A stretch of 64,000 nt of DNA, taken from assembly GCA_035534235.1 (NCBI GenBank), contig DATLSH010000079.1, positions 2,640-66,639 of the forward strand. The letters run 5' to 3'. The position numbers were made by a program, and so were the translations under genes. How positions within the stretch are numbered: position 1 is the first letter of the stretch; the number at the start of each line of letters is the position of its first letter. Under the pieces are notes generated by a model, which did not search any database, was not told where the DNA came from, and saw only the letters and a list, made by a program, of their open reading frames with translations. This document shows positions 1 to 64,000 of this stretch, piece by piece. The DNA comes from Acidimicrobiales bacterium. Lineage in GTDB: Bacteria > Actinomycetota > Acidimicrobiia > Acidimicrobiales > RAAP-2.

Positions 1-1909
1 TGGAGTTGCGGTCCGAGAGCACGATCAGGTTGGCCCCACCGGCGATGGCCCCTGACACCTGGCGCCGCACATCCTCCAGGGCCCGGGCCAGGGCCTCGCC
101 ACCGGCGGCGGTCGGCCGTCCGGCCTCCCCCGCCTCTCCGACCTCGAACAGCCCGTCGATGGCGAACGCCTTGAAGCCCGGTGTCTCCCCGTGCTCGTTG
201 ACGTACATGAGCTTGGCCAGGTCGTCGCGGTCGATGACCGGCAGGGGCAGGAGGATCTGCCGACAGGATGCCGGACCGGCCTCAAGCAGGTTGCATTCGG
301 GGCCGACGGTAGCCGACAGGGAAGTCACCAGCTCCTCCCGGATGGCGTCGAGGGGTGGGTTGGTCACCTGGGCGAAGAGCTGAGTGAAGTAGTCGTACAG
401 GAGCCGGGAGCGATCCGACAGCACGGCGATGGCGGCATCGGACCCCATGGAGCCCAGCGGCTCCCCCCCGGTGCGGGCCATGGGGGCCAGAATGACCCGC
501 AACTCCTCGGTGGTGTAGCCGAAGAGGCGTTGCTGGTTCACCACCCGACCGTGCTGGGGGGTGAGCATGGCTCGGGGCGGCAGCTCGTCAAGGCGGATCT
601 GGTCCGCCGCCAGCCACTCGTCGTAGGGCTGCTCGGCCGCCAGCGCGGACTTGATCTCCTCGTCCTCGACCAGGCGCCCCTGCGCGGTGTCGACCAGGAA
701 CATCCGGCCGGGTTGCAACCGGCCCTTGCGGATGACGCGCTCGGGGGCGATGTCGAGCACGCCCACCTCGCTGGCCAGCACCACCAGGCCGTCGTCGGTC
801 ACCCAGTAGCGGGCGGGGCGCAGGCCGTTGCGGTCGAGCACCGCTCCGACCACGGTCCCGTCGGTGAAGCAGACGGCAGCCGGACCGTCCCACGGCTCCA
901 TCAGGCTGGCGTGGTAGCGGTAAAAGGAGCGGCGCCCGTGGTCCATGGTGCCGTGGTTCTCCCACGCTTCGGGGATCATCATGAGGACGGCATGGGGAAG
1001 GGAGCGCCCACCCAGGTGCAACAGTTCCAGCACCTCGTCGAAGCTGGCCGAGTCGCTGGCACCGGGGGTGCAGATCGGGTAGATGCGCGCCAGGTCGCCC
1101 TCAATCAGGGGGGTGGCCAGCAGGGCCTCGCGGGCCCGCATCCAGTTCCGGTTGCCGGCCAGTGTGTTGATCTCCCCGTTGTGCGCCAGGTAGCGGTAGG
1201 GGTGGGCCAGCGGCCAGCTGGGGAAGGTGTTGGTGGAGAAGCGTGAGTGGACCAGGGCCAGGCCCGACTCGAAGGTCGGGTCCCGCAGGTCGGGGAAGAA
1301 CTGGCGCAGCTGCTCGGAGGTCAGCATGCCCTTGTAGACGATCGTCCGGGCCGACAGGGAGGGGAAGTAGAGCCCGTCGACGGCGTGCTCGGCCCGCTTG
1401 CGCAGGACGAAGGCCCGGCGTTCCAGGGCCATGACGTCCCCGGCCGCCCCCGCCTCGCCCGCCGGTGCCACGAAGACCTGCTCAATGGCCGGCATAGCAC
1501 CGAGAGCCGTCTCGCCCAGCCCGGCGGGTTCGGTCGGGACGACGCGCCAGCCCAGCACGCACAGACCCTCCTCGGCGGCCAGCTGCCCCACCTTGTGCTT
1601 CGCCTTGGCGGCATCGTCACCGTCGCGGGGCAGGAAGACCAGGCCCGCCGCGTATCCACCGGCGCCGGGCAGGCTGAAACCGGCCGCCGCGGCCGCACCC
1701 ATCAGGAACCGGTGTGGGACCTGCACGAGGATGCCGGCACCGTCGCCCGTCTCCACCTCGGCACCCGAGGCACCTCTGTGCGCCAGTCGCTCCAGGACGG
1801 ACAGGCCGCGATCGACAATGTCGTGGTCGGCCCGACCATGGAGATCGGCCACCATGCCGACGCCGCAGGCATCGTGTTCGAAGGCCGGATCGTAGAGGCC
1901 TGTCGCCAT
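1..1909 (-). CDS. gltB: glutamate synthase large subunit, N-terminal portion (gene runs off the window start)
   Basis: Own minus-strand translation from ATG 1909..1907 gives [51 protein letters not shown], the Ntn-type glutamine amidotransferase start with catalytic Cys. Later it reads [31 protein letters not shown]. The frame stays open to base 1. It is absent from the ORF track only because no stop lies inside the window. Confidence 0.9.
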
Positions 1910-2013
1910 CGGCGTCCTTCCAGAAGTGGTGGGAGAATGAACGTCAACCGGGACGGCGCTGGCCCAGAAGTGGAAAGAACAGGATACACGATCGCTCTCC
2001 TAGGCTGAGCACA

Positions 2014-3129
2014 ATGGCAGTTCGGGTGCACATTGTGGGAGGCGGAATCATCGGCCTCTCCTGCGCCTGGCAGCTGGCCCGCCACGGCCACGGCGTGACG
2101 GTGGTCGCCCCGGATCCGGGCCGCGGCGGGGCCGCCTGGGTGGCCGCCGGCATGCTGGCCCCGGTCACCGAGGCGCAGTTCGGGGAGAAAGGGCTCACCG
2201 CGCTTCTCCTGGAAGCGGCCGGGCTCTGGAAGAAGTTCGCCGCCGCGCTGGAGGAGGATGCGGGCCAGGCCATCGGCCATGACGAGTCCGGCACCCTCAC
2301 GGTCGCGCTGAATTCATCTGACCGCGTCGCCCTCGATGATCTCCTGGCCTACCAGCACTCCCTAGGCCTTGCCGCGCATCGGCGTACGGCGTCGGAGTGC
2401 CGCGCCCTCGTACCGGGACTGACCCCGGCCGTACGGGGCGGGATAGAAGTGCCCGGTGACCACCAGGTGGACAACCGCGCCGTCCTGGCCGCACTCATCG
2501 GGGCCTGCCGGAGCAGGGGCGTCACATTCGTGAATGGTTCGGTGGCTGCGCTCCATCCCGGTCCCGAGTTGGCCCTTGGGGATGGCCGCCGCCTCCGGGC
2601 CGACCACGTCCTCCTGGCGGCCGGCGTCGGCTTGCCCTCCATCGCCGGTCTCTCCGAGGCCGGACTGCCCGCCGTCCGCCCGGTCAAGGGGCACATCCTG
2701 CGTCTGGGGCCGCTGGGCGGTGGACCCGCCCGGGCCGCACTTCCCCGCACCTTGCGCGGCCTTGTCCGCGGGCACTCCATCTACCTGGTACCCCGCAGGG
2801 ACGGCTCCGTGGTGGTCGGGGCCACCGTCGAAGAGCGCGGCCAAGCGACGTCCGTGCAGGCGGGTGCGGTGCACGAATTGCTGTGTGACGCCCGGACCGT
2901 CTTCCCGGGCGTGGACGAGCTGGAGCTCCTCGAAGCCGTGGCCGGCCTGCGCCCGGCCACGATGGACAACACCCCGTGCATCGGGTGGACCCGGCTGGAA
3001 CAGGTGGCGGTGGCGACCGGCCACTTCCGCAACGGCTACCTCCTGGCCCCGCTGACGGCGGCCGCGGTGACGGACCTCTTCGGCCGACGACCTGTCACGC
3101 CGCTGGTGGGCGCCCTGGCTCCCGCATGA
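2014..3129 (+). CDS. thiO: FAD-dependent glycine oxidase
   Basis: Internal ATG at 2014 of ORF 1714..3129 gives MAVRVHIVGGGIIGLSCAWQLARHG, a Rossmann GxGxxG FAD fold. This is the DAO family. The stop overlaps the thiS start (ATGA at 3126-3129). Confidence 0.8.
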   Translation: MAVRVHIVGGGIIGLSCAWQLARHGHGVTVVAPDPGRGGAAWVAAGMLAPVTEAQFGEKGLTALLLEAAGLWKKFAAALEEDAGQAIGHDESGTLTVALNSSDRVALDDLLAYQHSLGLAAHRRTASECRALVPGLTPAVRGGIEVPGDHQVDNRAVLAALIGACRSRGVTFVNGSVAALHPGPELALGDGRRLRADHVLLAAGVGLPSIAGLSEAGLPAVRPVKGHILRLGPLGGGPARAALPRTLRGLVRGHSIYLVPRRDGSVVVGATVEERGQATSVQAGAVHELLCDARTVFPGVDELELLEAVAGLRPATMDNTPCIGWTRLEQVAVATGHFRNGYLLAPLTAAAVTDLFGRRPVTPLVGALAPA

Positions 3130-3338
3130 GGGGCGTGACGTTGACGGTCAACGGCGATGCTCTGCGCGTGGCGGCCGGGAGCACCATCGCCGACGTGGTG
3201 GCCGGCCTGGCCGGTGCCGATCCCAAGGGGATCGCCGTCGCCGTGGATCGCAGCGTGATCCCCCGCTCCGAGTGGCACACCACACCGGCCGTGCCCGGCA
3301 CGCTTATTGAGGTGGTCACCGCGGCCGCCGGTGGTTGA
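3126..3338 (+). CDS. thiS: sulfur carrier protein ThiS
   Basis: A 70-aa product, MRGVTLTVNGDALRV...TLIEVVTAAAGG, with the C-terminal GG typical of ThiS/MoaD. It is translationally coupled to thiO. Confidence 0.85.
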   Translation: MRGVTLTVNGDALRVAAGSTIADVVAGLAGADPKGIAVAVDRSVIPRSEWHTTPAVPGTLIEVVTAAAGG

Positions 3339-3344
3339 GGCCCG

Positions 3345-4817
3345 TTGCCCCTTGGTGTCGCCGGTGCCAGAATGCCGCCCGTGAGTGAACTGCCGCGTTC
3401 CGGGTCGACCGCCTTCGTCCTGGCCGGAGGAGGCGCCAAGGGCTCATTCGAGGTGGGGGCCCTGCAGTACCTGATCGGCGAGGAGGGAATCACCCCCGAT
3501 ATCGTCACCGCCGCCTCGGCGGGAGCCCTGGCGGCATCGGTACTGGCCCAAGCCCGCACGCTGGGCGAATTCGTCCAGCGAGTCCAGGAGATTGAGGATG
3601 ACATCCTGGCCATGACCCGGACCGACCTCGTCTTCGGCCAGCAAGCGTGGCTCCAGGCCCTCCAGGGGACCGAGCTCGGTAACTCCATCGCCTCGGCCCT
3701 CACCGAGGGCACGCGTCCGCCGTTTCCGCTCGGCGAGACCCGCAGCCGATCGGAGGCCACCGGTGGCCGGCGGCGGGTCATGCGCCGGGCCCGACGCCGC
3801 CGCCGGCGCCGGATGTTCCGGCTCCTTCTCGGAGCCGGTTTCCGTCTGCCCAAGGCACGCCGCAAGCTCCGCACGAGCGGGAGCTCGGCTCTGAACCTCC
3901 AGCCGCTGGCCGATGCCCTGCGCCAGGGCGGTCCGAGCGGCATCGGCCCCATCGACCAGTCCCTGATCAACCGACCGGGCCTCCAACTCCGGCTGGCCGT
4001 CACCGCGCTGCGAGCCGGAGTCCTGCGCTACGTGACCGAGGACGGGACAATTGTCGAAGACGACGCGCTGACCCCGGCCCTCGGATCGGCGTCCGGTCCG
4101 GTGGACCTGGTCGACGGGGCCGTGGCATCGGCGAGCGTGCCTCTGGTCTTCCCGCCCCACCCGATGGCCGACGATGACTACGTCGACGGGGGTGTCCTGC
4201 AGATCATCCCCGTGCACGCCGCGGTCCAGCTCGGAGCGACCCGGATCATCGCGGTGGCCGCCATCCCGCTGGCGCTGGCCCGTGACGAGCACGACTACAC
4301 CACCGCCACCGCCCCCCACATCGGACTGAGGGCGATGGGGATGATCGGGCTGGCCCATCGCCAACGCGACAATCTGGCGGCCGCCCTCCCGCCCGGCACC
4401 ACCCTGACCACCATCGACCCCGTTGTCGACATCGTCGGGCTCTTCGAGATTGAGCCCGGACTGCTGCGCATCAACATGGACTACGGCTGGCTGCGGGCCG
4501 CCGATGTCATGGCCGTCGGCGACGCGGCCATAGTGGCCGAAGTGGCCGCCCAGACCCACATGCTGGTGGCGGCCCGGTTCGAGGCCTGGAAGCTGGAAGA
4601 AACACTCTGGGCCCAGAAGGTCTCTGCCGGCAGCGGGGAGGCTGGGACCCTCGCCATGGTGCGTGAGCGCAAGGAGCAGATCCGGCTGGCGGTCGAACAG
4701 CGCAAGCAATTGGGTTTCCCCGTCCCCGCAGAGTGCGCGAGCTGGTGGTCCGAATTCGAGGTCCATGCCGGGACGCGACCGCCCCACCTCCCCTCCGGCC
4801 CCACCGACCGGGGCTGA
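3345..4817 (+). CDS. patatin-like phospholipase with Arg-rich insertion
   Basis: Oxyanion motif FVLAGGGAKGSFEVGAL, nucleophile elbow TAASAGA (A-x-S-x-G) and catalytic Asp motif YVDGGV are present. The start could be TTG 3345 or ATG 3372. Confidence 0.8.
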   Translation: MPLGVAGARMPPVSELPRSGSTAFVLAGGGAKGSFEVGALQYLIGEEGITPDIVTAASAGALAASVLAQARTLGEFVQRVQEIEDDILAMTRTDLVFGQQAWLQALQGTELGNSIASALTEGTRPPFPLGETRSRSEATGGRRRVMRRARRRRRRRMFRLLLGAGFRLPKARRKLRTSGSSALNLQPLADALRQGGPSGIGPIDQSLINRPGLQLRLAVTALRAGVLRYVTEDGTIVEDDALTPALGSASGPVDLVDGAVASASVPLVFPPHPMADDDYVDGGVLQIIPVHAAVQLGATRIIAVAAIPLALARDEHDYTTATAPHIGLRAMGMIGLAHRQRDNLAAALPPGTTLTTIDPVVDIVGLFEIEPGLLRINMDYGWLRAADVMAVGDAAIVAEVAAQTHMLVAARFEAWKLEETLWAQKVSAGSGEAGTLAMVRERKEQIRLAVEQRKQLGFPVPAECASWWSEFEVHAGTRPPHLPSGPTDRG

Positions 4818-4858
4818 CCGCTTTCCGGGCCCCGGACTGCAGGGGGCGGGGCGAAACC

Positions 4859-5614
4859 CTAGGCCGAGGGCGCCGCCTCTTCGGGCGCCGCCGCCAGGGC
4901 CTGCGGATCGGGAGCGCCACTCCCCACCTCGGCCTTGAGCGCGGCCAGTTCCTTGTCGACCGCGGCATCGGTTCCCACCTGGTCCAGCTCCTTCTGAATA
5001 TCGTCTCCCCCGCCGCCGACGTCCTCTAGGACGCCCGACTCCAGGAGCTCGTCGAGCGCGCCCGAGCGCGCCTGCATGGTGGCGATCTTGTCCTGGGCCC
5101 GCTGGAGCGCCGCTCCGGAGTCGTTGAAGGACTTGGATATCCCCGCCGTGCTCTCGTCGACCGAGCTGATGGCCTTGGCCGCGGTGTACTGGGCCTTCAG
5201 GGTCTCTTTCTGGGTGCGGAAGTCGTTGACGCGCTTCTGGAGCACCGAGAGCGTCTGGGTGAGCTTGCCCTCCTCCTCGGTGAGCTGGGCGCGCTGGGGC
5301 TCCATCTGGTCGATCTGCTGCTGGGCCGCCGCCTTGCGGCTGAGGGCCTCCTTGGCCAGGTCCTCCTTGCCCTGTCCCAGCGCAGCCTTGGCCTGATCCT
5401 GCAGGTGGTCGATCGTGTGTTGGAACTGCTGTTCCTGCAGTTCGATGTTCTTCCGTGATCCGGCGATGTCGACCAGGGCCCGACGCACCTGGGTGATCTG
5501 CTCCAGCATCTTCTGGTACGAGAGATCAAGCATCTCGTCAGGCTTCTCTGCTGCGTCGAGCGCCTTATTCGTCTTGGCCTGCGCTATGTCGTGCGCTCGC
5601 TGGAAGATGCCCAT
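4859..5614 (-). CDS. pspA: PspA/IM30 family (phage shock protein A-like) coiled-coil protein
   Basis: MGIFQRAHDIAQAKTNKALDAAEKPDEMLDLSYQKMLEQITQVRRAL is a typical PspA/Vipp1 N-terminus. The ATG at 5614 is preceded by GGGAGGG. The longer track ORF to 5944 has a non-protein-like extension. Confidence 0.85.
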   Translation of the reverse strand: MGIFQRAHDIAQAKTNKALDAAEKPDEMLDLSYQKMLEQITQVRRALVDIAGSRKNIELQEQQFQHTIDHLQDQAKAALGQGKEDLAKEALSRKAAAQQQIDQMEPQRAQLTEEEGKLTQTLSVLQKRVNDFRTQKETLKAQYTAAKAISSVDESTAGISKSFNDSGAALQRAQDKIATMQARSGALDELLESGVLEDVGGGGDDIQKELDQVGTDAAVDKELAALKAEVGSGAPDPQALAAAPEEAAPSA

Positions 5615-6017
5615 GTTCCCTCCCTGGGGATCGTTGCGTGTCCTCAGGATAGAACGTCCGGCCACGCAGTGGGCTCGGGCCGGGTCACCCTCCGGCGGGG
5701 ACGAGTTGCCGCCGGCTTGCCCCTCGGTCGCCCCCGAGGTAACAGGCGCCGCCGGCCGGAGCAGCGGCCGTGGCCTGTACGGGGGTCTGAGCAAGTTGAC
5801 CAGGAAGGCCCGATGATCTGCGCTTATGGTCCGATTCCGGCGGCATTTCAGGCACCCGGCTTCTCTCGAACATGGGAATGGGGGGAGCCTGGCTGGGCGG
5901 CTCACCACCGCAAAGTGCACCGTCGCTTCGCATGGTCCATGCATATGCCCCGGGCACGTGCCAATATCTCTCTGTCGAGGTGAGAAGTCTCGACCTAATC
6001 GGGATCAGGAGGCAACG

Positions 6018-6581
6018 ATGAGCGACACTTCGCAAGGCGAAGGATGGTGGCAGGCGTCGGACGGCAAGTGGTACGCACCGGAGCAGCAGTCGAGTAGCCC
6101 GGCGTCCACGCCGTCACCCGCAGGAGGATCGTCCGGATCGGGCTTAGGACCATTTGCCTTCGACCTCAAGCGGCTGTCAAAGGAAGAGCAGATCACCGGA
6201 GGGGCCTCCCTGGTGCTCTTCATTCTACTCTTCCTTCCGTGGTACACGGCCAGCGTCTCGGTGTACTCGTATTCAGCGAACGGCCTGCATCACTTCTGGA
6301 TGTACTTCGTCCTTCTCATCTGCCTGGCCATCCTGGCCTACCTCGTGGCCATTGCCGGCTTCGGTAAGGTGCCGATCAATCTCCCCATGCCCAAAGAGCG
6401 CCTCTTGCTCATTGCTACGGGCGTGAACGCTGTGCTCACCATCCTGGCCTTCCTGTTCAAGCCCAGTGGTGGTGGTGTCGTCAGCGTCTCGTGGGGCATC
6501 GGTGCGTACCTCGGCCTCATTGCCGCCCTTGTGGCCGCAGCCCCGTCGGCCATCCCGGCGATTAAGGCCCGCGGCAACTGA
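6018..6581 (+). CDS. integral membrane protein with N-terminal GWWQASDGKWY (DUF2510-like) motif
   Basis: ATG 6018 is preceded by AGGAGG. A Ser/Pro-rich linker is followed by about 4 predicted hydrophobic helices. Confidence 0.6.
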   Translation: MSDTSQGEGWWQASDGKWYAPEQQSSSPASTPSPAGGSSGSGLGPFAFDLKRLSKEEQITGGASLVLFILLFLPWYTASVSVYSYSANGLHHFWMYFVLLICLAILAYLVAIAGFGKVPINLPMPKERLLLIATGVNAVLTILAFLFKPSGGGVVSVSWGIGAYLGLIAALVAAAPSAIPAIKARGN

Positions 6582-6597
6582 ACCAACTCACTCGCCG

Positions 6598-7245
6598 TCA
6601 ATTGCCCATCGCTCCTACAATCATGGGAGCGCTGGGCTTGACGCGGGGCCGGGCCAGCATCATGACGCAATCATGAATCGCGGAGAATCTTTCGACAGCC
6701 GACACGTCAAAATGGACCGCAATGGCGTTCTCTATTTCCGTGGCTTTTCTTGGATACATCCCTACGTCAAGACGCCATGCCAATCGCGATACCCATCTCC
6801 CCGGTGACCAGACACCGTCAAGGAACACAAGGTATCCATCTGACTTGAGGACACGGTGAACCTCGGAGAGAGTCTTCTCCCACCTCTCTCCATCGAGATG
6901 GTGGGAGACATCCTTCAATAGGACGGCATCAGCGAAGCCATCGGGAAATGGCAGATCTGACGCGTCCCCGACGGCGCGTTCAGTTCCTGCTCCGACCTGG
7001 CCGAAATGCACCGCTCGCTCATCGGGATCGATGCTGACATAGGACCAAGCGTCGGGCCACAGGGACCTGCTGCGTCCGGTTCCCCCGCCCACATCCACCA
7101 CGGTGCCCGTTGGGCGTTCCTGCACCGCGAGTGCGGTGTAGGGGGCCAGCCTCTCTTCGAGGCGATTCCCACCCAACATGCGCCGTTGCAGTCGGTAGAC
7201 CCTCGGATGCGACAGGAATCGGGAGATCACATTTCGGATCGCCAT
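6598..7245 (-). CDS. class I SAM-dependent methyltransferase
   Basis: Motif I VVDVGGGTGRS and post-I acidic residues are present, with DGYLVFLD later. Methyltransf_11/25-like. Confidence 0.8.
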   Translation of the reverse strand: MAIRNVISRFLSHPRVYRLQRRMLGGNRLEERLAPYTALAVQERPTGTVVDVGGGTGRSRSLWPDAWSYVSIDPDERAVHFGQVGAGTERAVGDASDLPFPDGFADAVLLKDVSHHLDGERWEKTLSEVHRVLKSDGYLVFLDGVWSPGRWVSRLAWRLDVGMYPRKATEIENAIAVHFDVSAVERFSAIHDCVMMLARPRVKPSAPMIVGAMGN

Positions 7246-7401
7246 GGATTAGGGATATCCCGGGCATTCTGCGACCTGGAGCATAGGAACCTCACGCTAC
7301 CGCGCACCCTCCGCCCCGATGAAGGGTCGTCCACTTCGCACCGTTGAACGATGCACCTTCCGCCAAGGCACTGGGGAGGCGGCCAGGCTCCCGGTGCGCC
7401 C

Positions 7402-8163
7402 TCAGCGTGGCGTGAACAAGAAGTTGTGCACGTGGCGTCGGGCGTAAAGGAGGAAATTGGTGGCGTAGCCGTGCTGGGCCGCCCGGACCGAAATGGACCT
7501 CGCACCTGGGCGATCGAACTCCTCCATCGGATGCCATCGGCGCCTCTGCAGGAACTTCCCGTGGTACGAGTGGTCACCGAGAAACTCAACGATCATGTCC
7601 AGGTGCCCCTCGTTGTGGGAGCGTTCCTCAACTTCGACCAGCAACGCGGGCCGTTGGGTTGAGAGGAGTTCCACCGCCCCCTGCAACACCGCGAACTCGT
7701 GGCCCTCCACGTCAATCTTGACGAACCCGACGTCACCCAGATCGAAGTCGTCCAGCCGCCTGGTTGTGACCGGCTGCATTCTCCCGACATCTTCCGGCTG
7801 CCAACTTGATTCTATGGAGGCGCGACCCTCCGTACCCATTCCTCCCGGGGGTATCCACAGGTTTGCTTCGCCCGAACGTTCTCCCAGCGCTACGGGGTGC
7901 AGCTGCACATTGGACGGCAAGACGCCTGCGAGGCTGGCCACGAGTTCGGCATTCGGTTCGAAGGCGTCCACTCTAGGAACTCGCCTGGCCAACCACCACG
8001 ACCAAGGGCCCCACCAGACACCCACATCGACGGCACCCCGATGCTTCGGGACAAATTCATCGAGCCTTCCCAGTTCTGGCTCGAAGAATCGGTACTGCCA
8101 AGCGATGAGAGGAACGAAGAGGCGGGGTGGCATCCAGCTCACCATGTGCGAAGCGATTGCCAC
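7402..8163 (-). CDS. FkbM family methyltransferase
   Basis: VDVGVWWGPWSWWLA...DAFEPN...FVKIDVEGHEFAVLQGA is the FkbM-family signature. Confidence 0.8.
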   Translation of the reverse strand: MAIASHMVSWMPPRLFVPLIAWQYRFFEPELGRLDEFVPKHRGAVDVGVWWGPWSWWLARRVPRVDAFEPNAELVASLAGVLPSNVQLHPVALGERSGEANLWIPPGGMGTEGRASIESSWQPEDVGRMQPVTTRRLDDFDLGDVGFVKIDVEGHEFAVLQGAVELLSTQRPALLVEVEERSHNEGHLDMIVEFLGDHSYHGKFLQRRRWHPMEEFDRPGARSISVRAAQHGYATNFLLYARRHVHNFLFTPR

Positions 8164-8166
8164 GGG

Positions 8167-9318
8167 TTATCCGCTCCTCTTGAGACGTGAGGGCACGGTG
8201 TCTGGCGTCGCCAGCCCCTCCCTCCCGCCCGGACGGTCCTGGCTTCCTGTGAGTGCTTCTGCGGCCACAGCTTCCCAAGCATCGACCACCCGGCCCCACT
8301 CGAACTCGCCGGCGCGTTGCCGGGCTCGTGCCCCCATCCGTTTCCGGCGCCCGGCATCGCCCGCCAGCGCAATCCAGGCTGCCGACAGGGCCGACGTGAG
8401 CTCGCCCTCCCTAGCGTGGACGAGAACTCCGCTTACTCCGTCGAGGACGGCGTCACGGACTCCGGGTGCATCGACGGCCAAGGTGGGCGTACCGGCTGCG
8501 GCCGCCTCCAGGATCACCACCCCCCACCCTTCGTGATGTGACCCGTGGACCAGGAGCCATGCTTCAGCGAGTAAGCGATCCCTTTCCGCATTGCCGATGT
8601 GACCCAACATCTCGGCACCCGGCAACCCCTCGGCCAGACCGCGCAAGTCGGTGAGCTCCGGCCCGTCACCAATGATGGCGAAGCGCCCCCCGACCACAGG
8701 CTGCACCGAACGCCATGCTTCCAGGAGCAAGGCGACACGCTTGTGCGGAACCAAGCGGGAGAGTGCCACAAAGAGCGGTTCCGACGACTCTGTGCCAATG
8801 GGTCCGGAGGGGACATCAATCCCGTTCTCCACTACCCGGATCCTCCGTTGTTCGACGCCGATCCCCTCCAACGCGTCGGCCGTCGACTGAGAGACGGCCA
8901 CGAAGAGGCGGTTCCGGTAGACGAGTGGGATGAGGAAGCGCTCGACTGCGCTGGCGACGGCCGCCACCAGGGGGGGGAACCGTGTGCGCCATTGATCTGA
9001 ATGGATGTGATGAACCAGGCACACCGAGGGCCGGCGTCGCCAGAGGGGAGAGAAGAACGGCACACCGTTCTCCACATCAACGACGAGGTCGAAATGGCGG
9101 AGCCGGGTGGCGCAGATCAGGGGCGCCCGAAGGTACTGCGTGAAGGTGCCACCTGCCCGGTGAACGGGGTACGGGCGAGCACCCACCGGTCCACCGCACA
9201 CCAGGGCCACCTCGTGGCCACGCGCTTGCAGCTCCCTCAAGAGCCGATCGACAAGGACTTCACTTCCCCCGGCCAGCGGGTGCGCCAGATCGCGCCAACT
9301 CACGGCGAGGATGCGCAT
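8167..9318 (-). CDS. GT4 (GT-B) glycosyltransferase
   Basis: MRILAVSWRDLAHPLAGGSEV at the N-terminus and EGWGVVILEAAAAGTPTLAVDAPGVRDAV in the E-x7-E region. Alternative starts are 9330 and 9351. The 9318 start sits 4 nt after the upstream stop. Confidence 0.8.
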   Translation of the reverse strand: MRILAVSWRDLAHPLAGGSEVLVDRLLRELQARGHEVALVCGGPVGARPYPVHRAGGTFTQYLRAPLICATRLRHFDLVVDVENGVPFFSPLWRRRPSVCLVHHIHSDQWRTRFPPLVAAVASAVERFLIPLVYRNRLFVAVSQSTADALEGIGVEQRRIRVVENGIDVPSGPIGTESSEPLFVALSRLVPHKRVALLLEAWRSVQPVVGGRFAIIGDGPELTDLRGLAEGLPGAEMLGHIGNAERDRLLAEAWLLVHGSHHEGWGVVILEAAAAGTPTLAVDAPGVRDAVLDGVSGVLVHAREGELTSALSAAWIALAGDAGRRKRMGARARQRAGEFEWGRVVDAWEAVAAEALTGSQDRPGGREGLATPDTVPSRLKRSG

Positions 9319-9322
9319 GGAA

Positions 9323-12300
9323 TCAACCATCCGGTCGGGCCCTGGGGCCACCGAGCAGGCTCACGCCGAGGGCACCCACGGCAAGTCCGGCCAGCGCCTG
9401 GGAGGTGTAGCTCCCGGTCCCGATCCACGGGCCGGCAAGGTAAGCCGGATTGATGGCAATGGTGACCCCGGCCAGCAACGCTCCCCCGAAGGCCGTCCAG
9501 GCGAGCCACGAGTGACGTGGGGAGAAGATCCTCCCCAGGACGATCAGAGGTGGTACTGCGAGCGCCACCGGTCCGGCAATGAGAAACACGGTCGCGCCCA
9601 GGAACACCGCCCAAGACAGCCCACGAAGCACCGACATGGGTGGGGCCGACCGGGCGCTGCCCTCCACTGCCTCACCCGTGTCCACCAATCCACGTGACGG
9701 CGCGGCTTCCATCGCCACGGCTTCGCCAAGATGGCGCCGCCGGAGAGTGAGCAGTGACCAGACAGCGAGCACCAGGGCCAGCACGCCTCCCACGCCGAGT
9801 ACCAGGCGGAACGGCTCCTCCGGGGTGAAGTGCATGTCGACGACCTGGGGCTGTGAGCTGGCCGGAAGGATCCAGCCCTGCTGCCAACCCTCGAGGCGGA
9901 CGGCGTGAAGTCTCCGTCCGTTCACCATCGCCATCCATCCGGAGCTGAAATTCTGATGAACGTTCACTATTGCAGCCGGTCCCGCCGATGCGGTGACGGT
10001 GCGATCTTCGGCTCCCCATCGCACAACGGTGACACTACGTGGGGGACCCAACTGTTGCAGAGGTGTCCCGATGAGGAGGAGGCTGGTGATCTTGAAGCTC
10101 CCGGAGTCATCGCCGGCGGTGAAGGTGTGCGTGCCCGGCAGCAGGGTGAGGGCTCTCCCGCCCGGGCAAGGAGTCATGGACATCGGCCTCAGTGCATAGA
10201 AGTCCCCCATGGTTCCGCTGACGGCTGTCGGGTAGTGCACGCCATCCATCGTCACGGTCGGGCCGGAACCGCAGGGCAACACGAATGGAGCCTTCAACTC
10301 TGCCTCCGAAGTGAGGGGCTGGGCTGGAGACGGGAACTCCCGGGCATAGAGGAAGGGTGAGATTCGGGGGGTGGCCTCTCCACCCACCAAGAACGTGGCC
10401 GCACGGGGCACAGTGAAGGTCCTGGACATGTTGACCTGGTCGTCGGGAGTCTTGAAGAAGGCGAGCTGGTTGGGCATGGGAGAGGTGAAGAGATAGGTGG
10501 GAGTGATGTGCGCGCTGGAACTCCCGTCATCGGGGACCTTCCAACTCTGGGCCACCGTGAGCCCGGGAATGAGAATGTGTGAGATCGCCGGTCCCGTGAC
10601 GAATTCGGTCTTGGGTTCCTTAAGGCCGACCAACGTGATCCGCAAACGGCGAGTTTCGCCCACGGGGGTGGGAACTGATTGAGGCCGGGCCTCGGATGCC
10701 AGCATGGACGTGACCTGTCCGCGATCGGTGGAGATCCTCACTTTCGTGATGTCGGTCTGCATCGGCTCGGTCGGTCCGGGCGTGATGGTGACCTCGTGAA
10801 GTCGCAATGGGTGCAGGAATCGGATCTCAATCCAAGGGCTTCGGTCGGTCGGGCTGGCTTGCCACATGGAGCCCACGGTTCCCGGCAGGAGTGCGGCGAG
10901 CGGCTGAAGCCCCGGTACACTCGTGAAGAGCGGGCCGTAGGACGATGCAGCCACCGAGCTTACGCCCGTCAGCGAGCTCACTGTCTCGTGCCGGGTGCCG
11001 GGGACGACGATCCATTGCTTGGGTTGTCCGAGAGTACCCGCCGCGGTTTCTCCGGGCGAGAGCAGATACGAGACGTTGTCATACAGGCTCGTGTAGGTAG
11101 TGGCTCGACGCTGCTGGGTATCGGAAACGACCCATGTCGTGTTCTTGAATGTCGGACCCAGCTCGTCACCGCTCAAGGTCACCGCAAGGTGCGGGAACTC
11201 CCCCGAGTCAGCCAGCGCGAGCATCGCCTGTGGGCCACCGGAGAGCCTGATGCCATCGGACAGTGGGTACGTGGTCACCAATGCCTCTCCCTCCCTGGCG
11301 GGGAGAACTCGGTAGATCTCCAACGACCGGATGGCGGAAGTGACTCCGTGCGGATCGTAGAGGCTCACGGTACCGGGTCCCGAATCCGAATGGCCGACCA
11401 CCGGCCCGAAGCGAGCCACCCGGTCCACGCCGGGCTCGTTGGCCAGCACAAGGCGGATGGCGGCCGGTGGTGGGCTGCCCGTGGTGGCCGAACTGACGTC
11501 GTTCTCCACCAACAGGTAGCGCACGCCCGCCCGGGCCAGATAGGGGGCCAACCCACTCTCGGGTTGTCCGCTGGCCAAGACCCGGTCGATGGAATCGAGG
11601 AACTGGGTGTTGCCGACGGAGCCCAGAGGCGCGATGGCGCGATTCGCCCAGGGAACGGACGCCAATGGCTGAATAGGCTGGTCGAGAGGGTTGCCCCAGC
11701 TGAGGTCGGCGAAGGCGTTCCCCGGAATGAGCAGGGTAGTGGACATCCCACCCCGGGTATTGAGCCAGTCGACGGCCTGGTGCCAATAGGCGGGGATAGC
11801 GACGAAGGACCCTTCCGGGTAGATCTGGCCAGTCAAGGCCGGTCCGGCGACCAAGGCCACCGTGGCGGCGGTGACAGCGAAGAGCCCCACCTGTAGGGGC
11901 CTCCTTCCCAGCCGTTTCGACCTGACCAGGGCGATGGCACTGTGCTCCACGGCGTGCACGAACCCCAAGACCAGCGCCAACGTGATCACCGGTTGAAATT
12001 TCGCGATGTTGCGAAATACCGCCAACGGACCGTCGAGCGCCGCGTGGACGGTTACCGCGAGCGGGCCACCGAAAGGGCCCCAGTAGCCCGAGCACACCAC
12101 ACCCACACCGAGGAGCACCGCAGTCGCCAGGAGATTCCGCTGAGGCATCTCTCGACGAGCGAGACCGTAGAGTCCGGTCGCGGCGATCAGGGCAGAGGCC
12201 ACAATGACGGCCGGATTTGACTCAATCATGAGCCCGGCCGTGGTCCAGGTCGGAGCGAGACTAAAGGACGTCCAGATCCCTGCGCCTCTCAGTACCTCGG

Positions 12301-13195
12301 CGATGCTCGATGTCGCCGTAGTTGTATTCGCCGTCTCCGTGTACGGGACCGCGTTGAACCAGTACTTCGCCTGGAACAGCAGCGGCAGGACAAACCATGC
12401 GGTGGCAAGGCCGACGGATATCAACCAGAGGACGAAGAGCCTGGCCTGTCTGCGTACGGGTCTCCTGGTGGCGAACCAGAGCACGGGCAGAACGAGAACG
12501 GCAGCGACTTCTGTCGCGTTGATGCCCCCCATGAGTAGCACGGCAAGCCCCGATCGTGCCGCACCCGCCCCAGGAGTCAACCGACCTTGCTCCACCCGGA
12601 CGAGGGGGAGGATGACCCAGGGAAGCAAGACGGCCGGAATGACGTAGGCGGTATCGTGAATCTGCACCAGGAGGAAAGGCGAGAGTGCGTAGGCCGCTCC
12701 CCCGGCCAGGCGCGACCATCGACCACCGATTCTCATGGCTTCTGCCAGGAACACTGTTCCCCACGTGGCCACGATCAGGAGCAATCCCAACCACAGCCGC
12801 TGAATGATCCATTCGGGTAGATGTGCCGACGAACCGAGCCAGTAGAAGGGGCCCAGGGGGAAAAGATAGCCATAGGCTTGATTCGGTACCGACCCGAAAT
12901 TGACGTTCGGGTCCCACAAGTGGGTTGCGTCGGACAAGAAGCGGCCAGGATCGATGCTGAGATCCAGTTTGGTATCGCGGACGATTCGGCCGGGACGCTG
13001 CAGGAACGCAACCACCACCAAACATATGGTGAGGAGAGATTCGGGAAAGCGACCCGGAAGCACCGGGATTGCGTGGCGAGCTTTCACCCGATGTTTTCCC
13101 CGACCGCTGGCGGTCGGGGAGTCCCCTTCGGACGGAGTGCCGGCAGTGAAGGTCGAGCCCATGCGCGGAGTCTCAGGAACCCGAAGGCGGCACAC
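9323..13195 (-). CDS. AftD-like GT-C membrane glycosyltransferase (alpha-(1->3)-arabinofuranosyltransferase family, DUF3367) with discoidin-like extracytoplasmic region
   Basis: 1290 aa. The N-terminal block RDTKLDLSIDPGRFLSDATHLWDPNVNFGSVPNQAYGYLFPLGPFYW matches the AftD/DUF3367 signature as I recall it. There are many TM helices at both ends and a large central soluble region. Confidence 0.7.
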   Translation of the reverse strand: MCRLRVPETPRMGSTFTAGTPSEGDSPTASGRGKHRVKARHAIPVLPGRFPESLLTICLVVVAFLQRPGRIVRDTKLDLSIDPGRFLSDATHLWDPNVNFGSVPNQAYGYLFPLGPFYWLGSSAHLPEWIIQRLWLGLLLIVATWGTVFLAEAMRIGGRWSRLAGGAAYALSPFLLVQIHDTAYVIPAVLLPWVILPLVRVEQGRLTPGAGAARSGLAVLLMGGINATEVAAVLVLPVLWFATRRPVRRQARLFVLWLISVGLATAWFVLPLLFQAKYWFNAVPYTETANTTTATSSIAEVLRGAGIWTSFSLAPTWTTAGLMIESNPAVIVASALIAATGLYGLARREMPQRNLLATAVLLGVGVVCSGYWGPFGGPLAVTVHAALDGPLAVFRNIAKFQPVITLALVLGFVHAVEHSAIALVRSKRLGRRPLQVGLFAVTAATVALVAGPALTGQIYPEGSFVAIPAYWHQAVDWLNTRGGMSTTLLIPGNAFADLSWGNPLDQPIQPLASVPWANRAIAPLGSVGNTQFLDSIDRVLASGQPESGLAPYLARAGVRYLLVENDVSSATTGSPPPAAIRLVLANEPGVDRVARFGPVVGHSDSGPGTVSLYDPHGVTSAIRSLEIYRVLPAREGEALVTTYPLSDGIRLSGGPQAMLALADSGEFPHLAVTLSGDELGPTFKNTTWVVSDTQQRRATTYTSLYDNVSYLLSPGETAAGTLGQPKQWIVVPGTRHETVSSLTGVSSVAASSYGPLFTSVPGLQPLAALLPGTVGSMWQASPTDRSPWIEIRFLHPLRLHEVTITPGPTEPMQTDITKVRISTDRGQVTSMLASEARPQSVPTPVGETRRLRITLVGLKEPKTEFVTGPAISHILIPGLTVAQSWKVPDDGSSSAHITPTYLFTSPMPNQLAFFKTPDDQVNMSRTFTVPRAATFLVGGEATPRISPFLYAREFPSPAQPLTSEAELKAPFVLPCGSGPTVTMDGVHYPTAVSGTMGDFYALRPMSMTPCPGGRALTLLPGTHTFTAGDDSGSFKITSLLLIGTPLQQLGPPRSVTVVRWGAEDRTVTASAGPAAIVNVHQNFSSGWMAMVNGRRLHAVRLEGWQQGWILPASSQPQVVDMHFTPEEPFRLVLGVGGVLALVLAVWSLLTLRRRHLGEAVAMEAAPSRGLVDTGEAVEGSARSAPPMSVLRGLSWAVFLGATVFLIAGPVALAVPPLIVLGRIFSPRHSWLAWTAFGGALLAGVTIAINPAYLAGPWIGTGSYTSQALAGLAVGALGVSLLGGPRARPDG

Positions 13196-13423
13196 GGCGA
13201 GTCACCAGCCTGCCACTGAAGGTCACCTTTGCCGCTCGGTCCGCTCTCATCGCAATGTGGAACTTAGGACGTTTCGTGCCCCCACAGCACTGGCCTCCCT
13301 ACGGGCAGGATTGATATCGTCCTTCGTTCCGCACTTTCCCGCCGACAATTCTGATTGGGGCCCCATGCACAGGTTCGGCGAATGCAGCCAGGTGGCCGAC
13401 GGTAGATTCATGGGACGACCTGC

Positions 13424-14188
13424 ATGCACGTAGGGAGCTCGCTCCATCAGCTGAGCTCCGAGTGGGACGAGCTGGCAGAACTCGACCCTATGTGGGCGAT
13501 CATCTCGGATCGCGACAAGAAGCATGCGCGTTGGGACCTTCACGAATTTCTGGAGAGCGGCCGCACCGAAGTAGCCCGAGCCCTTGAAACAATCCGGGCC
13601 ACCGGACTTTCCCTCGGCACGGGGTCGGCGCTGGATTTCGGTTGTGGACTCGGCCGCCTGACCGCGGCGCTCGGACAACACTTCGATCACGTCATGGGCC
13701 TGGATGTATCTCCGGCCATGGTCCTTTCTGCTCAACGGATCCACCATGGTGTGTCGGGGTTGGAGTTCACCGCGAACCTGCGCGCCGATTTGAACATGCT
13801 GGCGAGCGAGTCTTTCGATTTCGTCTTCACTTCGAGGGTACTGCAGCATCTTCCGGACCCGGAAATGGCGAAGGCATACATTTCCGAGTTCGTTCGTGTG
13901 TTGAAGCCGGGAGGAATCGCCCAGTTCCAGATTCCCGTCCGTACCGGCTTCCGCATGTTCGCCAACCGCCGCACTCCATATGTCGTCCTCCGGAGGCTTG
14001 GCCTCTCCCCCGCCTTCTTGTACGGAAGACTCGGACTTCATCCGATGCATCTCATTTCCGTCCCTTTCGACGAGGTCCGAGCGACCATCGTCGATGCAGG
14101 CTCCCGGATCGTGACGACGGAACCTGATGGCCATTGGTCATTGCTGGAGAACTCCGGGTTCGTGTTCACCGTGCTGAAACCAACGTGA
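13424..14188 (+). CDS. class I SAM-dependent methyltransferase
   Basis: ALDFGCGLGRLTAAL (motif I) ... FDFVFTSRVLQHLPD ... LKPGGIAQFQ. Confidence 0.8.
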   Translation: MHVGSSLHQLSSEWDELAELDPMWAIISDRDKKHARWDLHEFLESGRTEVARALETIRATGLSLGTGSALDFGCGLGRLTAALGQHFDHVMGLDVSPAMVLSAQRIHHGVSGLEFTANLRADLNMLASESFDFVFTSRVLQHLPDPEMAKAYISEFVRVLKPGGIAQFQIPVRTGFRMFANRRTPYVVLRRLGLSPAFLYGRLGLHPMHLISVPFDEVRATIVDAGSRIVTTEPDGHWSLLENSGFVFTVLKPT

Positions 14189-14197
14189 GGAGTGCAG

Positions 14198-15277
14198 TCA
14201 GGGTGCCGATACGTCGGAAACTGCAGTCCCGCTCTTGAACGAGAGCGGAGCCATCCTCTCGATCTCCGCTTCCGTGAATGTTGCTTTCACAATGGTCGCG
14301 GAGGGTACGCAGCGTTCGAGCCCGCTGATCAGGTTGTCCATCTCATGCTGGCCATAAAGCGGCAGGAGCACCAACACGTCCCCTCGCCACTGCACGATCG
14401 GCACGGTGGGTCCCAGGAGCGAGCGAGCTCTCTCGATGGTCGGGTTGATCCCCTTAGTAGACCGGACCACCACCGCATGGACGTGCTGGGTGTCTTGGTG
14501 CTCGCTCCGGATCCGGAGCAGATCGGTCACCATGGACCAGGGATCCGCCAGCGGCCGGATGCGACTCCCGCCGACCTGGACCCACCGGACCGGCACCTCC
14601 GCCACCCGGAGTCCCAGGCGTACAGCCCGGTCCAACACTTCCACGTCGAAGGCAAACCGGTCGATCGCCGAGTAATGGAAGAGAATACGAGCCACCGGAG
14701 TGCGGTACGCCTTGAACCCGCACTGGGTATCACTGAAGGGCAGGCCGATGAGCGCCCGGACAATCCCCGTGAAGGCCCGACCGCTGACCACCCGGAAGAA
14801 TGTGTCGGCTTCGGTGATCGAATCGGGAAGTGAACGTGAACCGATGGCCACGTCCGTTTCCTTGAGCGCAGTGAGGAGCAATGAGAGCTGTGACGGATGG
14901 ACTGCCATGTCGGCATCCATGAGAGCGGTCACCGCTCCGCGTGCCTGGGCCACGCCCGCCCGGATAGCGGCACCCTTGCCTCGGTTCTCGACGAGCCCGA
15001 TGACCCGGGAGCCCGGAACTGTCCTCAGGAGATTCCGGGCCCTTTCGGCCGTGTCGTCCGTGCTTCCATCATCCACCACAATGATCTCAATCGACTGTGA
15101 ACCTAGTTCCCCCCGCGCCATGGAGCTCACAAGCGTGTCCAGACCGATGGCTATCCGCTTCCCTTCGTTGAAGGCCGGAATGACGATGGTGAGCTTAACT
15201 TCATTCAGTTCTGAATCGCTCCGAAAGGCTTGATCGGCCAAACTCACACAACTCGCCCCATCTCGCCGTGTCTCCAT
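14198..15277 (-). CDS. GT2 glycosyltransferase (dolichyl/polyprenyl-phosphate hexose synthase-like) with C-terminal extension
   Basis: KLTIVIPAFNEG...IIVVDDGSTDDT...GKGAAIRAGV...MDADM. The start is set at ATG 15277 because the longer track ORF (to 15556) runs through tRNA-Pro. Confidence 0.8.
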   Translation of the reverse strand: METRRDGASCVSLADQAFRSDSELNEVKLTIVIPAFNEGKRIAIGLDTLVSSMARGELGSQSIEIIVVDDGSTDDTAERARNLLRTVPGSRVIGLVENRGKGAAIRAGVAQARGAVTALMDADMAVHPSQLSLLLTALKETDVAIGSRSLPDSITEADTFFRVVSGRAFTGIVRALIGLPFSDTQCGFKAYRTPVARILFHYSAIDRFAFDVEVLDRAVRLGLRVAEVPVRWVQVGGSRIRPLADPWSMVTDLLRIRSEHQDTQHVHAVVVRSTKGINPTIERARSLLGPTVPIVQWRGDVLVLLPLYGQHEMDNLISGLERCVPSATIVKATFTEAEIERMAPLSFKSGTAVSDVSAP

Positions 15278-15339
15278 CCCATCCACATCACCCCCATGGC
15301 CGACTATCCCCCGGCACGAACGCCGGCTACCGCATCCGG

Positions 15340-15414
15340 TCGGGCTGCCGGGATTTGAACCCGGGACCTCTTGACCCCCAGTCAAGCGCGCTAACCAAGC
15401 TGCGCCACAGCCCG
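15340..15414 (-). tRNA. tRNA-Pro (anticodon GGG)
   Basis: The reverse complement folds as a cloverleaf: acceptor CGGGCTG/CAGCCCG, D stem GCGC/GCGC, anticodon stem CTTGA/TCAAG with loop CTGGGGG, and T arm CCGGG-TTCAAAT-CCCGG. It is 75 nt, has discriminator A, and CCA is not encoded. Confidence 0.9.
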
Positions 15415-15562
15415 TGACAACTGCTTTCCGGTCAGGCACCCATATGCGACAAGTGCCGTTCCGTCCGCCCGGTTGTGCGTGCGACGCGGTCAGGAGCGAA
15501 GTTGAAAGCACAGCAGTGTACCGCGCCCGGAAGAGGGCGTCGGTGAGCACCGACAAGGCTCG

Positions 15563-16654
15563 TTATGAGCTTCGGCGAAGGCCCTGATGCAATCCGGTGA
15601 CCCTGTCGATCAGGCGCCGTTCTCCCGGATTGAAGATCTGGTAACGGCCGCCACCGCCGCGTTTAGCCTGGTACATGGCGACGTCCGCATCGTGCAAGAG
15701 GTCGTCTGAGACGACAGTGGCGCTTTCGGCCAAGGCGATTCCGATGCTGGCGCGAGCTTCCACGTTCCCTATCGACAGACTGATCGTCTTGCCAAGTGTG
15801 CTGATCACGCGGGCGGCAATTAGCTCCGCCTCGGACCTGTCCTTAAGGTCTGGGCAGAGAATGACGAACTCGTCACCGGCCAGGCGGGCCAGGGTGTCGC
15901 CCGGCCGCATGAGCCTCTTGAGGCGTCCGGTGATGGATACCAGTAGCTCATCGCCGATCCGGTGCCCGTGCGCGTCATTGATCATCTTGAAATTGTCGAG
16001 ATCGAAGTACAGTATGCAGATCAGGCCGCTCGCAAGCCGATGGCGAGCCAGCACCTTGTCCAGGGATTCGAACAGCAGTGTCCGATTGGCCAGACCGGTC
16101 AGCGGGTCGTGCAGGGCGCTCTCGCGTGATCGCTCCAACGAGCTCTGCAGGTCGGCCCGGGTGGCAGCGTTGAGCAGGTAGGCCGCTGTCACGTCGGCCA
16201 ACGTCTGGGCTGCCTTCGTGGTTGCAGGGTCCAGCAACCCGGGGGCATTGCGATACAGCGCGAGCGCACCCATCCGGTTGTCACCGGCGCGCAGCGGGAA
16301 TGCGAAGGCGGCAGCCAAGCCCTCCTCCTGCAGCCTGTGCGTGAACCTCGGGAACCGGTCATCCCGACCCAGATCCGGCACTGCGACGGCTTTGCCGGTC
16401 TGATAGGCGACAAGGCAGGGACCTTGGCCGAGATTGTTCTGCAGGCACTCGAACTTCAACGCCAGACCGCTCGATGCCGCGACGTAGCGCGGACCGCCAC
16501 CCATGCCGATCAGGGTCACCGCAGCCGCCGTGATCGGAGCTACCTCCACGATGCGTGCGACCAGGCGATCCAGGATCTCCTGGATCGGCACATCAGTCAT
16601 CATGGTGCGGGCGAACTCGCTCAGAACGTCTGCGAGTCTCTCATCACTCTCCAC
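15563..16654 (-). CDS. GAF domain diguanylate cyclase (GGDEF, AGDEF variant)
   Basis: An N-terminal GAF domain is followed by HDPLTGLANRTLL...YFDLDNFKMINDAHGHRIGDELL...RPGDTLARLAGDEFVIL, with an RxxD I-site 5 residues before AGDEF. Confidence 0.85.
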   Translation of the reverse strand: MESDERLADVLSEFARTMMTDVPIQEILDRLVARIVEVAPITAAAVTLIGMGGGPRYVAASSGLALKFECLQNNLGQGPCLVAYQTGKAVAVPDLGRDDRFPRFTHRLQEEGLAAAFAFPLRAGDNRMGALALYRNAPGLLDPATTKAAQTLADVTAAYLLNAATRADLQSSLERSRESALHDPLTGLANRTLLFESLDKVLARHRLASGLICILYFDLDNFKMINDAHGHRIGDELLVSITGRLKRLMRPGDTLARLAGDEFVILCPDLKDRSEAELIAARVISTLGKTISLSIGNVEARASIGIALAESATVVSDDLLHDADVAMYQAKRGGGGRYQIFNPGERRLIDRVTGLHQGLRRSS

Positions 16655-17059
16655 TTCGACACCCCCAACACAGCCCGGTTCAAATGCACCGCGGGGTCAG
16701 GGCGGGAGGAAACATTTTCCGCAAGACCAATTTACCCGGTAGCGGGTGGAAAGAGAAGGGGACATCTGCGATCCTGGCGAGGGGGCCGGCTGGGCTTGGA
16801 CGGGAGGGAATGGGGGCGGGGTGGCCCCGTGACTTCCTGATGGATACCCCGGCCCCGATGAAAAGGGGTCCCATCGGAGGGTGGCGCTGCGGGGGTGATT
16901 GCGGCGCTGTACCGTGATGGTGGGTTCCACCAACTGGACCCGGATGAGCGTTGGCCCGGTCCCCTCCGGCGCACTTCCTTCGTGGATGGGAGAGTGTCCG
17001 TGCACCATCGGGTCCGAAGCGAAGGCGCTGCCCGCTCGACGAGTGCACCCCGAGCCTGA

Positions 17060-17755
17060 ATGTCAGCGGACCGTCTCAATCGCATCACTGCACGACTGGA
17101 GTCGGAGGGCGGTGAGGTGGGGAAACCCGCCCGCCTATGCCGGGTGGCCAAGGAGATCATCCGTGTTGACGGCGCAGGGGTCATGCTCATGTCCGGCGCT
17201 GTGCCCCAGGGTTCGCTGTGCTCCTCGAACAACGTCAGCAACCTGCTGGAGGAACTGCAGTACACCCTCGGCGAGGGCCCTTGTGTCGATGCTTACCAAC
17301 AGGATCGAGTCGTTCTTGAGCCGGATCTGGCCAATCCGGTCACGCCCCGATGGTTTGCCTTCACCCCGCGTGCGCTCGAAGCGGGCGTGGGTTCGGTGTT
17401 CGGATTCCCGTTGCGGTCCGGCACAGCCCGGTTGGGTGCCTTGAACCTCTACATGGATCGACCGGGCTCCCTCAGCGACGACCAGCATGCTGACGCCACT
17501 TTGATGGCTGATGTCATCACAGATCAGGTGCTCAATGGGCAGGCCGATGCCGTACAAGGAATGGCGGCCGGGGATCTCGAACTCAGTTCCAACTTCCAAT
17601 TCGTCGTGCACAATGCGGCGGGCATGGTGTCCGTGCAACTGGGAGTCAGCGTCACGGACGCGCTCATCCGCCTCCGTGCCCGTGCCTTCAGTGACAACCG
17701 GCTGGTCAGAGAGGTCGCCGAGGACGTTGTGGCACGAAGATTAAGCTTCTTGTGA
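17060..17755 (+). CDS. GAF-ANTAR RNA-binding antiterminator-type regulator
   Basis: The GAF domain contains LQYTLGEGPCVDAY...GALNLY. The C-terminal ANTAR domain reads VVHNAAGMVSVQLGVSVTDALIRLRARAFSDNRLVREVAEDVV. Confidence 0.85.
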   Translation: MSADRLNRITARLESEGGEVGKPARLCRVAKEIIRVDGAGVMLMSGAVPQGSLCSSNNVSNLLEELQYTLGEGPCVDAYQQDRVVLEPDLANPVTPRWFAFTPRALEAGVGSVFGFPLRSGTARLGALNLYMDRPGSLSDDQHADATLMADVITDQVLNGQADAVQGMAAGDLELSSNFQFVVHNAAGMVSVQLGVSVTDALIRLRARAFSDNRLVREVAEDVVARRLSFL

Positions 17756-18540
17756 GTCCCGGTCACGGGAAGCACCGGGGCTCACCGGGAGGCACGGTGG
17801 AGAAATCCCGAGATCACGCAATCGTTCGGTCTCTGGTCGAAATGGCCGACAACCTGGTGGACAATTTCGATGTGGTCGATCTCCTGACCGGATTGACTGA
17901 CCGTTGCGTGCGGGTGCTCGGGGTGTCCGCCGCCGGCGTCATGCTGGCCCAGGAATCCGCTGAGCTGCGGCTGGTGGCGTCCTCCAGCGAAACGATGCAG
18001 GTGGTGGAGCTCTTCGAGCTGCAGGCGGATGAGGGGCCCTGCCTCGAAGCCTTCCGTACCGGGGAGCGCGTCAGTCACGAGAACCTCCGCTCCGGTTCGG
18101 GTCGCTGGCCACGCTTCTCCGTCATTGCGCTCGAGGCCGGGTTCAAGTCGGTCTTCGCCCTTCCTCTACGACTACGTGAGAGGACGATCGGCGCGCTGAA
18201 CCTCTTCAGCATTGAGGAGGACCCCATGGACGAGCGTGATGTGATGGTGGCTCGTGGCTTTGCTGATCTGGCCACCATCAGTGTGCTCCAGCATGGTGCC
18301 GCCGCCGAGGCACAGCGGGTAAGCGAACAACTGACCCACGCCTTGACGAGCCGCATCGTGATCGAACAGGCCAAGGGGGTGGTCTCCGAACGCGCCAGGA
18401 TTGACATGACCCAAGCCTTCGATCGACTGCGTAGTTTCGCCCGCAGCCACCATCTGCGGCTGACCGATGTCGCCCAGAGCGCGATCGACGGGACCCTTGA
18501 TCCGAGCGTCTGGGTGCCGACGTCACCAGCCCCCGATTGA
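17752..18540 (+). CDS. GAF-ANTAR RNA-binding antiterminator-type regulator (second copy)
   Basis: The GAF domain contains ELQADEGPCLEAF...GALNLF. The ANTAR domain reads LTSRIVIEQAKGVVSERARIDMTQAFDRLRSFARSHHLRLTDVAQ. The start overlaps the upstream stop (GTGA). Confidence 0.85.
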   Translation: MSPGHGKHRGSPGGTVEKSRDHAIVRSLVEMADNLVDNFDVVDLLTGLTDRCVRVLGVSAAGVMLAQESAELRLVASSSETMQVVELFELQADEGPCLEAFRTGERVSHENLRSGSGRWPRFSVIALEAGFKSVFALPLRLRERTIGALNLFSIEEDPMDERDVMVARGFADLATISVLQHGAAAEAQRVSEQLTHALTSRIVIEQAKGVVSERARIDMTQAFDRLRSFARSHHLRLTDVAQSAIDGTLDPSVWVPTSPAPD

Positions 18541-18672
18541 CCCGCGACAGCATCGATACCTGAGGAGTTCGATGGACCGGACGCCGGTCAGTGGGGTAAG
18601 TTCCGGTGGCACCAATTGATCACCCCGGCGCGGTTCGGGGCGAGGCACCATGTGGCAGGGCGGGGAGGTCTG

Positions 18673-18819
18673 GTGACGGAAGAGCCGGCAGCAGAATTTG
18701 CCACCATCCGTGGCGATTTCCGGCCGGCCGAGGACGTGGACCATGTGGCCACTTGCGGCTGGCCCTACGAGACCCCGTGCCCCCGCTGCTACCCTTCCGC
18801 TTCCGCAGCCGAGGGATAG
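18673..18819 (+). CDS. hypothetical 48-aa Cys-containing peptide upstream of the kinase gene
   Basis: GTG 18673 is preceded by GGGGAGG at 4-nt spacing. The product is MTEEPAAEFATIRGDFRPAEDVDHVATCGWPYETPCPRCYPSASAAEG. Its stop lies 4 nt before the kinase ATG. I recognise no homologue. Confidence 0.3.
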   Translation: MTEEPAAEFATIRGDFRPAEDVDHVATCGWPYETPCPRCYPSASAAEG

Positions 18820-18823
18820 GCCG

Positions 18824-19966
18824 ATGCCCGACCACGAGATTGAGGATGCCACCACGGTGCGCCGGGCACTCGATGCCGCGCTCGTCATTGTGGCCGATCT
18901 CGATCTGCCGGCATTGCTGCGTCACGTCGTGAGTGAGGCTCGCAAACTGACGGGCGCCCGCTACGGTGCGCTGGGGGTTCTCAATGACGAAGGAACCGCT
19001 CTGGCCGAGTTCATCACCGTCGGGCTCACCGCTGACGAGGAGAAGCGGATCGGCCCTAATCCGACCGGACTGGGTGTGCTCGGCGTGGTCATTGCCAACC
19101 CGGCACCGCTCAGGTTGGCCCATCTTGACGCGCATGCTCAGAGCGTCGGCTTCCCGGTGCACCACCCCGCCATGACCTCGTTCCTCGGTGTGCCTATCCG
19201 GGTCAGGGGCACGGTATACGGCAATCTCTACCTGACCGACAAGGTGGGATCGCCTGAGTTCAGCGACGACGACGAGGCAGTCGTGGGCGCCATTGCCGTG
19301 ACGGCGGGCATCGCCATTGAGAACACCCGACTCCATGACCAGATTCAAGAAGTGGCTGCCTTCAAGGAACGAGAGGGATTCGCCAAGGAACAGCGCGACA
19401 CGGTGATGCGGCGCATCCATGAAGCCGGGATCAAGCTCGACGCCATTTCGGCCGAGATCGGCACCGGCACCCTGTCCGACCAGCTGCAGGATGTGATCTT
19501 CGAGATCGACGGCGCCATCCGTCAACTTCGTTCCACCAACCTCGACGTGGGGCTGATCAGGTTGAAGCGGCGGGTACGCGAGCGCCTTCTCTCTCTCCTG
19601 GTCGATCTCCGGATGGTCAGAGGGTTCGACATCCACGCCACCTTCGAAGGACCGGTCGACTCCCGAATTTCCGACCAGCTCGCCGCGCAGCTCCTGGCCA
19701 TCGTCCGCGAGGCGGTCATCAATATCGGATACCACTCCCGTGCAACCGAGGCCGAGATACTGCTCACCGTGGTGGACGAACAGTGCCAGCTGCGCGTCAG
19801 CGACAACGGCCGCGACATGAGTGCAGCCCAAAGAGAGCAGGAGGGCCGCGGTCTGGACAATCTCCGCCGTCGAGCCGAGAAACTCCAGGGCGACCTCACC
19901 ATTGAGAATCCCGCGCGAGGAGGGACGGTCCTGACGTGGACGGTTCCGCTGGACTGCTTCGACTGA
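18824..19966 (+). CDS. GAF sensor histidine kinase homologue (HisKA_3/HATPase_c) lacking the H-box histidine
   Basis: ATG 18824 follows GAGGGA. The GAF domain contains GALGVLNDEG...GNLYLTDK. The DHp region EREGFAKEQRDTVMRRIHEAG aligns to the ERERIARDLHDxVIQRLF consensus with R at the His position. The ATPase region reads SDNGRDM...GRGLDNLRRRAEKLQG. Confidence 0.8.
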   Translation: MPDHEIEDATTVRRALDAALVIVADLDLPALLRHVVSEARKLTGARYGALGVLNDEGTALAEFITVGLTADEEKRIGPNPTGLGVLGVVIANPAPLRLAHLDAHAQSVGFPVHHPAMTSFLGVPIRVRGTVYGNLYLTDKVGSPEFSDDDEAVVGAIAVTAGIAIENTRLHDQIQEVAAFKEREGFAKEQRDTVMRRIHEAGIKLDAISAEIGTGTLSDQLQDVIFEIDGAIRQLRSTNLDVGLIRLKRRVRERLLSLLVDLRMVRGFDIHATFEGPVDSRISDQLAAQLLAIVREAVINIGYHSRATEAEILLTVVDEQCQLRVSDNGRDMSAAQREQEGRGLDNLRRRAEKLQGDLTIENPARGGTVLTWTVPLDCFD

Positions 19967-21300
19967 GGGCAGGGCGCACGGCCGCCTGCCTGGGCATCTG
20001 CCTGGCTTCCGTACTCCCCGCCGCGGGACAGCCCGCCACCGCCGCGACCCCTCCGGGACTCGTCGTGCGGGCGGCGCTCCCGCCCGGGAGAATCAATCAC
20101 ATCCTCCTTGTAGAACTGGAGAACCAGGGCTACATCACCACGTTCGGGACCGGCTCACCCGCCGCCTACCTCAACGGGACCCTGCGCAAACAGGGCGAGT
20201 TGCTGCAGAACTACTACGGCATCGGGCACTTCAGCCTGGACAACTACATCGCCCAGGTCTCGGGGCAGGCGCCCACTGCGGACACCCAGGCCGACTGCGC
20301 CGACGGCGGCTTCACGTTCGCCAACGTCGTCCCGGGCACCCCGGACCCCTCAGTTACGCTGAACCCCGGGCAGATCGACGGCCAGGGCTGCGTCTACCCG
20401 GGCACCGTCCAGACCATTGCCAGCCAGCTCAGTGCCAGGTATCCCCCCAACCGCGTCACCCACGTGGCGCCGTGGCGGGCCTACGAACAGGACATGGGCA
20501 ACACGCCCTCCCGGGACGGCGGGGTGACCGACCCCGGCGGGGGCTCCGACTGCGGCCATCCGGCGCCCGGGGCCACCGACACGGCGGAGATCGCCACCCC
20601 AGCGGACCAGTACACCAGCCGTCACAACCCCTTTGTCTGGTTCCACTCCGTCATCGACAACCCGGCGACGTGCGATGCCAACGTGGTGCCCCTGGGAATT
20701 CTCGGTGCCCACGGCAGCCCGGCCCCCACCGGCCACCTGGCCCGGGACCTGCAGAGCGAGAAGACCACGCCCCGCTTCGGCTTCATCACGCCGAACCTGT
20801 GCAACGACGGACACGACGGTACCTGTGCCGGGCCCGACAGCACCGGCGGCCTCACCGGCGTCGATCGGTTTCTGAGGGCCTGGATGCCCCTCATCCTCGG
20901 CTCCCCCGCCTACCGGAACGGCGACATGCTAGTGGCCATCACTTTCGACGAAGCCGACGTGGACACGTCGACCCCGGCCTACGCCGCCGCCTGCTGCAAC
21001 GAGCAGCCGGGCCCCAACACCCACGCGCCCGGGAACGCCGGCCTGGGCCGCGACACCGCACCGGGAGGAGGCCAGGTGGGGATGCTCCTGCTCAACCCCA
21101 GGTACATAGCTCCGGGCACCACGGACACCACGGGCTCCTACAACCACTACTCGGCTCTGCGCAGTTACGAGGACCTGCTGGGGCTGACCAAGGGGGGTGC
21201 GGACGGCCGGGGTCACCTCGGCTTCGCCGCCGGCGCCGGCCTGACGCCCTTCGGCACTGACGTCTTCAACAGCGCCGCCGCCGTCCGGGCGCGCCGGTAG
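19936..21300 (+). CDS. secreted phosphoesterase family protein (phospholipase C / acid phosphatase AcpA-like)
   Basis: A signal-like N-terminus (RTAACLGICLASVLPAAGQPATAA) is followed by INHILLVELENQGY, SRHNPFVWF and ITPNLCNDGHDG blocks typical of the Phosphoesterase family. Confidence 0.7.
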   Translation: MDGSAGLLRLRAGRTAACLGICLASVLPAAGQPATAATPPGLVVRAALPPGRINHILLVELENQGYITTFGTGSPAAYLNGTLRKQGELLQNYYGIGHFSLDNYIAQVSGQAPTADTQADCADGGFTFANVVPGTPDPSVTLNPGQIDGQGCVYPGTVQTIASQLSARYPPNRVTHVAPWRAYEQDMGNTPSRDGGVTDPGGGSDCGHPAPGATDTAEIATPADQYTSRHNPFVWFHSVIDNPATCDANVVPLGILGAHGSPAPTGHLARDLQSEKTTPRFGFITPNLCNDGHDGTCAGPDSTGGLTGVDRFLRAWMPLILGSPAYRNGDMLVAITFDEADVDTSTPAYAAACCNEQPGPNTHAPGNAGLGRDTAPGGGQVGMLLLNPRYIAPGTTDTTGSYNHYSALRSYEDLLGLTKGGADGRGHLGFAAGAGLTPFGTDVFNSAAAVRARR

Positions 21301-21422
21301 AGCGACGTTCTCCGGGGCCGACCCGGTCGGATGAGCCGATTCCGTTGGCGACCCCAAAGGGAACAGCAGACACTCGTCGGGACCGTTCTCCCTTGTCAGT
21401 GGTCTAAGCACAGAGGAGTACG

Positions 21423-21800
21423 ATGACGTTGATGGATGAGGTGGAGCGAAACCGGCTGCTCGACACCCTGCGCCAGGACGGCGGGTTCCGGGCTGAACTG
21501 CGCCGCGAGATCCTCTCGGCGGAGCTCCTCGGCGTACCCCAATCCGTGGAGGTCCTGGTTGAGCGCGCTACCCGGAACGAACGAGAGATGGCAGAGACCC
21601 GCGGCGATGTGACAACTCTCGTGGACACGACCCGACAGCTCCTCGTGATCACACAGAACTTGGCCACCGAAATGCGCCAGGGGTTCCGGGCCATCGACGA
21701 GCGGTTCAACACCATGGACGCCCAGTTCATCGCCATGGGGGCAAGGTTCGATCAGATCGAGGCGGAGATCCGCGCCCTCAAGCAACCACCTACCTCATAG
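21423..21800 (+). CDS. hypothetical coiled-coil protein (paralogue of 39740..40096)
   Basis: ATG follows GAGGAG. The product begins MTLMDEVERNRLLDTLRQDGGFRAELRREILSAELLGVPQ. It is clearly homologous to the product of 39740..40096. Confidence 0.6.
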   Translation: MTLMDEVERNRLLDTLRQDGGFRAELRREILSAELLGVPQSVEVLVERATRNEREMAETRGDVTTLVDTTRQLLVITQNLATEMRQGFRAIDERFNTMDAQFIAMGARFDQIEAEIRALKQPPTS

Positions 21801-21806
21801 CCACCC

Positions 21807-22325
21807 TCAGTCAAGGCGCCGCTGCGAGAGGCGGAACCGTTTCCCGTTGGCCACGTACTCGTCGGCCGACATCCGGATCAGCTTCAGATTGGACCCGCCC
21901 TCCCGGATCTGCGCCGGGACACCGACGGCCAGGGCACCCGGTGGCACCACCATGTTGTTGGGCACCACCGCGTTGGCGCCGACGGTGGCCCCGTGGCTCA
22001 CCACGGCGTGGTGCAGCACCACCGAGCCCGACCCGACCAGGGAATCGTCCTCCACCGTGCAGCCCTCCAAATGGGCCAGGTGCCCGACCACGCAGCCGTC
22101 GCCGATTGTGGTGGGGAAACCGGGCCCGGCGTGGATGACCGTGCCGTCCTGTACCGAGGAGCGGGCGCCCACCGAAATCGTCCCGTAGTCGCCGCGCAGG
22201 ACGGCACCGGGCCACACGGTCGACTCGGCGCCCACGGTGACGTCGCCGATCAGGACGGCGTCGGGGTGGATGTAGGCCTCGGGGTGGATCCGGGGTGCCA
22301 CGCCGTCGATTTCGTAGATCGCCAC
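21807..22325 (-). CDS. gamma-class carbonic anhydrase family / hexapeptide-repeat protein
   Basis: VAIYEIDGVAPRIHPEAYIHPDAVLIGDVTVGAESTVWPGAVLRGDYG is a left-handed beta-helix YrdA/PaaY-like pattern. The start is GTG at 22325. Confidence 0.85.
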   Translation of the reverse strand: MAIYEIDGVAPRIHPEAYIHPDAVLIGDVTVGAESTVWPGAVLRGDYGTISVGARSSVQDGTVIHAGPGFPTTIGDGCVVGHLAHLEGCTVEDDSLVGSGSVVLHHAVVSHGATVGANAVVPNNMVVPPGALAVGVPAQIREGGSNLKLIRMSADEYVANGKRFRLSQRRLD

Positions 22326-22336
22326 GGGCGGCGACC

Positions 22337-22540
22337 CTACACGTGGGCGGCGATCCAGGTCACACCCTGGTAGCCGCGGTAGCCCAGGTAGATCACGCTG
22401 GCCACCAGCATCGCCTTGAAGTACCACGGGATCGGCTGGCGCTCCTGGTCGGCCAGGATGGTGCCGCAGGTCGGGCACTCGCCCTCGGCACCGAGGTCGG
22501 TGTCCTCAACCAGGGTGTCGCACTCCTCGCACCAGGCCAT
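22337..22540 (-). CDS. small zinc-ribbon membrane protein
   Basis: MAWCEECDTLV...CPTCGTIL (CxxC...CxxC) is followed by one hydrophobic helix. Confidence 0.5.
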   Translation of the reverse strand: MAWCEECDTLVEDTDLGAEGECPTCGTILADQERQPIPWYFKAMLVASVIYLGYRGYQGVTWIAAHV

Positions 22541-22556
22541 TAGGAACTCCGGGCCA

Positions 22557-23894
22557 CTACTTGCCGCCGATGCGGACCCGCAGCTTCATCGGCGTGGCCC
22601 CGAACTCGAACTTTTCGCGCAGTCCACGCTCTATATAGCGGATGTAGGTCTGGGGCAGGCGCCCGTTGGTGAAGAGGGTGAATGTCGGAGGGTCGATGGC
22701 CCCCTGAACGATGTAGCGGATGCGTGCTCTGGGTGCCGCGTGGCGCAGTTGGAGCTCCTGGGTGGCCCGATTGAGGGCCCCGGTCGGCACCCGCTGGTGA
22801 TAGGCCTCCACCGAGTCACGGAGGGCGGGAAGGATGCGGTGCACCCCCTTGCCCGAGAGTGCGGAGAGCTTGAGCACCGGGGCCGCACCGAGGAAGGCCA
22901 GGCGGTCCCCCACCCCGGCCAGCACATCGTCCCGATCGTCGACGGCAATTTTGTCCCACTTGTTGAGGACCACGATGGCCGGGCACCCCGAGACGCCGAT
23001 GCGCTCGGCCAGACGCTGGTCCTGGTGCGAAGCCCCGATGGTGGCGTCGATCACCAACACGGCGATGTCGGCCCGCTCGAGAGCCCGCAGGGCCCTGAGC
23101 ACCGTGTGGTGCTCCGTGCCGCGCTCGGTCTTGGAGGGTCGGCGCAGCCCGGCCGTGTCGATGAAGCAGACTGGACCGTCCGGTGTCTCGACCACGGTGT
23201 CGATGGCATCGCGCGTGGTGCCCGGCATGTCGTGGACGATGGAGCGTTCCTCGCCCAAGAGCTTGTTGAAGAGTGTGGACTTCCCGACGTTGGGCCGGCC
23301 GATGATGGCCACCCGCGGGGTGCCACCGGGACCGGTCCGGGCCGCCGACGCCGCTTCCCTCTCCTCCTCTTCGGTGGGCACTGGAGGGGGCAGGAGGTCG
23401 ACCACCGCATCGAGCAGATCACCGGTCCCCCGCCCATGGAGGGCGCTGACGGCAAAGGGGTCCCCCACCCCGAGGGCGACGAACTCCCATGCCGCCGCCT
23501 CCCGGTTGGTGTCATCGACCTTGTTGACCACCAGGCGCACCGGGGGACCGGCCCGGCGGATGACCTTGGCGGCAGCCAGGTCCTCCTCGGTCACGCCGGT
23601 GGTGACATCGACGACCATCAGGACCACGTCGGCTTCGGCCAGGGCGCGTTCGGCCTGCTCGGAGACCTTGGCGTCCAGGACGTCCCCGCCGGCCAACCAA
23701 CCGCCGGTGTCCATGATGGAGAAGGGCACACCCACCCACTCGGCCGTCAGGACCTTGCGGTCCCGGGTCACGCCGGGCTCTTCCTCGACGACGGCCGACC
23801 GCTCACCGACTATGCGGTTCACCAGCGACGACTTGCCCACGTTGGGCCGTCCGGCCACGACCACCATGGGCAGCTTGGTCGTGGCCACCGTCAT
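22557..23894 (-). CDS. der: ribosome-associated GTPase Der (EngA)
   Basis: There are two tandem G domains, GRPNVGKSSLVNRI and GRPNVGKSTLFNKL, plus a KH-like C-terminus. Confidence 0.95.
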   Translation of the reverse strand: MTVATTKLPMVVVAGRPNVGKSSLVNRIVGERSAVVEEEPGVTRDRKVLTAEWVGVPFSIMDTGGWLAGGDVLDAKVSEQAERALAEADVVLMVVDVTTGVTEEDLAAAKVIRRAGPPVRLVVNKVDDTNREAAAWEFVALGVGDPFAVSALHGRGTGDLLDAVVDLLPPPVPTEEEEREAASAARTGPGGTPRVAIIGRPNVGKSTLFNKLLGEERSIVHDMPGTTRDAIDTVVETPDGPVCFIDTAGLRRPSKTERGTEHHTVLRALRALERADIAVLVIDATIGASHQDQRLAERIGVSGCPAIVVLNKWDKIAVDDRDDVLAGVGDRLAFLGAAPVLKLSALSGKGVHRILPALRDSVEAYHQRVPTGALNRATQELQLRHAAPRARIRYIVQGAIDPPTFTLFTNGRLPQTYIRYIERGLREKFEFGATPMKLRVRIGGK

Positions 23895-25279
23895 GCGGCG
23901 CAGGCCGAGCGGAACGAGGTGCCCTCAAGCGCGGTGCGCAAAGAGTGGCCATCGGTTGGGACCACTTCGACGGCACGGGGGAGGTCGGCCAGGGTCAGCC
24001 CGTCAAGGAAGCGGCCCTCGTTGAGGCAGGCGTCAGGCAGAAGATAGCGCCGGTCCTTCGGCAGGTCGGCCAGCGCGCGGGCCAGGTCCTCCCCCGTCAG
24101 GAGGCCGGCCACGCCGATGTTGCCCCCGAAGAAGGCATTGGGGATGGTGACAAGGTCGACGTCGCGGCGTGGGTGCTGCGCCAGGAGCGGGCCGAGAACA
24201 CGGGCGCCGTAGGCGCCGGTGAGGACGGTGATTGGACGATGGTCGGCTCCGGCGGGCATCACGGGCAGGCGGGGCGCCCGGTAGCCTTCCGCCGGAGCGG
24301 CGTCGACGGAGGCGAAGAAGCCGTGGCGCACGCCGCCGGGGCCCTTCTTCTCAGGACGGTGGAAGGCATCGGCGAAGGCGCGGGCCATGCCGATGCCGTT
24401 CTCGTGCTGGGGGAAGCCGTCGTAGTGGCGGGCGCCCGGGAAGTCCCGGCCCGCCAGGAGGTAGTACTCGTCGGCGGCGTAGACCAGGCGGCGTCCGAGC
24501 ACCTTGCCGTAGACGGCCTGCCACTCGGTCACGGTATCGAGGACGCCGGCCGCCTCGTCGGTGGTATGGGCGCGCATCTCGGCCTCCTTCGAGAATTGGC
24601 TGAGGCCGAGGGGGACGACGCCCACCGTGGCCAGCTTGGGGTAGGAGTCGAGGACGCCGGCCAGCGTGTCCTCAAGGGCGGCACCGTCGTTGACCCCGGG
24701 GCACACCACGATCTGGCCGTGCACCTCAATGCCGCCATTGAGGAGGACCGACAACCAACGCAGGCTGGTCGCCCCCTTGGGGTTGCGCAGCATGCGGGAC
24801 CGCAGCTCGGGGTCGGTGCTGTGGATCGAGACGAACAGAGGGCCGAGGCGTTCGGTGAGGATGCGCTCGGCATCGAGCTCGGTGAAGCGGGTGAGGGTGG
24901 TGAAATTCCCGTACAGGAACGAGAGCCGGTAGTCGTCGTCTTTGAGGTAGAGGCTGCGGCGCATCCCCTTGGGGAGCTGGTAGATGAAGCAGAAGGCGCA
25001 GTGGTTGTCGCAGGTGCGGATGCGGTCGAAGACGGCCGAGGAGACCTCCACGCCGAAGGGCTCGCCCGGTTCCTTGTCGACGCGGACCAGGCGGGGCAGG
25101 GTCGAGTTGGCGCGCTTGACCATGACGGCGAGGTCATCGGCGTCGGTCAGTTGCTGGAAATCGATGACGTCGCGCGGCACCTGCCCGTTGAGTGAGAGGA
25201 GCTCGTCACCCACGACCAGTCCGGCGCGGGCTGCCGGCGACGCCTCGGTGACCGAAGTCACCGTGGGAGCGGACATCAC
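23891..25279 (-). CDS. PDZ + DUF512 radical-SAM-like protein
   Basis: A PDZ-like N-terminus (AARAGLVVGDELLSLNG) is followed by the Cys cluster CDNHCAFCF and LSFLYGNFTTLT. It overlaps the der start by 4 nt. Confidence 0.8.
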   Translation of the reverse strand: MMSAPTVTSVTEASPAARAGLVVGDELLSLNGQVPRDVIDFQQLTDADDLAVMVKRANSTLPRLVRVDKEPGEPFGVEVSSAVFDRIRTCDNHCAFCFIYQLPKGMRRSLYLKDDDYRLSFLYGNFTTLTRFTELDAERILTERLGPLFVSIHSTDPELRSRMLRNPKGATSLRWLSVLLNGGIEVHGQIVVCPGVNDGAALEDTLAGVLDSYPKLATVGVVPLGLSQFSKEAEMRAHTTDEAAGVLDTVTEWQAVYGKVLGRRLVYAADEYYLLAGRDFPGARHYDGFPQHENGIGMARAFADAFHRPEKKGPGGVRHGFFASVDAAPAEGYRAPRLPVMPAGADHRPITVLTGAYGARVLGPLLAQHPRRDVDLVTIPNAFFGGNIGVAGLLTGEDLARALADLPKDRRYLLPDACLNEGRFLDGLTLADLPRAVEVVPTDGHSLRTALEGTSFRSACAA

Positions 25280-25338
25280 ACCAGGTTAGTGGAGTGGGGA
25301 AAAATGACAGTGGCATTACCCTGAGCTATAATTAGAGT

Positions 25339-25575
25339 ATGTCCAAAGTGATGGTGTCACTTCCCGAAGAACTGATCCGGGACCTCGATGAGGAAGCTCG
25401 TCGGCGCTCCATGAGCCGTAGCGCGCTGTTGGCGGCCGCCGCCCGGAGGGAACTGGCCCGACGTGAACCTGAGATAGTCGCTCAGGCCATCGCCCGTTCC
25501 GAGCAGCGATTCCGCTCCGCCGGGTTGTTCGAGTCGGCCGAGCTGGTCAGACGGGACAGGGACCACCGGCGTTGA
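25339..25575 (+). CDS. vapB: ribbon-helix-helix (CopG/VapB-type) antitoxin
   Basis: MSKVMVSLPEELIRDLDEEARRRSMSRSALLAAAARREL. It has an AT-rich upstream region and its stop overlaps the PIN gene start. Confidence 0.8.
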   Translation: MSKVMVSLPEELIRDLDEEARRRSMSRSALLAAAARRELARREPEIVAQAIARSEQRFRSAGLFESAELVRRDRDHRR

Positions 25576-26003
25576 CCACTCTCCTAGTCGATACGTCCGT
25601 TCTCATCAAGTGGTTCCACGGCGAGGGAGAGTCGGAGCTCGCTGAGGCACGCTCGATTCGTGAAGCGGCAGCGGCTGGCGAAGTTCACGCGCGGATTATC
25701 GACCTGGCACTTTACGAAATGGGGAACGTCCTTCTCCGTGGTTTCGGGTGGGGCGCATCTGACGTCGCTGACCAGATTGACGACCTCATCGTCATCTGTG
25801 GTCCCCCGTTGGCCATGGCTGCCGCATGGCTCCGTCAGGCGGCGGCACTTGGCGCAGCTCACCGACTCACCTTTTACGACGCAGCGTGGGCAGCCGCGGC
25901 CGAATCGCTGGGCATTGCGCTGGTCAGTTCCGACACCCAGCTACTGGCCACCGGACTCGCCGAGTCTCCTGCGGCCGTGGCTGAGCACCTCCGCCTCCCG
26001 TAG
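25572..26003 (+). CDS. vapC: PIN-domain ribonuclease toxin
   Basis: LLVDTSVLIKW (first acidic residue), ...LALYEMGNVL..., FYDAAWAAAA..., VSSDTQL are the PIN acidic quartet blocks. The start is TTG. Confidence 0.85.
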   Translation: MTTLLVDTSVLIKWFHGEGESELAEARSIREAAAAGEVHARIIDLALYEMGNVLLRGFGWGASDVADQIDDLIVICGPPLAMAAAWLRQAAALGAAHRLTFYDAAWAAAAESLGIALVSSDTQLLATGLAESPAAVAEHLRLP

Positions 26004-26021
26004 GGATCTGGTCAGGCGACC

Positions 26022-26507
26022 TCAGGGAAACTGGAGGGTGATGCCGTCCTGTCCCCTCTTGGTCAGCTTCGACGTGACGGTCCTCACCAGCTTGGGGAAG
26101 GGCTTGAGGAGGGAACTCGGGGCTATGCCGATGGTCACCGTGAGAATCGACCTGGTCGGGTCGGCGGGTTCCACTGCCAGGGACCAGTCCTTCACCATGG
26201 AGGCCAGGCCCGACCTGTTGGAACCGATGATGGCGAACGTCAGGCGCTCCCCCGGCACCCACTCGACGAAGCGCTCCTGCACCCGGGTCGTGCCCACCCA
26301 TACCGTGCGCTGCGCTCCCACCCCTGAGGACGGACCGTCGATGCGGACCTTCCTCATGCCGACGCACCATTCCGACCGGGCACCCAGGTCCGCCAGCCGC
26401 TAGAAAACGTCTCCGGGTGTGGCGTTGATGGCGACGATGTTCTTCAGGACGACGGGCGCGGTGGACACCCAGGCCAGGTTCTGTGCGGTGACGGAGAAGG
26501 TCGGCAT
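26022..26507 (-). pseudogene. SRPBCC (polyketide cyclase/dehydrase-like) gene interrupted by in-frame TAG
   Basis: Track ORFs 26400..26930 (tail MPTFSVTAQNLAWVSTAPVVLKNIVAINATPGDVF*) and 26022..26357 are in the same frame. Reading through the TAG at 26402..26400 gives ...GDVF*RLADLGARSEWCVGMRKVRIDG..., a continuous SRPBCC-like 161-codon frame. Confidence 0.5.
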
Positions 26508-26516
26508 GAGGGAGAA

Positions 26517-27605
26517 GTGTTTCAGACTCCCGGTAGCGTGGAGCCTGTGCCCGGAGTGGACCGTGTCCTGCTGGCCGAACCAAGGGGGTTCTGTGCCGGC
26601 GTGGAGAAGGCCATCAAGGCCCTGGCCTGGATGGTGCGGGTCTTCGAGCCGCCGGTGTACTGCTACCACGAGATCGTGCACAACCGGCATGTGGTGGACC
26701 GTTTCCGCGATCAGGGGGTGGTCTTCGTCGACGATGTGAGCGAGGTGCCGCCGGGGGCGCCGCTGATGTTGAGCGCCCACGGGTCGGCCCCGGCAGTCGT
26801 CGAGGCGGCCCGGGCCCAGGGAGGAGTGGTGGTCGACGCCGTCTGCCCCCTGGTGACCAAGGTCCATCACGAGCTCAAGGTCCGCAGCCGCAAGGGCTAC
26901 ACCGTCCTTTACGTCGGGCACGCCGGCCACGAGGAGGCCGTCGGCACCATGGCCGTGGCGCCCGAGTCAGTACGCCTGGTGGAACACGAAGAGGACCTCG
27001 TCGCCCTGGAGGTTGAGGGCGGTCTGGAGCCCGGCACCCCGGTGGCCCTCCTGGCCCAGACCACACTGAGCCACGACGAGTGGCGGGGCCTCATGGAATC
27101 CGCCCGGCGCCGATTCCCCGACCTCTGGATGCCCAACCGCAGCGATCTCTGCTTCGCCACCACCAACCGGCAGGCGGCTCTTAAGGCCATCGCCAGCGAG
27201 GCCGACGCCGTCGTAGTCATCGGCTCGGCCAACTCGTCCAACACCGTGGCGCTAGAGACGGTGGCCCGGGCGTCGGGCTGCCCCCGGGTGCTGCGGATCA
27301 ACGAGGCCGACGAGCTGCCGGGGGACCTGGTGGGGACGGTCGGGGTGACGGCGGGTGCGTCCGCCCCCGAAGCCCTGGTGGAGGAGGTGATCGCCCGCCT
27401 GGCGCCGCGCCAGGGCGTCACCGAGGTGACGGTGACCACCGAAGACGAGTACTTCCCACCCCCACCCGAGCTACGGGAATTGCTACGGGCCGTGAGCTCC
27501 ACGCTGGGATTTCTCGCTGGTCGCCCCGGCGGCATCCGATCGGACCCGGCGGCCGAGGACCGGGCCGTCTCGGCGGCCGACGTGCTCAACGTGCTGGCTT
27601 CATGA
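26517..27605 (+). CDS. ispH: 4-hydroxy-3-methylbut-2-enyl diphosphate reductase
   Basis: VLLAEPRGFCAGVEKAI...SAHGS...LVTKVH...GHAGHEE...NSSN are LytB/IspH blocks. Alternative GTG starts lie at 26538 and 26556. Confidence 0.9.
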   Translation: MFQTPGSVEPVPGVDRVLLAEPRGFCAGVEKAIKALAWMVRVFEPPVYCYHEIVHNRHVVDRFRDQGVVFVDDVSEVPPGAPLMLSAHGSAPAVVEAARAQGGVVVDAVCPLVTKVHHELKVRSRKGYTVLYVGHAGHEEAVGTMAVAPESVRLVEHEEDLVALEVEGGLEPGTPVALLAQTTLSHDEWRGLMESARRRFPDLWMPNRSDLCFATTNRQAALKAIASEADAVVVIGSANSSNTVALETVARASGCPRVLRINEADELPGDLVGTVGVTAGASAPEALVEEVIARLAPRQGVTEVTVTTEDEYFPPPPELRELLRAVSSTLGFLAGRPGGIRSDPAAEDRAVSAADVLNVLAS

Positions 27606-27630
27606 GGCCCCGAAGTGGGAGGATGGCTCC

Positions 27631-28173
27631 GTGACCTTTACCCGGATGGACGAATCGAACGCCGACCAGTGGCAGCACATTGTGGTCGAGACCATGGAGC
27701 ACCAGCCCCGCGTGGCCGATCGCGTGCTGGGCATGCTGGCCTCGCTGGAGGAGATCACCGACGGCTTCGCGGTCGACCAGTTGGTGCACTCCTTGCAGAC
27801 CGCCACCCGGGCCGAGGAGGCCGGAGCCTCCGACGAGGTGGTGGTGGCTTCGCTCTGTCACGACATCGGCAAAGCCGTGTCGGTCTTCAACCACCCTCGC
27901 ATCGCAGCGGAGATCCTGCGCCCCTATGTGGGTGACGACACGTTCCACATGATCCTGGCCCATCAGGACTTCCAGGGCCGGCACTACTACGAGCACCTGG
28001 GGCAGGATCCCAATGCCCGAGACCAGTACCAGGGCGAACCTTGGTACGCCCTGGCCGAGCAATTCGCCGACGAGTGGGACCAGACCAGCTTCGACCCCGA
28101 CTACCCCACCAAGCCGCTCTCGCACTTCGAACCCCTGGTGCGCCAGGTCTTCGGCTCCCTGCACGCCAGTTGA
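27631..28173 (+). CDS. HD-domain metalloprotein (PhnZ/MIOX-like HD subfamily pattern)
   Basis: LVHSLQTATRAEEAGASDEVVVASLCHDIGK...NHPRIAAEIL...ILAHQDF gives H...HD...H...H spacing. Confidence 0.7.
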   Translation: MTFTRMDESNADQWQHIVVETMEHQPRVADRVLGMLASLEEITDGFAVDQLVHSLQTATRAEEAGASDEVVVASLCHDIGKAVSVFNHPRIAAEILRPYVGDDTFHMILAHQDFQGRHYYEHLGQDPNARDQYQGEPWYALAEQFADEWDQTSFDPDYPTKPLSHFEPLVRQVFGSLHAS

Positions 28174-28298
28174 GGCGGCGGGGCGGCCTCGCTGATACCG
28201 CCAGCATCCACACCGACCCGGATCGGGCCCGGCAGGTCATCAGGCGCGCCCGGCAGGACTTCGATCAGCGCTACCCCGGCCTGAAGTTCTCCCCCGTC

Positions 28299-28997
28299 GT
28301 GGGCTTGATCTGCGCCTACCAGGAGGAAGAGAACATCGGCGACGTCCTGGCCAACATGCCCGGTACCGCCTGCGGGCTGGCCCTCACCACCCTGGTGGTC
28401 GTCGACGGGGGTGCTGACGCCACCGACCAGGTCGCCCTGCGTGCGGGTGCGGTCACCTTCGTTCTCGGCGAGAACCTGGGCCACGGCTATGCCCTCCGTG
28501 TGGGCTATGCCCTGGGAATTGAGCTGGGCGCCCAGTTCGTGGTCACCCTCGATGCCGACGGCCAGAACGACCCGACCGAGATCCCCGGCCTCCTCCAGCC
28601 CCTCGTCGACGACGAGGCTGACTTCGTCCTGGCCTCGCGGCGACTGGGCCGGGACACCACCACCGACCTCTTCCGCAAAGCCGGGGTGCGCTTCTTCTCG
28701 CTCGTGATCAGCGCCGTGGGGGGCACCTGGCTGACGGACTCGTCCAACGGGTACCGCGCCCTGCGGGCCACCATGCTCGAGGACGTGACCCACCGCTTGT
28801 CCCAGGCCCAGTACCAGACGGCCGAACTGCTGATGGTGTGCCTGAAGCGGGGCTGGAGGGTGGTCGAGCGCCCCACCGTGTGGCTCCCCCGCTCCTCGGG
28901 CACGTCCAAGAAGGGGAAGAACTACCTCTTCGGGTTGCGCTACGCCCGCGTGGTCCTCACCACGTGGTGGCGGGAGCGGCGTTCGGCCCGGGTCTGA
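28299..28997 (+). CDS. GT2 glycosyltransferase
   Basis: VGLICAYQEEENI...VVVDGGADAT...TLDADGQNDP...SSNGYRA. The start is uncertain. The track ORF begins at 28041 but would overlap the HD gene by 132 nt. GTG 28299 is the first start after that gene. Confidence 0.7.
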   Translation: MGLICAYQEEENIGDVLANMPGTACGLALTTLVVVDGGADATDQVALRAGAVTFVLGENLGHGYALRVGYALGIELGAQFVVTLDADGQNDPTEIPGLLQPLVDDEADFVLASRRLGRDTTTDLFRKAGVRFFSLVISAVGGTWLTDSSNGYRALRATMLEDVTHRLSQAQYQTAELLMVCLKRGWRVVERPTVWLPRSSGTSKKGKNYLFGLRYARVVLTTWWRERRSARV

Positions 28998-29007
28998 GGT
29001 CGAGAGG

Positions 29008-29694
29008 TCAGCTCGGCGATGGCGCGGCCACCGAGGGCGGAGAGGCACCCGACGGGTCCTCGGAAATTGCCACCAGGCCCCGCACGAAGATCGTGAGCAT
29101 CTTGGCGTAGAGATCCTCGGGGCAGCCGTCCGGGTCGTAGAGCTGCTCGAGCGCCACACCGTCCGCCATGGCGAAGAACGCGGTCACGAGTTCGGGGATC
29201 GGCAGGGCTGCCTGGACATCCCAGTTCAGCTCGGCCCCCATGCGCTCCATGGTCTTTCCCACCGCCGCCTTGAGCCGGCGATGGCCCGAGCGCATCGACT
29301 CGTTCCCCGCCGGGAAGCGGGCCGCGTGCAGGGTGTAGTCGAGCATCAGCAGGAACAGGTCGGGATCATTCATCGCCATGAACTGTTGACCGGCCCACGC
29401 CGCCTGCTCGGAGGCGGGTGCCGACCAGTCGACCCGTTCGAGGATCTCGCGCATCCGCCGGTCGTCCGCCCGCTCGATCACCGCTTCGAAGAGGGCATCC
29501 TTGGAGGCGAAGTTCGAGTACACGGCGCCCTTGGTCAGGCCGGCCTCCCAGGCCACGTCGTCGACGCTGGCCGCCACATAGCCCTGGCGGGCGAAGACCT
29601 TGGTGGCCGCCTCTATCAGCGCGTCGCGGGTCGCCGCCTTCTTCTCCTCCCGCCCGGGCCTGGTCCGAGGCCCGGCCTTCGGCGCAGGCTTCAT
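29008..29694 (-). CDS. TetR/AcrR family transcriptional regulator
   Basis: TRDALIEAATKVFARQGYVAASVDDVAWEAGLTKGAVYSNFASKDALF is the TetR HTH. The start is ATG 29694. Confidence 0.85.
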   Translation of the reverse strand: MKPAPKAGPRTRPGREEKKAATRDALIEAATKVFARQGYVAASVDDVAWEAGLTKGAVYSNFASKDALFEAVIERADDRRMREILERVDWSAPASEQAAWAGQQFMAMNDPDLFLLMLDYTLHAARFPAGNESMRSGHRRLKAAVGKTMERMGAELNWDVQAALPIPELVTAFFAMADGVALEQLYDPDGCPEDLYAKMLTIFVRGLVAISEDPSGASPPSVAAPSPS

Positions 29695-29818
29695 ACGCCC
29701 CGGGCTGGCTCTGGCACCGACGCCGCGAGCAGGGTGTCGAGAAGGTGCTCGTAGTCGAGCTCCTTCCTGATCCACTCCTTGGGGTCGTCGGACCCCTCTT
29801 GCACCGGCACGGTAAATA

Positions 29819-29866
29819 ATACTGTTCGGTATGGCATACCAGTTAGTATGTCATACTAGCTAGTAT
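29819..29866. promoter_or_regulatory. array of overlapping palindromes (putative TetR operators) in AT-rich spacer
   Basis: GGTATGgCATACC lies at 29828-29840. TAGTATGtCATACTA lies at 29844-29858. The perfect 14-mer ATACTAGCTAGTAT lies at 29853-29866. All share GTAT/ATAC half-sites and sit about 125-170 bp upstream of the tetR start. Confidence 0.5.
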
Positions 29867-29900
29867 CCGTCAAGCAGGGTCCCGTCCCCGGGAGGGTGGC

Positions 29901-30656
29901 CTACGGGTAACGGCCCGTCTTGGCCTTCGCCTCGTCGTAAACGGCTTGAAGCCGTTCCACCAGATCGGCCGTGGCCGAATGCACGGCGCTGCGGGAGACC
30001 CGGCCACCCCCGGTGCGCGCCGGCGGCGCCATGGCGGGGCCGATCACCACCTGAATGGTGTAGGGCTTGGGGATGGCGCGGCCCTTGGGCATGGCGAGGT
30101 CCGAGGCTCCGATGCCGATGGGAACGATGGGGGCGCCGGTGCGGGCCGACAGGAACGTCGCCCCCTCCATCAGGTCCTCAATGGCCGGGCCCTGGCGCCG
30201 GGTGCCCTCGGGGAACAGCACCAGCACCTGGCCCCGCTCGAGCGCCTCCTCGGCCCTCTGCAGTGCCTCGCGGTCGGCCGACTCGCGGTGCACCGGGAAG
30301 GCACCGACATAGAGCAACAGCTTGCCGAGGAGGTTGCTCTTCCACATGGAGTCCTTGGTCATGAAGAAGAGCTTGCGCTTGGTGCAAAACGACGTGAAGC
30401 CGAAGTCGGCGAAGCTGCGGTGCACGGGGGCCAGGATCACGGGACCGGTGGCGGGGACGTGCTCCCGGCCCACCACCCGGGGGCGGAACCAGATCCTCAT
30501 GAGGACATTGAAGGTGCCCCGCAGGAGGCGATAACCGAGGGTGCGCTTCGGCTCAACGGCGAACTCCTGATGGCGGCCCGGAGCGGGTGCGTGGTGATGG
30601 GCCGCGGCGTCACGGCCGGTGGGGACCGGTTCGGATCCGGGTGTGCTCACAGCCAC
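29901..30656 (-). CDS. plsC: 1-acyl-sn-glycerol-3-phosphate acyltransferase
   Basis: HX4D motif VHRSFAD and the LFPEGTRR block are present. Confidence 0.85.
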   Translation of the reverse strand: MAVSTPGSEPVPTGRDAAAHHHAPAPGRHQEFAVEPKRTLGYRLLRGTFNVLMRIWFRPRVVGREHVPATGPVILAPVHRSFADFGFTSFCTKRKLFFMTKDSMWKSNLLGKLLLYVGAFPVHRESADREALQRAEEALERGQVLVLFPEGTRRQGPAIEDLMEGATFLSARTGAPIVPIGIGASDLAMPKGRAIPKPYTIQVVIGPAMAPPARTGGGRVSRSAVHSATADLVERLQAVYDEAKAKTGRYP

Positions 30657-32581
30657 GAGAGAACCTCCTCGACTACATCCTGCACGCTGCGCCCCGTGGT
30701 ATCGAGCAGGTGGGCATCATCGGCCACCTTCATCGGTGACGCTGACCGGGTGGCATCAATACGGTCCCGGCGGGCCACCCCGTCCGGCGATTCGTCCGCC
30801 CGGCGGCGGGCGCGCTCCTCGAGCGACGCCGTCAGGTACACCTTCACCGCGGCGTCAGGGAAGACGACGGAGCCGATGTCGCGCCCCTCGATCACTCCCC
30901 CGCCCCGGGCCAGGGCCCAGTCCCGCTGGCGCCGCACCAGGTGCCGGCGGACCTCGGAGTTGGCCGCCACCAGGGACACGGCCCGGCCCACCGCGTCTGA
31001 GCGGATGACGTCGGTGACGTCGGTGCCGTCAATGACGACCCGGCCCCCCACCTGAATCTCCGCCTCGGCTGCCAGGGCGGCCACCCCTTCGGGGTCGTCG
31101 GGCGCCACCCCCTGGCTGAGGGCCAGGGCGGCGACCGCGCGGTACATGGCGCCGGTGTCGAGCCGGTCCATCCCGAGGTGCCGGGCCAACGCTTCGGACA
31201 GGGTCGACTTGCCCGCACCGGCCGGCCCGTCAATGGCCACGATGAGCGCCCGTGGCCCGGAAGTGGGTGCGCCGGTCGTGGTGAGCGCGCGGAGATGGTC
31301 GGCAAAGGCGGGATAGCTGGTCTGCACGGCGGAGAATCCCGTGATCAGGCTGTGCTCCCCGAGGGGCGCGGCCAGCCCGGCCACAGTGGCCGCCATGGCC
31401 ATCCGATGGTCGCCCCGGCTGTCGAACCGGGCACCGCGCAGGTACCCCCCGGGGCCGACCCCGGTGACTGCAAGGGTGTCGCCTTGGACCACGGCGGTGC
31501 CTCCGAACGTGATGACCATATCGGTCACTGCGGCCAGCCGGTCGACCTCCTTGACCCGCAGCTCCCCCACACTGTGGAAGACCGTCGTCCCTTCGGCCAT
31601 GGCGGCGGCCACAGCCAGCACCGGCACCTCGTCGAGGGAGGGAATTTCGGCCGCCTCCACCGTGGTCGCCCGCAGCGGTCCGGACACGGAGCGTATGGTG
31701 ACCGTGGTGCCGGTGGCGTCCGGGGTCGCGGTGATCTTCGCCCCCATGCGCTGGAGCACAGCCAGGAAGCCGAGCCGGGCGGGACCGCGGTACACCCGCT
31801 CGACCTCAACGGCACTGCCCTCCACGACGCAGCCCGCCACCACGAAGAAGGCGGCGGCCGACGGATCGGCCGGCACGGTGCGCTCGACCGGTCTGAGGGC
31901 CGACGGGTGCACCGTCACCACCCGGCCCTCACCCCATGCCTCTACGGTCAGGTGGACGCCCGCTTCGGCCAGCATCTCCTCGGTATGCGTCCGTGTGGTC
32001 ACCGGCTCGCGGACGACGGTCGGACCCTCGGCCGAGAGCCCAGCCAACAAGATGGCCGACTTCACCTGGGCGCTGGCCACCGTGGCGGTCCAGTCGATTC
32101 CCCGCAGCCCACCCCCCTTCACCCGCAACGGGGGCAGGCACCGGGGGCCGGCTCCGCGCACGGTGGCTCCCATGAGGGCCAGGGGCTCGGCCACGCGGTC
32201 CATGGGGCGAGCCGAGAGGGACTGGTCTCCCACCAGCTCGGTCTCCCAGCCGAAGCCGGCCACCATCCCGGCCAGGAGCCGCATGGTGGTCCCCGAGTTC
32301 CCGCAGTCCAGCGGACCGGCGGGCTGGTGCAACCGCCCGCGGCCGCCGTGGAGGGCGACGGTCCCTTCGGCCAGCCACTCGACCCGGGCCCCCATGGCTT
32401 CCACCGCGGCGAGGGACGCCGCCACGTCGGCCCCGTCGGAGAGGCCGTGGACGACCGACACCCCTTCGGCCAGGGCACCCAGAAGCACCGACCGGTGGGA
32501 GATGGACTTCTCGCCAGGGGTGCGCACGGTGCCACGGCACGGTGCGCCACCGGGCACCACGAGGATGCGGGGAACCCTCAC
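30647..32581 (-). CDS. aroA-cmk: fused 3-phosphoshikimate 1-carboxyvinyltransferase / cytidylate kinase
   Basis: The N-terminal ~430 aa are EPSP synthase (PGEKSISHRSVLLGALAEG...LDCGNSGTTMRLL). The C-terminal ~210 aa are Cmk (IVAIDGPAGAGKSTLSEALA...DTGAMYR). It is a single uninterrupted 644-codon frame. Confidence 0.85.
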   Translation of the reverse strand: MRVPRILVVPGGAPCRGTVRTPGEKSISHRSVLLGALAEGVSVVHGLSDGADVAASLAAVEAMGARVEWLAEGTVALHGGRGRLHQPAGPLDCGNSGTTMRLLAGMVAGFGWETELVGDQSLSARPMDRVAEPLALMGATVRGAGPRCLPPLRVKGGGLRGIDWTATVASAQVKSAILLAGLSAEGPTVVREPVTTRTHTEEMLAEAGVHLTVEAWGEGRVVTVHPSALRPVERTVPADPSAAAFFVVAGCVVEGSAVEVERVYRGPARLGFLAVLQRMGAKITATPDATGTTVTIRSVSGPLRATTVEAAEIPSLDEVPVLAVAAAMAEGTTVFHSVGELRVKEVDRLAAVTDMVITFGGTAVVQGDTLAVTGVGPGGYLRGARFDSRGDHRMAMAATVAGLAAPLGEHSLITGFSAVQTSYPAFADHLRALTTTGAPTSGPRALIVAIDGPAGAGKSTLSEALARHLGMDRLDTGAMYRAVAALALSQGVAPDDPEGVAALAAEAEIQVGGRVVIDGTDVTDVIRSDAVGRAVSLVAANSEVRRHLVRRQRDWALARGGGVIEGRDIGSVVFPDAAVKVYLTASLEERARRRADESPDGVARRDRIDATRSASPMKVADDAHLLDTTGRSVQDVVEEVLSWL

Positions 32582-33672
32582 GCCATCGGCTCCGCCCGGC
32601 TCCGGTAGCCCCGGGACTCAATGGCGTCGCCCAAGGTCTGGGCCTCGGCCGAGTCCACCACGAGGATGAGGACACCACGGGGCCCCTCCGCCGAGTGGGC
32701 GATTTCAATGTCATAGATCCCGATGCCGGCATCCGCCGCCAGCGACGTGATCTCGGCCAGTACGCCGGGGCGATCGGGCACCGGGATCCGGAGTTCCGAA
32801 AGGTGATCGGGCCGGGCGACTCGCGCCGGCAAATTGCGCCTCGCCGCGCTGGCCTTCTGCAGCACGCCCAGAAGTGCGTCACGGTCCTGACCAGCGACCC
32901 GGTCACGCATCACCGAAAGGTCACTGAGCAGGGAGTTGAGCGCGTGGACGATGGCACCGGCATTCTCGGCGCAGATGTCGGGCCAGATCCCCGGATGCCC
33001 GGCCGCCACCCTGGTCATGTCCCGGAATCCCCCCGCAGCCAGGCGCAATAGGGCGCCGTCCTGCTCGGCACCGGTGGTGGCCGCATTCATCAGGACGGCA
33101 GCCACCAGATGGGGGACATGCGAGACCACGGCCACCAGGCGATCGTGGTCGAACGGGGAGAGCATCAACACATCGGCACCCAGTGAGGCGACCACGCCCC
33201 GCAGCCGATCGAAAGCGCCCAGGTCGGTGGTGCCGGTGGGTGTGAGCACCCAGACGGCCCCTTCGAAGAGACCGGGATCGGCCCCGCGCAGGCCGACCTG
33301 CTCGGAGCCGGCCATCGGGTGACCGCCGATGAAGCGGGGATGATCGGCCGCCTCGACAATGGCCGATTTCACGCCGCTCACATCGGTGACCACCGCGTCA
33401 TTGCGCCGCCCGGGACTGGCCAGCAACTCTTGCACCACCCCGGCCACCACCGTGGCCGGGGTCGCCACGAAGGCCACTTCTGCCGCCAGGTCATCCCCGG
33501 CCGCGTCGATGACCCCGGAGGTGAGCGCCTGCCCCACCCGATCCGGTTGGGCGTCAACTCCCGAGACGTGCCAGCCCCGCCGGCGCAGGGCCAGGGCGAT
33601 GGAGCCACCGATCAGGCCGGTCCCCACGACGAGCGCTCGCCGGCGCGCCCCGGCCTCAGTCGGGGAGATCAT
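32578..33672 (-). CDS. tyrA: prephenate dehydrogenase with C-terminal ACT domain
   Basis: ALVVGTGLIGGSIALAL (NAD fold) ... GGHPMAG ... ACT-like tail. The start ATG 33672 overlaps the aroH end. Confidence 0.85.
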   Translation of the reverse strand: MISPTEAGARRRALVVGTGLIGGSIALALRRRGWHVSGVDAQPDRVGQALTSGVIDAAGDDLAAEVAFVATPATVVAGVVQELLASPGRRNDAVVTDVSGVKSAIVEAADHPRFIGGHPMAGSEQVGLRGADPGLFEGAVWVLTPTGTTDLGAFDRLRGVVASLGADVLMLSPFDHDRLVAVVSHVPHLVAAVLMNAATTGAEQDGALLRLAAGGFRDMTRVAAGHPGIWPDICAENAGAIVHALNSLLSDLSVMRDRVAGQDRDALLGVLQKASAARRNLPARVARPDHLSELRIPVPDRPGVLAEITSLAADAGIGIYDIEIAHSAEGPRGVLILVVDSAEAQTLGDAIESRGYRSRAEPMA

Positions 33673-34030
33673 CGCGGAGCACTTGGGCGCCGTGCAGATA
33701 GACGTGGTGGATCTCGTCCTTGGACTTGCTGCTGTGCACGTGCAGCAGGACACGGATACAGCGCGGCATCGCGCCGGGCACCGCAATCTCGGCCGCGCAC
33801 AAGAGGGGCACCGCCCCGAATCCGATCTCCCGGATGGCGGTGGCCGGGAAGATGCTGGTCACATCGGGCGTCGCCGTGAAGAGAATGCTCACAATGTCCT
33901 CTTCGGCCAGCTCGTTTCGCGTCATGATCTCACGCATGAGCTCCTGGGAACGCTCCGTGACCTGGTCGGCCGTGTCCGCGTCGACCGTGGTAGCCCCGCG
34001 CAGACCCCGGACCATGAGAGCGGCTGCCAT
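33656..34030 (-). CDS. aroH: chorismate mutase, AroH class
   Basis: MVRGLRGATTVDADTADQV...ILFTATPD. It is 124 aa, typical AroH size and motif. Confidence 0.85.
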   Translation of the reverse strand: MAAALMVRGLRGATTVDADTADQVTERSQELMREIMTRNELAEEDIVSILFTATPDVTSIFPATAIREIGFGAVPLLCAAEIAVPGAMPRCIRVLLHVHSSKSKDEIHHVYLHGAQVLRDDLPD

Positions 34031-34109
34031 GGCGGGTCATGCTACCGGTACTGTTCCGATGGCGGGTCAAGGGACCCCGTCACCGGGCGGAACAAGAGGA
34101 GGCAGCACA

Positions 34110-34883
34110 ATGACCAGCCGCACCAACCGATCGGGCACAGACGTGAACCACCTCCGGCGCGGCGTCGTGGTGGCCGTCGCCCTCATGGTGGGAGCCTTCG
34201 GTTTCAACGCCTGCTCCCTGATCAACAAGGTGAAGACGGCGATCCATGACATCAGGGGCAACAAGGCCACCATTGACGCCTTCAACTCCAAGCTGCAATC
34301 GGGTGGGTCGACGACCTTTGAGGCGACCTACGTCACCAGTGGCAGCTCACCGGCCACGGTCGTGTACGCGGTCCAACCTCCCAAGGGGCTGGCCTTTGCA
34401 GACACTCCGACGGGTGGGAGCGGCTCCACGTCACCCGTACACCTGGTGGTGAACCAGTCAGGCGAGTACGCCTGCAACCAACCCTCCGCCTCGGGTACCG
34501 GGTCCAGCACCCAATGGACCTGTGACAAGTTGGGTGCGGCCAGCGCCTCGGTCCAGAACCAGATCTTCGACTTCTACACCCCCTCCCACTGGATCGGCTT
34601 CCTACGCGACTTCTCGTTGGCCGCCGGTTTCGCCGGAGACAAGGTCACGTCGTCGACCATGACGGTCAACGGCTTCGACATGAATTGCGTCGACTTCGTC
34701 GCCGCGGGCGTGCCCGGGAAGAGCACGATCTGCACCACGGCCCAGGGAATTCTCGGGTACGTGAAGGTGGCGAGCGATGCCACCAGCTTTGCGATCAAGT
34801 CCTACACGACGTCTCCTCCGGCTTCGCTCTTCGAACTGCCTCCGGGCGCCAAGGTGACGTCCAACCAGAACGGTTCGGCCTAG
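34110..34883 (+). CDS. secreted / membrane-anchored protein of unknown function
   Basis: ATG 34110 follows AAGAGGAGG. An N-terminal hydrophobic segment ends in GFNAC (imperfect lipobox). The mature part is Ser/Thr/Gly-rich. Confidence 0.6.
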   Translation: MTSRTNRSGTDVNHLRRGVVVAVALMVGAFGFNACSLINKVKTAIHDIRGNKATIDAFNSKLQSGGSTTFEATYVTSGSSPATVVYAVQPPKGLAFADTPTGGSGSTSPVHLVVNQSGEYACNQPSASGTGSSTQWTCDKLGAASASVQNQIFDFYTPSHWIGFLRDFSLAAGFAGDKVTSSTMTVNGFDMNCVDFVAAGVPGKSTICTTAQGILGYVKVASDATSFAIKSYTTSPPASLFELPPGAKVTSNQNGSA

Positions 34884-34940
34884 CGTCGCGGGCACCGGCT
34901 CCTCCGCGCGCGGTCCACGTGGTAGTACGCTTGGCGGTCC

Positions 34941-36368
34941 ATGCCGGACCGTCCATGGCGGATTGAGGAGTCGGTGGTCTTCGCGGCGCTGACCGATGCA
35001 GTCGCGGTGGTTGATGTCCACGGTGAGTTGCTGCAGACGAATCCGGCCTGGCAGAAGATCTTCGGGAATGATGCCGTCGACATCGCCCAGATCACACGGG
35101 AGTGGGACTGGTTCTCCAGCGACGGTGAATCCCTGGCGTTGGCCGATGGGCCATTCTCCGCACCGGCCGGGTCGCGGAGTGTCGGGGACCACACCATCCT
35201 CGGCTGCCGGGGCAAAGAGGACACGGAGATCTCGTGGTTCCACGTCAACAGGACTCCCCTCTTGAACCCGAGCGGAACGTCCTCGCGCCATGTCGTGACC
35301 CTGGCCGTGGCGGCGGACTTCACCCGGCACCTCCACACGTCGCAGATCCTGGCTGAGGCGGCCCGGGAATTCCGCGGGCTCACCGATGTCGCGGCCATCA
35401 CCAAACAGATCACCTCGTACGCCGTGAGGCTCACCGACTTCGACACGGAACAGCCGCGGCGATCGTCGCTGATCCACATTGACCCCACCTACGAGATCGC
35501 CCGGGTCCTCTCCGACCACGACGACGCTGACCCGTCCCTCAGCGGGGTGACCTTTGCCCTGCGCGACCACCCGTGGATAGAGACGACGGTGCGGACCGGG
35601 CTCCCGCTCCGGGCCGAGCTCGACGTCGATCTTCTCGGCCCTACCGTCCGGCCCTACAACGAGGGCATCGGTCTCACCCACGCGGGCTATGTGCCCATCA
35701 TGGTGGACGACACGGTGTACGCCGTCCTGACTATCGGCAGCCGAAAGGGCGACGGAATCAGCACCCTCGACCTGGAGAACACCAGCGCGCTCTGCGAAAT
35801 CGCCAGCCTGGCATTGAGCCGCGCCCAGCTGGTCCAAACGATCCTCGAACAGACCCTGACGGACCCGCTAACCGGATTGCCCAACCGCAGCGGCTTCGAG
35901 AGGCGAACCGCAGATCTCCCCCGCGTGCCCTATGCCGTCATGGCAATCGAGATCGACGACCTTGCCCACGTCAATGCCCGCCATGGGCAAGAGGCGGGCG
36001 ACGAACTGATCCGCCTGGTGGCGAACACCATCTCCGCGCAGCTCCGGCGGGGGGACGTCGTGGCCCGGACCGGAGGTGGCGCCTTGCTGGCCGTGTTCGT
36101 CAATGCCTTCCAGACGGAGATGGCCGTCTTCGCTGATCGCATCGTCTCCGCACTGCACCAGATCTCTTTCGCCGGTCGATCCACTCGGGTGAGTGTCGGA
36201 TGCGCGGGTGGCGCCCCGCAGTCTCCACCGGAGATGGTCATCGCGGCAGCCGGCGCGGCCCTTGGACGAGCCCGGCAGCGGTCAAGGGTCTCGGTGGAGA
36301 TTGAGTCGTCGGTGGTGGAAGCCGCGTTGGCCGGTCGGGAAGAGTCGGTGCTGCGGCACTCCACCTGA
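34941..36368 (+). CDS. PAS-GAF-GGDEF protein with degenerate active site (GGGAL)
   Basis: DPLTGLPNRSGF...IEIDDLAHVNARHGQEAGDELI...RRGDVVARTGGGALLAVF. The RxxD I-site is intact. GGDEF is replaced by GGGAL (36072-36086). Confidence 0.8.
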   Translation: MPDRPWRIEESVVFAALTDAVAVVDVHGELLQTNPAWQKIFGNDAVDIAQITREWDWFSSDGESLALADGPFSAPAGSRSVGDHTILGCRGKEDTEISWFHVNRTPLLNPSGTSSRHVVTLAVAADFTRHLHTSQILAEAAREFRGLTDVAAITKQITSYAVRLTDFDTEQPRRSSLIHIDPTYEIARVLSDHDDADPSLSGVTFALRDHPWIETTVRTGLPLRAELDVDLLGPTVRPYNEGIGLTHAGYVPIMVDDTVYAVLTIGSRKGDGISTLDLENTSALCEIASLALSRAQLVQTILEQTLTDPLTGLPNRSGFERRTADLPRVPYAVMAIEIDDLAHVNARHGQEAGDELIRLVANTISAQLRRGDVVARTGGGALLAVFVNAFQTEMAVFADRIVSALHQISFAGRSTRVSVGCAGGAPQSPPEMVIAAAGAALGRARQRSRVSVEIESSVVEAALAGREESVLRHST

Positions 36369-36383
36369 CCGGCAGCTACCGCG

Positions 36384-37082
36384 TCAGGTTCCGGTGCCAC
36401 GCCCGGCGACCTGGGCCAGGGAGCGGACCTCCTCCCTGCTGAGCGGGCGCCAGTGCCCGGGCGCCAGATGCGTGTCGCGCAGGGGACCTATCCGGGTGCG
36501 GACCAGCCGGCGGACCGGATGCCCGACCGCTTCGCACATCCGGCGCACCTGCCGGTTCCGACCTTCGTGGATGACCAGGCGCAGCACGTCGGGGGACAGG
36601 ACCCCCACCTCGGCCGGTGCCGTACGCCCATCGTCGAGTTCGACGCCTTGGCGCAGCGCGCGTAGGGCACCCGGAGCGGGTGTGCCACCCGCCACCTCCA
36701 CCACGTACTCCTTGTCGATCCCGTGGGAAGGATGCGCCAGCAGTTGGGCCAGGGCGCCGTCATTGGTCAGGATCAGCAAACCTTCGGTTTCCTTGTCCAA
36801 CCGACCCACCGGGAAGACCCGGGGCTCGGCCGGCACCAAACCCATCACCGTCGGCCGTCCCTGGGGATCCTCGGCCGTGGTGATGATCCCGGCCGGCTTG
36901 TTCAGCAGGTAGTAGACGAGGTCGGGCGCTACCGGCAGGAGGATCCCGTCGACCTCCACCCTCACCGTGGCGACATCGACCCGCCGCCCCAGGACCGCCA
37001 CCTCACCGTCGACCGTCACCCGGCCAGCGGCAATCAGGTCCTCGCAGGCTCGCCGTGATCCTTGCCCGGAGCGGGCCAGCAC
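36384..37082 (-). CDS. rluB: pseudouridine synthase (RsuA/RluB family) with S4 domain
   Basis: GRLDKETEGLLILTNDG is the catalytic Asp motif. An S4-like N-terminus is present. Confidence 0.85.
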   Translation of the reverse strand: MLARSGQGSRRACEDLIAAGRVTVDGEVAVLGRRVDVATVRVEVDGILLPVAPDLVYYLLNKPAGIITTAEDPQGRPTVMGLVPAEPRVFPVGRLDKETEGLLILTNDGALAQLLAHPSHGIDKEYVVEVAGGTPAPGALRALRQGVELDDGRTAPAEVGVLSPDVLRLVIHEGRNRQVRRMCEAVGHPVRRLVRTRIGPLRDTHLAPGHWRPLSREEVRSLAQVAGRGTGT

Positions 37083-37119
37083 CTTCTGCAGGCGCTCGCC
37101 ATCCGGCCGCGCTCCCGCG

Positions 37120-37728
37120 TCAGGCGTCGTCGGAACCCACTTCGAAGCCCAAGCCCAAGGCAGATTGGAGATCCAACTCGAATGCGCCGGCCACCTCGGG
37201 CCCCGGCAGGAAATCCTCGACCGGCGGCAGCTGGGCCAGGGAATCCAGACCCAGGCGCTCCAGGAAGAGTTCGGTGGTCCCGAAGAGCACCGCCTGGCCT
37301 GGCCCCTCGGCCCGACCGACCACTGCGATGTAGCCGCGCTGTTCGAGGAGGCGCGTCACCCCGTCCACATTGACCCCCCGCAGCGAAGAGATCTGCCCCC
37401 GGGAAACCGGCTGGCGGTACGCCACGATGGCCAGCGTCTCCAAGGCGGCGGTGGACAGCCGGTGCGAGACCTCGCGGTTGGCGAAACGCTCGACGTAGGG
37501 GGCCAGGTCAGGGTGGGTCTGCAGGCGGGCCCCACCGGCGATACGGGCCACCACGATGCCGCGCCCCTCGGCCTCGTAGCTCCGGCCCAGGACACCCAGC
37601 GCCTCCTCCACCTTCTCGACCGGCTCTTCCAGCAACTCGGCCAGCAACTGGGGGGCGACCGGTTCGACGGCCACCAGCAGTACGGCCTCAATGGTACGGC
37701 CAAGCTCTTCATGCTCCATGGCGCACAT
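37120..37728 (-). CDS. scpB: segregation and condensation protein B
   Basis: IEAVLLVAVEPV...ALETLAIVAYRQPVSRGQISSLRGVNVDGVTRLLEQRGYI. Confidence 0.9.
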   Translation of the reverse strand: MCAMEHEELGRTIEAVLLVAVEPVAPQLLAELLEEPVEKVEEALGVLGRSYEAEGRGIVVARIAGGARLQTHPDLAPYVERFANREVSHRLSTAALETLAIVAYRQPVSRGQISSLRGVNVDGVTRLLEQRGYIAVVGRAEGPGQAVLFGTTELFLERLGLDSLAQLPPVEDFLPGPEVAGAFELDLQSALGLGFEVGSDDA

Positions 37729-37737
37729 CTTTCATGC

Positions 37738-38550
37738 TCATCCCTCGTAGTTGTCGATTTCATAGCCGGCCATTTCGCCCAGACCCCGTCCGCTGTCCAG
37801 GCCAGCCAGGATGTCCCCGCTTTCCAACCAGGAGATACGGAGGTCCCCGAAGGTGTGGCCCTGTCCCAGCGAGACCCGGCCCATCTTGCACAGCTCCAAC
37901 AGAGCCAGGAAGCGCACAATGACCTCAATGCGGGTCCGGCACTCCTCGACCAGGGCGCGGAAGGAGGATGCCCGCCGTCCCTCGGGCAGGGCCATCAATT
38001 CGGCCACGGCCTCCGACACCGACACCGTGTCCACGGTGACATGGGAGAGGTCGACCCGGGGCACCGGACGTTCCGCCGCACCCCTCAGGTAAGCCTGGGC
38101 CAGATCCTCCGGGGCGACGCCGGCCAGGAGGTCAGGCGCGTGCACGACGAAGTCATCGTCCAACCCGGCCTCCCGGGGGACGGACCGCGAGGCCTGCTCG
38201 GCCAGGGCCACGAAGACATCAGCCGCCGCGGCGTAGGCCCGGCATTCCAGCAGGCGGGCGAGCAGGAGGTCCCTCTCCTCCCACCCGATGAGCTCTTCGT
38301 CATCATCGAAGTCCTCCCGGCCGGGCAGCAGCCGCTGGGACTTGAGCTCCACCAATATGGCTGCGACCAGGAGGAACTCCGAAAGCTGATTGAAATCGAT
38401 CTGGTCGCGCTGGTCCGTCAGGGCGCGGACGAACCGGTCGACGACCGCCAGCATCGGGATGTCGAGCACATCGACTTCATGGGACGACACCAGGTGCAGC
38501 AAGAGGTCGATGGGACCTTCGAAGACGGGTGTGGAGACCGCATAGGTCAC
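37738..38550 (-). CDS. scpA: segregation and condensation protein A
   Basis: VTYAVSTPVFEGPIDLLLHLVSSHEVDVLDIPM. GTG 38550 is preferred. The track ORF extends to 38604. Confidence 0.85.
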   Translation of the reverse strand: MTYAVSTPVFEGPIDLLLHLVSSHEVDVLDIPMLAVVDRFVRALTDQRDQIDFNQLSEFLLVAAILVELKSQRLLPGREDFDDDEELIGWEERDLLLARLLECRAYAAAADVFVALAEQASRSVPREAGLDDDFVVHAPDLLAGVAPEDLAQAYLRGAAERPVPRVDLSHVTVDTVSVSEAVAELMALPEGRRASSFRALVEECRTRIEVIVRFLALLELCKMGRVSLGQGHTFGDLRISWLESGDILAGLDSGRGLGEMAGYEIDNYEG

Positions 38551-38609
38551 GGGCCGACGATACCCAACCTCCCGGCGCCCACCGCGCACCCCCCGAGCGC
38601 CCACCTACG

Positions 38610-39605
38610 ATGGCGGCCATGAGCAGGGTCCTTTCCGGCATTGCGCCGTCGGGCAATTTCACCCTCGGCAACTACCTGGGGGCCCTGCGGCACTGGGTGA
38701 CGTTCCAGGACGACAACGATGCCTTCTACTGCGTCGTCGACCTGCACGCCCTGACCCAGGACATCGACCCGGGCGCCCTCGGGTCCAACACCAGGGACGC
38801 GGCGCTCAACATGCTCGCCATCGGCCTGGACCCCGCCCGCTGTTCCATCTTCCTGCAGAGCCACGTTCCCGAGCATCCCCGTTTGGCCTGGCTGCTCGAA
38901 TGCATGGCCACCATGGGCGAACTGCGGCGCATGACCCAATTCAAGGAGAAGGGTGAGGGTCAGGAAACGGTACGGGTCGGGCTGTTCACCTACCCGGTGC
39001 TCATGGCAGCCGACATCCTCCTCTATGACGCGGCGGCGGTGCCCGTGGGCGACGACCAACGCCAGCACATTGAACTGGCCCGTGAGCTGGCCCTACGTTT
39101 CAACAACCGCTACGGCAGGATCTTTGTCGTACCCGAGGGGATGATCCCGCCCGCGGCTGCCCGTGTCATGGACCTGCAGCATCCCGAGCGCAAGATGTCG
39201 AAATCGGTGGAGTCCCCCTTGGGCACGATCTCCCTGCTCGACACGCCGGACGACATCACCAAGAAGGTCCGCAAGGCGGTCACCGACACCGATGGGGAGC
39301 TGCGCTACGACCGGGAGTCCAAGCCGGGGTTGGCCAACCTGCTCCACCTCATGGCTGCGGTCACCGATCGCACGCCTGAGGACGTGGCCGGGGGCTACGG
39401 GCGCTACGGGGACCTCAAGAACGACCTGGCCGAGGCCCTGTGCGAGCTCCTCCGACCCGTCCGCCTGCGCCGGAGCGAGCTGGAGGGGGACCTTTCGTAC
39501 GTCGACACGGTGCTGGCCGAGGGCGCGTCCCGCGCCCATGGTGTGGCCGCCGCCACCTATGCCCGGGCGGCCGGGGCCGTGGGACTGGTGCCGCCGGCCA
39601 GCTGA
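38610..39605 (+). CDS. trpS: tryptophan--tRNA ligase
   Basis: SGIAPSGNFTLGNYLGAL (HIGH-region equivalent) and KMSKS are present. Confidence 0.95.
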   Translation: MAAMSRVLSGIAPSGNFTLGNYLGALRHWVTFQDDNDAFYCVVDLHALTQDIDPGALGSNTRDAALNMLAIGLDPARCSIFLQSHVPEHPRLAWLLECMATMGELRRMTQFKEKGEGQETVRVGLFTYPVLMAADILLYDAAAVPVGDDQRQHIELARELALRFNNRYGRIFVVPEGMIPPAAARVMDLQHPERKMSKSVESPLGTISLLDTPDDITKKVRKAVTDTDGELRYDRESKPGLANLLHLMAAVTDRTPEDVAGGYGRYGDLKNDLAEALCELLRPVRLRRSELEGDLSYVDTVLAEGASRAHGVAAATYARAAGAVGLVPPAS

Positions 39606-39739
39606 GCGAGGAGAGCATGAATCATCAAGACTCACTCCGGTCAAACCCTGCAAGCGATCGGCATCCCGGCGCCTGGCCGCCGGGACTACTACGTCCGGAG
39701 ACGAGTTCGGGATTGCGTCCGGTCGGAGCCTCCGAAGAC

Positions 39740-40096
39740 TTATGAGCCGGGCTGATCTCTGATTTCGCGGACCTCGGCGTCAACCTGATCCAACCTGGAA
39801 TCGACGGAAATGAATCCCCGGCGGACCTCGGCGAAGCCGCTCTGGACGATTTCGAAGAGCTGCCGGGTCGTGGTGACGAGAGTGGCCACGTCGCCGCTCA
39901 ACTGGCTCAGTGCGCGTTGCATTTCGGCCTGGTGCTCCACCAATCCGCTGATCGACGCGGCCAGGACCGCCACGGTCTGGGGCAGTCCGAGCAACTCCTC
40001 GGTGAGCAGTGCACGGCGCACTTCGGAGCGGAATCCGTCGTCCTGGCGCAAGGTGTCGAGGAAGCGCTTGCGCTCGACCTCGTCCATGAACGTCAT
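39740..40096 (-). CDS. hypothetical coiled-coil protein (paralogue of 21423..21800)
   Basis: ATG 40096 follows GGAGGGA. The product begins MTFMDEVERKRFLDTLRQDDGFRSEVRRALLTEELLGLPQ. The rest of track ORF 39740..40873 is an artefact overlapping the M50 gene. Confidence 0.6.
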   Translation of the reverse strand: MTFMDEVERKRFLDTLRQDDGFRSEVRRALLTEELLGLPQTVAVLAASISGLVEHQAEMQRALSQLSGDVATLVTTTRQLFEIVQSGFAEVRRGFISVDSRLDQVDAEVREIRDQPGS

Positions 40097-40161
40097 AATA
40101 TCCCTCCGTTCGTGCAGAGCTTTACGGGAGAACGGTCCCTCCCATCCGGCCGCAGAGTGAC

Positions 40162-40941
40162 CTATCCGAACAACCCTGGCAGGCCGAGCACGCCGGCCCA
40201 CCAGTTGTAGAGATGCTCCAACAACCACGTGAGCGGCCCCGGATGGAGATAGAAGTTGAGGAGAACAAGTCCCATGATGATCGGCATCGTGTACTGGCGG
40301 ATTCGCAAGTAGTTCGGCCAGAACCGCGCCGGCAGGACCCGCTCGAAGAGCACCGATCCGTCCAGGGGCGGAATCGGGAGCAGGTTGAATGCGGCCAGCC
40401 CGATGTTGACCACACTGAAGAAGAAGACCACCCGCTCCGTCACCGTGAACGTGCCCGTCCGAAGCAGCGTCGTCTTGAACATGATGACGAAGACGAGAGC
40501 GCTGATGGCGGCCAGGCCCACATTCGTCGCCGGGCCGGCCAGCGAGACGAGCACACCTTGATTCCTCGGGTGGCGCAGGCGGTTCACGTTCACCGGCACC
40601 GGCTTGGCCCAACCGAAGACGCCGAACCCGCCCAGCGCCAGCAAGGCGGGCACAATGAGCGTTCCCACCGGGTCCACGTGCTTCATCGGATTGAGCGTTA
40701 GCCGGCCGGCGCGCGCCGCGGTGTCGTCGCCGAACGCCTTGGCCACCCAGCCGTGCGAGATCTCGTGCAGGATGATGGAGGGGACGATGACCAGGAACAG
40801 GATGATGGTGTCCGTTGAGATGTTGTGATGCGCGACGAGCGCCACCAGGACGACCGCCGCGGCCACCACCCACAGGGTCCGCTTGGTGCGCTGATCCAGC
40901 GGGCGACGCCCCCCTGCCGGGCCTCCGTAGGCCGTCGGCAC
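40162..40941 (-). CDS. site-2 protease (M50) family membrane metalloprotease
   Basis: HEISHGWVAKAFGDD (HExxH), multiple TM helices, and a downstream NLLPIPPLDGS motif. Confidence 0.85.
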   Translation of the reverse strand: MPTAYGGPAGGRRPLDQRTKRTLWVVAAAVVLVALVAHHNISTDTIILFLVIVPSIILHEISHGWVAKAFGDDTAARAGRLTLNPMKHVDPVGTLIVPALLALGGFGVFGWAKPVPVNVNRLRHPRNQGVLVSLAGPATNVGLAAISALVFVIMFKTTLLRTGTFTVTERVVFFFSVVNIGLAAFNLLPIPPLDGSVLFERVLPARFWPNYLRIRQYTMPIIMGLVLLNFYLHPGPLTWLLEHLYNWWAGVLGLPGLFG

Positions 40942-41307
40942 CTATTGCTTGGCGGCGTCGACGATGCAGAGCCGGGCGGCTGGCATCGCCTCAAGACGGG
41001 CCGCCCCGATCGGCTTGCCGCAGACCTCGCAGTTGCCATAGGTCCCGTTCTCAAGTCGTCCGAGGGCGGCCTCGACCTCCTCCAACGCTTCGCGGAGCTC
41101 GGTGGCCAGGCGCCCGGCCTCACCCCGCTCAGCGCTGACCTGGCTGGAGTCGGCGAAGTTGGAGTCGTAGTTGAGCCCGCTGCCGTCTCCGGCGAATCCG
41201 AGCTCGGTGAGCTCGGCGCGGAGCCCGGCCTGCTCGGCCAGCAACAGGGCGGTGTAGTCGATGGCGGCGGTCTCCGCCGTAGGGGCCTCGTTCGGCATGG
41301 TGCTCAT
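40942..41307 (-). CDS. TraR/DksA family C4 zinc-finger protein
   Basis: A coiled-coil N-terminus is followed by GTYGNCEVCGKPIGAARLEAMPAARLC. Confidence 0.8.
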   Translation of the reverse strand: MSTMPNEAPTAETAAIDYTALLLAEQAGLRAELTELGFAGDGSGLNYDSNFADSSQVSAERGEAGRLATELREALEEVEAALGRLENGTYGNCEVCGKPIGAARLEAMPAARLCIVDAAKQ

Positions 41308-42263
41308 GCTACGCGGTCGCCCCCCCTCCTGGTTCCCGCCCGAGGGTGTGCTCCCTCGTAGGCGCTCCTGAGGTGCTCGGTCGACACCTTGGTGTAGCGC
41401 TGGGTCGTGGCGATGGAGGCATGCCCGAGCAATTCCTGGACCACCCGGATGTCCGCTCCCCGGGCCAGCATGTGGGTGGCGCAGGAATGGCGCAGGACGT
41501 GGGGGCTCACCCGTTCGGCCAGTCCCACCCGGCTGGCGTACTTCTTGACCACCCCGAAGGCGCCGACCCGGGAGAGCCGGCCGCCCCGCAGATTGAGGAA
41601 GACGGCGTCGGCGTCGCTGCGTCTCTTCCACCGGGCGGGCACCAGGCACGGGCGGCCCTCCCCCGAGAGCCATTGCGCCAGCGCATCCCGGGCCATCCGA
41701 CCCAAAGGGACCAGGCGCTCCTTGTCCCCCTTGCCCAGGACCCGGATGAGCGCCATGTCGGTGGATCCGTCCGATTCCGCCGCCTCGGCCACGTCCCCCA
41801 GGTTCAAACCGACGACCTCGCTCACCCGGGCCCCGGTTCCGTACAGCACCTCAAGCAGCGCCCTGTCGCGCAGGTGGGCCGGGCCGGTGCCGATCACGGC
41901 ACCCAGCAGCTGCTCGGTCTCCTCCTCGGTCAACGCCTTGGGCAACAGGTCGTGCGGCGACGGGCCGGACAGCTCCCCGGTCGGGTCGTCGCCCCGCAGC
42001 CCCTCCTCGACCAGGAAGCGATGGAACCCCCGGATGGCCGACAATGCCCGGGCAGTCGACGCCGCCCCGTGCGTGCGCCGGTGGGCCGCCACATAGTCCG
42101 CCACATCGGCCGCGGTGGCCGCCTCCATGCCGGAGCCCGCCGCGGCCTCCCCGTAGGCCGCCAGGTCCCGGCGGTAGGCCGACAGGGTGCGCGCTGAGCG
42201 TCCCCGTTCCACCTGGAGCCAGGAGAGGTACTCCTCGGCGTCGCGGGGCAGAGGTGCCGTCAC
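41304..42263 (-). CDS. xerD: tyrosine recombinase XerD
   Basis: YLSWLQVERGRSARTLSAYRRDL...RHSCATHMLARGADIRVVQELLGHASIATTQRYT. GTG 42263 overlaps the Nudix stop. It lies in the conserved xerD-nudix-pyrG context. Confidence 0.9.
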   Translation of the reverse strand: MTAPLPRDAEEYLSWLQVERGRSARTLSAYRRDLAAYGEAAAGSGMEAATAADVADYVAAHRRTHGAASTARALSAIRGFHRFLVEEGLRGDDPTGELSGPSPHDLLPKALTEEETEQLLGAVIGTGPAHLRDRALLEVLYGTGARVSEVVGLNLGDVAEAAESDGSTDMALIRVLGKGDKERLVPLGRMARDALAQWLSGEGRPCLVPARWKRRSDADAVFLNLRGGRLSRVGAFGVVKKYASRVGLAERVSPHVLRHSCATHMLARGADIRVVQELLGHASIATTQRYTKVSTEHLRSAYEGAHPRAGTRRGGDRVA

Positions 42264-42817
42264 CGGGGCCCCTGGCCGTGGCCGAGCGTGGCCCGCGCCA
42301 TGTAGAGGCCGAGGATGGTGGTCTCGTCCTTCAGGGAGCCGTCGGCCACCATCCCGTCCACCTGGTCCAGGTTGATCGTCTCGACCGTCAGGAAGCCCTC
42401 TTCGACGCCGATGGGAGCGCTGGCACACGGGACGAGACCGCGGGCCAGGAAGATGGTGGTGTGCTGGTCGCTGATCCCGGGGGTGTTCCAAATTCCCGTC
42501 AGGACCTCCATTGTCCCCGCCTCCAGCCCCGCTTCCTCGGCCAGCTCACGGCGGGCGGTCCCCTCCAGTGACTCCCCATGGAGGTCACAGGTGCCGGCCG
42601 GGATCTCAAGCACCATGGAGTCCACCGCCGCCCGGTACTGGCGCACCAGCGTGACCCGGCCGTCGTCGTGCAGCGGCACGACGGCGACCGCACCGGGATG
42701 GCGGATGACGAAGCGGTCAAAGGGCCGCCCGTCAGGGTCGAGCAGGTGAAACTTGTCCACCCGGAAGAGCCAAGCCCGCAGGAGCTCCTCTTCTCCGACG
42801 CGGCGGAAGGGCGGCAC
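42260..42817 (-). CDS. NUDIX hydrolase (ADP-ribose pyrophosphatase-like)
   Basis: Nudix box GESLEGTARRELAEEAGLE. Confidence 0.85.
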   Translation of the reverse strand: MPPFRRVGEEELLRAWLFRVDKFHLLDPDGRPFDRFVIRHPGAVAVVPLHDDGRVTLVRQYRAAVDSMVLEIPAGTCDLHGESLEGTARRELAEEAGLEAGTMEVLTGIWNTPGISDQHTTIFLARGLVPCASAPIGVEEGFLTVETINLDQVDGMVADGSLKDETTILGLYMARATLGHGQGPR

Positions 42818-42823
42818 CGTCCC

Positions 42824-44569
<1,746 letters not shown>

Positions 44570-46171
44570 CTACGTCCCGGGAAGGGCATGCAGCAGCTCC
44601 CGGGCATGGGCTCGGGCGGCATCGCTGTCGGGATGGCCGGAGAGCATGCGCGACAGCTCAATCACCCGTTCCTCCCCCACCGCCGGCGAGGCCGAGGTCA
44701 CCGTCCGCCCCCCCACCTCGGACTTGACCACGCCGATCTGCTGGTCGGCCTGGGCCGCCACCTGGGCCAGGTGGGTCACCACGAGCACCTGGCGCGTCCG
44801 TGCCACTTCGTGCAGGGCATGCCCCAACGCGAGGGCGGCACCCCCACCCACACCGGCATCGACCTCGTCGAAGACCATGGTCTGGGGACCGCCGGGCCCG
44901 ACCAGGCGGATGGAGAGCATGGCCCGGGACAGTTCGCCCCCTGAGGCCGCCTTGGCCAGGGGGAGCACGGCCTCACCGACGTTGGCACCCAGGGCCAGCT
45001 CGACCGGCTCGCCGGCGCCCTCGGCGCCCACCCGGACCTCAAAGCGGGCGCCGGCCATGGCCAGGCGGGCCAGGCGCTCCCCCACCAGCGAGGCGAACGC
45101 CCCGGCTGCACGGGCCCGCACGCGGCGCACCTCGGCCTCGGCCCGGACCAGTTCTTGCCCGAGTTCGGACCGCTCGGCCCCCAAGCGGGCCGCCGCCCCC
45201 TCGGCGTCGCGCAGCGTCTCAAGTCGGGTGGAAGCCTCCTTGGCGAACGCCATCACCGCGTCCAGGTCCTCTCCGTACTTCCGGCGCAGCTCAGCCAGCA
45301 GGCGCCGGCGCTCCTGCACCTGGCCCAGCCGGAGAGGATCGTCCTGCCAGCCCTCCACCTCATCCCGCAGCGTCCGGGCCACGTCGGAGACGTCAATGGC
45401 CGCGGCGGCCAACCTCTCCCTGAGCTCGTCGAAGGGCTCCCGGCCGCCCAGGGCGCCGGCGGCCCGTCCGAGCCGGTCGAGGGCGCCGGCGCCGTCGGGT
45501 CCCGCCGGGTCCAGCAGCTGCAGGGCGAGGGACGCCGCCTCACGGTAGGCCGCGGCATCGGCCAGCCGGGCCTCCTCCCGACGTAGGGCGGTCTCCTCCT
45601 CGGGGTCCGAGAGCTTGGCCGCGCCGATCTCGTCCACCTGGTAGCGCAAGACGTCGGCCTCCCGGGCTCGCTGTTGCTCGTCGCCGCCCAGGTCGGCCAG
45701 GGCCGCGCCGAGCGCCCGCAGCCGGTCCCGGATGGCGAGGACCGGAGCCAGGTCCGTTCCCGCGAAGGCGTCGAGCACATTGCGCTGCGCCGCCGGCGTG
45801 GTCAGGGATTGGTGCTCGTGCTGCCCGTGGATCTCCACCAGCTCGGCCACCACCTCTTCCAGCGAGCCGACGGGCGCCATGCGGCCGTTGACCCAGGCCC
45901 GCGAGCGACCTGCTGCAGGTACCGAACGGGTGATGACGATCTCCTCGCCGCCGTTGCCCCCAGCGATGAAGCGGGCTTCCACCACCGCCTCCACGGCCCC
46001 GGCCCGCACCAATCCCGGGTTGGCCCTTCCCCCGAGGATCAGCTGCAGGGCCTCGACGAGCAGCGTCTTGCCGGCACCGGTCTCCCCGGTCAGCGCGGTC
46101 ATGCCCGGTCCGAAGGTGAGGGAGAGATCCTCAATCACCCCGAGATCGCGCACCCGCAGCTCGGTCAGCAC
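44570..46171 (-). CDS. recN: DNA repair protein RecN
   Basis: MLTELRVRDLGVIEDLSLTFGPGMTALTGETGAGKT, a long coiled coil, and a C-terminal ASGGELSR signature. Confidence 0.95.
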   Translation of the reverse strand: MLTELRVRDLGVIEDLSLTFGPGMTALTGETGAGKTLLVEALQLILGGRANPGLVRAGAVEAVVEARFIAGGNGGEEIVITRSVPAAGRSRAWVNGRMAPVGSLEEVVAELVEIHGQHEHQSLTTPAAQRNVLDAFAGTDLAPVLAIRDRLRALGAALADLGGDEQQRAREADVLRYQVDEIGAAKLSDPEEETALRREEARLADAAAYREAASLALQLLDPAGPDGAGALDRLGRAAGALGGREPFDELRERLAAAAIDVSDVARTLRDEVEGWQDDPLRLGQVQERRRLLAELRRKYGEDLDAVMAFAKEASTRLETLRDAEGAAARLGAERSELGQELVRAEAEVRRVRARAAGAFASLVGERLARLAMAGARFEVRVGAEGAGEPVELALGANVGEAVLPLAKAASGGELSRAMLSIRLVGPGGPQTMVFDEVDAGVGGGAALALGHALHEVARTRQVLVVTHLAQVAAQADQQIGVVKSEVGGRTVTSASPAVGEERVIELSRMLSGHPDSDAARAHARELLHALPGT

Positions 46172-46186
46172 GGGAGGTCCGGCGCC

Positions 46187-47056
46187 CTATTGTCCCCGGT
46201 CGGCCAGGAGCCGGACCCGGAGGATGCCACCGAACTTCTGGGGCTCGTTCCGCACGACCCGCACGGGTTGGGGATCGACCCGGCACGTGATGGTCGCTCC
46301 CGGTTGGAGGCGTCCGATCTCCTGACCGTCTATGACCAGCACGCCGGCCCGGTCGGGCACGATGGCGATCCGCACACTCTGCTCGTCGGTCAGCACCAGG
46401 CTGCGGTCCAGGGAGAGGTGCGGGGCCACCGGCGTGATCACCATGGCCCGCAGGGCGGGAGAGAGAATGGGGCCACCGGCCGAAAGGTTGTAGGCCGTCG
46501 AGCCGGTCGGCGTGGCGATGATGAGCCCGTCGGCCGAGTAGGTCAGCGCCTCTTCCCCGTCGATGGAGGTGGCCAGGCGGACGGTGTGACCGAAGTCGAT
46601 CTTCTCGAGGACGACCTCGTTGAGGGCCAGCAGCACCGAGACGTCATCACCGGCAGAACGGTCGGCAATGCTTACCTGCAGCGCGCAGCGGGCCTCAATC
46701 ACCGCGTTGCCCTCGAAGACCTTGACCAGCGCTTCGCGCACCTGATCGGGCACCAGGTCGGGCAGGTAGCCCAGCCGCCCGAAATTCACGCCCAACACGG
46801 GCACGTCTCCGGCCGAGGCCAGGCGCACGACGCGCAGGAACGTGCCGTCACCGCCCATGCTCACGGCCACGGTGGTCCCGGTCAGGTCGACGGAATTGAA
46901 GGGGATCTCCACCCCGGCCTCGGTGACCCGGTCGGGCGCACTGAAGCTCAGGATGCGCGCCGTGTCGCCCCGGCTAGCCAGCCAGTCGGCCGTCTCGTGA
47001 GCCAGCGCCAGGGCATCCGGCCGACCGGGATGCACGAGAAAGGTCGCCGTCGCCAT
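46187..47056 (-). CDS. nadK: NAD kinase
   Basis: MGGDGTFLR and NEVVLEK blocks are present. The start is ATG 47056. Confidence 0.9.
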   Translation of the reverse strand: MATATFLVHPGRPDALALAHETADWLASRGDTARILSFSAPDRVTEAGVEIPFNSVDLTGTTVAVSMGGDGTFLRVVRLASAGDVPVLGVNFGRLGYLPDLVPDQVREALVKVFEGNAVIEARCALQVSIADRSAGDDVSVLLALNEVVLEKIDFGHTVRLATSIDGEEALTYSADGLIIATPTGSTAYNLSAGGPILSPALRAMVITPVAPHLSLDRSLVLTDEQSVRIAIVPDRAGVLVIDGQEIGRLQPGATITCRVDPQPVRVVRNEPQKFGGILRVRLLADRGQ

Positions 47057-47069
47057 GGTTGCTCTCCCG

Positions 47070-47930
47070 TCAGTCCGGGTCGCCGGCGGGCTGAGGGTGG
47101 CCTCCCGCCTCCGACACCGCATCGGAGAGGAGGGCGGTGATCCCTCCCGAGGGGCGCCCCTCCGCACCCTTGCGGGCGTGCACCAGGAACTCGATGTTGC
47201 CGGCCGGGCCGGTCAGGGGGGACATCATGGCCCCCATGATGCCGGTTCCGGCGTCCCGGAGGGCGGACGTCACACCGGCCAGCACGTCCAGCCACACCTC
47301 GGGGTCCCGCACCACGCCCCTTCCACGGGACACGACCCCCCGGCCCGCCTCGAACTGGGGCTTGACCAGGAGCACCAGGTCGGCGTCGGGGCGGCCCACC
47401 GGGCCACACAGTGTGGGCGTCACCGTGCGCAGCGAAATGAACGAAAGGTCGGCGGTCACCAGCGCGCAGGGCTCGAAGTCCGGATCGGCCTCGTGGAGGA
47501 GGGCAGGGGTCAGGAGGCGGGCGTTGACCCGCTCGAGCACGGTGACCCGGGAGTCGGCGCGCAGGCGCTGGTCCAGCTGGCCGTGTCCCACGTCGACGGA
47601 GTACACGTGGGCGGCCCCGTGTTGGAGGAGGCAGTCGGTGAAGCCCCCGGTGGACGCGCCCAGGTCGAGGGCACGCCGGCCGGAAACCGGGACGTCGAAG
47701 CGGGTCAGCGCGGCATGGAGCTTGTGGCCACCCCGGCTGGCGAACGGCGACGGTGGTCCCAGGAGCACAATGGGCTCGGCCGGGGACACCAGGCGCGCTC
47801 CCTTGGCGGCCGTCGATCCGGCCACGACCACCGTGCCGGCGGCTATGGCCGCTTGGGCATCCTGACGAGTGGCGACGAGGCCGCGCCGTACGAGCTCGAT
47901 GTCGAGCCGACGGCGGGCCCCGGTCTTCAG
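47070..47930 (-). CDS. tlyA: TlyA family rRNA (cytidine-2'-O)-methyltransferase
   Basis: The FtsJ-like domain reads LDLGASTGGFTDCLLQHGAAHVYSVDVGHGQL. The S4-like N-terminus (K)TGARRRLDIELVRRGLVATRQDAQAAIAAG is encoded upstream of the track start (47831). It has only a CTG (47930..47928) available as initiator. Confidence 0.75.
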   Translation of the reverse strand: MKTGARRRLDIELVRRGLVATRQDAQAAIAAGTVVVAGSTAAKGARLVSPAEPIVLLGPPSPFASRGGHKLHAALTRFDVPVSGRRALDLGASTGGFTDCLLQHGAAHVYSVDVGHGQLDQRLRADSRVTVLERVNARLLTPALLHEADPDFEPCALVTADLSFISLRTVTPTLCGPVGRPDADLVLLVKPQFEAGRGVVSRGRGVVRDPEVWLDVLAGVTSALRDAGTGIMGAMMSPLTGPAGNIEFLVHARKGAEGRPSGGITALLSDAVSEAGGHPQPAGDPD

Positions 47931-48415
47931 CTGCCGGCCTTCTTGGCGGCGGTGGCCTTCTTGGCGGCGGTGGCCTTCTTGGCCGCCGGCTTCTTGGCGG
48001 CGGTGGCCTTCTTGGCCGCCGGCTTCTTCCGGCCCACCGGCGCCACCCTCTGAGCCGCGCTGCGGGCCGCCTGGGCCGTCTTGGTCGCCTGCTTGGACAC
48101 ATCGGATGTGGCGGAACGACCGACTTCGGCCGAGCGCTTAAGGATGTCGGCCACCTGGTGGGCGATCGCCTCCAGGGAGGGCGCGTCAATCCTGTTCAGT
48201 TGCGACGACACCTCGCGGCGCACCAGCTCGAGCAGGTGCTCGCTCGACTTGCGGCTCTGCTCGACCAGATTGTCGACCCACTCCCTGGCCTGGCCCCGCT
48301 GGATATCTCCGGCGCCCGCCAGTTCCCGCACGATCTCCTCGGCCCGGGCTCTGGTGACCTTGTTGAACACGTTCCCTGCATCTAGGTACTTCTTGATTCG
48401 TTCATTGCTTGCCAT
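47927..48415 (-). CDS. conserved protein with Lys/Ala-rich (AKKA-repeat) histone-H1-like tail
   Basis: A helical N-domain (phasin-like by eye) is followed by KKPAAKKATAAKKPAAKKATAAKKATAAKKAGS. Confidence 0.6.
   Translation of the reverse strand: MASNERIKKYLDAGNVFNKVTRARAEEIVRELAGAGDIQRGQAREWVDNLVEQSRKSSEHLLELVRREVSSQLNRIDAPSLEAIAHQVADILKRSAEVGRSATSDVSKQATKTAQAARSAAQRVAPVGRKKPAAKKATAAKKPAAKKATAAKKATAAKKAGS
47936..48030. repeat. imperfect tandem DNA repeat (GGCCTTCTTGGCGGCGGT-type units) encoding the AKKA tail
   Basis: ggccttcttggcggcggt appears twice, followed by ggccttcttggccgccggcttcttggcggcggt and ggccttcttggccgccggcttcttcc. Confidence 0.7.
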
Positions 48416-48458
48416 GCAACAAGAGTATCTGAACTGCTAGCTGGAAGCAAGCACTACT

Positions 48459-49236
48459 TCATCCGTGGTCGAGGCTCGCTCGCACCAGCGCGGCCAGGTC
48501 CTCGGCCACCGTGGCCGGTTGAGGGTCCCGAGGGATGCCGTCGGCCTTCGTCACGCCGGAGAGCACCAGCGCGAAAGGGATGCCCAGCTGGGCCGCCAGG
48601 GCGCCGTCGGTGGACGGGCGGTCACCCACCACCACACGCAGTTCCCCGGCCGGGACGCGGACGCCGATGGCCTCGGCCGTGGGCCGGTGCGGCTTGCCGG
48701 CCACTTCGGGGGTGGCCTCCGCGGCGGTGGCCACCGCGGCCAGGAGGGCCCCGGCACCCGGGACCGGCCCGTCGGGGGTGGGCAGGGTCGGGTCCTGGTT
48801 GGTGCCGATGAGTCGGGCGCCGGCACGCACGGACCCTGCGGCCGCGTCCAGGGCCTCGAAGGTGAACGACTTGGTCCAGCCCACCACGACGGCATCGGCC
48901 GGGCCGGTGGTGACCAGGTGCACGCCACGGGCGGTCAAGGCCTCGCGTACCCCTTCTTCAGCCAGGACGTGGGCGGTCGATCCGGGGGCGAGCATGGAGG
49001 CGGCCACGTCGGCCGAGCTGAGAACGTCCCCGTCGTCCACGGTGATCCCGCAGTCGGCCATCCGGCGGTGCAGCTGGGACCGCGTGGGCGCAGAATTATT
49101 GGTGGCGAAGAGAACTCGGACCCCGGCTCCACGCAGCAGGGTGACCGCTTCCGCGGCGCCCGGGATCGGATGGCCGGTGAGCCAAATGACGCCATCGAGG
49201 TCGATGACCCACGTTCCCCCCGGCGGTGGTGGCCAC
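48459..49236 (-). CDS. HAD-IIA (NagD-like) phosphatase, apparent frameshift near the 5' end
   Basis: The track ORF starts at MADCGITV (49061). The same frame continues upstream through GGTWVIDLDGVIWLTGHPIPGAAEAVTLLRGAGVRVLFATNNS (HAD motif I DxDG) with no ATG/GTG/TTG. GTG 49236 (VATTAGG) is one frame off, across the G6 run at 49216-49221. Confidence 0.6.
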
Positions 49237-49252
49237 AGGGGCGGCGGGAGCT

Positions 49253-49366
49253 TCAGTGGCCCAACCCACCGCGGCTGGCCTTCTTCTCCTTCTTGGCGTC
49301 ACGCTTCTCCTTGAGGGACTTGCCGGGCTTCTTGCCGGCCGGCTTCTGCGGTGACTTCTCGGGCAT
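49253..49366 (-). CDS. small highly basic protein (37 aa), below the ORF-track size cut-off
   Basis: ATG 49366 is preceded by GAGAGGAG at about 7 nt. The product is MPEKSPQKPAGKKPGKSLKEKRDAKKEKKASRGGLGH. Confidence 0.45.
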   Translation of the reverse strand: MPEKSPQKPAGKKPGKSLKEKRDAKKEKKASRGGLGH

Positions 49367-49458
49367 TGGATGCTCCTCTCGGGTTGCTTGTGCTCATTCT
49401 GCCCGGTACTCCATCGGGCGCGGGTCGTGGGTCCGGAGAGACGCCTCGGCGCACCGCG

Positions 49459-50757
49459 TTAGCTCAAGGCGACGAGCAGGGTGGGGTCGGCCAGCGTCCG
49501 GGCGATGTCGGCCAGGAACCGCGACCCCTCCTCCCCGTCGACCAGCCGATGATCGAACGAAAGGCTCAGGGTGCACACCGATCGCAAGGCGACCTCGTCC
49601 CGGAACTCCCAGGGCTGCCGCCGCACGGCGCCGAAGCACAGGATCGCCGCCTCCCCGGGGTTGAGGATCGGCGTGCCGGAGTCGACGCCGAAGACACCGA
49701 TGTTGGTGATGGTGATGGTGCCACCACTCAGTTCCGCCGGTGTGCTCCGCCCGTCCCGAGCCGTCGCAGTCAGTGCGGCGAGCGACTCGGCCAGCTCTCG
49801 CAGGGAGAGCAGGTGGGCGTCCTTTATGTTGGGAACGATCAGTCCCCTCGGCGTCGCCGCCGCGATGCCCAAGTTCACATAGTGCTTGAGCACGATCTCC
49901 TGGGTGGCCTCGTCCCATGAGGTGTTCAGGCTCGGGTGCTCCCCCAGTGCGAGAAGCAGTGCCTTGGCCACCAGCAGGAGTGGCGTCACCCGCACGCCGG
50001 TGAACACGGCGGTCTCCCCGAGCCGTTGGACCATTTCCATGGTCGGTGTGACATCGACGGTGACGAACTCGGTCACGTGGGGTGCCGTGAAAGCACTGCG
50101 CACCACGGCATCCGCCGTGTGCTTGCGCACGCCACGGACCGGGACCCGGGTCTCTCTCATTCCCCCCTCGCCGTCAGCTCCCCGGCCGCGGTGCGGCCGC
50201 CCCGCGGCATCGGCAGGGGCGGTGGCGTGGGCCCGGACGTCCTCCCGGGTGACGACGCCGCCGGGACCGCTGCCCTGCAGATCGGCCAGGTCGACGTCCA
50301 GCTGCCGGGCCAGGAAGCGGACCGGTGGCTTGGCCAGCGGCGCCCGGGAGGCACCAGCGCCAGGCGGCGGATCGTCGGCGGCATGGCGGCGGGAGCGGCG
50401 ACGCCGGCTGGGAGGCGCCTCCGAAGGTCCGTACCCGACCAGCACCGCCACCTTGCCTTCGGCCGAATCCGCGGGAAGATCGGCGGGAGCTTCAGCGGGG
50501 GCGTCAGCGGGACCCTCCATCGCAATGGTGATCAGCGGACTCCCCACCACCATGGTGGTACCCGGGACGGCCTTGAGTTCGACCACCGTCCCCGCGAACG
50601 GTGACGGCAGCTCCACCACCGCCTTCTCCGTCTCGACTTCGGCGATGATCTGGTTGAGCTCGACGGTGTCGCCGACGCCCACGCGCCATTGCACGAGCTC
50701 CGCCTCGGTGAGGCCCTCACCCAGATCGGGGAGGAGGAATTCGCGTACCGTCGTCAT
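49459..50757 (-). CDS. 2-oxoacid dehydrogenase E2 (dihydrolipoamide acyltransferase)
   Basis: Lipoyl domain LPDLGEGLTEAELVQW...VETEKAVVELPSP, Ala/Pro linker, and catalytic SFDHRLVDG. Confidence 0.9.
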   Translation of the reverse strand: MTTVREFLLPDLGEGLTEAELVQWRVGVGDTVELNQIIAEVETEKAVVELPSPFAGTVVELKAVPGTTMVVGSPLITIAMEGPADAPAEAPADLPADSAEGKVAVLVGYGPSEAPPSRRRRSRRHAADDPPPGAGASRAPLAKPPVRFLARQLDVDLADLQGSGPGGVVTREDVRAHATAPADAAGRPHRGRGADGEGGMRETRVPVRGVRKHTADAVVRSAFTAPHVTEFVTVDVTPTMEMVQRLGETAVFTGVRVTPLLLVAKALLLALGEHPSLNTSWDEATQEIVLKHYVNLGIAAATPRGLIVPNIKDAHLLSLRELAESLAALTATARDGRSTPAELSGGTITITNIGVFGVDSGTPILNPGEAAILCFGAVRRQPWEFRDEVALRSVCTLSLSFDHRLVDGEEGSRFLADIARTLADPTLLVALS

Positions 50758-51734
50758 GTGGCGAGGGAGCGGTCCACCGCGTCAAGGATGCGGTCGGCGT
50801 CGGGCAGGAAGTACTGCTCCAGTTTCGCCGGTGGGTAGGGAACGGAGAAACCGCCGACCCGGAGAACGGGGGCCTCAAGGGAGAAGAAGCATCGTTCCGA
50901 AATGCGCGCCGCGATCTCCGCTCCCAGGCCGAGGAACACGGACGCCTCGTGGGCAACGACGAGACGCCCCGTCTTTCCCACCGAGGTGGCGAGGCAGTCG
51001 AAGTCGATGGGTGAGAGGGACCTCAGGTCGATCACTTCGAGAGACACGCCCTCCTCGGCCGCGGTGTGCGCCGCCGCCAGGGCGGTGGCCACCAGCGGGC
51101 CGTAGGTGGCAATGGTGACCTCGGTCCCCTCCTTGACGATCCGGGCCCCGTACATCGGAGTACTCCCGAGGGATGCTTCTTCGTCGACCTCTCCCTTCTC
51201 CCAGTAGCGACGCTTGGGCTCCAGGAAGATCACCGGGTCGTCCGAGGCGATGGCCTGCTGAATCATGAGATGACCGTCCGCCGCATTGCTGCAGGTCACC
51301 ACCCGGAGGCCGGCCGTGTGGGCGAAATAGGCCTCCGGCGATTCGGAGTGGTGCTCCACGGCACCGATACCGCCCCCGTAGGGGATCCGGATGGTCACCG
51401 GCATGATCACGGCACCCTTGGTCCGGTTGTGCAGCTTCGCCACCTGGGAGACGATCTGATCAAAGGCCGGATAGGCGAAGCCGTCGAATTGGATCTCACA
51501 GACCGGGCGGTACCCTCGTATGGCCAGGCCCACCGCGGTTCCGATGATGCCGGACTCCGCCAGGGGGGTGTCGATGACCCGATGCTCGCCGAAATCTTTC
51601 TGGAGCCCCTCGGTCACCCGGAAGACGCCACCGAGCTTTCCGATGTCCTCCCCCATGAGGACCACCTTCGGGTCACGCTCCATGGCGCATCGCAGTCCGG
51701 CATTGATCGCCCTGCCGAGGGCCATGGTCGCCAC
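50754..51734 (-). CDS. 2-oxoacid dehydrogenase E1 beta subunit
   Basis: TMALGRAINAGLRCAMERDPKVVLMGEDIGKLGGVFRVTEGLQKDFGEHRVIDTPLAE. The GTG start overlaps the E1-alpha stop. Confidence 0.9.
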   Translation of the reverse strand: MATMALGRAINAGLRCAMERDPKVVLMGEDIGKLGGVFRVTEGLQKDFGEHRVIDTPLAESGIIGTAVGLAIRGYRPVCEIQFDGFAYPAFDQIVSQVAKLHNRTKGAVIMPVTIRIPYGGGIGAVEHHSESPEAYFAHTAGLRVVTCSNAADGHLMIQQAIASDDPVIFLEPKRRYWEKGEVDEEASLGSTPMYGARIVKEGTEVTIATYGPLVATALAAAHTAAEEGVSLEVIDLRSLSPIDFDCLATSVGKTGRLVVAHEASVFLGLGAEIAARISERCFFSLEAPVLRVGGFSVPYPPAKLEQYFLPDADRILDAVDRSLAT

Positions 51735-52867
51735 TAGAGCACCTCCTCCAGCCCGGCCAGGTATTCGGTGTACTGCTGGCGCTCTTCGGCGATGAGGGGG
51801 TGCGGCTCCGCATAGACCTCCTCGAAGAGGGTCATCGCGAGCGGCTCGACGGTACTGAGGCACCCGGCCCGGAGCGCGGAGGCCGTCTCATCCGCCGCCG
51901 CCTCCACCTGCCTCAGGTAGGGGTCGTCCAGGAGCCCTTCGGCCTGGAGGAGCGCGCGCACCCGGGCCAGCGGGTCCTTGGCCTTCCAGGCGTCCTCCTC
52001 GGCCGGTGCCCGGTACCGGGTGGGATCATCGGATGTCGTGTGCGGGCCCATGCGGAAGGTGACGGCCTCAATCAGGGTCGGTCCCTCACCGTCGTAGGCC
52101 CGGGCCAGCGCGTAACGGGTGACGGCGTACACGGCCAGGACGTCGTTCCCGTCGACCCGAATGCCGGGGACACCGAAACCTTCACCGCGTCGGGCAATCG
52201 AGAGGTGGGCCTGGAGCCGCACCGGTTCGGAGATGGCCCACTGGTTGTTCTGGCAGAAGAAGACCACAGGAGCCTGAAAGCTGGCCGCGAAGCAGAACGC
52301 CTCCGAAAGATCACCTTCACTGGTGGCTCCGTCACCGAAGTAGGCGATGGCGGCGGAGTTCGCCCCGTCGTGCTGGATCCCCATGGCGTAACCCGCGGCG
52401 TGCAACGCCTGCGATCCCACGACGATGGCGGGAGTGGTGACACCGAACGCGTAGGGGTCCCAACCCGACTGCGTGGAGCCCCGCCAGAAGCGCATCATCA
52501 TCGTCGGCTCGACACCACGGCAGTAGGCCACACCGTGCTCGCGGTAGCTGGTGAAAGCGAAATCATCCGGCTGCAAGGCCCGGGCGGACCCGACCTGGGC
52601 TGCTTCCTGGCCCAGAAGCGGAGCCCAGAGGCCGAGCTGTCCCTGTCGCTGCAGCGCGGTCGCCTCGGCATCGATTCGGCGCACCACCACCAGGTCCCGG
52701 TAGAGGGATCGCAACTCCTCGGGCCCGATGTCCGCGACCAATTCGGAGAAGGGGGAGCCCGGGGTCCGGTGGCCCTCGGGGTCGATGAGCTGCACCAGGT
52801 CCGGCGACCCGGCGGACTCTGTCGCTCTGGGCGCGTCCACTTCGGACCTAGCCATCACGGTGGTCAT
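51734..52867 (-). CDS. 2-oxoacid dehydrogenase E1 alpha subunit (TPP-dependent)
   Basis: The TPP motif region reads YFGDGATSEGD...CQNNQWAIS. ATG 52867 follows GGAGGGGG. Confidence 0.9.
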   Translation of the reverse strand: MTTVMARSEVDAPRATESAGSPDLVQLIDPEGHRTPGSPFSELVADIGPEELRSLYRDLVVVRRIDAEATALQRQGQLGLWAPLLGQEAAQVGSARALQPDDFAFTSYREHGVAYCRGVEPTMMMRFWRGSTQSGWDPYAFGVTTPAIVVGSQALHAAGYAMGIQHDGANSAAIAYFGDGATSEGDLSEAFCFAASFQAPVVFFCQNNQWAISEPVRLQAHLSIARRGEGFGVPGIRVDGNDVLAVYAVTRYALARAYDGEGPTLIEAVTFRMGPHTTSDDPTRYRAPAEEDAWKAKDPLARVRALLQAEGLLDDPYLRQVEAAADETASALRAGCLSTVEPLAMTLFEEVYAEPHPLIAEERQQYTEYLAGLEEVL

Positions 52868-53114
52868 GATGCACCCCCTCCAGACCACGGAGCGTGATCG
52901 TCGTCATGTTCCCAAGGAGACCACATCACGCCTTTATGGAGCGGGAAATCAGTCCCTTGGTGCGAGGACACGCACGGCTTCCCGGCCGTGAGAGCTCCGA
53001 GCGCAACAAACACGCTGTGTGCGGCTTCGTTCGCGATGTACGCCCAGGGCGCCATCCGGGTCCAGCGCCCACCGCCCGGGGAGAGAGTATGGAGGCGTGG
53101 CGGACCCCTGTGAC

Positions 53115-54482
53115 ATGGAGGTGCCACCGCTTGAGGCCGGGAGCCTCCTCCCCTTCATAGGACGGGAACGCCTGGGCGCCCTCGCTGACGCGGCGGCACA
53201 GGCGCGTCACGCCCTCGGTGGTGCCACGGTGTGGAACATCAGCTCGACCGCAGCCGGCGGAGGCGTGGCAGAAATGCTGCCCCTCCTGGTCGGGTACGCC
53301 AGGGGGAGCGGAGTGGATGCCCGCTGGGTGGTCCTCGACTGCGATGAAGCGTTCTTCCAGATCACCAAGCGGCTGCACAACCGGCTCCACGGAGCCACCG
53401 GCGACGGAGGTGCCCTGGGTCGGACCGAATCCGTGAGCTATAGCGCCGTCATGGCGGCCAATGCCGCAGCGCTGACGGAACGCGTCCGCCGCGACGATGT
53501 CGCCGTCCTGCACGACCCCCAGGCCGCCGGACTGGCTGGCGCGCTGTCGGAGCTCGGGGTCCGGGTGATCTGGCGGTGCCACGTAGGGACCGAGAGGACG
53601 AACGGCTTCACCGACGAGGCCTGGGCCTTCCTGACACCCCAGCTGGAGGGAAGCCATGCCTTCGTCTTCTCCCACCGGGGCTTTGTCCCTCGGCACCTGG
53701 GTGGGAAGGACGTCTGGGTGATTCCTCCCTCCATCGATCCCCTCTCCCCGAAGAACCCGAAGCTTTCCGCTGCCACCGTGCGCGCATTGCTGGGACGCAT
53801 CGACCTGGCGCCCGGACCCGATGGCGCAGGCACCATGGGCTCCGCGTCGACAAGAGGTGCGGGGCTGGTGGCCTCGCAGGAAAGGCTGGTCGTCCAGGTG
53901 TCGCGCTGGGACCGATTGAAGGACATGCAAGGGGTGCTGGAAGGCTTCGCCGACCGGATGGCGGGCCGGTCGGATTGCCGGCTGGCCCTCGTCGGCCCCG
54001 CGGTCGCCGAGGTGTCCGATGACCCCGAAGGCGCAGCCGTGCTGGGCGAGTGTGTGGCCGCGTGGGAGTCGCTGCCGACACGGCAACGCGACGCTATTCG
54101 GCTGGTCACGTTGCCCATGGACGACCTTGAGCTCAATGCCCTGATGGTGAACGCGGTTCAGCGCCGGGCCGATGTGGTGGTGCAGAAGAGCCTTGAGGAG
54201 GGATTCGGCCTCACCGTGGCCGAGGCCATGTGGAAGTCCCGCCCGGTCGTGGCCTCTGCGGTGGGAGGCATCGTCGATCAGGTGGCGCCCGGCACGGGGG
54301 TTCTCTTGGCGGACCCGTCGGACCTCGTCGCCTTCGGCGATGCGCTGGCCGACCTGCTGGCGCGCTCGGACGAGTTGGCGGCCATGGGCCGCCGGGCCCG
54401 GCGCCGCATACGCTCTCACTTCCTGAGCGACCGCCATCTGGTCGACTACGCCCGCTTGCTCGTGCACGTGGCCGGCGTCTGA
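53115..54482 (+). CDS. GT4 glycosyltransferase, TreT-like (trehalose glycosyl-transferring synthase family pattern)
   Basis: VWNISSTAAGGGVAEMLPLLVGYARGSGVDARWVVLDCDEAFFQITKRLHNRLHG, and a C-terminal EGFGLTVAEAMWKSRPVV. Alternative start GTG 53019. Confidence 0.65.
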   Translation: MEVPPLEAGSLLPFIGRERLGALADAAAQARHALGGATVWNISSTAAGGGVAEMLPLLVGYARGSGVDARWVVLDCDEAFFQITKRLHNRLHGATGDGGALGRTESVSYSAVMAANAAALTERVRRDDVAVLHDPQAAGLAGALSELGVRVIWRCHVGTERTNGFTDEAWAFLTPQLEGSHAFVFSHRGFVPRHLGGKDVWVIPPSIDPLSPKNPKLSAATVRALLGRIDLAPGPDGAGTMGSASTRGAGLVASQERLVVQVSRWDRLKDMQGVLEGFADRMAGRSDCRLALVGPAVAEVSDDPEGAAVLGECVAAWESLPTRQRDAIRLVTLPMDDLELNALMVNAVQRRADVVVQKSLEEGFGLTVAEAMWKSRPVVASAVGGIVDQVAPGTGVLLADPSDLVAFGDALADLLARSDELAAMGRRARRRIRSHFLSDRHLVDYARLLVHVAGV

Positions 54483-54529
54483 CTCAATGCCCGGGCGCCG
54501 CGCCCGGTACCCGATTCGACCCATTTCGC

Positions 54530-55204
54530 TTACGGCAAGATCTCTTGGATTATGACCCGTCCGGTTATCTCATCCGGGTGGATGGCAATAATGGCGTGAC
54601 GGTCACCGCCGGCCCAGGGCTCGAGGTCGAGTGAGGCCAGTCGGAGCAATTCGTCGGGATCGTCAATGCGTCGGACCCGGCCGGTGACGAGCACACTCCA
54701 GCCCTCACTCATGGCATCGTCCACCTGATCGATCTCGAATCCGACCACGGGTTGGGCCTCAAGCTCCGCGGCGCCGATCACGGTGGTGCTGACGATGACG
54801 TCGCTCCCGGTGAATCTGAAGTTGACCGGATGTGCCTCCGGGCCTCTTTTCGACATGAAGGCAAGCCGGCCCACTCCCCCGGCACTCAAATGCGCCTCGC
54901 ATTGCGCGGGGGTGAGAGCTTCGAGCTGGGGGTGGCGCCCGGCCCTCCCCCGTCCAGGAGGCCGGTCCACACGCCCACCTTCCAAGGCATTGGGAGTCGT
55001 CTGCAGGGCCAGGGCCAGCAGGAACATCGTCCCGGCGCTCAGCCGGACCCCCGAACTCTGCTCGAAATAACCTAGGTACCCCGGGTCGATCCCGGCTCCG
55101 TGCGCGACCTCTTCAATGCTCAGGCCCAGCTCCATGCGGCGATGGGCGACTCTGCGGGACAAGTCGCCTTGGTGGGGAAGGTGGGGGTCTGCGGCTTGGG
55201 TCAT
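54530..55204 (-). CDS. XRE-type HTH fused to pyridoxamine 5'-phosphate oxidase-like (FMN/F420 split-barrel) domain
   Basis: RRMELGLSIEEVAHGAGIDPGYLGYFE is the HTH. GVGRLAFMSKRGPEAHPVNFRF...GWSVLVTGRV is the PPOX-like barrel. Confidence 0.7.
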   Translation of the reverse strand: MTQAADPHLPHQGDLSRRVAHRRMELGLSIEEVAHGAGIDPGYLGYFEQSSGVRLSAGTMFLLALALQTTPNALEGGRVDRPPGRGRAGRHPQLEALTPAQCEAHLSAGGVGRLAFMSKRGPEAHPVNFRFTGSDVIVSTTVIGAAELEAQPVVGFEIDQVDDAMSEGWSVLVTGRVRRIDDPDELLRLASLDLEPWAGGDRHAIIAIHPDEITGRVIIQEILP

Positions 55205-55269
55205 TGAGCCATTCTGATACTCCTATGGACTTGAATCCACACGGGACGCGGGAGCACCCGGCGGTCCTA

Positions 55270-55989
55270 TCAGATTGAGAACGACGTGTCCGGGTTGATC
55301 CACGGTCGACGGTCCACCGCGGCTCCGTCGTCTTGAAAGTAGTCCCAGTCAAGTTGCGGCGTTCGCCAGTCTCCATACATGCACTCAAGTTCTCGTTCGT
55401 GGTCGGCGTGCCGGAGCCAGGTCCGGCCGAGGAATTCGAAGGGCACGAGCTCTTGGTCAGGCAGTTGCGCTTCAATTTCGACGAGGTGATCCGGTGGCCA
55501 GCCGTACGCGTAATACCGCAGCATGCCGTCCACGGGCTCCATGACGAAGAAGTCGAAATTCGTGTTGTGCCGGCGGAAGGTCATCTCGGTCACTTGACCC
55601 TTGTTGTTCCGGAACTGCTGGTGTATCTGAAAACCCACTCGCCGCAGTTCGGGTGCTGCACGCAGGAGTCGCGGGAGGTCTTCTGCGAGCAGAGCGAAGT
55701 CGGCATCACGATCGTGGGCAAGCAACTTCCCCTCACGGGCCCAACCAAGCAGCATGCCCGACCAGACCCAGTACCGCCCGGCAAGCTCGGTATCGGCAAG
55801 CAGGTCGTGGAGTTCCAGAAGATCGCGCACGAGGTGGCCGACGAACAGCCGATTGCTCACGCGTTGAAGTGCTCGACCCAGCACCGGAAGCTCCAACAGG
55901 TGCCTGGCTCCCACCTTCCTTAGCCACTTCATCGGCCGTCGAAGAGAGAACACGAACGGCTTCCTCGCGTGGGTCCCTGCTACCGACAT
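55270..55989 (-). CDS. LicD family (phospho-headgroup) transferase
   Basis: YWVWSGMLLGWAREGKLLAHDRDADFAL resembles the LicD/fukutin G-x-LLG-x-R...D-x-D core. Confidence 0.65.
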   Translation of the reverse strand: MSVAGTHARKPFVFSLRRPMKWLRKVGARHLLELPVLGRALQRVSNRLFVGHLVRDLLELHDLLADTELAGRYWVWSGMLLGWAREGKLLAHDRDADFALLAEDLPRLLRAAPELRRVGFQIHQQFRNNKGQVTEMTFRRHNTNFDFFVMEPVDGMLRYYAYGWPPDHLVEIEAQLPDQELVPFEFLGRTWLRHADHERELECMYGDWRTPQLDWDYFQDDGAAVDRRPWINPDTSFSI

Positions 55990-56232
55990 GCTCCAGTTTC
56001 CCCCTGGGCCGGCCGACGATTGTCGCAGTAGCTATGCACAGCCACCCTTTGAGCTAGCTGTCGAATGTCGGACAAGTGTGGGTATTGCCGCGCGTCGCGC
56101 GTCGCAAGGAACACCGCTGCAGCCTACCCTCATGATTCAGGCCCGAGTGATGGCTCACTACCGATCCTTCCGAGAGTGTCGTGCACACAAGTCAACCGAC
56201 TGTTGCGAACCGAGCCGGCGTATGATCCTTGC

Positions 56233-56931
56233 ATGCCGAGTGCAGACCCAGAAGACTTCAGCGCGGTACCACGAAGTCACGCGTGGCATGAGGTGTGGGA
56301 CCGGCGCGATCCCGAGAAGCTCAAGTACGACGGCTACGAGACCGGATTGAACAGCGACGAGGATCTGGTGCGGTTGCGGACCGCCCAGGTGGCATTCATT
56401 TCCTCCACGCTCAACCTCGGCTCGGCTGATCATCTGCTAGATCTCGGCTGTGGGACCGGGGTGCTCACCCGACAGTTGGCACCTCTTGTGCGAAGGGTCA
56501 CGGCGGTCGATTACTCGCTTGACGCCGTCGCATTGGCGCGCGACACAATGAAATCATGCAGCACGGTCGAGCTGCACTGCTCAGACCTGGTGACGTTTGA
56601 CTTGGGCTCTGTACCGGTTACCAAGGCGGTTGCCGTTGGCTCCATGCATTACCTGGACAGTTACGCCGTGCTGCACACTCTCCTCACTAGCTTCACCCGC
56701 CGGGGGGTGCCCGTCCTTGTGATGGACCTGCCAGACCAAGCGTACGCGAGCGGGGCGAGGCGCGAGTACGACCAGTCGCGCTGGTCCCACCTGGCGGTTG
56801 ACACCGAGCGGATACGAGCCGACTTCCCGAGCAGCAGGGTGCACCGGGGGATGTTCCCTTGGTATGCCAACGACGCGATGCGCTTCTCCATCTTGATCTC
56901 GCCGAGCCCCAGCTTGACGACCAACTCTTGA
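56233..56931 (+). CDS. class I SAM-dependent methyltransferase
   Basis: LLDLGCGTGVLTRQLAPLVRRVTAVDYSLDAV (motif I plus acidic loop). The track ORF begins at 56065. ATG 56233 is chosen as the more compact start. Confidence 0.7.
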   Translation: MPSADPEDFSAVPRSHAWHEVWDRRDPEKLKYDGYETGLNSDEDLVRLRTAQVAFISSTLNLGSADHLLDLGCGTGVLTRQLAPLVRRVTAVDYSLDAVALARDTMKSCSTVELHCSDLVTFDLGSVPVTKAVAVGSMHYLDSYAVLHTLLTSFTRRGVPVLVMDLPDQAYASGARREYDQSRWSHLAVDTERIRADFPSSRVHRGMFPWYANDAMRFSILISPSPSLTTNS

Positions 56932-56974
56932 ACGCCTGATCCCACAGTGCCAGTGCACTCCGGAGCCCTCGGCC

Positions 56975-57403
56975 TCAGGAACTCGCGGCCTCCTCTTCGA
57001 TCCGCTGGCGTAGCCTGACCAGCAGCTCCGTAGTGGACACGCCAGGGGTATAAGGGACCGTCCGGTAGATCCCCATCTCCATTGCGACGGCGTAGTATTT
57101 CGCCGCCGTGTGGTCATCAAAATCGTCTCCGTGTACGACGAGGTCAATTCGGTGGGTCTTCAACCAGTCCTGATTGACCGCAAGGGGGGCATTGGCCACC
57201 ACTTCGTCGACATAGCGGCACCCGGCCACAACTGCCATCCGTTCCGTCATGGTCATGAGAGGTCGTCTCTTGTAGGACTCGACGGCATCATCGGTGTGGA
57301 TCCCAACCACCAGCGCGTCCCCGAGGGACTTCGCCTTGCGCAGAAACTCCACATGGCCAGGGTGGAAGAGATCCGCCACCATGTCAACATACACACGGGT
57401 CAT
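56975..57403 (-). CDS. HxGH cytidylyltransferase, CCT/ECT-like (predicted CTP:aminoethylphosphonate cytidylyltransferase)
   Basis: VYVDMVADLFHPGHVEFLRKAK...VVGIHTDD...CRYVDEVV...RTVPYTPGVSTTELL closely follows the phosphocholine/phosphoethanolamine cytidylyltransferase pattern. Confidence 0.8.
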   Translation of the reverse strand: MTRVYVDMVADLFHPGHVEFLRKAKSLGDALVVGIHTDDAVESYKRRPLMTMTERMAVVAGCRYVDEVVANAPLAVNQDWLKTHRIDLVVHGDDFDDHTAAKYYAVAMEMGIYRTVPYTPGVSTTELLVRLRQRIEEEAASS

Positions 57404-58428
57404 GATGCGAGAACGTGGAAGAGGTTTTCAATCACTTCTTCGTCCATGGCCGCTCCCATGTTCGCCACACGAAAGATCTCGGTGCGCAACTCGTTCTGAC
57501 CATGATAGATGACGTATCCGTACTTGAGAGCCTGGGCAAACAGTGTGTCGGGGTCACGTCCCTCAAGCCTGAACGACGTCAAGACCCATGAGCGGAGTGA
57601 TTCCTCAAGCAGTGGCTCGAAGTGACGGGATCCGGCGGTCCACACGGCACGGACCAACCTGTGATAGCGGGCCGGTCGGTCCTCCGACTCAAGGATGTCG
57701 AGGGCGACATCGAGGCCGATCATGGCCTGGATGTTTGGAGTGCTCGGGATCCCATCGGCATACGCGGGCACATTGAGCACCGGCACGGTGGGATACGAGC
57801 GCAGTTCGCGCTTCCAAAGCACTCCAGCGATTCCCGGCAGCGACTCCAGGCACTTATTGCTGTTGAAGCAGACCACATCGACACTCCGGTCGACCTCGTG
57901 CACGCCGAGCGAACTGACGGCATCGACAAAGAGTCGTACACCATGTCGCCGGCAGAGTTGCGCCACAGCCGCGAGCGGATTCAAAATACCGGTTGTCGTC
58001 TCGTGGTGGACCATCGCTACCCAGTCGGGCTCACGGGCCTCCATGTCCTCTTCCAAGGCCTTGAGGTCCAAGGGTGCCCCGACAGGAACAGAGGACGCCC
58101 AAGCCTCGGCACCTTCGAGCGTGGAAAGGGTCCGTACCATTCGTTGGCAATAGAGGCCGTTGTCCGCCACCAACACCCTGCCCCGGACGAAGGACGCAAG
58201 ACCCGCATCAACGGCGAGGCTGCCCGACCCATGCAGCAGACTGAGTGCAACTTGCCCTGAGTCGAGACCCAGATGAGACAGGATCCTCGCACGCACCCGA
58301 TCCTGGAGCTCCTCGAATTCTGGTTGGCGATGGCAAAGCTCTACATTGAACAGGTTCTCTTTGATACGAGGATCGAGATTGACCGGACCCGGATTAAAGA
58401 GGATCTGCTGGCGAGACGTCAGCGGCAT
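57400..58428 (-). CDS. phnW: class V aminotransferase, 2-aminoethylphosphonate:pyruvate transaminase-like
   Basis: ILFNPGPVNLDPRIK...HHETTTGILNP...VDAVSSLG...FNSNKCLESLPG, with the PLP Lys in the NK context. Confidence 0.75.
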   Translation of the reverse strand: MPLTSRQQILFNPGPVNLDPRIKENLFNVELCHRQPEFEELQDRVRARILSHLGLDSGQVALSLLHGSGSLAVDAGLASFVRGRVLVADNGLYCQRMVRTLSTLEGAEAWASSVPVGAPLDLKALEEDMEAREPDWVAMVHHETTTGILNPLAAVAQLCRRHGVRLFVDAVSSLGVHEVDRSVDVVCFNSNKCLESLPGIAGVLWKRELRSYPTVPVLNVPAYADGIPSTPNIQAMIGLDVALDILESEDRPARYHRLVRAVWTAGSRHFEPLLEESLRSWVLTSFRLEGRDPDTLFAQALKYGYVIYHGQNELRTEIFRVANMGAAMDEEVIENLFHVLAS

Positions 58429-58443
58429 TTCGTTCTCAGCGTT

Positions 58444-58929
58444 CTACCGCGTAGAGCGATCGTGGGTGTCGCCCAATGCGTCCCTGATGCGGTCACTGTT
58501 TGCCTCGACTGTCAAGCTCACCCGGGGCGGTCTTCCGTCCCGGGTGATCTTCACCACTTCCGTCACGCCGGGATAGGACTCCTCCAGCACGGCGCACGGT
58601 TGGCCACCCACCGACTCATGACACCCGTTGTCGAGAACGTAGTGAAAGAGGTTGGTGAGTGCGCTCTCTCGCACGGTATGCGTAGTGCCCAGACTCATCA
58701 GCAAGGACGCATCGCCATTGATTACCACGACGTCACACGAAGCATTGAGCGCCATTCCTAAACCGATAGCAGGAGCCAGGCCCATGCTGCCTTGCATGTA
58801 GAACACATTGTAACCACCGCCGGCTTCAGCGAACACCGCTCGACTGATGTATCCGGTGGACGCGACGTAGACGGCGTCATGCCCGTGCCGACCCAGGATC
58901 TCTCGAATCGCCTGGTCCCTGCCCTTCAT
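58444..58929 (-). CDS. phosphonopyruvate/sulfopyruvate decarboxylase, beta (TPP-binding) subunit
   Basis: GSMGLAPAIGLGMAL...VVVINGDASLLMSLGT...VLDNGCHES is the TPP GDG-x-N motif region. Confidence 0.8.
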   Translation of the reverse strand: MKGRDQAIREILGRHGHDAVYVASTGYISRAVFAEAGGGYNVFYMQGSMGLAPAIGLGMALNASCDVVVINGDASLLMSLGTTHTVRESALTNLFHYVLDNGCHESVGGQPCAVLEESYPGVTEVVKITRDGRPPRVSLTVEANSDRIRDALGDTHDRSTR

Positions 58930-58959
58930 GGGCGACCTGGCGAGAGAGCGCGTCTTGGT

Positions 58960-59373
58960 TCACCCCTCATTGTTCTCCCCGGCAACCAGAATGTAGTTGT
59001 GCCAACCCAACAACTCGAGCAATGAGCGGTCGATCTCACCCATGACTCGGTGCTGAGGGAGGGTGTGACGGTGCCCCACCACCATGAGCAAGTCAATTCC
59101 GTACGGGATACACAGGGTGGCCAATGGGTTGACGGTATGTCCCAATCCCGCGTTCTGAAGGTACACACACGGTCTTGCCCCGGCTAACGAAGCTCCGGCA
59201 GCGATGCCCATCGCTTCCGCCTCCCACGTCGCCGTGATATGTCGGTCTGCCGGCAGCCCGGCCAAATCAGAAATGAACTCTTTCAGACCGCTGTCGGGCA
59301 CGCCCGTGAAGAAGTCATACCCGTCGGCCAAGAGGCTGTCCAGCAGCCCCTTATCGGACGTAACGATCCTCAT
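58960..59373 (-). CDS. phosphonopyruvate/sulfopyruvate decarboxylase, alpha subunit
   Basis: DFFTGVPDSGLKEF...EAEAMGIAAGASLAGARPCVYLQNAGLG is the TPP_enzyme_N-type pyrimidine-binding region. It overlaps the pepM-like stop by 23 nt. Confidence 0.8.
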   Translation of the reverse strand: MRIVTSDKGLLDSLLADGYDFFTGVPDSGLKEFISDLAGLPADRHITATWEAEAMGIAAGASLAGARPCVYLQNAGLGHTVNPLATLCIPYGIDLLMVVGHRHTLPQHRVMGEIDRSLLELLGWHNYILVAGENNEG

Positions 59374-60235
59374 TCGCCTTCAATTCGTCCACGTAAATGA
59401 TTCGGAAGATCTCATCCATACTGACAACATTGCTGTTCCCATCGGCCAGCCGCTTCTTTTCCATCAGCATGCCAAACGTGTCTTGAAGGGCCTTGGCGAT
59501 AGCTCGGATCCCGTAATTCGCGAAAATGATAAGTTTGAATCCGGCGCCGTCCAGGGCCTCGTAACTGACGGTGTTGTACGTCGTCGGAACGCACACCAAC
59601 GGTGCCGTCTCGCTCCGGTACCATTTCTCAGCAAACTCCAGAACGGGTCCGGGATCCCCTTCCTTGTGATGAATCAGGATCCCTTCTGCTCCTTCGGCTG
59701 CATACTCCCGAGCCCGGTCGAGTGCAACCTTTAGGCCTAAGCCCTTGATAAGCGCCTCGGTACGAGCAATAACCGCGAACTGAGTATCTGTCCTCTGCTC
59801 CAATGCTGCTCGTAGCTTGCCGCAGAACGTGCTCGAGTTCTCAATCTCCTCTTGCATGCCGGCATAGAAGGAACATCTTTTCGGGAAGACGTTGTCTTCA
59901 ATGCACATCCCACTCCCACCCGCCTTCTCAAATTCCCTGACGAGCCGGATCGTGTTGATTGCGTTACCTCCGCCGGCGTTACCGTCAACAAGAACCGGGA
60001 TCTTTACCCGGTCGACGATTTTGGAGACGACGTCTACGTAGTCCTGAGTGCCCAGGATGTCGGCGTCCGGAAGCCGTGCGGCCGCATGGACCTCGAAGCT
60101 GGAAACCCAGAGCCCATCTGCTCCGGCCTCCTCCGCAATTTTGGCTCCCATCGCGTTGTGAACGCCCATCAGAACAGCGGCATGATCTCCATGGAGAAGT
60201 TGAAGAACTGTCTTGTCAGGGAAGATCATTTCCAC
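59351..60235 (-). CDS. ICL/PEP-mutase superfamily enzyme, probable divergent phosphoenolpyruvate mutase
   Basis: GVHNAMGAKIAEEAGADGLWVSS...LPDADIL...PVLVDGNAGGGNAIN...GMCIEDNVFPKRCSF. It is the first gene of the operon with decarboxylase and aminotransferase. The canonical EDKxxxxxNS signature is not conserved. Confidence 0.65.
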   Translation of the reverse strand: MEMIFPDKTVLQLLHGDHAAVLMGVHNAMGAKIAEEAGADGLWVSSFEVHAAARLPDADILGTQDYVDVVSKIVDRVKIPVLVDGNAGGGNAINTIRLVREFEKAGGSGMCIEDNVFPKRCSFYAGMQEEIENSSTFCGKLRAALEQRTDTQFAVIARTEALIKGLGLKVALDRAREYAAEGAEGILIHHKEGDPGPVLEFAEKWYRSETAPLVCVPTTYNTVSYEALDGAGFKLIIFANYGIRAIAKALQDTFGMLMEKKRLADGNSNVVSMDEIFRIIYVDELKANEDRYVR

Positions 60236-60510
60236 AAGCTACCAAGATCGTTGAGGGAATGTAGGAGCCGTGATTGCCTCCCTTTGCACGTGCGACACCC
60301 GTAGTGCGTCCCCGCTCACCGACAATTCGCGGCGAGAACGCCCAGAAGTTCAGGCAGGATTCGCCGGAAGCGGGCCGACTCGGTTGAGGAGATCCCGATG
60401 ATTTCGCCGTCGACACCGATCAGGTACTGGGGTACCAGAACCTACTGAGGGGTACCTCGCACACCACGCGCCGACTCTTCCAGTCTCTGAACATTGGTAA
60501 CATTCCTCGA

Positions 60511-60945
60511 ATGCCCGACCCCCCAGAAAGGCAATCGGCACAGGCTCCCGCTCAGTCCAACTCCGATATTGTCCGTGAAATCACCGGAGCTCTGGCCCGA
60601 GGCGACTTGCTGGTGGTGATGAGCAAGCTGTCAAAGGACATCCGGTGGGCCGTGAATGCAGCCGATCGCGAAAGTGCACCCTGGTTCCGGGTCTACGAGG
60701 GCCGCAAGAACTTGCCGGACTTCTTTTCCGAGCTGGCCAAAGTCGAGTTCTCGGATTTCACCCTCAAGGCAGTAGCCAGTGATGGTGATGTCGTGATCAC
60801 GTGGCTCCACGTGGCCTTCACCGGCCCATCAGGTCGCTCGGTCGACATGGAAGAGACCCAGATTTGGCGATTCGAAAATGGCAAGGTGCGTTCCGTCGAC
60901 ACGTTGCTCGACACCGCTGCCGTGGCCGCCGTATTCGGGCCGTAG
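60511..60945 (+). CDS. NTF2-like / SnoaL-like small protein
   Basis: 144 aa with an alpha+beta cone-type pattern (...ITWLHVAFTGPSGRSVDMEETQIWRFENGKVRSV...). Confidence 0.55.
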   Translation: MPDPPERQSAQAPAQSNSDIVREITGALARGDLLVVMSKLSKDIRWAVNAADRESAPWFRVYEGRKNLPDFFSELAKVEFSDFTLKAVASDGDVVITWLHVAFTGPSGRSVDMEETQIWRFENGKVRSVDTLLDTAAVAAVFGP

Positions 60946-60959
60946 GCTGCCGCCGCCTC

Positions 60960-62729
60960 TCAACCCTTCGGGAATGCGGCGCCGTATTCATTGAGGAGAT
61001 GCTCGGTGAGCAGCTCGGACGCCAGTATGCGGCCGTGCCACTCGAACAATGAGTGTTCCAGGCCAGGGATCATGACCATCCGGAATTGCGGTTGCCGCTG
61101 CAGCCGGCGCATGGTCCGTCCTTCACCCCGTTTGAGAAGATGAGTTTCGTTCTCGCCGGCGATCACGAATATGTTGACACCGGCATCAATCACCTTGGAC
61201 AGGGTGCGCGCCGGCGGCGACTCCACGGCTATCCGGTTGATGATCCACCAGGCGGGACCGGGCAGGCCTTCGACAAAGGGGCCCAGCTTGTCGTGAGCCG
61301 GCAGTGCTCGAGCCCAGCGCTTCGTGGCCCCAGAGGCCTGCCGACGGCTATCGAGCGTTCCGCTCTGAAGCTCGGGAGGTGCCTTCGAACTCACCTCCGG
61401 TGGTTTGAACGTGAGGATCGGATTCACCACCAGCAGGCCGCGCACATGGCCGGCAATAGCTCCCTCAACAGCATGGTAGGCACCTGAGCAGAGCCCGACG
61501 AGGATGGCGTTTGACGGATCGTCGGGCGATGCGGCGTGGAGTACGTCGAGGATGTCGTCCAGCGCCTCGGGTGAATAGACAACGTGCGGGACCTGATCAA
61601 CTCGCATCGGACTGTCACCCACGCCGACCAGGTCGAAGCGGATGACACGGAAACCGGCTTCGGCCCAACGGCGAGCGAGCGTCACCCACAGGCGCGCCGG
61701 TCCGACGTGATCGATCTCTCCCGCGTTGAAGCAGAAGATCGTGGGCAATGCACCAGGGACCCCCAGCGCGTCCCGGCTCGCCTCATCGGCACTCAGAGTC
61801 ACAAGTCGTTGATCGGCGTCATGGCGGGTAGTCATGATTCCGAACAGGTTTCTACGGCCGAGCACAACCGGGCGTTCGTCTATGGACACACCGTCTGTGG
61901 TGGTGCCGACAACGGCCAGGTTTCGCCCTACGGTATCGCTTTCGATCTCCACCATTGGATCTGCAGCGGGTACAGTAGCCAGCCAATCTGCAATGGTCGC
62001 AATGGTCGCTTCGGGCATGATCGTCGCGTGAGGAAGAACATCGACAAGATCTTCCTGCCCGGCAATTGGCAAGCGCAACACATTTGGCATGTCGAGACGC
62101 TCGTTCATGCGCCGGTCGCCCTTGCGACTGGACCGCATGAGCAAAAGGACTCTGTCGGCGAGTGGTCCCTCCTGGTTGGCGATTGCCACGGCTGACAGGT
62201 CCGCCACCGTCTCCTTGTCGTAGACGAGCCCGGGTGTCTCAATTGCGCCATCGTCATGGGACTTGGTACCCAGAGCTACTGACCACAGCGCGCTCTGCCC
62301 CCGGAGGAACGCCCGCCCGGAAGCACAGGGGTCCCACAAGACAAGGTCGTCAATGACGGCGGGCCCTGATCCGAACGTCTCGGCACTGAGGGTTGCACCG
62401 ACACGCATGCCGACCACACCCAGTCGCCCGAGCCCCAGCCCCCGCATGAACTGCACCGCATGGCGAATGCTCGCCATCCACGCAGCGGTTCGCTCGGGAT
62501 CCTCGTGTCGGCCGGCCGAGTCGCCGGTTCCGTCGTAATCAAATCGCAAGGCCACAAGACCTGACTCGGCCAGTCGATCTGCCAAGAGCCTGAAGGCGAG
62601 ATGTGCACTCACCGCCTCAATACCCATAGTCGGGCAGAGCACCACGCCTCCACGGGCACTCCCGTCTTCCGGAACGTGCAGCCAACCGAACAGCGGGCGA
62701 TCCTCGGGGCCGAACCACAGCGACTTCAC
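60960..62729 (-). CDS. tandem alpha/beta-hydrolase-fold protein
   Basis: Domain 1 reads LFGWLHVPEDGSARGGVVLCPT...LRFDYDGTGDSAG with elbow GMRVG (no Ser). Domain 2 reads RFDLVGVGDSP...VGLCSGA (Cys at the nucleophile position). Confidence 0.7.
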   Translation of the reverse strand: MKSLWFGPEDRPLFGWLHVPEDGSARGGVVLCPTMGIEAVSAHLAFRLLADRLAESGLVALRFDYDGTGDSAGRHEDPERTAAWMASIRHAVQFMRGLGLGRLGVVGMRVGATLSAETFGSGPAVIDDLVLWDPCASGRAFLRGQSALWSVALGTKSHDDGAIETPGLVYDKETVADLSAVAIANQEGPLADRVLLLMRSSRKGDRRMNERLDMPNVLRLPIAGQEDLVDVLPHATIMPEATIATIADWLATVPAADPMVEIESDTVGRNLAVVGTTTDGVSIDERPVVLGRRNLFGIMTTRHDADQRLVTLSADEASRDALGVPGALPTIFCFNAGEIDHVGPARLWVTLARRWAEAGFRVIRFDLVGVGDSPMRVDQVPHVVYSPEALDDILDVLHAASPDDPSNAILVGLCSGAYHAVEGAIAGHVRGLLVVNPILTFKPPEVSSKAPPELQSGTLDSRRQASGATKRWARALPAHDKLGPFVEGLPGPAWWIINRIAVESPPARTLSKVIDAGVNIFVIAGENETHLLKRGEGRTMRRLQRQPQFRMVMIPGLEHSLFEWHGRILASELLTEHLLNEYGAAFPKG

Positions 62730-64000
62730 GCGGTCACCTCGGTACTTCCGGTGTTCGACGTGGCCGGTCCGGCACCTTCGGCCACGGCGATACTCACCGG
62801 ACTCTGCAAATTCAGGGCTCGGATCACCCCTATGGGCGGACGCTCATGGACATCTTCTCCGGATCGAACTCCGCCAGTCAGAGAGGCGGACCTTTCGGGA
62901 TGCAGGCGGACTACCCGGGTCCCGCCAGGTTCGAGGTGGAACCACGAATCACTGGGGCGCCAGCCCGGTGCGTCGATCGCTACCGACTGGGCGAAGCGGC
63001 GGGTCGCCACGTGGAGATCCCACGAGCCTGCCGCCGCCGGGTGCGCGTGAGCGGTGAGCCCCAAATGACCTTCTACTTGTCGACAAGGTCCACCGGGTAA
63101 CCAATGGACCTGACTGACGACTGTGGGATCGACCGCCGAGCGTTCGTCGGTTGAGGTCATATGTGCGGCACCCAACGCTAATGCTCCCTGCCCATCGGTC
63201 ATCAACGACACCGAGACGACATCGTAGGTCAAAGGCCCAAATCGATAGGCGTAACTGATGTCGCGGAAGCCATCGAATAGCGCCGTCGCTTCAATCTCGA
63301 TCCCTCCACGTGCCGGAATGACCACGATCTGCTGGCCGACTTCAGAGAGCAGCTCCCCCCGCTGATAGAGCGTCACCCGCACCGATCCGGTGAACTCCGC
63401 AGCGGTGTCGTTCAGAAGGTGGAGGCGGAGCCCATTGACTCCCTCGTCGGTCACCAGAACAGCAATCGGTGAGAAGACCCGCCTCAGTGCAAACCATGGG
63501 GCCTTGGGCCGGCCCAGCGCGTCAATGATCCCCCATCCCGGGCCGGGCATCAGGTCACGTAGGGCAATCAGCAGCCCCCCGGCACAGGGAGATCCTGGTC
63601 GGCGCCACTCGGAGAACACCCTGGCCATCACCTCGGCCACTGCGGCCCGCCCGAGATCGAGTGAACGCTCCGGGTTGAGGTGCCGCAGCATGTGCGCATC
63701 AATCCCGAACACCTGGTGCACATAGAACTCGCGTACATCTTCGAGGTCCAAAGCTCGCCCAGTGTCATGGTGCACTGATCGCTTCCACCCCGGGTCGTGC
63801 CCGGCACGGATCGCCCCACCGCATACCTCGTCCACCGTCTGTCGTTCGGGCGGTACCCCGAAGGCCAGCCCTTCGCTCATGAAACGCACGTTGGCGCGTC
63901 GGGCATCGTCAATTGGCCGAAGGAAGGTCCCGACTCCGAAGTAGTGGCTGACCCCGACATCGACGCGGAAGGGTAGGTCTCCCCCGGTGGGGCTCGACAC
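62726..64000 (-). CDS. glycoside hydrolase, GH2 (beta-mannosidase-like) C-terminal part; 5' end beyond the window
   Basis: RFMSEGLAFGVPP resembles the GH2 nucleophile block F-x-SE-x-G. Downstream beta-sandwich-like regions follow. The frame is open to base 64000, so the M in the track is an edge artefact. Confidence 0.55.
   Translation of the reverse strand: MSSPTGGDLPFRVDVGVSHYFGVGTFLRPIDDARRANVRFMSEGLAFGVPPERQTVDEVCGGAIRAGHDPGWKRSVHHDTGRALDLEDVREFYVHQVFGIDAHMLRHLNPERSLDLGRAAVAEVMARVFSEWRRPGSPCAGGLLIALRDLMPGPGWGIIDALGRPKAPWFALRRVFSPIAVLVTDEGVNGLRLHLLNDTAAEFTGSVRVTLYQRGELLSEVGQQIVVIPARGGIEIEATALFDGFRDISYAYRFGPLTYDVVSVSLMTDGQGALALGAAHMTSTDERSAVDPTVVSQVHWLPGGPCRQVEGHLGLTAHAHPAAAGSWDLHVATRRFAQSVAIDAPGWRPSDSWFHLEPGGTRVVRLHPERSASLTGGVRSGEDVHERPPIGVIRALNLQSPVSIAVAEGAGPATSNTGSTEVTA

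Follow-up and report, generated by a model that had tools for sequence, protein, structure and literature searches.

Neighbourhoods for 2-aminoethylphosphonate (AEP) synthesis were described by Rice et al. (2019), in which the PEP mutase Ppm, the decarboxylase Ppd, an AEP transaminase and the cytidylyltransferase PntC are encoded together, with LicD-like phosphotransferases or glycosyltransferases nearby (PMC6697681). Among Ppm proteins, 23.6% are fused to PF01467 cytidylyltransferases, and in two actinobacteria, Atopobium rimae and Olsenella uli, "LicD-like phosphotransferases" were noted in the AEP neighbourhoods (PMC6697681). Cytidylylation of a phosphonate also occurs in Fom1, where 2-hydroxyethylphosphonate is cytidylylated transiently on the way to an antibiotic and not for surface decoration (PMC6697681).

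A conserved five-gene core in an Acidimicrobiales genome

The window analyzed here is a 64-kb stretch of a contig from an Acidimicrobiales MAG, an uncultured bacterium, which bears out the high-G+C actinobacterial host predicted by the first-pass annotation. It contains a five-gene minus-strand core (a PEP-mutase-like enzyme, a two-subunit TPP decarboxylase, a class-V aminotransferase and an HxGH cytidylyltransferase) and, next to this core, a methyltransferase gene on the plus strand and a LicD/FKRP-fold transferase gene on the minus strand:

59351..60235, minus strand: PEP-mutase-like enzyme, "EDN..KRCS" subfamily, 294 aa (Pfam PEP_mutase, 147 bits, E 9e-43)
58960..59373, minus strand: TPP decarboxylase alpha subunit, phosphonopyruvate-decarboxylase-like, 137 aa (TPP_enzyme_N)
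58444..58929, minus strand: TPP decarboxylase beta subunit, 161 aa (TPP_enzyme_C, 37 bits)
57400..58428, minus strand: class-V aminotransferase, AEP-transaminase-like, 342 aa (Aminotran_5, 39 bits)
56975..57403, minus strand: HxGH cytidylyltransferase (CyT) of the ECT/CCT/Fom1-CyTase type, 142 aa (CTP_transf_like, PF01467, 71.7 bits)
56065..56931, plus strand: class-I SAM methyltransferase, 288 aa (Methyltransf_25, 44 bits; NodS, 35 bits)
55270..55989, minus strand: LicD/FKRP-fold phosphotransferase, 239 aa, start uncertain (Pfam LicD, 25.6 bits)

An ORF check of the window found all seven reading frames where the first-pass annotation had placed them, and the NCBI annotation of the same MAG calls the same seven-gene region (HVB92653-HVB92659), with the mutase start two codons downstream of the ORF start. 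The earlier description of five co-directional, packed or overlapping genes agrees with the ORFs, the Pfam matches and the 4-30 bp gaps and overlaps: the mutase gene and ppdA overlap by 23 bp, ppdA and ppdB are 30 bp apart, ppdB and the aminotransferase gene 15 bp apart, and the aminotransferase stop overlaps the cytidylyltransferase start by 4 bp. The same order recurs in dozens of independent contigs at 53-87% protein identity, so the clustering is far beyond chance. The methyltransferase gene was correctly recognized, although its proposed start (56233, giving 232 aa) is an internal Met of the 56065-56931 ORF. This gene lies on the plus strand, convergent with the CyT gene and divergent from the LicD gene; therefore, the LicD gene is not on the transcript of the five-gene core. 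The bacterium probably gained this phosphonyl-tailoring (Pnt-type) module horizontally.

A putative mutase subfamily without the PepM signature

The first gene had been called an ICL/PEP-mutase-superfamily enzyme and read as the PEP mutase (PepM) of the pathway. However, the protein lacks the PepM signature EDKX5NS, its loop reading EDNVFPKRCSFY instead (K116N, T121R, N122C, H125Y), and scores 243.1 bits against the NCBIfam PepM model TIGR02320, whose cut-off is 319.55. Phosphonopyruvate hydrolase (PPH) is the second-best NCBIfam model (174 bits), and the NCBI pipeline gives the protein no PepM name. Since motif and score both fail, we infer PepM identity from genomic context. The best solved relatives are the canonical PEP mutases 1m1b and 5unc (E 3e-65 and 2e-52), with PPH 2dua third (E 3e-49). 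Within the superfamily, the mutase belongs with PepM and PPH, but the point-estimate tree puts it outside the clade of every verified PepM and PPH, a placement shared by only 51-61% of bootstrap replicates.

The residues that coordinate Mg2+ and the phosphoryl group (D58, D85, E114, K120, S123, R159 and H190; PMC7916636) are kept in the mutase and are invariant or nearly so across the subfamily; they include all three Mg2+ ligands of PEP mutase (D58, D85, E114). The mutase has "WVSSF" where the canonical enzymes have "WGSGL", and carries D87N, a change in the Mg2+ shell that is found in the Acidimicrobiia branch. There is no second PepM-like gene in the 64-kb window, nor a PepM-like gene beside the variant mutase in any locus examined.

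The subfamily loop is EDNx[FY]PK[RK]CS[FL]Y. The pattern EDNx[FY]PK[RK]C gave at least 598 matches on metagenome contigs, with 582 confirmed relatives, and two cultured genera, Sorangium and Minicystis, have it as well; the subfamily is widespread in ordinary soils and sediments. A dN/dS of 0.06-0.12 indicates strong purifying selection, and the loop Asn, Arg, Cys and Tyr positions show synonymous codon changes. The clade is large, widespread, strongly conserved and non-canonical, and it would have been discarded by the phosphonate surveys reviewed here, which recognize PEP mutases by EDKX5NS. A search of solved structures found none for the subfamily, and a literature search found no paper on it. 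Judged by its kept residues and its context, the subfamily probably works as a PEP mutase whose gating loop has been remodelled.

Partner enzymes

Profile searches recovered the expected PEP_mutase, TPP_enzyme_C, Aminotran_5, CTP_transf_like and LicD matches, but the alpha subunit reached only 26.7 bits against TPP_enzyme_N, just below the cut-off of 26.8. Against the Ppd model TIGR03297, this subunit scores 100.1 bits (profile positions 1-122) versus 69.8 for sulfopyruvate decarboxylase alpha, and the beta subunit 101.4 bits (positions 172-287) versus 79.9 for sulfopyruvate decarboxylase beta. In the PDB, the alpha subunit hits 9iz3_A ("putative phosphonopyruvate decarboxylase alpha subunit"), and the beta subunit, which carries a GDA-X25-DN thiamine-diphosphate motif, has its best match (E 3.6e-16) in 9iz3_B ("putative phosphonopyruvate decarboxylase beta subunit"). 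The aminotransferase scores 187.4 bits against TIGR03301 (PhnW-AepZ; cut-off 360.8), and the Ppd scores likewise lie below the NCBIfam equivalog cut-offs. PDB matches of the aminotransferase include PhnW (1m32, 9kk8, 7e7g) and the AEPT domain of Tde1415 (6pd1), and it retains both the PLP lysine, in SNKC, and the arginine of FRVANMG near the C-terminus.

The CyT has the HxGH motif FHPGH and is a candidate CMP-AEP synthase. Its best solved relative is human ethanolamine-phosphate cytidylyltransferase (3elb, E 1.8e-44), its PDB matches include CCT, and it aligns with the Fom1 CyTase domain (5x3d) at 86.5 bits with the common motif PYTPG[VI]S[ST]T. The Fom1 domain acts on a phosphonate, and the substrate of ethanolamine-phosphate cytidylyltransferase is the phosphate ester analogue of AEP. 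The methyltransferase is possibly an accessory N-methyltransferase: its best PDB matches, which are weak, are the N-methyltransferases NodS (3ofj) and CalS10, and a homologue occupies the same position in two other loci (59% identity in L019; weakly in L044). The LicD protein, named "LicD family protein" by NCBI, exceeds the Pfam cut-off of 22.6. Its AlphaFold model (pLDDT 92.9) has the FKRP fold, the best Foldseek matches being FKRP chains (E 3e-8, probability 1.00, TM 0.5), and its DxD motif DRDAD aligns with DYDVD of FKRP.

Genomic context of the variant

The variant mutase nearly always occupies the PepM slot, followed by Ppd, in many cases an AEP transaminase, then a cytidylyltransferase, and LicD or a CDP-alcohol phosphatidyltransferase. 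Where 1.2 kb or more of downstream sequence is available, all Acidimicrobiia-type loci (30 of 30) encode the Ppd halves after the mutase; where at least 4 kb is available, 14 of 17 such loci encode the aminotransferase and 16 of 17 the HxGH CyT. Among distant relatives (40-47% identity), Ppd is present in 20 of 27, a cytidylyltransferase in 17 of 18 (mostly an NTP_transf_3 domain fused to the mutase, resembling canonical Ppm-PntC fusions) and a CDP-alcohol phosphatidyltransferase in 8 of 18. In cultured Sorangium, a mutase-NTP_transf_3 fusion, a split TPP decarboxylase, NTP_transf_3 and CDP-OH_P_transf follow in a row. In 8 loci the operon adjoins LicD-family genes, and one protein (P0510) is a natural CyT-LicD fusion.

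Some loci lack the aminotransferase (L007, L016, L019) or Ppd (L003, L004, L067, L074), and therefore the product need not always be AEP. In L093, a CyT-LicD module of the same subfamilies adjoins an APH/choline-kinase-like gene with no mutase; therefore, CyT and LicD alone are no proof of a phosphonate. In a Tepidisphaerales locus (L006), the variant mutase adjoins a class I/II aminotransferase.

A predicted AEP pathway and its alternatives

In the proposed pathway, the mutase homologue would convert PEP to phosphonopyruvate, forming the C-P bond, and the two-subunit TPP decarboxylase would convert this to phosphonoacetaldehyde, pulling the unfavourable mutase equilibrium forward. The class-V aminotransferase would then yield AEP, the HxGH cytidylyltransferase would activate it to CMP-AEP, and the separately transcribed LicD/FKRP-fold enzyme would use the CMP-linked donor to place the phosphonyl head group on a cell-surface glycan hydroxyl; the methyltransferase may N-methylate the head group. 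This succession of C-P formation, decarboxylation, transamination, CMP activation and LicD transfer, already put forward in the first-pass annotation, fits the families, the operon and the synteny. We give a functional non-canonical PEP mutase feeding this pathway a probability of about 65%, with catalytic activities, phosphonate identity, acceptor and methyltransferase role all predicted from sequence. The reading draws on (i) the family assignments of seven genes, PepM-slot synteny and the kept Mg2+ and phosphoryl residues, (ii) the low dN/dS, the likeness of the CyT to phosphonate and phosphoethanolamine enzymes, and the LicD neighbours and fusion, and (iii) the lack of a second PepM-like gene and the same logic published for canonical clusters (PMC6697681). 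Counting against it are the failed EDKX5NS motif and TIGR02320 cut-off, Cys at 122, D87N, the sub-cut-off Ppd and aminotransferase scores, the loci without aminotransferase or Ppd, and the L093 module.

Alternatively, the EDN..KRCS enzyme may have been neofunctionalized for chemistry other than the simple PEP-to-phosphonopyruvate rearrangement. Its loop cysteine might form a covalent phosphocysteine or serve in acid/base catalysis, or the enzyme might use another substrate or make another 3-substituted pyruvate; the downstream enzymes would then handle a head group other than plain AEP. Only 3 of 284 alignment columns separate the subfamily from canonical PepMs with at least 80% consensus within both groups (L48F, K116N and N122C); all three are active-site positions, and H125Y is invariant within the subfamily. 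The Cys aligns with the same-position loop cysteine of methylisocitrate lyase and petal death protein, and C-C lyases of the superfamily carry at 122 a Cys that is the catalytic acid/base. Most authors credit residue 122 for the difference between PepM mutase and PPH hydrolase, Asn to Thr being the usual explanation for PPH hydrolysing and not isomerising (PMC7916636). Mutase, Ppd and aminotransferase all falling under the equivalog cut-offs would also fit. However, EDN..KRNS sequences, which have Asn at position 122, branch among the Cys forms in the tree, which suggests that Cys and Asn are interchangeable there; the residues that bind Mg2+ and the phosphoryl group are unaltered; all contexts found are of the standard phosphonate kind (Ppd, AEP transaminase, cytidylyltransferase, LicD/CDP-alcohol transferase); and the CyT needs a phosph(on)ate nucleophile, for which PEP is the only obvious precursor. 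We consider such a change of function unlikely.

It is less probable still that the module installs a phosphate-ester head group (phosphoethanolamine or phosphocholine, Lic-type) and that mutase, decarboxylase and aminotransferase serve another purpose. The best solved relative of the CyT and the CyT-LicD fusion beside an APH/choline-kinase-family gene in L093 would suit this, but neither the operon nor its immediate neighbourhood contains a kinase gene, the CyT and aminotransferase genes overlap, the five genes co-travel across dozens of loci, and the CyT is equally like the phosphonate-specific Fom1 CyTase domain.

A catabolic cluster, in which a PPH-like enzyme and a PhnW-type transaminase release phosphate from environmental phosphonates, is very improbable: PPH does rank high among the relatives of the mutase, and the L006 arrangement resembles PalB-PalA, a phosphonoalanine catabolic pair, but catabolism has no use for a phosphonoacetaldehyde-forming decarboxylase, a cytidylyltransferase, LicD or a CDP-alcohol phosphatidyltransferase, and phosphonatase, transporter and C-P lyase genes were not found adjoining the operon. 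A carbon-arsenic analogue (arsonopyruvate to arsonoacetaldehyde) is hardly credible; an active-site loop cysteine could suit arsenic chemistry, but ordinary soils and sediments hold the subfamily too widely for this, and cytidylyl anhydrides of arsonates would be hydrolytically unstable. In the Streptomyces arseno-organic gene cluster, a mutase and decarboxylase pair was proposed to form the C-As bond; that route also requires an AroA-like arsenoenolpyruvate synthase, and ars genes lie on either side of it (PMC4943196), all absent around our operon.

Comparison with known systems

The Lic pathway for phosphocholine decoration in Streptococcus pneumoniae and Haemophilus influenzae (LicA kinase, LicC cytidylyltransferase, LicD transferase) has the same logic of CMP activation and LicD transfer, but its head group derives from choline, imported and passed through a kinase, whereas that proposed here would be made de novo from PEP with a C-P bond; LicC has a GT-A-like fold and the window CyT is HxGH. 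FKRP and fukutin, which are CDP-ribitol:ribitol-phosphate transferases, account for all solved LicD-fold structures; the window LicD finds its best structural match in them, and the DxD metal site aligns. They are eukaryotic, have an extra stem domain and another donor and acceptor, and share only 22-24% identity over about 180 residues. The Fom1 CyTase domain is HxGH, with a phosphonate substrate and a genetic link to PEP mutase, as proposed for the window CyT, but it is fused to a canonical PepM while the window CyT stands alone. The two-subunit phosphonopyruvate decarboxylase 9iz3/9iz4 is split into alpha and beta like that of the window and is the best solved relative of both halves; with 137 and 161 aa against 181 and 186, those of the window are the smaller, and the similarity is only distant (E 8e-10 and 3.6e-16).

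The window mutase has its fold family and its partner Ppd in common with canonical PEP mutase (1m1b of Mytilus edulis, 5unc of Streptomyces). Unlike the canonical enzyme, the subfamily carries K116N, T121R, N122C, H125Y and L48F throughout, and the Acidimicrobiia branch additionally D87N, T88A, Y90G and H to Y in the "ANH" motif. Variovorax PalA (PPH, 2dua) belongs to the PepM clade and took on another function when residue 122 was substituted, and like the variant it has Phe at position 48 ("WGSGF"). In contrast to the variant, PPH keeps EDK, has Thr at 122, is found in catabolic contexts and, in our tree, nests inside the canonical clade.

Closest overall is the Pnt pathway, with the same gene set, step order and CMP-AEP as activated donor (PMC6697681); transfer to a glycan is a proposal in both systems. 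The characterized PntC is LicC-type (PF12804) whereas the window CyT is a stand-alone HxGH enzyme (PF01467), and the window decarboxylase, unlike that of the Pnt pathway, is split into two small subunits. All Ppm proteins in that study were required to have EDKXXXXXNS, which the window mutase lacks (PMC6697681). The first-pass annotation knew of no characterized example of the gene combination, but the Pnt logic was described by Rice et al. (2019; PMC6697681). The pathway design is already published; what the first-pass annotation missed is that the mutase homologue belongs to a subfamily without the signature motif.

A predicted phosphonyl tailoring cluster

The seven ORFs that the first-pass annotation had listed for a complete cluster of 2-aminoethylphosphonate (AEP)-type synthesis, CMP activation and LicD transfer were all found in the window, and each was given a Pfam family.

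Genes of the cluster, with Pfam assignments
59351-60235, minus strand: PEP_mutase gene (PF13714, 147 bits)
58960-59373, minus strand: TPP_enzyme_N gene, putative alpha half of phosphonopyruvate decarboxylase (Ppd)
58444-58929, minus strand: TPP_enzyme_C gene, putative Ppd beta half
57400-58428, minus strand: Aminotran_5 gene
56975-57403, minus strand: CTP_transf_like gene (FHPGH motif)
56065-56931, plus strand: class-I SAM methyltransferase gene
55270-55989, minus strand: LicD gene (25.6 bits, threshold 22.6)

Genes of the five-gene core, from the mutase to the HxGH cytidylyltransferase (CyT), overlap or are separated by gaps of at most 30 bp. The methyltransferase gene lies on the plus strand, and LicD is therefore transcribed apart from the core. 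By Pfam and NCBIfam assignment, a C-P-forming enzyme, Ppd, an AEP transaminase, a nucleotidyltransferase and a capture transferase are all encoded within 5 kb, and the predicted set qualifies as a phosphonyl tailoring (Pnt) gene cluster with the caveat that its C-P-forming enzyme is non-canonical. The NCBIfam equivalog scores of the cluster proteins are all below the curated cut-offs, so these proteins are divergent members rather than textbook orthologues. Rfam, tRNA and promoter/terminator scans returned no element tied to the operon.

The mutase lacks the PepM signature

At the family level the mutase matches PEP mutases (PepMs). In addition to PF13714 (147 bits), its top NCBIfam model is TIGR02320 (243.1 bits; 174 for phosphonopyruvate hydrolase [PPH] and 125 for PrpB), and its best PDB matches are the PepMs 5unc and 1m1b. 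The TIGR02320 equivalog cut-off of 319.55 was not reached, the PepM signature EDKX5NS is absent from a loop that reads EDNVFPKRCS, and NCBI's name for the protein goes no further than "isocitrate lyase/phosphoenolpyruvate mutase family protein." The mutase was aligned with the Mytilus and Streptomyces PepMs and with Variovorax PPH.

Motifs of canonical PepM and of the mutase
EDK(L/R)FPK(T/V)NS in canonical PepM; EDNVFPKRCSFY in the mutase
D(A/C)DTGYGN in canonical PepM; DGNAGGGN in the mutase
WGSGL in canonical PepM; WVSSF in the mutase
ANH in canonical PepM; ANY in the mutase

The residues examined were the Mg2+ shell (D58, D85, D87 and E114) and the phosphoryl-binding positions (K120, N122, S123, R159 and H190), with roles as described (PMC7916636). 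The mutase retains D58, D85, E114, K120, S123, R159 and H190; the Mg2+-shell aspartate D87 is Asn, a change found in the Acidimicrobiia branch, and N122 is Cys. A cysteine at loop position 122 is also found in the lyases of the superfamily, where it is the catalytic acid/base. Most authors credit position 122 for hydrolysis of phosphonopyruvate by PPH versus its isomerization by PepM (PMC7916636). None of the solved structures among the PDB matches comes from this variant subfamily, and our literature search found no paper on it or on any PepM without EDKX5NS.

The variant is widespread and conserved

All of the 120 closest homologues (70-100% identity, mainly metagenomic) have the same motifs as the mutase. 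Relatives at 40-47% identity, which belong to Polyangiaceae, Tepidisphaerales and others, also have EDN[VI]FPKRCSFY but keep DCDNG[FY]GN, WASGFE and ANH. Of the Polyangiaceae protein's 120 closest relatives, cultured Sorangium strains and Minicystis rosea among them, all have the motif. In JGI metagenomes, EDNx[FY]PK[RK]C occurs in at least 598 stretches, 582 of those listed being confirmed relatives.

When 30 variant representatives were compared with 99 canonical sequences over 284 alignment columns, D58, D85, E114, K120, S123 and R159 were invariant throughout and H190 nearly so, and only three columns separated the groups at ≥80% consensus (L48F, K116N and N122C). H125Y is invariant among the variant sequences, and these four substitutions all lie at active-site or gating-loop positions. 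Purifying selection on the mutase gene is strong (dN/dS 0.06-0.12), with synonymous codon changes at the loop Asn, Arg, Cys and Tyr codons.

Placement of the variant in the family tree

A neighbor-joining (NJ) tree of 153 sequences was built with the petal death protein as outgroup, its sequence verified against the PDB; methylisocitrate lyase (sequence checked) served as a second outgroup for 200 bootstrap replicates. In the point estimate, all Cys-loop sequences formed a grade outside the clade of verified PepMs and PPH (1m1b, 5unc, PPH), and EDN..KRNS sequences were interleaved with the Cys forms. The mutase fell outside the verified-PepM clade in 61% of bootstraps with all columns and in 51% with the loop columns removed. 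With the two lyase outgroups, the NJ root lay among non-EDK sequences in ~92% of replicates and the clan test was unstable; with the loop excluded, the variant was barely nearer the lyases than canonical PepMs are. The assignment of the mutase as a PepM, for which a tree had been proposed as the check, held at the level of family and best match and failed on motif and cut-off, and its placement relative to the verified PepMs has only 51-61% support. Given this support, the unstable clan test and the slight likeness to lyases outside the loop, we do not claim the subfamily as an ancestral form. Judged by its sequences, the variant subfamily is a distinct one.

Downstream enzymes resemble those of phosphonate pathways

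Ppd was the top NCBIfam model for both decarboxylase halves, scoring 100.1 bits (alpha) and 101.4 bits (beta) where the sulfopyruvate decarboxylase models ComD/ComE gave 69.8 and 79.9; the two Ppd scores sum to less than the NCBIfam Ppd cut-off of 312.5. The GDA-X25-DN motif is present, and the best solved relatives of the halves are the two chains of 9iz3, a split "putative phosphonopyruvate decarboxylase." The top model for the aminotransferase was TIGR03301 (PhnW-AepZ; 187.4 bits, under the 360.8 cut-off). Its top PDB matches include PhnW structures, Treponema Tde1415 aligns with it over the AEP-transaminase domain, and both the PLP lysine of its SNKC motif and the C-terminal Arg are retained.

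CyT matches PF01467 at 71.7 bits (cut-off 21), contains FHPGH and the C-terminal RTxGISTT-like motif YTPGVSTT, and matches human ethanolamine-phosphate cytidylyltransferase (3elb), CCT and the cytidylyltransferase domain of Fom1 (5x3d), a relative that acts on a phosphonate. The LicD-like protein, "hypothetical" in most databases, matches PF04991 (25.6 vs 22.6 bits) and has a LicD/FKRP fold and a DxD site, its DRDAD aligning with the DYDVD metal site of FKRP. Its alignment-based AlphaFold model (pLDDT 92.9) gave a predicted fold whose 13 best Foldseek matches are all chains of FKRP (E 3e-8 to 1e-6), the solved LicD-fold CDP-ribitol transferase. By these matches, the decarboxylase, aminotransferase, CyT and LicD-like protein look like phosphonate enzymes. 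The methyltransferase, with counterparts at just one or two loci, weakly resembles its closest matches, the N-methyltransferases NodS and CalS10; that AEP is N-methylated toward a choline-like head group is speculative.

Genomic context of the variant

In Acidimicrobiia-type loci with room, two Ppd genes directly follow the variant in 30 of 30, and the 17 longer loci have a class-V aminotransferase (14) and an HxGH CyT (16). In a distant group, the variant is mostly fused to an NTP_transf_3 (PntC-like) domain and is followed by Ppd in 20/27 loci with room, by some cytidylyltransferase in 17/18 and by a CDP-alcohol phosphatidyltransferase in 8/18; in a complete Sorangium genome the whole set lies in a row, split decarboxylase included. 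For the lower-G+C loci L037-L053, where GC3-based gene calling failed, neighborhoods were judged by tblastn with probe proteins only. The architectures of the Acidimicrobiia-type loci, the distant group and Sorangium are those published for canonical Ppm (PMC6697681; Li and Horsman 2022). LicD-family genes, which fall into two length classes, border the operon at eight loci. In the window, the halves of the predicted Ppd, the enzyme expected beside a PepM to pull its unfavorable equilibrium, come immediately after the mutase, and no second PepM-like gene was found in the window or beside the variant at any locus examined.

In four Polyangiaceae loci (L003, L004, L067 and L074), the mutase-NTP_transf_3 fusion is accompanied by another NTP_transf_3 gene and one for a CDP-alcohol phosphatidyltransferase, with no decarboxylase in between, the position that the split decarboxylase occupies in Sorangium (L092); phosphonopyruvate formation at these four loci would have to proceed without a neighboring Ppd to pull it. 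Three Acidimicrobiia-type loci (L007, L016 and L019) are without the aminotransferase, running from mutase, ppdA and ppdB to CyT and LicD or a methyltransferase, with two cytidylyltransferase genes at L019; the head group at these loci may be 2-hydroxyethylphosphonate or another, not AEP. At L006:6040-8309, in a Tepidisphaerales MAG, the one gene that follows the variant mutase is a class I/II aminotransferase; together the two could synthesize or degrade phosphonoalanine. At L005, L008, L012, L013, L014 and L069, the opposite strand just upstream of the operon encodes a GerE-type response regulator (six loci) and a histidine kinase (five), which hints at signal-dependent control. The window differs, with an HTH-Pyridox_ox_2 protein (54530-55204) adjoining LicD.

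Setting and probable horizontal acquisition of the operon

The contig that contains the window is 75 kb long and belongs to an Acidimicrobiales MAG (NCBI proteins HVB92642-HVB92659). Left of ~54.5 kb are housekeeping genes with GC3 of 0.82-0.92 (CTP synthase, RecN, NAD kinase, 2-oxoacid dehydrogenase, TreT); in the operon and throughout the region to its right GC3 is 0.64-0.75, and overall G+C falls from ~0.69 to 0.58-0.61. This drop, together with the unrelated surroundings of the operon in other MAGs, points to horizontal acquisition.

Directly upstream of the operon, positions 60511-64000 contain a divergent SnoaL-like gene and a gene for a 589-aa two-domain alpha/beta-hydrolase protein whose domains resemble "exosortase A system-associated" hydrolases 2 and 1. 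On an overlapping contig (L010:1-9700), there follow an 885-aa Glyco_hydro_2_N2 protein, DUF1839, an acyl-CoA dehydrogenase, a carrier protein, a phosphopantetheinyl transferase and a GT4, which with the preceding genes form an exopolysaccharide-like set with lowered G+C like that of the operon. A second lower-G+C stretch (6598-15414; 0.615-0.665), which ends at tRNA-Pro(GGG) (15338-15414), carries glycan-building genes: three SAM methyltransferases (one FkbM-type), a GT4, a 1290-aa homologue of the AftD-like GT-C arabinofuranosyltransferases (PF11847, 647 bits) and a GT2. This stretch could also have been acquired as an island, and the glycan acceptor might come from its products, although the operon is 40 kb away. 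Signaling genes occupy positions 15563-19966: a diguanylate cyclase (GAF-GGDEF), a pair of GAF-ANTAR regulators of the RNA-binding antiterminator type and a histidine kinase with a GAF domain.

Which reaction does the variant catalyze?

We favor, with a probability of about 0.65, a functional non-canonical PEP mutase that would feed an AEP/CMP-AEP/LicD pathway; C-P bond formation by the variant is still favored because the genomic context is remarkably uniform. This figure reflects the Cys at position 122, the D87-to-Asn change and the lack of a solved subfamily structure or a paper, for which reasons we also weighed a mutase with changed chemistry. The lyase-like Cys is what such an enzyme might show, but the context of the variant matches canonical Ppm architectures, and we consider changed chemistry rather improbable. 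It is quite improbable that the EDNx[FY]PK[RK]CS[FL]Y enzymes represent a C-P-forming type of distinct mechanism, possibly early-branching, that has kept the lyases' loop Cys and may use it catalytically (for instance as phosphocysteine or acid/base), or that their product is not phosphonopyruvate.

A phosphate-ester, Lic-type reading of the cluster was given small weight. At L093:8001-9785 we found P0510, a natural HxGH CyT-LicD fusion of 338 aa with 56% and 52% identity to the two window proteins; it adjoins an APH/choline-kinase-family gene, with no mutase found nearby, and the locus suggests a kinase-fed, Lic-type form of the CyT-LicD module. The module appears, from these sequences, to be common to phosphate-ester and phosphonate head groups. 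Since it also occurs beside a kinase gene, it is the operon structure, not the module, that argues for AEP in the window. A catabolic reading likewise has small weight, and an arsenic analogue, also of small weight, was rejected because the AroA-like synthase and ars genes that the published pathway needs (PMC4943196) are absent at the locus.

If the favored non-canonical mutase is active, the accepted need for Lys116 and Asn122 in C-P bond formation would be wrong, and Acidimicrobiia and Polyangiaceae would decorate surface glycans or lipids in a way so far unrecognized. Phosphonate producers, which counts of perfect EDKX5NS matches put at ~5% among bacterial genomes and 15% among surface-ocean bacterioplankton, would then be undercounted, above all in soils and sediments. 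If the variant is not a simple mutase, it would provide a new reaction within a well-studied superfamily. Were the distinct-mechanism or other-product reading true, a large share of environmental phosphonate-like biosynthesis, in soil Acidimicrobiia, Polyangiaceae including Sorangium, and Planctomycetota, would proceed via an enzyme type that has been neither studied nor counted. The variant is also present in Sorangium, which is culturable and genetically tractable.

Comparison with known Pnt systems

Our literature search found nothing on phosphonates in Sorangium or Acidimicrobiia and no characterized CMP-AEP:glycan transferase, the LicD transfer step being biochemically unproven in any system. 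The gene combination, for which the first-pass annotation knew of no characterized example, nevertheless has a precedent: Rice et al. 2019 (PMC6697681) described the Pnt logic, with LicD-like phosphotransferases beside AEP genes in actinobacteria and Ppm often fused to PF01467 cytidylyltransferases. As a whole, the cluster is of ordinary Pnt-type design. EDKX5NS is the defining test for PepM in Rice 2019 (PMC6697681), Li and Horsman 2022, Acker 2022 and a December 2025 actinomycete screen. The variant fails this test yet occupies the PepM slot in otherwise standard AEP clusters; what is new here is that the position is held by a subfamily that these four surveys discard by design.

Follow-up and report, generated by a model that had tools for sequence, protein, structure and literature searches.

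A putative phosphonyl-tailoring locus on an Acidimicrobiales-like genome carries a methyltransferase of a very rare family

Gene content and arrangement of the locus

Within the window, i.e., the whole stretch of 64,000 nucleotides analyzed in this study, genes encoding a Ppm-like enzyme, the two halves of a split phosphonopyruvate decarboxylase (PpdA and PpdB) and a 2-aminoethylphosphonate (AEP) aminotransferase (AEPT) were observed, followed directly by genes for a cytidylyltransferase, a methyltransferase and a LicD-like protein (Table 1). The stop codon of the AEPT gene overlaps the start codon of the cytidylyltransferase gene (ATGA). All three open reading frames of a first-pass annotation of this DNA, namely those for the cytidylyltransferase, the methyltransferase and the LicD-like protein, were recovered in place by an ORF check. 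The methyltransferase gene lies between the other two as had been described; its orientation had to be corrected, as it is encoded on the plus strand, opposite to both neighbors. It converges with the cytidylyltransferase gene across a gap of 43 nt, diverges from the LicD-like gene across 243 nt and, given its strand, is not expected to be co-transcribed with either of them. A Shine-Dalgarno-like AGGGGGA was read approximately 9 nt ahead of the ATG of the LicD-like gene, and a scan for the sigma-70 consensus gave no match in the intergenic region between the divergent genes. No acceptor glycan genes adjoin the cluster.

This arrangement is not due to chance: as judged from homology, the genes for the Ppm-like enzyme, PpdA, PpdB and AEPT (57400-60235) would encode a complete AEP pathway, and homologs recur in the same neighborhoods. 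With a probability slightly above even, the seven-gene locus on this Acidimicrobiales-like genome would serve the phosphonyl tailoring of a glycan at the cell surface.

Table 1. Features of the putative phosphonyl-tailoring locus (positions refer to the window).
Feature	Coordinates	Strand	Description
Ppm-like enzyme	59351..60235	-	non-canonical PEP mutase subfamily; predicted to convert PEP to phosphonopyruvate
PpdA	58960..59373	-	phosphonopyruvate decarboxylase, N-terminal (alpha) half
PpdB	58444..58929	-	phosphonopyruvate decarboxylase, C-terminal (beta, TPP-binding) half
AEPT	57400..58428	-	2-aminoethylphosphonate aminotransferase, AEPT/PhnW-like
Cytidylyltransferase	56975..57403	-	142 aa, stand-alone HxGH enzyme, PF01467; predicted to form CMP-AEP from CTP and AEP
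Methyltransferase	56233..56931	+	class I SAM methyltransferase, rare NodS-like family; putative N-methylation of the AEP headgroup
LicD-like protein	55270..55989	-	239 aa, LicD/fukutin-type phosphotransferase, divergent subfamily; putative transfer of the (methylated) phosphonyl headgroup from its CMP donor onto a glycan
LicD-methyltransferase intergenic region	55990..56232	.	divergent; shared promoter region presumed

The AEP cassette and its cytidylyltransferase

The Ppm-like enzyme matched PF13714 (147 bits) and TIGR02320 (243.1 bits, under the cut-off of 319.55), and its top PDB matches were the PEP mutases 5UNC (223 bits) and 1M1B (181 bits), as opposed to at most 94 bits for lyases. Its motifs EDNVFPKRCS and DGNAGGGN deviate from the canonical EDKxFPKxNS and DxDTGYGN, and the EDKxxxxxNS active-site loop motif of PEP mutases was not found in it. 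Identical deviations were observed in four further loci (L007, L012, L174 and L176). The Ppd halves are encoded directly downstream. PpdA matched residues 1-122 of TIGR03297 with 100 bits and the sulfopyruvate decarboxylase alpha model with 70 bits, and PpdB matched residues 172-287 of TIGR03297 with 101 bits and the corresponding beta model with 80 bits; PF02776 and PF02775, respectively, were also matched. For AEPT, TIGR03301 was the best family (187 bits, under the cut-off of 360.8), besides a match to PF00266.

An enzyme other than a PEP mutase, and hence a product lacking a C-P bond such as a sulfonate or carboxylate analog formed via a ComDE-like split decarboxylase, is considered very unlikely. 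The altered Ppm motif (including the D87N equivalent), the KRC triplet recalling the loop of isocitrate and methylisocitrate lyases, the score under the TIGR02320 cut-off and the splitting of the decarboxylase as in sulfopyruvate decarboxylase would agree with it. It is opposed by the much higher scores of the Ppm-like enzyme on PEP mutases than on lyases, by the preference of both Ppd halves for phosphonopyruvate over sulfopyruvate models and by AEP aminotransferase as the best family of the transaminase. Moreover, the cytidylyltransferase requires a phosphate or phosphonate acceptor, and the Ppm variant is strictly conserved beside Ppd, AEPT and cytidylyltransferase genes in six loci.

The five-gene cassette also occurs at L174, with identities of 85% (Ppm), 85% (PpdA), 80% (PpdB), 77% (AEPT) and 78% (cytidylyltransferase), and neither a methyltransferase nor a LicD gene was found within 8 kb of it. 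Since the cassette thus exists elsewhere at 77-85% identity without these two genes, the methyltransferase/LicD pair constitutes the new part of the locus. At L176, the cassette is instead coupled to a gene for a CDP-alcohol phosphatidyltransferase. Ppm-Ppd-AEPT-cytidylyltransferase is proposed to be a common mobile unit, with the pair as an accessory module added to it.

The cytidylyltransferase was assigned to PF01467 (71.7 bits, cut-off 21), and no match to PF12804, representing the LicC-like fold, was obtained. The first-pass annotation had described it as an HxGH enzyme of the CCT/ECT branch rather than of LicC fold, and this assignment holds. The HxGH motif reads HPGH (residues 13-16), the sequence blocks highlighted previously are present as VADLFHPGHVEF, GCRYVDEVVANAP and YTPGVSTTELL, and the C-terminal RTxGISTS-type motif takes the form PYTPGVSTT. 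In the PDB search, the cytidylyltransferase domain (CyTase) of Fom1 scored 86.5 bits, followed by CCT (83.8), the ECT N-domain (81.3) and TagD (52.7). By these scores, the enzyme belongs to the CCT/ECT/Fom1-CyTase branch of the PF01467 HxGH superfamily and is placed nearer to it than to glycerol-3-phosphate cytidylyltransferase. The earlier label 'Eukaryote-like' is not supported: among solved structures, the nearest is that of the Fom1 CyTase, a bacterial and phosphonate-specific domain (47% identity, compared to 38% for both human ECT and rat CCT), and more than 1,100 bacterial homologs exist. HPGH, SYKRxPxMT and PYTPG[IV]S[ST]T are common to the enzyme and Fom1, and the 142 residues of the protein form one domain, featuring neither the ECT tandem nor the CCT membrane-binding segment. 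As assessed from these features, it is not a member of the eukaryotic Kennedy-pathway CCT/ECT proper. The equivalents of D82, K122 and H168 are kept, and a leucine, also present in Fom1, aligns with Trp151 of rat CCT, a residue of the choline cage (cation-pi box; 3HL4).

Cytidylyltransferases with and without methyltransferase neighbors are alike at their conserved positions, so that all of them probably take plain AEP. Since the enzyme is also 78% identical to that of the methyltransferase-free cassette, plain AEP is most likely the substrate activated here. The gene is located four genes from the Ppm-like gene, immediately after AEPT, and thus within the approximately five genes from ppm used to recognize a PntC; nucleotidyl activation at most five genes from ppm has been described (PMC6697681). 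The view that the enzyme is not of LicC/PntC type therefore stands with respect to fold and fails with respect to class, since PF01467 enzymes are treated in the literature as a second PntC class of phosphonate nucleotidyltransferases, uncharacterized for AEP. Of the bacterial Ppm enzymes, 23.6% carry a fused PF01467 domain. A non-LicC activation step is already published and is not new.

The methyltransferase family and its genomic neighborhoods

The methyltransferase open reading frame spans 56065-56931, and the start at 56233, yielding a protein of 232 aa, is backed by the alignment of homologs and by most gene calls. Motif I reads LDLGCGTG. The protein matched Methyltransf_25 (44.3 bits) and NodS PF05401 (34.6 bits, cut-off 24); against the NCBIfam NodS equivalog it reached 37 bits at a cut-off of 300 and is accordingly not a NodS proper. 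The top four NCBIfam models were NodS, the daptide N-methyltransferase and two Erm models. NodS was also the best PDB sequence match (1.2e-6) and, for an AF2 model with a pLDDT of 82.7 and alternating beta/alpha elements, the best Foldseek match (3ofk, E 8e-11), although the similarity is weak (TM 0.6-0.75, 18-19% identity), with O-, C- and N-type class I methyltransferases close behind. Sequence and predicted structure hence indicate a NodS-like class I SAM fold. Outside the SAM core, R25, R205, R217, W18, W22, Y140, Y179 and Y211 are invariant in the family; these Arg, Trp and Tyr residues would suit a ligand that is both anionic and cationic. The top PDB matches of the family profile were the phosphoethanolamine N-methyltransferases (PMTs) AtPMT2, AtPMT1 and HcPMT1. 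AtPMT2 was matched at 8.6e-16 and 61 bits, a score that is the sum of two domains (32 and 27 bits), and HcPMT1 at 1.4e-10 and 44 bits over residues 8-145. The single-sequence PDB search with the methyltransferase returned no PMT at E<=0.01.

The family is very rare: 41 members were found among 5.8 billion proteins, 17 representative clusters were obtained at E<1e-30, and none was detected in 185,579 species genomes. Nine independent contexts were compared (the window, L007, L009, L011, L012, L013, L177, L178 and L179), covering Acidimicrobiales-like, Pseudonocardia and Firmicute-like backgrounds. A nucleotidyltransferase of either fold is encoded within three genes of the methyltransferase in all nine, and a gene of the LicD-like subfamily within the same distance in eight. 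An AEPT or a CobD-like decarboxylase, i.e., a PLP enzyme making a 2-aminoalkyl-phosphonate or -phosphate, lies nearby in six of the nine. At L011, the order is AEPT-cytidylyltransferase-methyltransferase with overlapping stop and start codons, and in the L177 locus of Pseudonocardia alni the start of the methyltransferase gene lies within the end of an NTP_transf_3/CobD-like fusion. Type-B loci consist of genes for a CobD-like decarboxylase, a LicC-type transferase, the methyltransferase and LicD. Three phosphonate-type loci (L007, L012 and L178) encode Ppm, Ppd, the cytidylyltransferase and the methyltransferase, with AEPT absent nearby; there, either the amine-making enzyme is encoded elsewhere or the methylation target is not an amine.

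The LicD-like protein itself matched PF04991 marginally (25.6 bits, cut-off 22.6), and four of the eight members of its subfamily match LicD (best 3.7e-17). It features the DxD motif HDRDADF, and the G-x-LLG-x-R ... D-x-D-x-D catalytic motif is present as GMLLGWAREGKLLAHDRDADF. G78, L81, G82, R85, G87, D93, D95 and D97 are invariant in the subfamily, whose profile aligns with the catalytic DxD region of FKRP (E 1e-9). The single-sequence AF2 model had a pLDDT of 36.6, too low for a fold reading.

These neighborhoods bear on the role of the methyltransferase, which had previously been placed in the headgroup pathway and tentatively linked to N-methylation of AEP that would yield a 'phosphonocholine'. 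Membership in the pathway is supported by the constant cytidylyltransferase and almost constant LicD-like neighbors. The opposite strand, the intergenic regions of its own and the nearest cassette relative devoid of a methyltransferase would fit a chance neighbor acting on an unrelated substrate; given the rarity of the family and the recurrence of its partners in several backgrounds, this idea is effectively refuted by the conservation of the neighborhood. A CMP-activated 2-aminoalkyl-phosphonate or -phosphate is all that the phosphonate and the phosphate-ester contexts have in common, so that the amine stands out as the target and N-methylation is the best-supported chemistry. Together with NodS as the nearest relative, this pattern favors N-methylation of the aminoalkyl headgroup, which is proposed here with modest confidence, somewhat above even. 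O-methylation within the same pathway, either on the installed headgroup, at its free phosphonate or phosphate oxygen, or on the acceptor sugar, at a hydroxyl, appears unlikely. A class I fold is compatible with methylation at N, O and C alike, methyltransferases of O- and C-type were among the top Foldseek and profile matches, and the three phosphonate contexts lacking an aminotransferase would fit an amine-independent target. The O-methyl phosphoramidate methyl ester of Campylobacter and DhpI-type phosphonate O-methylation are likenesses for the phosphonate- or phosphate-oxygen case. However, the nearest relative in sequence and structure is an N-methyltransferase, the family is tied to genes making or activating headgroups across unrelated glycan loci rather than to particular glycosyltransferases, and translational coupling to the cytidylyltransferase at L011 and L177 suggests a small-molecule substrate.

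The 'phosphonocholine' part of the earlier proposal did not survive to the same extent as N-methylation, since nothing indicates three methyl transfers. Three successive N-methylations to 2-(trimethylammonio)ethylphosphonate, installed by LicD as a C-P mimic of phosphocholine, are regarded as doubtful. LicD enzymes classically transfer phosphocholine, SAM methyltransferases make trimethyl-AEP in Streptomyces lavendulae, type-B loci resemble a de novo route to a choline-phosphate-like group, and PMTs lead the profile matches; yet the PMT scores derive from the SAM-binding core and add up two domains, and PMTs were missing from the single-sequence search at E<=0.01. NodS is a mono-methyltransferase, the cytidylyltransferase carries Leu at the position of CCT Trp151, and the locus encodes one methyltransferase with no sign of processivity. 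Still less probable is a Kennedy-type phosphonolipid route, in which CMP-AEP would react with diacylglycerol instead of serving glycan decoration. In its favor, the cytidylyltransferase falls into the ECT/CCT branch, the same cassette at L176 is located directly behind genes for a CDP-alcohol phosphatidyltransferase and an LPG_synthase_TM protein, and the cytidylyltransferase gene of L175 adjoins a DAG-kinase-like gene. Near the cluster in the window, however, no CDP-alcohol phosphatidyltransferase was found, and the transferase present is LicD-like, of a family acting on glycans and teichoic acids.

Proposed pathway and comparison with known systems

Based on homology and gene order, the variant PEP mutase, the split phosphonopyruvate decarboxylase and the AEP transaminase would produce AEP, which the Fom1-type HxGH cytidylyltransferase would convert with CTP to CMP-AEP. 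Comparative genomics and nearest relatives suggest N-methylation of the aminoethyl headgroup by the NodS-like SAM methyltransferase, most likely on CMP-AEP or after transfer. The co-inherited LicD/fukutin-type phosphotransferase would then transfer the headgroup from CMP to a hydroxyl group on a sugar of an envelope polymer. SAM-dependent N-methylation of AEP has a precedent in DfmB/DfmC (PMC12006828), and CD0243 is a precedent for N-methylating an amino headgroup attached to a glycan via a phosphodiester (PMC8861647).

The decoration of bacterial surfaces with AEP via CMP activation and LicD-type transfer is established, and phosphonate clusters are likewise known to contain PF01467 nucleotidyltransferases. 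What is new is the very rare methyltransferase family, locked to cytidylyltransferase and LicD-like genes in phosphonate loci as well as in amino-alcohol-phosphate loci. If the enzyme N-methylates the headgroup, it would be the first candidate for producing N-methyl-AEP on bacterial glycans, and the cultured relative Pseudonocardia alni makes this idea directly testable. N-methyl-AEP is common in nature, dedicated bacterial catabolic enzymes exist, and the published sources named in the literature consulted are invertebrates and marine phytoplankton. A broader and rather improbable proposal is that the methyltransferase/LicD-like pair acts as a portable module for de novo quaternary or N-methylated aminoalkyl-phosphonate and -phosphate decorations, with different outputs beside the AEP cassette and beside CobD-like fusions. 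If true, the cassette plus the pair would place trimethyl-AEP ('phosphonocholine') on an Acidimicrobiales surface glycan, the pair plus CobD-like decarboxylase/LicC-type fusions (Pseudonocardia alni and others) would provide a choline-phosphate-like group independently of imported choline, and these bacteria would be an as yet unrecognized biosynthetic source of the N-methyl-AEP/TMAEP pool consumed by the dedicated catabolic enzymes PbfB/C/D and TmpA/B. Furthermore, genome surveys filter PEP mutases by the EDKxxxxxNS motif; since the cassette enzyme lacks it, Acidimicrobiales-like phosphonate producers may be under-counted.

Among known systems, the PntC/LicD loci of Atopobium rimae (Ari1348), Olsenella uli and Treponema denticola (Rice et al. 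2019, PMC6697681) likewise encode Ppm-Ppd-AEPT together with a cytidylyltransferase and a LicD-like phosphotransferase for AEP surface decoration. Characterized PntCs, in contrast, adopt the LicC-like fold (PF12804) and frequently form fusions with Ppm, and the described PntC/LicD systems contain no methyltransferase part. The Lic pathway of Streptococcus pneumoniae (LicC, LicD1/LicD2) follows the same logic of CMP/CDP activation of a zwitterionic headgroup and LicD-type transfer to a wall polymer. Its headgroup, however, is choline phosphate, a P-O-C ester that is imported rather than made de novo, its activation enzyme has a different fold, and the LicD protein described here is divergent, just above the Pfam cut-off. 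ECT (Pcyt2) and CCT (Pcyt1) fall into the same HxGH branch, their single catalytic domains being 38% identical to the present enzyme, whereas the signature motifs found here follow the bacterial Fom1 type. Fom1 CyTase of the Streptomyces wedmorensis fosfomycin pathway (PDB 5X3D), the nearest solved relative, shares the PF01467 HxGH fold and the link to a Ppm pathway; it is a domain fused to Ppm that cytidylylates 2-hydroxyethylphosphonate in a transient step of antibiotic synthesis, whereas the present enzyme stands alone, is encoded after the AEP transaminase and has a LicD-like transferase as its partner.

Regarding the methylation step, DfmB/DfmC of dehydrofosmidomycin synthesis in Streptomyces lavendulae N-methylate AEP derived from Ppm, Ppd and an aminotransferase in a SAM-dependent manner. 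They serve a small-molecule antibiotic pathway in which their product, trimethyl-AEP, feeds a 2OG dioxygenase, and they probably belong to another family, since the 41 members include no Streptomyces protein. In the type A flagellin locus of Clostridioides difficile (CD0240-CD0244), CD0243 N-methylates the amine of a sugar-phosphodiester headgroup, the same type of step as proposed here. That headgroup is threonine phosphate on flagellin GlcNAc, with methylation proposed after transfer; AEP has been seen as a variant headgroup on this glycan (PMC8861647), and CD0243 is absent from the 41 family members found. Finally, NodS of Bradyrhizobium (PDB 3OFJ/3OFK) methylates a free primary amine, that of a de-N-acetylated chito-oligosaccharide, and differs from the family described here, which possesses invariant N- and C-terminal motifs of its own.

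Gene layout and character of the locus

The first-pass annotation had claimed genes for a cytidylyltransferase (CT), a methyltransferase (MT) and a LicD-family transferase within 55270-57403, and all three are present and intact. The MT gene lies between the other two as described, but its strand had to be corrected: it is encoded on the plus strand and is therefore convergent with the CT gene (gap of 43 nt) and divergent from the LicD-like gene (gap of 243 nt). RNA folding of the 43-nt gap gave no signal (z = 0.73), nor did a scan for promoter and terminator consensus sequences. Together with CT, the genes directly upstream encode the phosphonate cassette, namely a PEP mutase-like enzyme (Ppm), a split phosphonopyruvate decarboxylase (PpdA, PpdB) and a 2-aminoethylphosphonate (AEP) aminotransferase (AEPT).

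Features of the window and of relatives' loci (L-numbers; L177 is Pseudonocardia alni)
Feature	Position	Strand	Remarks
LicD-like protein	55270-55989	-	239 aa; PF04991 25.6 bits, cut-off 22.6
MT, class I SAM enzyme	56233-56931	+	232 aa; longest ORF 56065-56931; start from homologue alignment and most gene calls
CT	56975-57403	-	142 aa; PF01467 71.7 bits
AEPT	57400-58428	-	Stop overlaps CT start
Split phosphonopyruvate decarboxylase	58960-59373 and 58444-58929	-	
Ppm-like gene	59351-60235	-	Variant motifs
Low-GC3 stretch	54500-64000		GC3 0.64-0.78
Envelope-glycan gene group	6598-13195	-	Class I methyltransferase; FkbM-type methyltransferase; GT4 glycosyltransferase; 1290-aa AftD-like GT-C arabinofuranosyltransferase (PF11847, 647 bits)
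tRNA	15340-15414	-	
GAF-domain signalling genes	15563-19966		GAF-GGDEF diguanylate cyclase (-); GAF, GAF-ANTAR, GAF-histidine-kinase-like (+)
162-aa protein	47927-48415	-	C-terminal AAKKA/PAAKKAT repeat tail
Variant Ppm-like genes of relatives	L007:11584-12462; L012:4803-5714; L174:5134-6012; L176:5204-6070		
Cassette behind lipid genes	L176:3219-8405		
Type A neighbourhoods without AEPT	L007:9525-12991; L012:3470-6464; L178:6180-10657		
Type B neighbourhoods	L009:7584-11065; L177:8190-11274 (GCA_040296245.1); L179:7202-10666		Distant MT family members

Beyond 54.5 kb, up to the end of the window, lie the phosphonate cluster and, to its right, a SnoaL-like gene, one encoding a 589-aa double alpha/beta-hydrolase, and a GH2-like gene. 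GC3 in this stretch is lower than in the adjacent housekeeping genes RecN, NadK, TlyA and BCKDH (0.84-0.89), pointing to an island that is accessory or was acquired horizontally. The Rfam scan of the window returned the one tRNA only and no rRNA; the names of close homologues, on which the taxonomic placement rests, indicate Acidimicrobiales. A run of GAF-domain signalling genes and a gene for a histone-like, lysine/alanine-rich protein with no Pfam match were also observed. Acceptor glycan genes do not adjoin the phosphonate cluster. An envelope-glycan gene group is located approximately 45 kb away and is one conceivable source of the acceptor polymer.

The cassette, its PEP mutase-like enzyme and its cytidylyltransferase

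The Ppm-like enzyme has EDNVFPKRCS instead of the canonical motif EDKxFPKxNS and DGNAGGGN instead of DxDTGYGN, and this variant pattern (EDN[VIP][FY]PKRCS and DGNAGGGN) is strictly kept in all five aligned cassette relatives. Its TIGR02320 score does not reach the cut-off; matches to PEP mutases score 223 and 181 bits and those to lyases at most 94 bits, and its gene always precedes that for phosphonopyruvate decarboxylase, which acts irreversibly. Because of the conserved deviations, the PEP mutase scores and the decarboxylase always following, the enzyme is taken, from its sequence, as a genuine but non-canonical Ppm. Relatives are named in NCBI only as 'isocitrate lyase/PEP mutase family protein [Acidimicrobiales bacterium]'. 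Phosphonate genome surveys, which filter for EDKxxxxxNS, would miss this variant, and such phosphonate producers may therefore be under-counted.

The CT had been described as a eukaryote-like HxGH enzyme following the CCT and ECT enzymes of the Kennedy pathway. The blocks quoted for it (DLFHPGH, CRYVDEVV, PGVSTTELL) were all found, and the HxGH fold assignment (PF01467) is right; the eukaryote-like label was not upheld, since identities counted from structure-database alignments place CT nearer to bacterial Fom1 (47%) than to the ECT N-domain or CCT (38% each). Among solved structures, the best whole-protein match is human ECT (1.8e-44), a score that sums two domains (81.3 + 71.9 bits), and single-domain scores were used instead: 86.5 bits for the Fom1 CyTase domain (5X3D), 83.8 for rat CCT-alpha, 72.6 for Plasmodium CCT and 52.7 for TagD. 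Moreover, Fom1 and the bacterial CT family share HPGH/HxGH, SYKRxPxMT and PYTPG[IV]S[ST]T, whereas the eukaryotic enzymes feature xFKG/HKG and RT[EQ]G[IV]ST in those places. Rat CCT Trp151, which forms part of the choline cation-pi box (structure 3HL4), is aligned with Leu in CT and also in Fom1. By these sequence comparisons, CT is assigned to a bacterial, phosphonate-associated branch. A eukaryotic derivation was rejected on the identity data, and so was a distinct substrate pocket in CTs beside MT, since conserved positions do not vary systematically with the presence of an MT neighbour. At E<1e-10, over 1,100 homologues of stand-alone CT were found. PF01467 domains are fused to 23.6% of Ppm enzymes, with Fom1 and PhpF as named precedents (Rice et al. 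2019, PMC6697681), and PF01467 has been listed as PntC type (Li and Horsman 2022). To a specialist, the CCT/ECT point would be unsurprising.

The cassette is common and modular. In the relative's locus L174, Ppm, PpdA, PpdB, AEPT and CT occur in window order (identities of 85, 85, 80, 77 and 78%), and neither MT nor LicD was found within 8 kb of it. In L176, Ppm-PpdA-PpdB-AEPT-CT is located directly behind LPG_synthase_TM and CDP-alcohol phosphatidyltransferase genes, an arrangement of the bacterial Kennedy-like phosphonolipid type using an HxGH CT. The cassette product would be CMP-AEP in all cases, with the downstream modules deciding its fate.

A rare methyltransferase family and its neighbourhoods

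Very few proteins belong to the MT family. Of 5.8 billion searched with a single sequence, 9 were members, and an 18-sequence profile brought the number to 41. Among 1.84 billion representatives, a profile search gave 17 clusters at E<1e-30, with matches dropping off steeply past approximately 1e-19. An alignment scan of 185,579 species-representative genomes detected no family members; its matches were generic SAM-motif matches alone (at most 42% identity over approximately 80 aa), so that it named no close relative. Within 241 million metagenome records, one full member (L094, on the same contig as L007) and one partial member (L095) were found, and tblastn of the cluster proteins against 160 loci revealed no further phosphonate context. 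Those members with a named source belong to Pseudonocardia alni and to a Pseudonocardia MAG.

Nine independent MT neighbourhoods were compared, falling into type A (phosphonate) and type B (no Ppm). Within type A, MT and the LicD-like gene accompany the cassette in the window. L007 features CT, MT, PpdB, PpdA, Ppm and CT followed by GT2 genes, with two CT paralogues and no LicD-like gene. In L011, AEPT-CT-MT have overlapping stop and start codons, and in L012 MT is divergent from Ppm-PpdA-PpdB-CT, each with a LicD-like gene close by. L013 carries AEPT-CT-LicD convergent with MT, and in L178 a LicD-like gene and then MT are divergent from Ppm-PpdA-PpdB-CT. Each type B locus (L009, L177, L179) encodes a LicC-type NTP_transf_3 domain fused to a CobD-like threonine-phosphate decarboxylase domain (TIGR01140, 167 bits), followed by MT, the two coding regions overlapping in L177. 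These loci also carry LicD or a LicD-like gene, and the setting is a Wzy/Wzz/Bac_transf polysaccharide locus. Type B loci may thereby build an N-methylated amino-alcohol-phosphate decoration, possibly choline-phosphate-like, de novo. Within three genes of MT, a nucleotidyltransferase occurs in all nine contexts, a LicD-like gene in eight and an amine-forming PLP enzyme in six of them. Chance neighbourhood of MT was rejected on these data, and MT is very probably part of the headgroup pathway.

Chemically, types A and B have nothing in common except a CMP-activated 2-aminoalkyl-phosph(on)ate, and its amine is therefore the most economical MT target. N-methylation, slightly more likely than not, is consistent with NodS, an N-methyltransferase, as best PDB sequence match (1.2e-6), with the top four NCBIfam models (NodS, a daptide N-methyltransferase and two Erm models) and with plant and nematode phosphoethanolamine N-methyltransferases topping the family profile search of the PDB, the latter being two-domain sums that mainly reflect the SAM core. 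Furthermore, the invariant residues outside the SAM core (R25, R205, R217, W18, W22, Y140, Y179, Y211, D168, D180, N213) would suit a ligand with anionic and cationic groups. The best Foldseek match of the AF2 model (pLDDT 82.7) is likewise NodS (3ofk, E 8e-11, TM 0.62-0.75); among approximately 1,500 significant class I methyltransferase matches, many O- and C-types scored nearly equal to NodS, and the modelled fold does not separate N- from O- or C-methylation. O-methylation, to which those scores of O-methyltransferases also lend weight, stays in contention as an unlikely reading because L007, L012 and L178 lack AEPT in the neighbourhood despite Ppm-PpdA-PpdB-CT and MT: either the transaminase gene lies elsewhere, or MT has a non-amine target in these loci. 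If MT acts by N-methylation, the NodS, NCBIfam, phosphoethanolamine methyltransferase and invariant-residue hints alike do not separate mono- from tri-methylation, and trimethyl 'phosphonocholine', the full form of the headgroup type raised as a possibility in the first-pass annotation, is an unlikely product.

Assignment of the LicD-like protein to the LicD/fukutin superfamily is supported by its subfamily alignment, which keeps GxLLGxxRxG...HDxDxDF with D93, D95 and D97 invariant, by Pfam LicD matches in four of eight members (best 3.7e-17) and by alignment of the subfamily profile with the FKRP catalytic DxD region (E 1e-9); its single-sequence structure model (pLDDT 36.6) is useless for fold comparison. 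Since the subfamily accompanies MT through type A and type B loci, it may be adapted to the modified headgroup.

Proposed route and comparison with known systems

We infer every step of the following route. PEP would be converted to phosphonopyruvate by the variant Ppm, then to phosphonoacetaldehyde by the split decarboxylase and to AEP by AEPT; the Fom1-type CT would form CMP-AEP, the rare MT would N-methylate the headgroup, and the LicD-type enzyme would transfer it onto a glycan. By analogy, N-methylation may precede or follow transfer, each order having precedent: CMP-level tailoring by Fom3 on CMP-HEP and in later Dfm steps (PMC12006828), and N-methylation after transfer by CD0243 (PMC8861647).

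N-methyl-AEP is common in nature, and bacterial catabolic oxidases dedicated to it exist; no description of a bacterial surface-glycan N-methyl-AEP pathway was found in the literature searched. The MT family, its dual phosphonate/phosphate contexts and the motif-escaping Ppm merit bench work. The closest known systems are the PntC/LicD AEP-tailoring loci (Rice et al., PMC6697681), the Fom1 CyTase, the pneumococcal Lic pathway and DfmB/DfmC, the enzymes of dehydrofosmidomycin biosynthesis that trimethylate AEP (PMC12006828). The cassette and its activation step are ordinary and already known; the MT/LicD module is new and rare.

Follow-up and report, generated by a model that had tools for sequence, protein, structure and literature searches.

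The carbon–phosphorus bond of natural phosphonates is made by PEP mutase (PepM), which converts PEP to phosphonopyruvate, and the Mg2+ ion in its active site is held directly by D85 and through water by D58, D87 and E114. Solved structures of the enzyme (also named Ppm or AepX, EC 5.4.2.9) come from Mytilus (1PYM, 1M1B), whose numbering is used below unless stated, and from Streptomyces platensis (5UNC). Asn122, a phosphoryl-binding residue, is the main difference between PepM and phosphonopyruvate hydrolase (PPH) (review PMC7916636), and thus a different residue at this position could alter the outcome of the reaction. Genome mining for PepM has relied on the loop signature EDKX5NS, a perfect match to which was the filter in Rice et al. 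2019 (PMC6697681), in Li and Horsman 2022 (PMC8942020) and in an actinomycete screen of December 2025.

Here we consider a PepM-like protein without this signature, encoded in a 64,000-nucleotide stretch of Acidimicrobiales DNA (the window). The original prediction left two options: the gene belongs to a PepM lineage that motif-based mining cannot see, or its product carries out different chemistry whose output enters the same downstream steps. The first is favoured and supported by PepM-side scores, retained active-site residues, linkage to phosphonopyruvate decarboxylase (Ppd), fusions to Ppd and PntC, and the EDKX5NS filters used in the published surveys; the second finds no positive backing. 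We consider the protein to be, with good probability, a functional PEP mutase of a widespread, divergent EDNxFPKRCS branch that feeds the decoration of the cell surface with 2-aminoethylphosphonate (AEP), the catalytic activity being deduced from these lines of evidence.

The gene cassette

The gene lies first in a minus-strand cassette with the following members and neighbours:

59351..60235, minus strand: PepM-like gene, 294 aa from a GTG start
58960..59373, minus strand: Ppd alpha-like subunit, ThDP PYR domain, 137 aa (PF02776; TIGR03297)
58444..58929, minus strand: Ppd beta-like subunit, ThDP PP domain, 161 aa (PF02775, TPP_enzyme_C)
57400..58428, minus strand: AEP transaminase-like class-V aminotransferase, 342 aa (PF00266, Aminotran_5)
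56975..57403, minus strand: PF01467 cytidylyltransferase, 142 aa (E=9e-20; HPGH and GVSTT motifs)
56065..56931, plus strand: SAM-dependent methyltransferase (PF13649 and PF08241), within the cluster but oppositely oriented
55270..55989, minus strand: LicD-like phosphotransferase, 239 aa (PF04991 LicD, E=1.6e-5)

The true start of the PepM-like protein is likely the ATG at 60229 (292 aa), since its homologues are 292 aa long and align from residue 3. The arrangement bears out the expectation of an operon with a decarboxylase and an AEP-type transaminase: the alpha-like subunit (TPP_enzyme_N) starts 23 nt inside the pepM-like gene, the beta-like subunit and the aminotransferase follow, and the cytidylyltransferase downstream overlaps the stop of aepT by 4 nt. 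Both decarboxylase subunits match TIGR03297 (Ppyr-DeCO2ase), the alpha-like subunit matching positions 1-122 with 100 bits, compared to 70 for sulfopyruvate decarboxylase alpha, and the beta-like subunit positions 172-287 with 101 bits. The ThDP motif GDAS...LDN is found in the beta-like subunit, and the split Ppd also keeps the activating Glu. For the aminotransferase the best NCBIfam match is TIGR03301 (PhnW-AepZ), at 187 bits below the cut-off of 360.8, and the SNK motif with the PLP lysine is present. Scans with promoter and terminator consensus sequences gave matches at chance level only.

These genes suggest a route. The EDNxFPKRCS mutase would convert PEP to phosphonopyruvate. The split ThDP decarboxylase, co-translated with it, would pull this thermodynamically unfavourable step forward and yield phosphonoacetaldehyde, from which the class-V aminotransferase would then form AEP. 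The cytidylyltransferase is a candidate for activating AEP to CMP-AEP, from which the LicD-like transferase may pass the phosphonyl head group to a glycan or lipid of the cell surface, the identity of the final acceptor being a conjecture. Methylation may precede this last transfer, and whether the methyltransferase is part of the pathway is uncertain: methyltransferases flank EDN..CS cassettes in three other loci (L003, L012 and L014), and only that of L003 is detectably similar (26% identity). A homologue of the LicD-like protein, 49% identical, adjoins the cassette in L010.

Family placement

The protein belongs to the ICL/PEPM superfamily by its PF13714 match (E=9e-43), and the alpha/beta-barrel fold of this superfamily is found consistently by Pfam, by an AF2 model (pLDDT 86.5; alternating strand-helix units with C-terminal helices) and by Foldseek. 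The best NCBIfam model is TIGR02320 (PEP_mutase) with 243 bits, followed by PPH (TIGR02321) with 174, PrpB (TIGR02317) with 125, carboxy-PEP (CPEP) phosphorylmutase (TIGR02319) with 101 and isocitrate lyase (TIGR01346) with 20. All lie below the respective cut-offs, which are 319.55, 374.4 (equivalog), 354.4, 420 and 276 bits. The window protein and its relatives range from 221 to 290 bits on TIGR02320, whose cut-off is conservative, because a representative with the EDK..NS loop, P0170, also fails it at 267 bits.

Ranking of PDB sequences with HMMER puts PepM first (5UNC and 1M1B; 223 and 181 bits), PPH second and the lyases last (at most 94 bits), and Foldseek with the AF2 model returns the structures in the same order, with PepM structures at the top (TM 0.86-0.88; best 5UNC, TM 0.88). 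Identity to 5UNC is roughly 45-47% over 274 residues when counted from the HMMER alignment, and 40% in Foldseek over its own alignment. Judged from sequence and model, the protein is thus placed inside the PepM/PPH radiation and not near the lyases.

Within this radiation, the protein might instead be a PalA-like hydrolase that destroys phosphonopyruvate. In PPH the chief difference from PepM is a residue other than Asn (Thr) at the loop position of N122. On the PPH model, some EDN..CS relatives score about as well or better (for one, P0133, marginally above the PEP_mutase score), and in L009 a PalB-type class-I/II aminotransferase comes directly after a relative, as is also known from phosphonoalanine degradation. 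However, the window protein itself scores clearly on the PepM side, and its reading frame overlaps that of a decarboxylase whose substrate is phosphonopyruvate. A hydrolase would make the operon futile, as the cassette has no other source of phosphonopyruvate, and the fusions of relatives to Ppd and PntC would be senseless for a catabolic enzyme. We regard this alternative as very unlikely.

The active-site loop and the metal block

Two motifs set the protein apart:

59870..59899, minus strand: gating-loop motif EDNVFPKRCS, equivalent to Mytilus E114-S123, with K116N, Arg at 121 and N122C
59966..59989, minus strand: metal-site block VDGNAGGG, equivalent to Mytilus L84-G91, with D85 kept and D87 replaced by Asn

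Translation of both segments agrees with the reading first made of them, that the loop lacks EDKxxxxxNS and that the metal block is not of the PepM type. The loop aligns with EDKLFPKTNS of Mytilus PepM, EDKRFPKVNS of S. platensis PepM and EDKTFPKDTS of PPH, and VDGNAGGG aligns in register with DADTGYG and DCDTGYG of the solved structures. Glu, Asp, the inner Lys120 and Ser123 of the signature are kept while Lys116 and Asn122 are replaced, and no canonical copy of EDKxxxxxNS occurs elsewhere in the protein. A structure-guided alignment had been proposed as the check on the loop; its register holds, and mis-registration is ruled out by the agreement of three independent alignments, namely HMMER to PDB sequences, MAFFT with references, and Foldseek, for which the closest match of the AF2 model is a PepM.

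Every catalytic residue is retained except K116, N122 and D87. The substrate- and phosphoryl-binding residues S46, K120, S123, R159 and H190 are all present in the window protein, and each occurs in 16-18 of 18 EDN..CS representatives. Of the Mg2+-site residues, D58, D85 and E114 are present. The Asn at the D87 position could still hold a metal-bound water, though, as read from sequence, the change leaves one carboxylate fewer in the Mg2+-water shell and counts against the mutase reading. At the loop, Cys121 (numbering of the window protein) may take over the phosphoryl hydrogen-bonding role of Asn122, and Arg120 may compensate for the lost charge of Lys116.

The alignment bears out, as homology of position, the likeness of PKRC to the K(K/R)CGH loop of the lyases: the Cys falls where E. 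coli PrpB (AKRCGH) and petal death protein (PKKCGH) have their catalytic Cys. This raises the reading that the protein is an ICL-family lyase or decarboxylase acting on carboxylates only (methylisocitrate lyase, oxaloacetate decarboxylase or similar) and sits beside phosphonate genes by chance. The K-R-C triplet and the non-Lys residue after E-D do recall the lyase loop EDQ...K[RK]CGH, and the NCBI label of the relatives is just “isocitrate lyase/PEP mutase family protein”. Yet the residues after the Cys are Ser-Phe and not Gly-His, the scores on the PrpB model and against lyases in the PDB are low, the PepM-specific S123, H190 and N239 are kept, and the linkage to Ppd is conserved across phyla, gene fusions included. 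This makes a lyase highly improbable, and on HMM scores and gene context both the PPH and the lyase readings were rejected.

Conservation of the variant residues

The unusual residues are fixed in the closest relatives. Among the 120 closest database homologues (at least 70% identity), EDN....KRC[ST] is found in 119, as is Asn at the D87 position, and conservation across this set rules out a sequencing error or a pseudogene. An alignment of 32 sequences shows no variation at N115, C121 and S122 (numbering of the window protein) and at least 90% conservation of N86. D87N is limited to the Acidimicrobiales lineage of the window and a few others.

For a wider view we compared 18 EDN..CS with 97 canonical cluster representatives. 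The EDN..CS proteins keep W44, S46 (17/18), D58, D85, E114, D115, P119, K120, S123, R159, E161, H190 (16/18), N239 and R243; changes specific to the group are N116, R121, C122, Y125 (18/18), F48 and N88. Arg or Lys at 121 tracks a non-Lys residue at 116, occurring in 29 of 39 such sequences compared to 22 of 98 others (Fisher p=3e-8, with shared ancestry ignored). At position 122, Asn and Cys alternate between neighbouring branches of the EDN group, with Ser in P0178, which suggests that the two residues are functionally interchangeable in the EDN background.

This pattern bears on two further alternatives. The first is that the protein is a dead or purely structural paralogue and relies on a canonical PepM from elsewhere in the genome, as might be suspected from the replacement of two residues held to be important (N122 and D87). 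Against this stand the strong purifying conservation of the active site, variant residues included, in the 120 homologues at 70-100% identity, the operon-first position with overlapping reading frames, and the presence of the same loop inside Ppd and PntC fusion proteins; of all the readings weighed here, we give this one the least credence.

The second is a mutase of altered chemistry, in which the Cys acts directly as a general acid/base or as a transient S-phospho carrier, or in which the substrate is a PEP analogue such as arsenoenolpyruvate, with the resulting 3-substituted pyruvate passed to the Ppd-like decarboxylase. The Cys does occupy the catalytic-Cys position of PrpB and petal death protein within an identical K-R-C triplet, it is invariant in the lineage with Tyr125 co-conserved in all 18 EDN..CS representatives, and Streptomyces has an arsonopyruvate pathway parallel to phosphonate biosynthesis (PMC4943196, PMC12159101). 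However, either Asn or Cys is found in close relatives with the same gene context, evidence against a new and indispensable role of the Cys in catalysis, and the cytidylyltransferase and LicD partners suit a phosphonate head group. BsnN/SLI_1097, proposed as the arsenic mutase, carries a phosphoglycerate-mutase-type annotation and needs an EPSP-synthase-like partner (PMC4943196, PMC12159101), and no AroA-like or ars genes occur among the annotated ORFs from roughly 41 to 64 kb of the window. The arsenic analogue pathway was rejected, as its mutase is a different kind of enzyme by annotation and its obligatory partner genes are absent from the annotated neighbours; altered chemistry as a whole we hold to be quite unlikely.

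A related idea concerns origin, namely that EDN..KRCS proteins are a surviving intermediate between lyases and mutases, with an ancestral general-acid Cys loop in which the Cys, together with Tyr125 and Arg121, is directly catalytic, for instance by handing a proton to the enolate or by becoming transiently S-phosphorylated. If true, the C–P bond would here be made by a mechanistically distinct route, and the change at Asn122 would be more than a silent one. In a neighbour-joining tree rooted on PrpB and petal death protein the EDN..KRCS sequences do lie in a basal grade. The sequences without Lys116 do not form a supported clade (the best-matching clade recurs in 2 of 100 replicates), and with motif columns masked the first-branching lineage is without Lys116 in 59/100 replicates and all-Cys in 36/100. 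As the deep branching order is so poorly supported, we do not claim the K-R-C loop as ancestral, and we think the intermediate an unlikely one.

The same loop in related and distant loci

The divergent mutase reading gains from the contexts in which the loop recurs. A scan of genome contigs yielded 7 loci. The cassette of pepM-like, ppdA, ppdB, aepT and cytidylyltransferase genes recurs in MAGs of related Acidimicrobiales, at 57-85% identity in L001, L004, L005 and L008, and its first three genes also in L002, L003 and L010. The alpha-like Ppd subunit is syntenic in L001-L005, L008, L010 and L012-L014, and in all the related Acidimicrobiales loci the pepM-like gene is joined to the split Ppd by overlapping reading frames. 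Coupling to Ppd is found in 7 Acidimicrobiales loci, in 3 distant loci and in one Ppd fusion.

Outside this order the EDN..CS loop occurs in Polyangiaceae, Tepidisphaerales, a CPR bacterium and an unclassified contig. C-terminal NTP_transf_3 (PntC-like) fusions carry it in P0123, P0126, P0128, P0131, L006 and L007, and a TPP_enzyme_N (Ppd) fusion in P0132. As stand-alone genes, EDN..CS proteins are directly followed by a split Ppd together with a methyltransferase in L012, an aldehyde dehydrogenase in L013 (Ca. Peribacteraceae), and a methyltransferase, AEP transaminase and PntC-phosphodiesterase fusion in L014. Among the 150 nearest cluster representatives (50% identity), a sample biased towards the query that spans several phyla including a CPR lineage, roughly 47 are without Lys116 and 23-26 have EDN..CS, depending on the method; the EDN..CS and other non-Lys116 representatives sit in textbook phosphonate contexts.

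A scan of IMG/VR with the pattern EDNx[FY]PK[RK] gave only canonical EDK..NS PepMs, and a plasmid collection only matches below 41% identity. The canonical PepMs on viral contigs share their set of partners with the gene studied here, having a PF01467 cytidylyltransferase directly upstream, and Ppd, AEP transaminase and LicD besides.

Implications for genome mining

Because a perfect EDKX5NS was the condition for entry into the published inventories, the EDN..CS clade was excluded from them by construction. In the literature searched, with thin coverage of subscription journals, we found no description of the motif variant, of a non-canonical PepM or of pepM in Acidimicrobiia. Estimates of the prevalence of phosphonate biosynthesis in genomes, oceans and strain collections use pepM as the marker gene, and if EDN..CS enzymes are active, phosphonate producers are undercounted and some “orphan” ppd genes are explained; a marine survey, for instance, had pepM in only 90% of aepY-bearing genomes. 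Activity would also mean that Asn122 is not essential for C–P bond formation, which bears on the mechanism and on the origin of the mutase from lyases. In practice, the clade would be picked up by a relaxed motif such as ED[KNSQH]x4Kx[NCS]S if adjacency to Ppd is required as well.

Comparison with known systems

With 2-methylisocitrate lyase, isocitrate lyase and petal death protein the window protein shares a homologous loop with the K-R-C triplet, in which E-D is followed by a residue other than Lys (Gln in the lyases, Asn here), and the DGDTGGG of petal death protein resembles its DG.xGGG block. It differs in having Ser-Phe in place of Gly-His after the Cys, in an identity of only about 25%, and in its PepM-type phosphoryl-binding residues and phosphonate-type context. 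PPH (PalA, TIGR02321, 2DUA) lies in the same PepM/PPH sub-branch and also lacks Asn at the equivalent of N122, but it keeps Lys116 and has Thr at 122, where the window protein has Asn116 and Cys122, and it is catabolic, in a palB-palA arrangement, whereas the window gene appears biosynthetic with Ppd and the AEP transaminase, not PalB, as neighbours. The arsonopyruvate mutase BsnN/SLI_1097 is set apart by its published descriptions and by the absence of AroA-like or ars genes among the annotated neighbours here.

PepM itself is the closest in fold and in sequence and HMM match, sharing D58, D85, E114, D115, K120, S123, R159, H190, N239 and R243, the first place in a pepM-ppd-aepT cassette and the cytidylyltransferase and LicD partners. 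The window protein departs from it in EDNX5CS for EDKX5NS, with Arg fixed at 121 and Tyr at 125, in Asn for D87 and AGGG for TGYG, and in its score below the TIGR02320 cut-off. At the level of the cluster, the closest known systems include the Ppm-PntC and CyTase-Ppm cell-surface phosphonate clusters (Rice et al. 2019, PMC6697681; Li and Horsman 2022, PMC8942020), which likewise combine Ppm, Ppd, AEP transaminase, nucleotidyl activation and surface transfer; the NTP_transf_3 fusions seen among relatives of the window protein are just those described for Ppm. The window differs in that two short subunits make up the Ppd and that nucleotidyl transfer falls to a separate protein of PF01467, a family which Rice et al. 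2019 (PMC6697681) report as commonly fused to Ppm.

The variant loop

Translation confirms the active-site loop E-D-N-V-F-P-K-R-C-S and the metal block VDGNAGGG that the original prediction had read in the PepM-like protein:

59351-60235, minus strand: PepM-like ORF, 294 aa
59870-59899, minus strand: loop EDNVFPKRCS, inside this ORF
59966-59989, minus strand: block VDGNAGGG

The true start is probably the ATG at 60229, since homologues, 292 aa long, begin to align at residue 3. In HMMER alignments to solved structures, the loop pairs exactly with EDKLFPKTNS of Mytilus PepM, EDKRFPKVNS of Streptomyces platensis PepM and EDKTFPKDTS of phosphonopyruvate hydrolase (PPH), and the metal block pairs with DADTGYG and DCDTGYG. 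A MAFFT alignment of these references with E. coli PrpB (methylisocitrate lyase) and petal death protein (PDP) has the identical register and shows homology between the loop Cys and the catalytic Cys in two lyase loops, AKRCGH and PKKCGH. The substitutions are therefore K116N, N122C and D87N in Mytilus numbering (N115, C121 and N86 here), so that the predicted Lys to Asn and Asn to Cys replacements hold, as does the likeness of PKRC to the lyase general-acid loop.

We examined the 120 closest database proteins, which are 70–100% identical and mostly from metagenomes, those with names being Acidimicrobiales or Actinomycetota MAGs. The pattern EDN....KRC[ST] is found in 119/120 and Asn at the D87 position likewise in 119/120, which rules out chance or sequence error as the origin of the variant loop. 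Residues N115, K119, R120, C121, S122, F123 and Y124 are invariant in a 32-sequence alignment, and the lineage is monophyletic in 100/100 replicates. Such strong conservation makes a dead paralogue unlikely.

Family placement

Scores of the PepM-like protein against family models and structures
Pfam: PF13714, E=9e-43
NCBIfam PEP_mutase: 243 bits (cut-off 319.55)
NCBIfam PPH: 174 bits
NCBIfam PrpB: 125 bits
NCBIfam CPEP mutase: 101 bits
PDB sequence search: PepM ~224 and 181 bits; PPH 171; best lyase-family protein 94
AlphaFold2 model (from 32 homologues): mean pLDDT 86.5, pTM 0.86
Foldseek against the PDB, in order: PepM 5UNC (TM 0.88), Mytilus PepM, PPH, then lyases

Sequence and structure both match PepM clearly better than any other family, and every NCBIfam score lies under its curated equivalog cut-off. 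A representative with the canonical EDK..NS loop, P0170, also falls below the TIGR02320 cut-off (267 vs 319.55 bits), so the PEP_mutase equivalog under-calls PepM generally, beyond the EDN..CS clade alone. For a lyase acting on carboxylates, similarity is low and the Gly-His that follows the catalytic Cys is missing, while PepM residues are retained, which contradicts this reading.

Comparison of 97 canonical with 18 EDN..CS cluster representatives shows that all other catalysis and binding residues are kept (W44, S46, D58, D85, E114, D115, P119, K120, S123, R159, E161, H190, N239, R243). Positions specific to the EDN..CS group are N116, R121, C122, Y125 (18/18), F48 and N88. Proteins without Lys116 tend to have Arg or Lys at 121 (29/39 vs 22/98; Fisher p=3e-8, uncorrected for shared ancestry), which suggests that a positive charge may have moved within the loop from 116 to 121.

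The cassette

The PepM-like gene opens a minus-strand cassette, and gene order, overlaps and NCBIfam matches uphold the predicted operon with a decarboxylase and an AEP-type (2-aminoethylphosphonate) transaminase:

58960-59373 and 58444-58929, minus strand: split ThDP decarboxylase, best NCBIfam match of both halves phosphonopyruvate decarboxylase (Ppd), above sulfopyruvate decarboxylase
57400-58428, minus strand: class-V aminotransferase, best match the AEP aminotransferase model
56975-57403, minus strand: PF01467 cytidylyltransferase
56065-56931, plus strand (opposite to the cassette): SAM methyltransferase
55270-55989, minus strand: LicD-like transferase, further along the cassette

There are overlaps of 23 nt between the end of the PepM-like gene and the decarboxylase start, and of 4 nt between the transaminase gene (aepT) and the cytidylyltransferase gene; cofactor motifs are intact in the downstream enzymes. 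An analogous pathway for arsenic is known in Streptomyces, with an enzyme annotated as phosphoglycerate mutase and an EPSP-synthase homologue (PMC4943196, PMC12159101), but neither kind of gene is found among the neighbours annotated from about 41 to 64 kb of the window.

G+C is 56–60% over the cassette, or 56–62% across 55000-60500, compared to 67–70% in the adjacent upstream housekeeping region at 41–53 kb (2-oxoacid dehydrogenase E1/E2, NAD kinase, RecN, CTP synthase, XerD-like recombinase); this drop suggests horizontal acquisition, or part of a variable surface-glycan island. Divergent from the cassette lies a 144-aa SnoaL-like gene (60511-60945, plus strand), and just past it a 589-aa protein (60960-62729, minus strand) that weakly matches alpha/beta-hydrolases twice (residues 46-139 and 347-437), as if the fold had been duplicated in tandem. 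Elsewhere, a tRNA gene (15340-15414, minus strand; Rfam RF00005, 65.9 bits) lies within the mechanical ORF 14198-15556 (minus strand), which is thus at least partly spurious.

The same loop in other genomes

The five-gene core is kept at 57–85% protein identity in four other Acidimicrobiales/Actinomycetota loci, and the first three genes in three further loci. The EDN..CS loop extends beyond this lineage: the 150 best cluster representatives (50% identity) comprise 97 EDK..NS, 23–26 EDN..CS (depending on method), 11 EDN..NS and a few others. Several EDN..CS proteins are fused C-terminally to a PntC-type NTP_transf_3 domain (P0123, P0126, P0128, P0131 and the Polyangiaceae loci L006 and L007), and P0132 is fused to a Ppd N-terminal domain. 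In three unrelated sources, stand-alone EDN..CS genes have a split Ppd immediately after them and then differing branch-point enzymes:

L012, JGI metagenome contig: methyltransferase
L013, Candidatus Peribacteraceae MAG: aldehyde dehydrogenase
L014, groundwater contig: methyltransferase, AEP transaminase, NTP_transf_3-phosphodiesterase fusion

These associations bear on the most serious sequence-based rival, a PPH-like hydrolase. PPH and PepM are distinguished chiefly by this position of the loop, and for some EDN..CS relatives the two models give similar scores; however, the enzyme encoded next in the operon requires phosphonopyruvate, so a hydrolase in first place would be futile, and the Ppd and PntC fusions also speak against it. 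By fold, phylogenetic neighbourhood and context the protein is a PepM, which favours, of the two options originally offered, a lineage missed by motif mining.

Other loci vary the theme. In an EDN..CS relative from Tepidisphaerales (L009) a PalB-type aminotransferase comes next, a pairing that could serve either the synthesis or the degradation of phosphonoalanine. The Polyangiaceae fusions (L006 9986-13412, L007 5151-6869) have no Ppd detected within their flanks, and that of L006 adjoins a second NTP_transf_3 gene and a CDP-alcohol phosphatidyltransferase; these could be phosphonolipid pathways coupling the mutase step otherwise than by decarboxylation. A close cassette relative, L010 (10001-13183, Actinomycetes MAG CAWGDC010000002.1), has no AEP transaminase within 10 kb and retains an inverted cytidylyltransferase and a LicD homologue, so its phosphonate head group may be a different one.

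SAM methyltransferases also lie beside EDN..CS cassettes in unrelated lineages (L003 9336-9986, L012 7115-7927 and 9760-10425, L014 10105-10785), only that of L003 being detectably similar to the window's (26% identity). Taken with a LicD-family transferase, this recurrence makes an N-methylated, choline-like AEP head group a possibility. The L014 cassette (ENA ERZ1292616, Hainich groundwater 0.1 µm fraction) lies within 1-16933 of a 24-kb contig that also encodes DnaB, an intein-containing ribonucleotide reductase, dCMP deaminase and uracil-DNA glycosylase, a set frequent in phages (or ultra-small cells). If the contig is from a phage, that phage would encode AEP biosynthesis with a non-canonical mutase.

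Origin and role of the loop

In a neighbour-joining tree rooted on PrpB and PDP, EDN..KRCS forms a basal grade and EDK..NS is derived, by which the lyase-like K-R-C loop would be an ancestral retention. This hypothesis is not robust, since non-Lys116 sequences form no supported clade and, with motif columns masked, the first-branching lineage lacks Lys116 in only 59/100 bootstrap replicates.

Most probably the protein is an active PEP mutase. It would convert PEP to phosphonopyruvate, the unfavourable equilibrium being pulled by the co-translated decarboxylase; transamination would give AEP, cytidylylation CMP-AEP, and the LicD-like enzyme would move the head group to a surface acceptor. Given the roles of Asn122, Lys116 and D87 in canonical PepM (summarised in PMC7916636), Cys121 may take over from Asn122 in donating a hydrogen bond close to the migrating phosphoryl group, Arg120 may supply the charge of Lys116, and Asn86 may keep the Mg2+ water that D87 holds. 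Position 122 alternates between Asn, Ser and Cys among neighbouring branches of the EDN group, so functionally equivalent residues would fit better than new chemistry.

Comparison with known phosphonate systems

The textbook EDKX5NS motif fails here at a position regarded as catalytic. Three mining studies retain only proteins with a perfect motif (Rice et al. 2019, PMC6697681; Li and Horsman 2022, PMC8942020; a December 2025 actinomycete screen), and a marine survey curated sequences by conserved catalytic residues. Rice et al. noted, without follow-up, 22 PF13714 proteins that lack the motif and are joined to other domains. NCBI names group members only 'isocitrate lyase/PEP mutase family protein', while JGI labels them phosphoenolpyruvate phosphomutase; our incomplete literature coverage yielded no published description of the EDN..CS loop. 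The group reveals that phosphonate genome mining has a systematic blind spot, and it is a natural test of whether C-P bond formation needs Asn122. As a pathway, the proposed AEP surface decoration is ordinary. Canonical PepMs on IMG/VR contigs are accompanied by this cassette's set of partners, and the associations shown by the EDN..CS loci are those by which Rice et al. and Li and Horsman defined phosphonate clusters.
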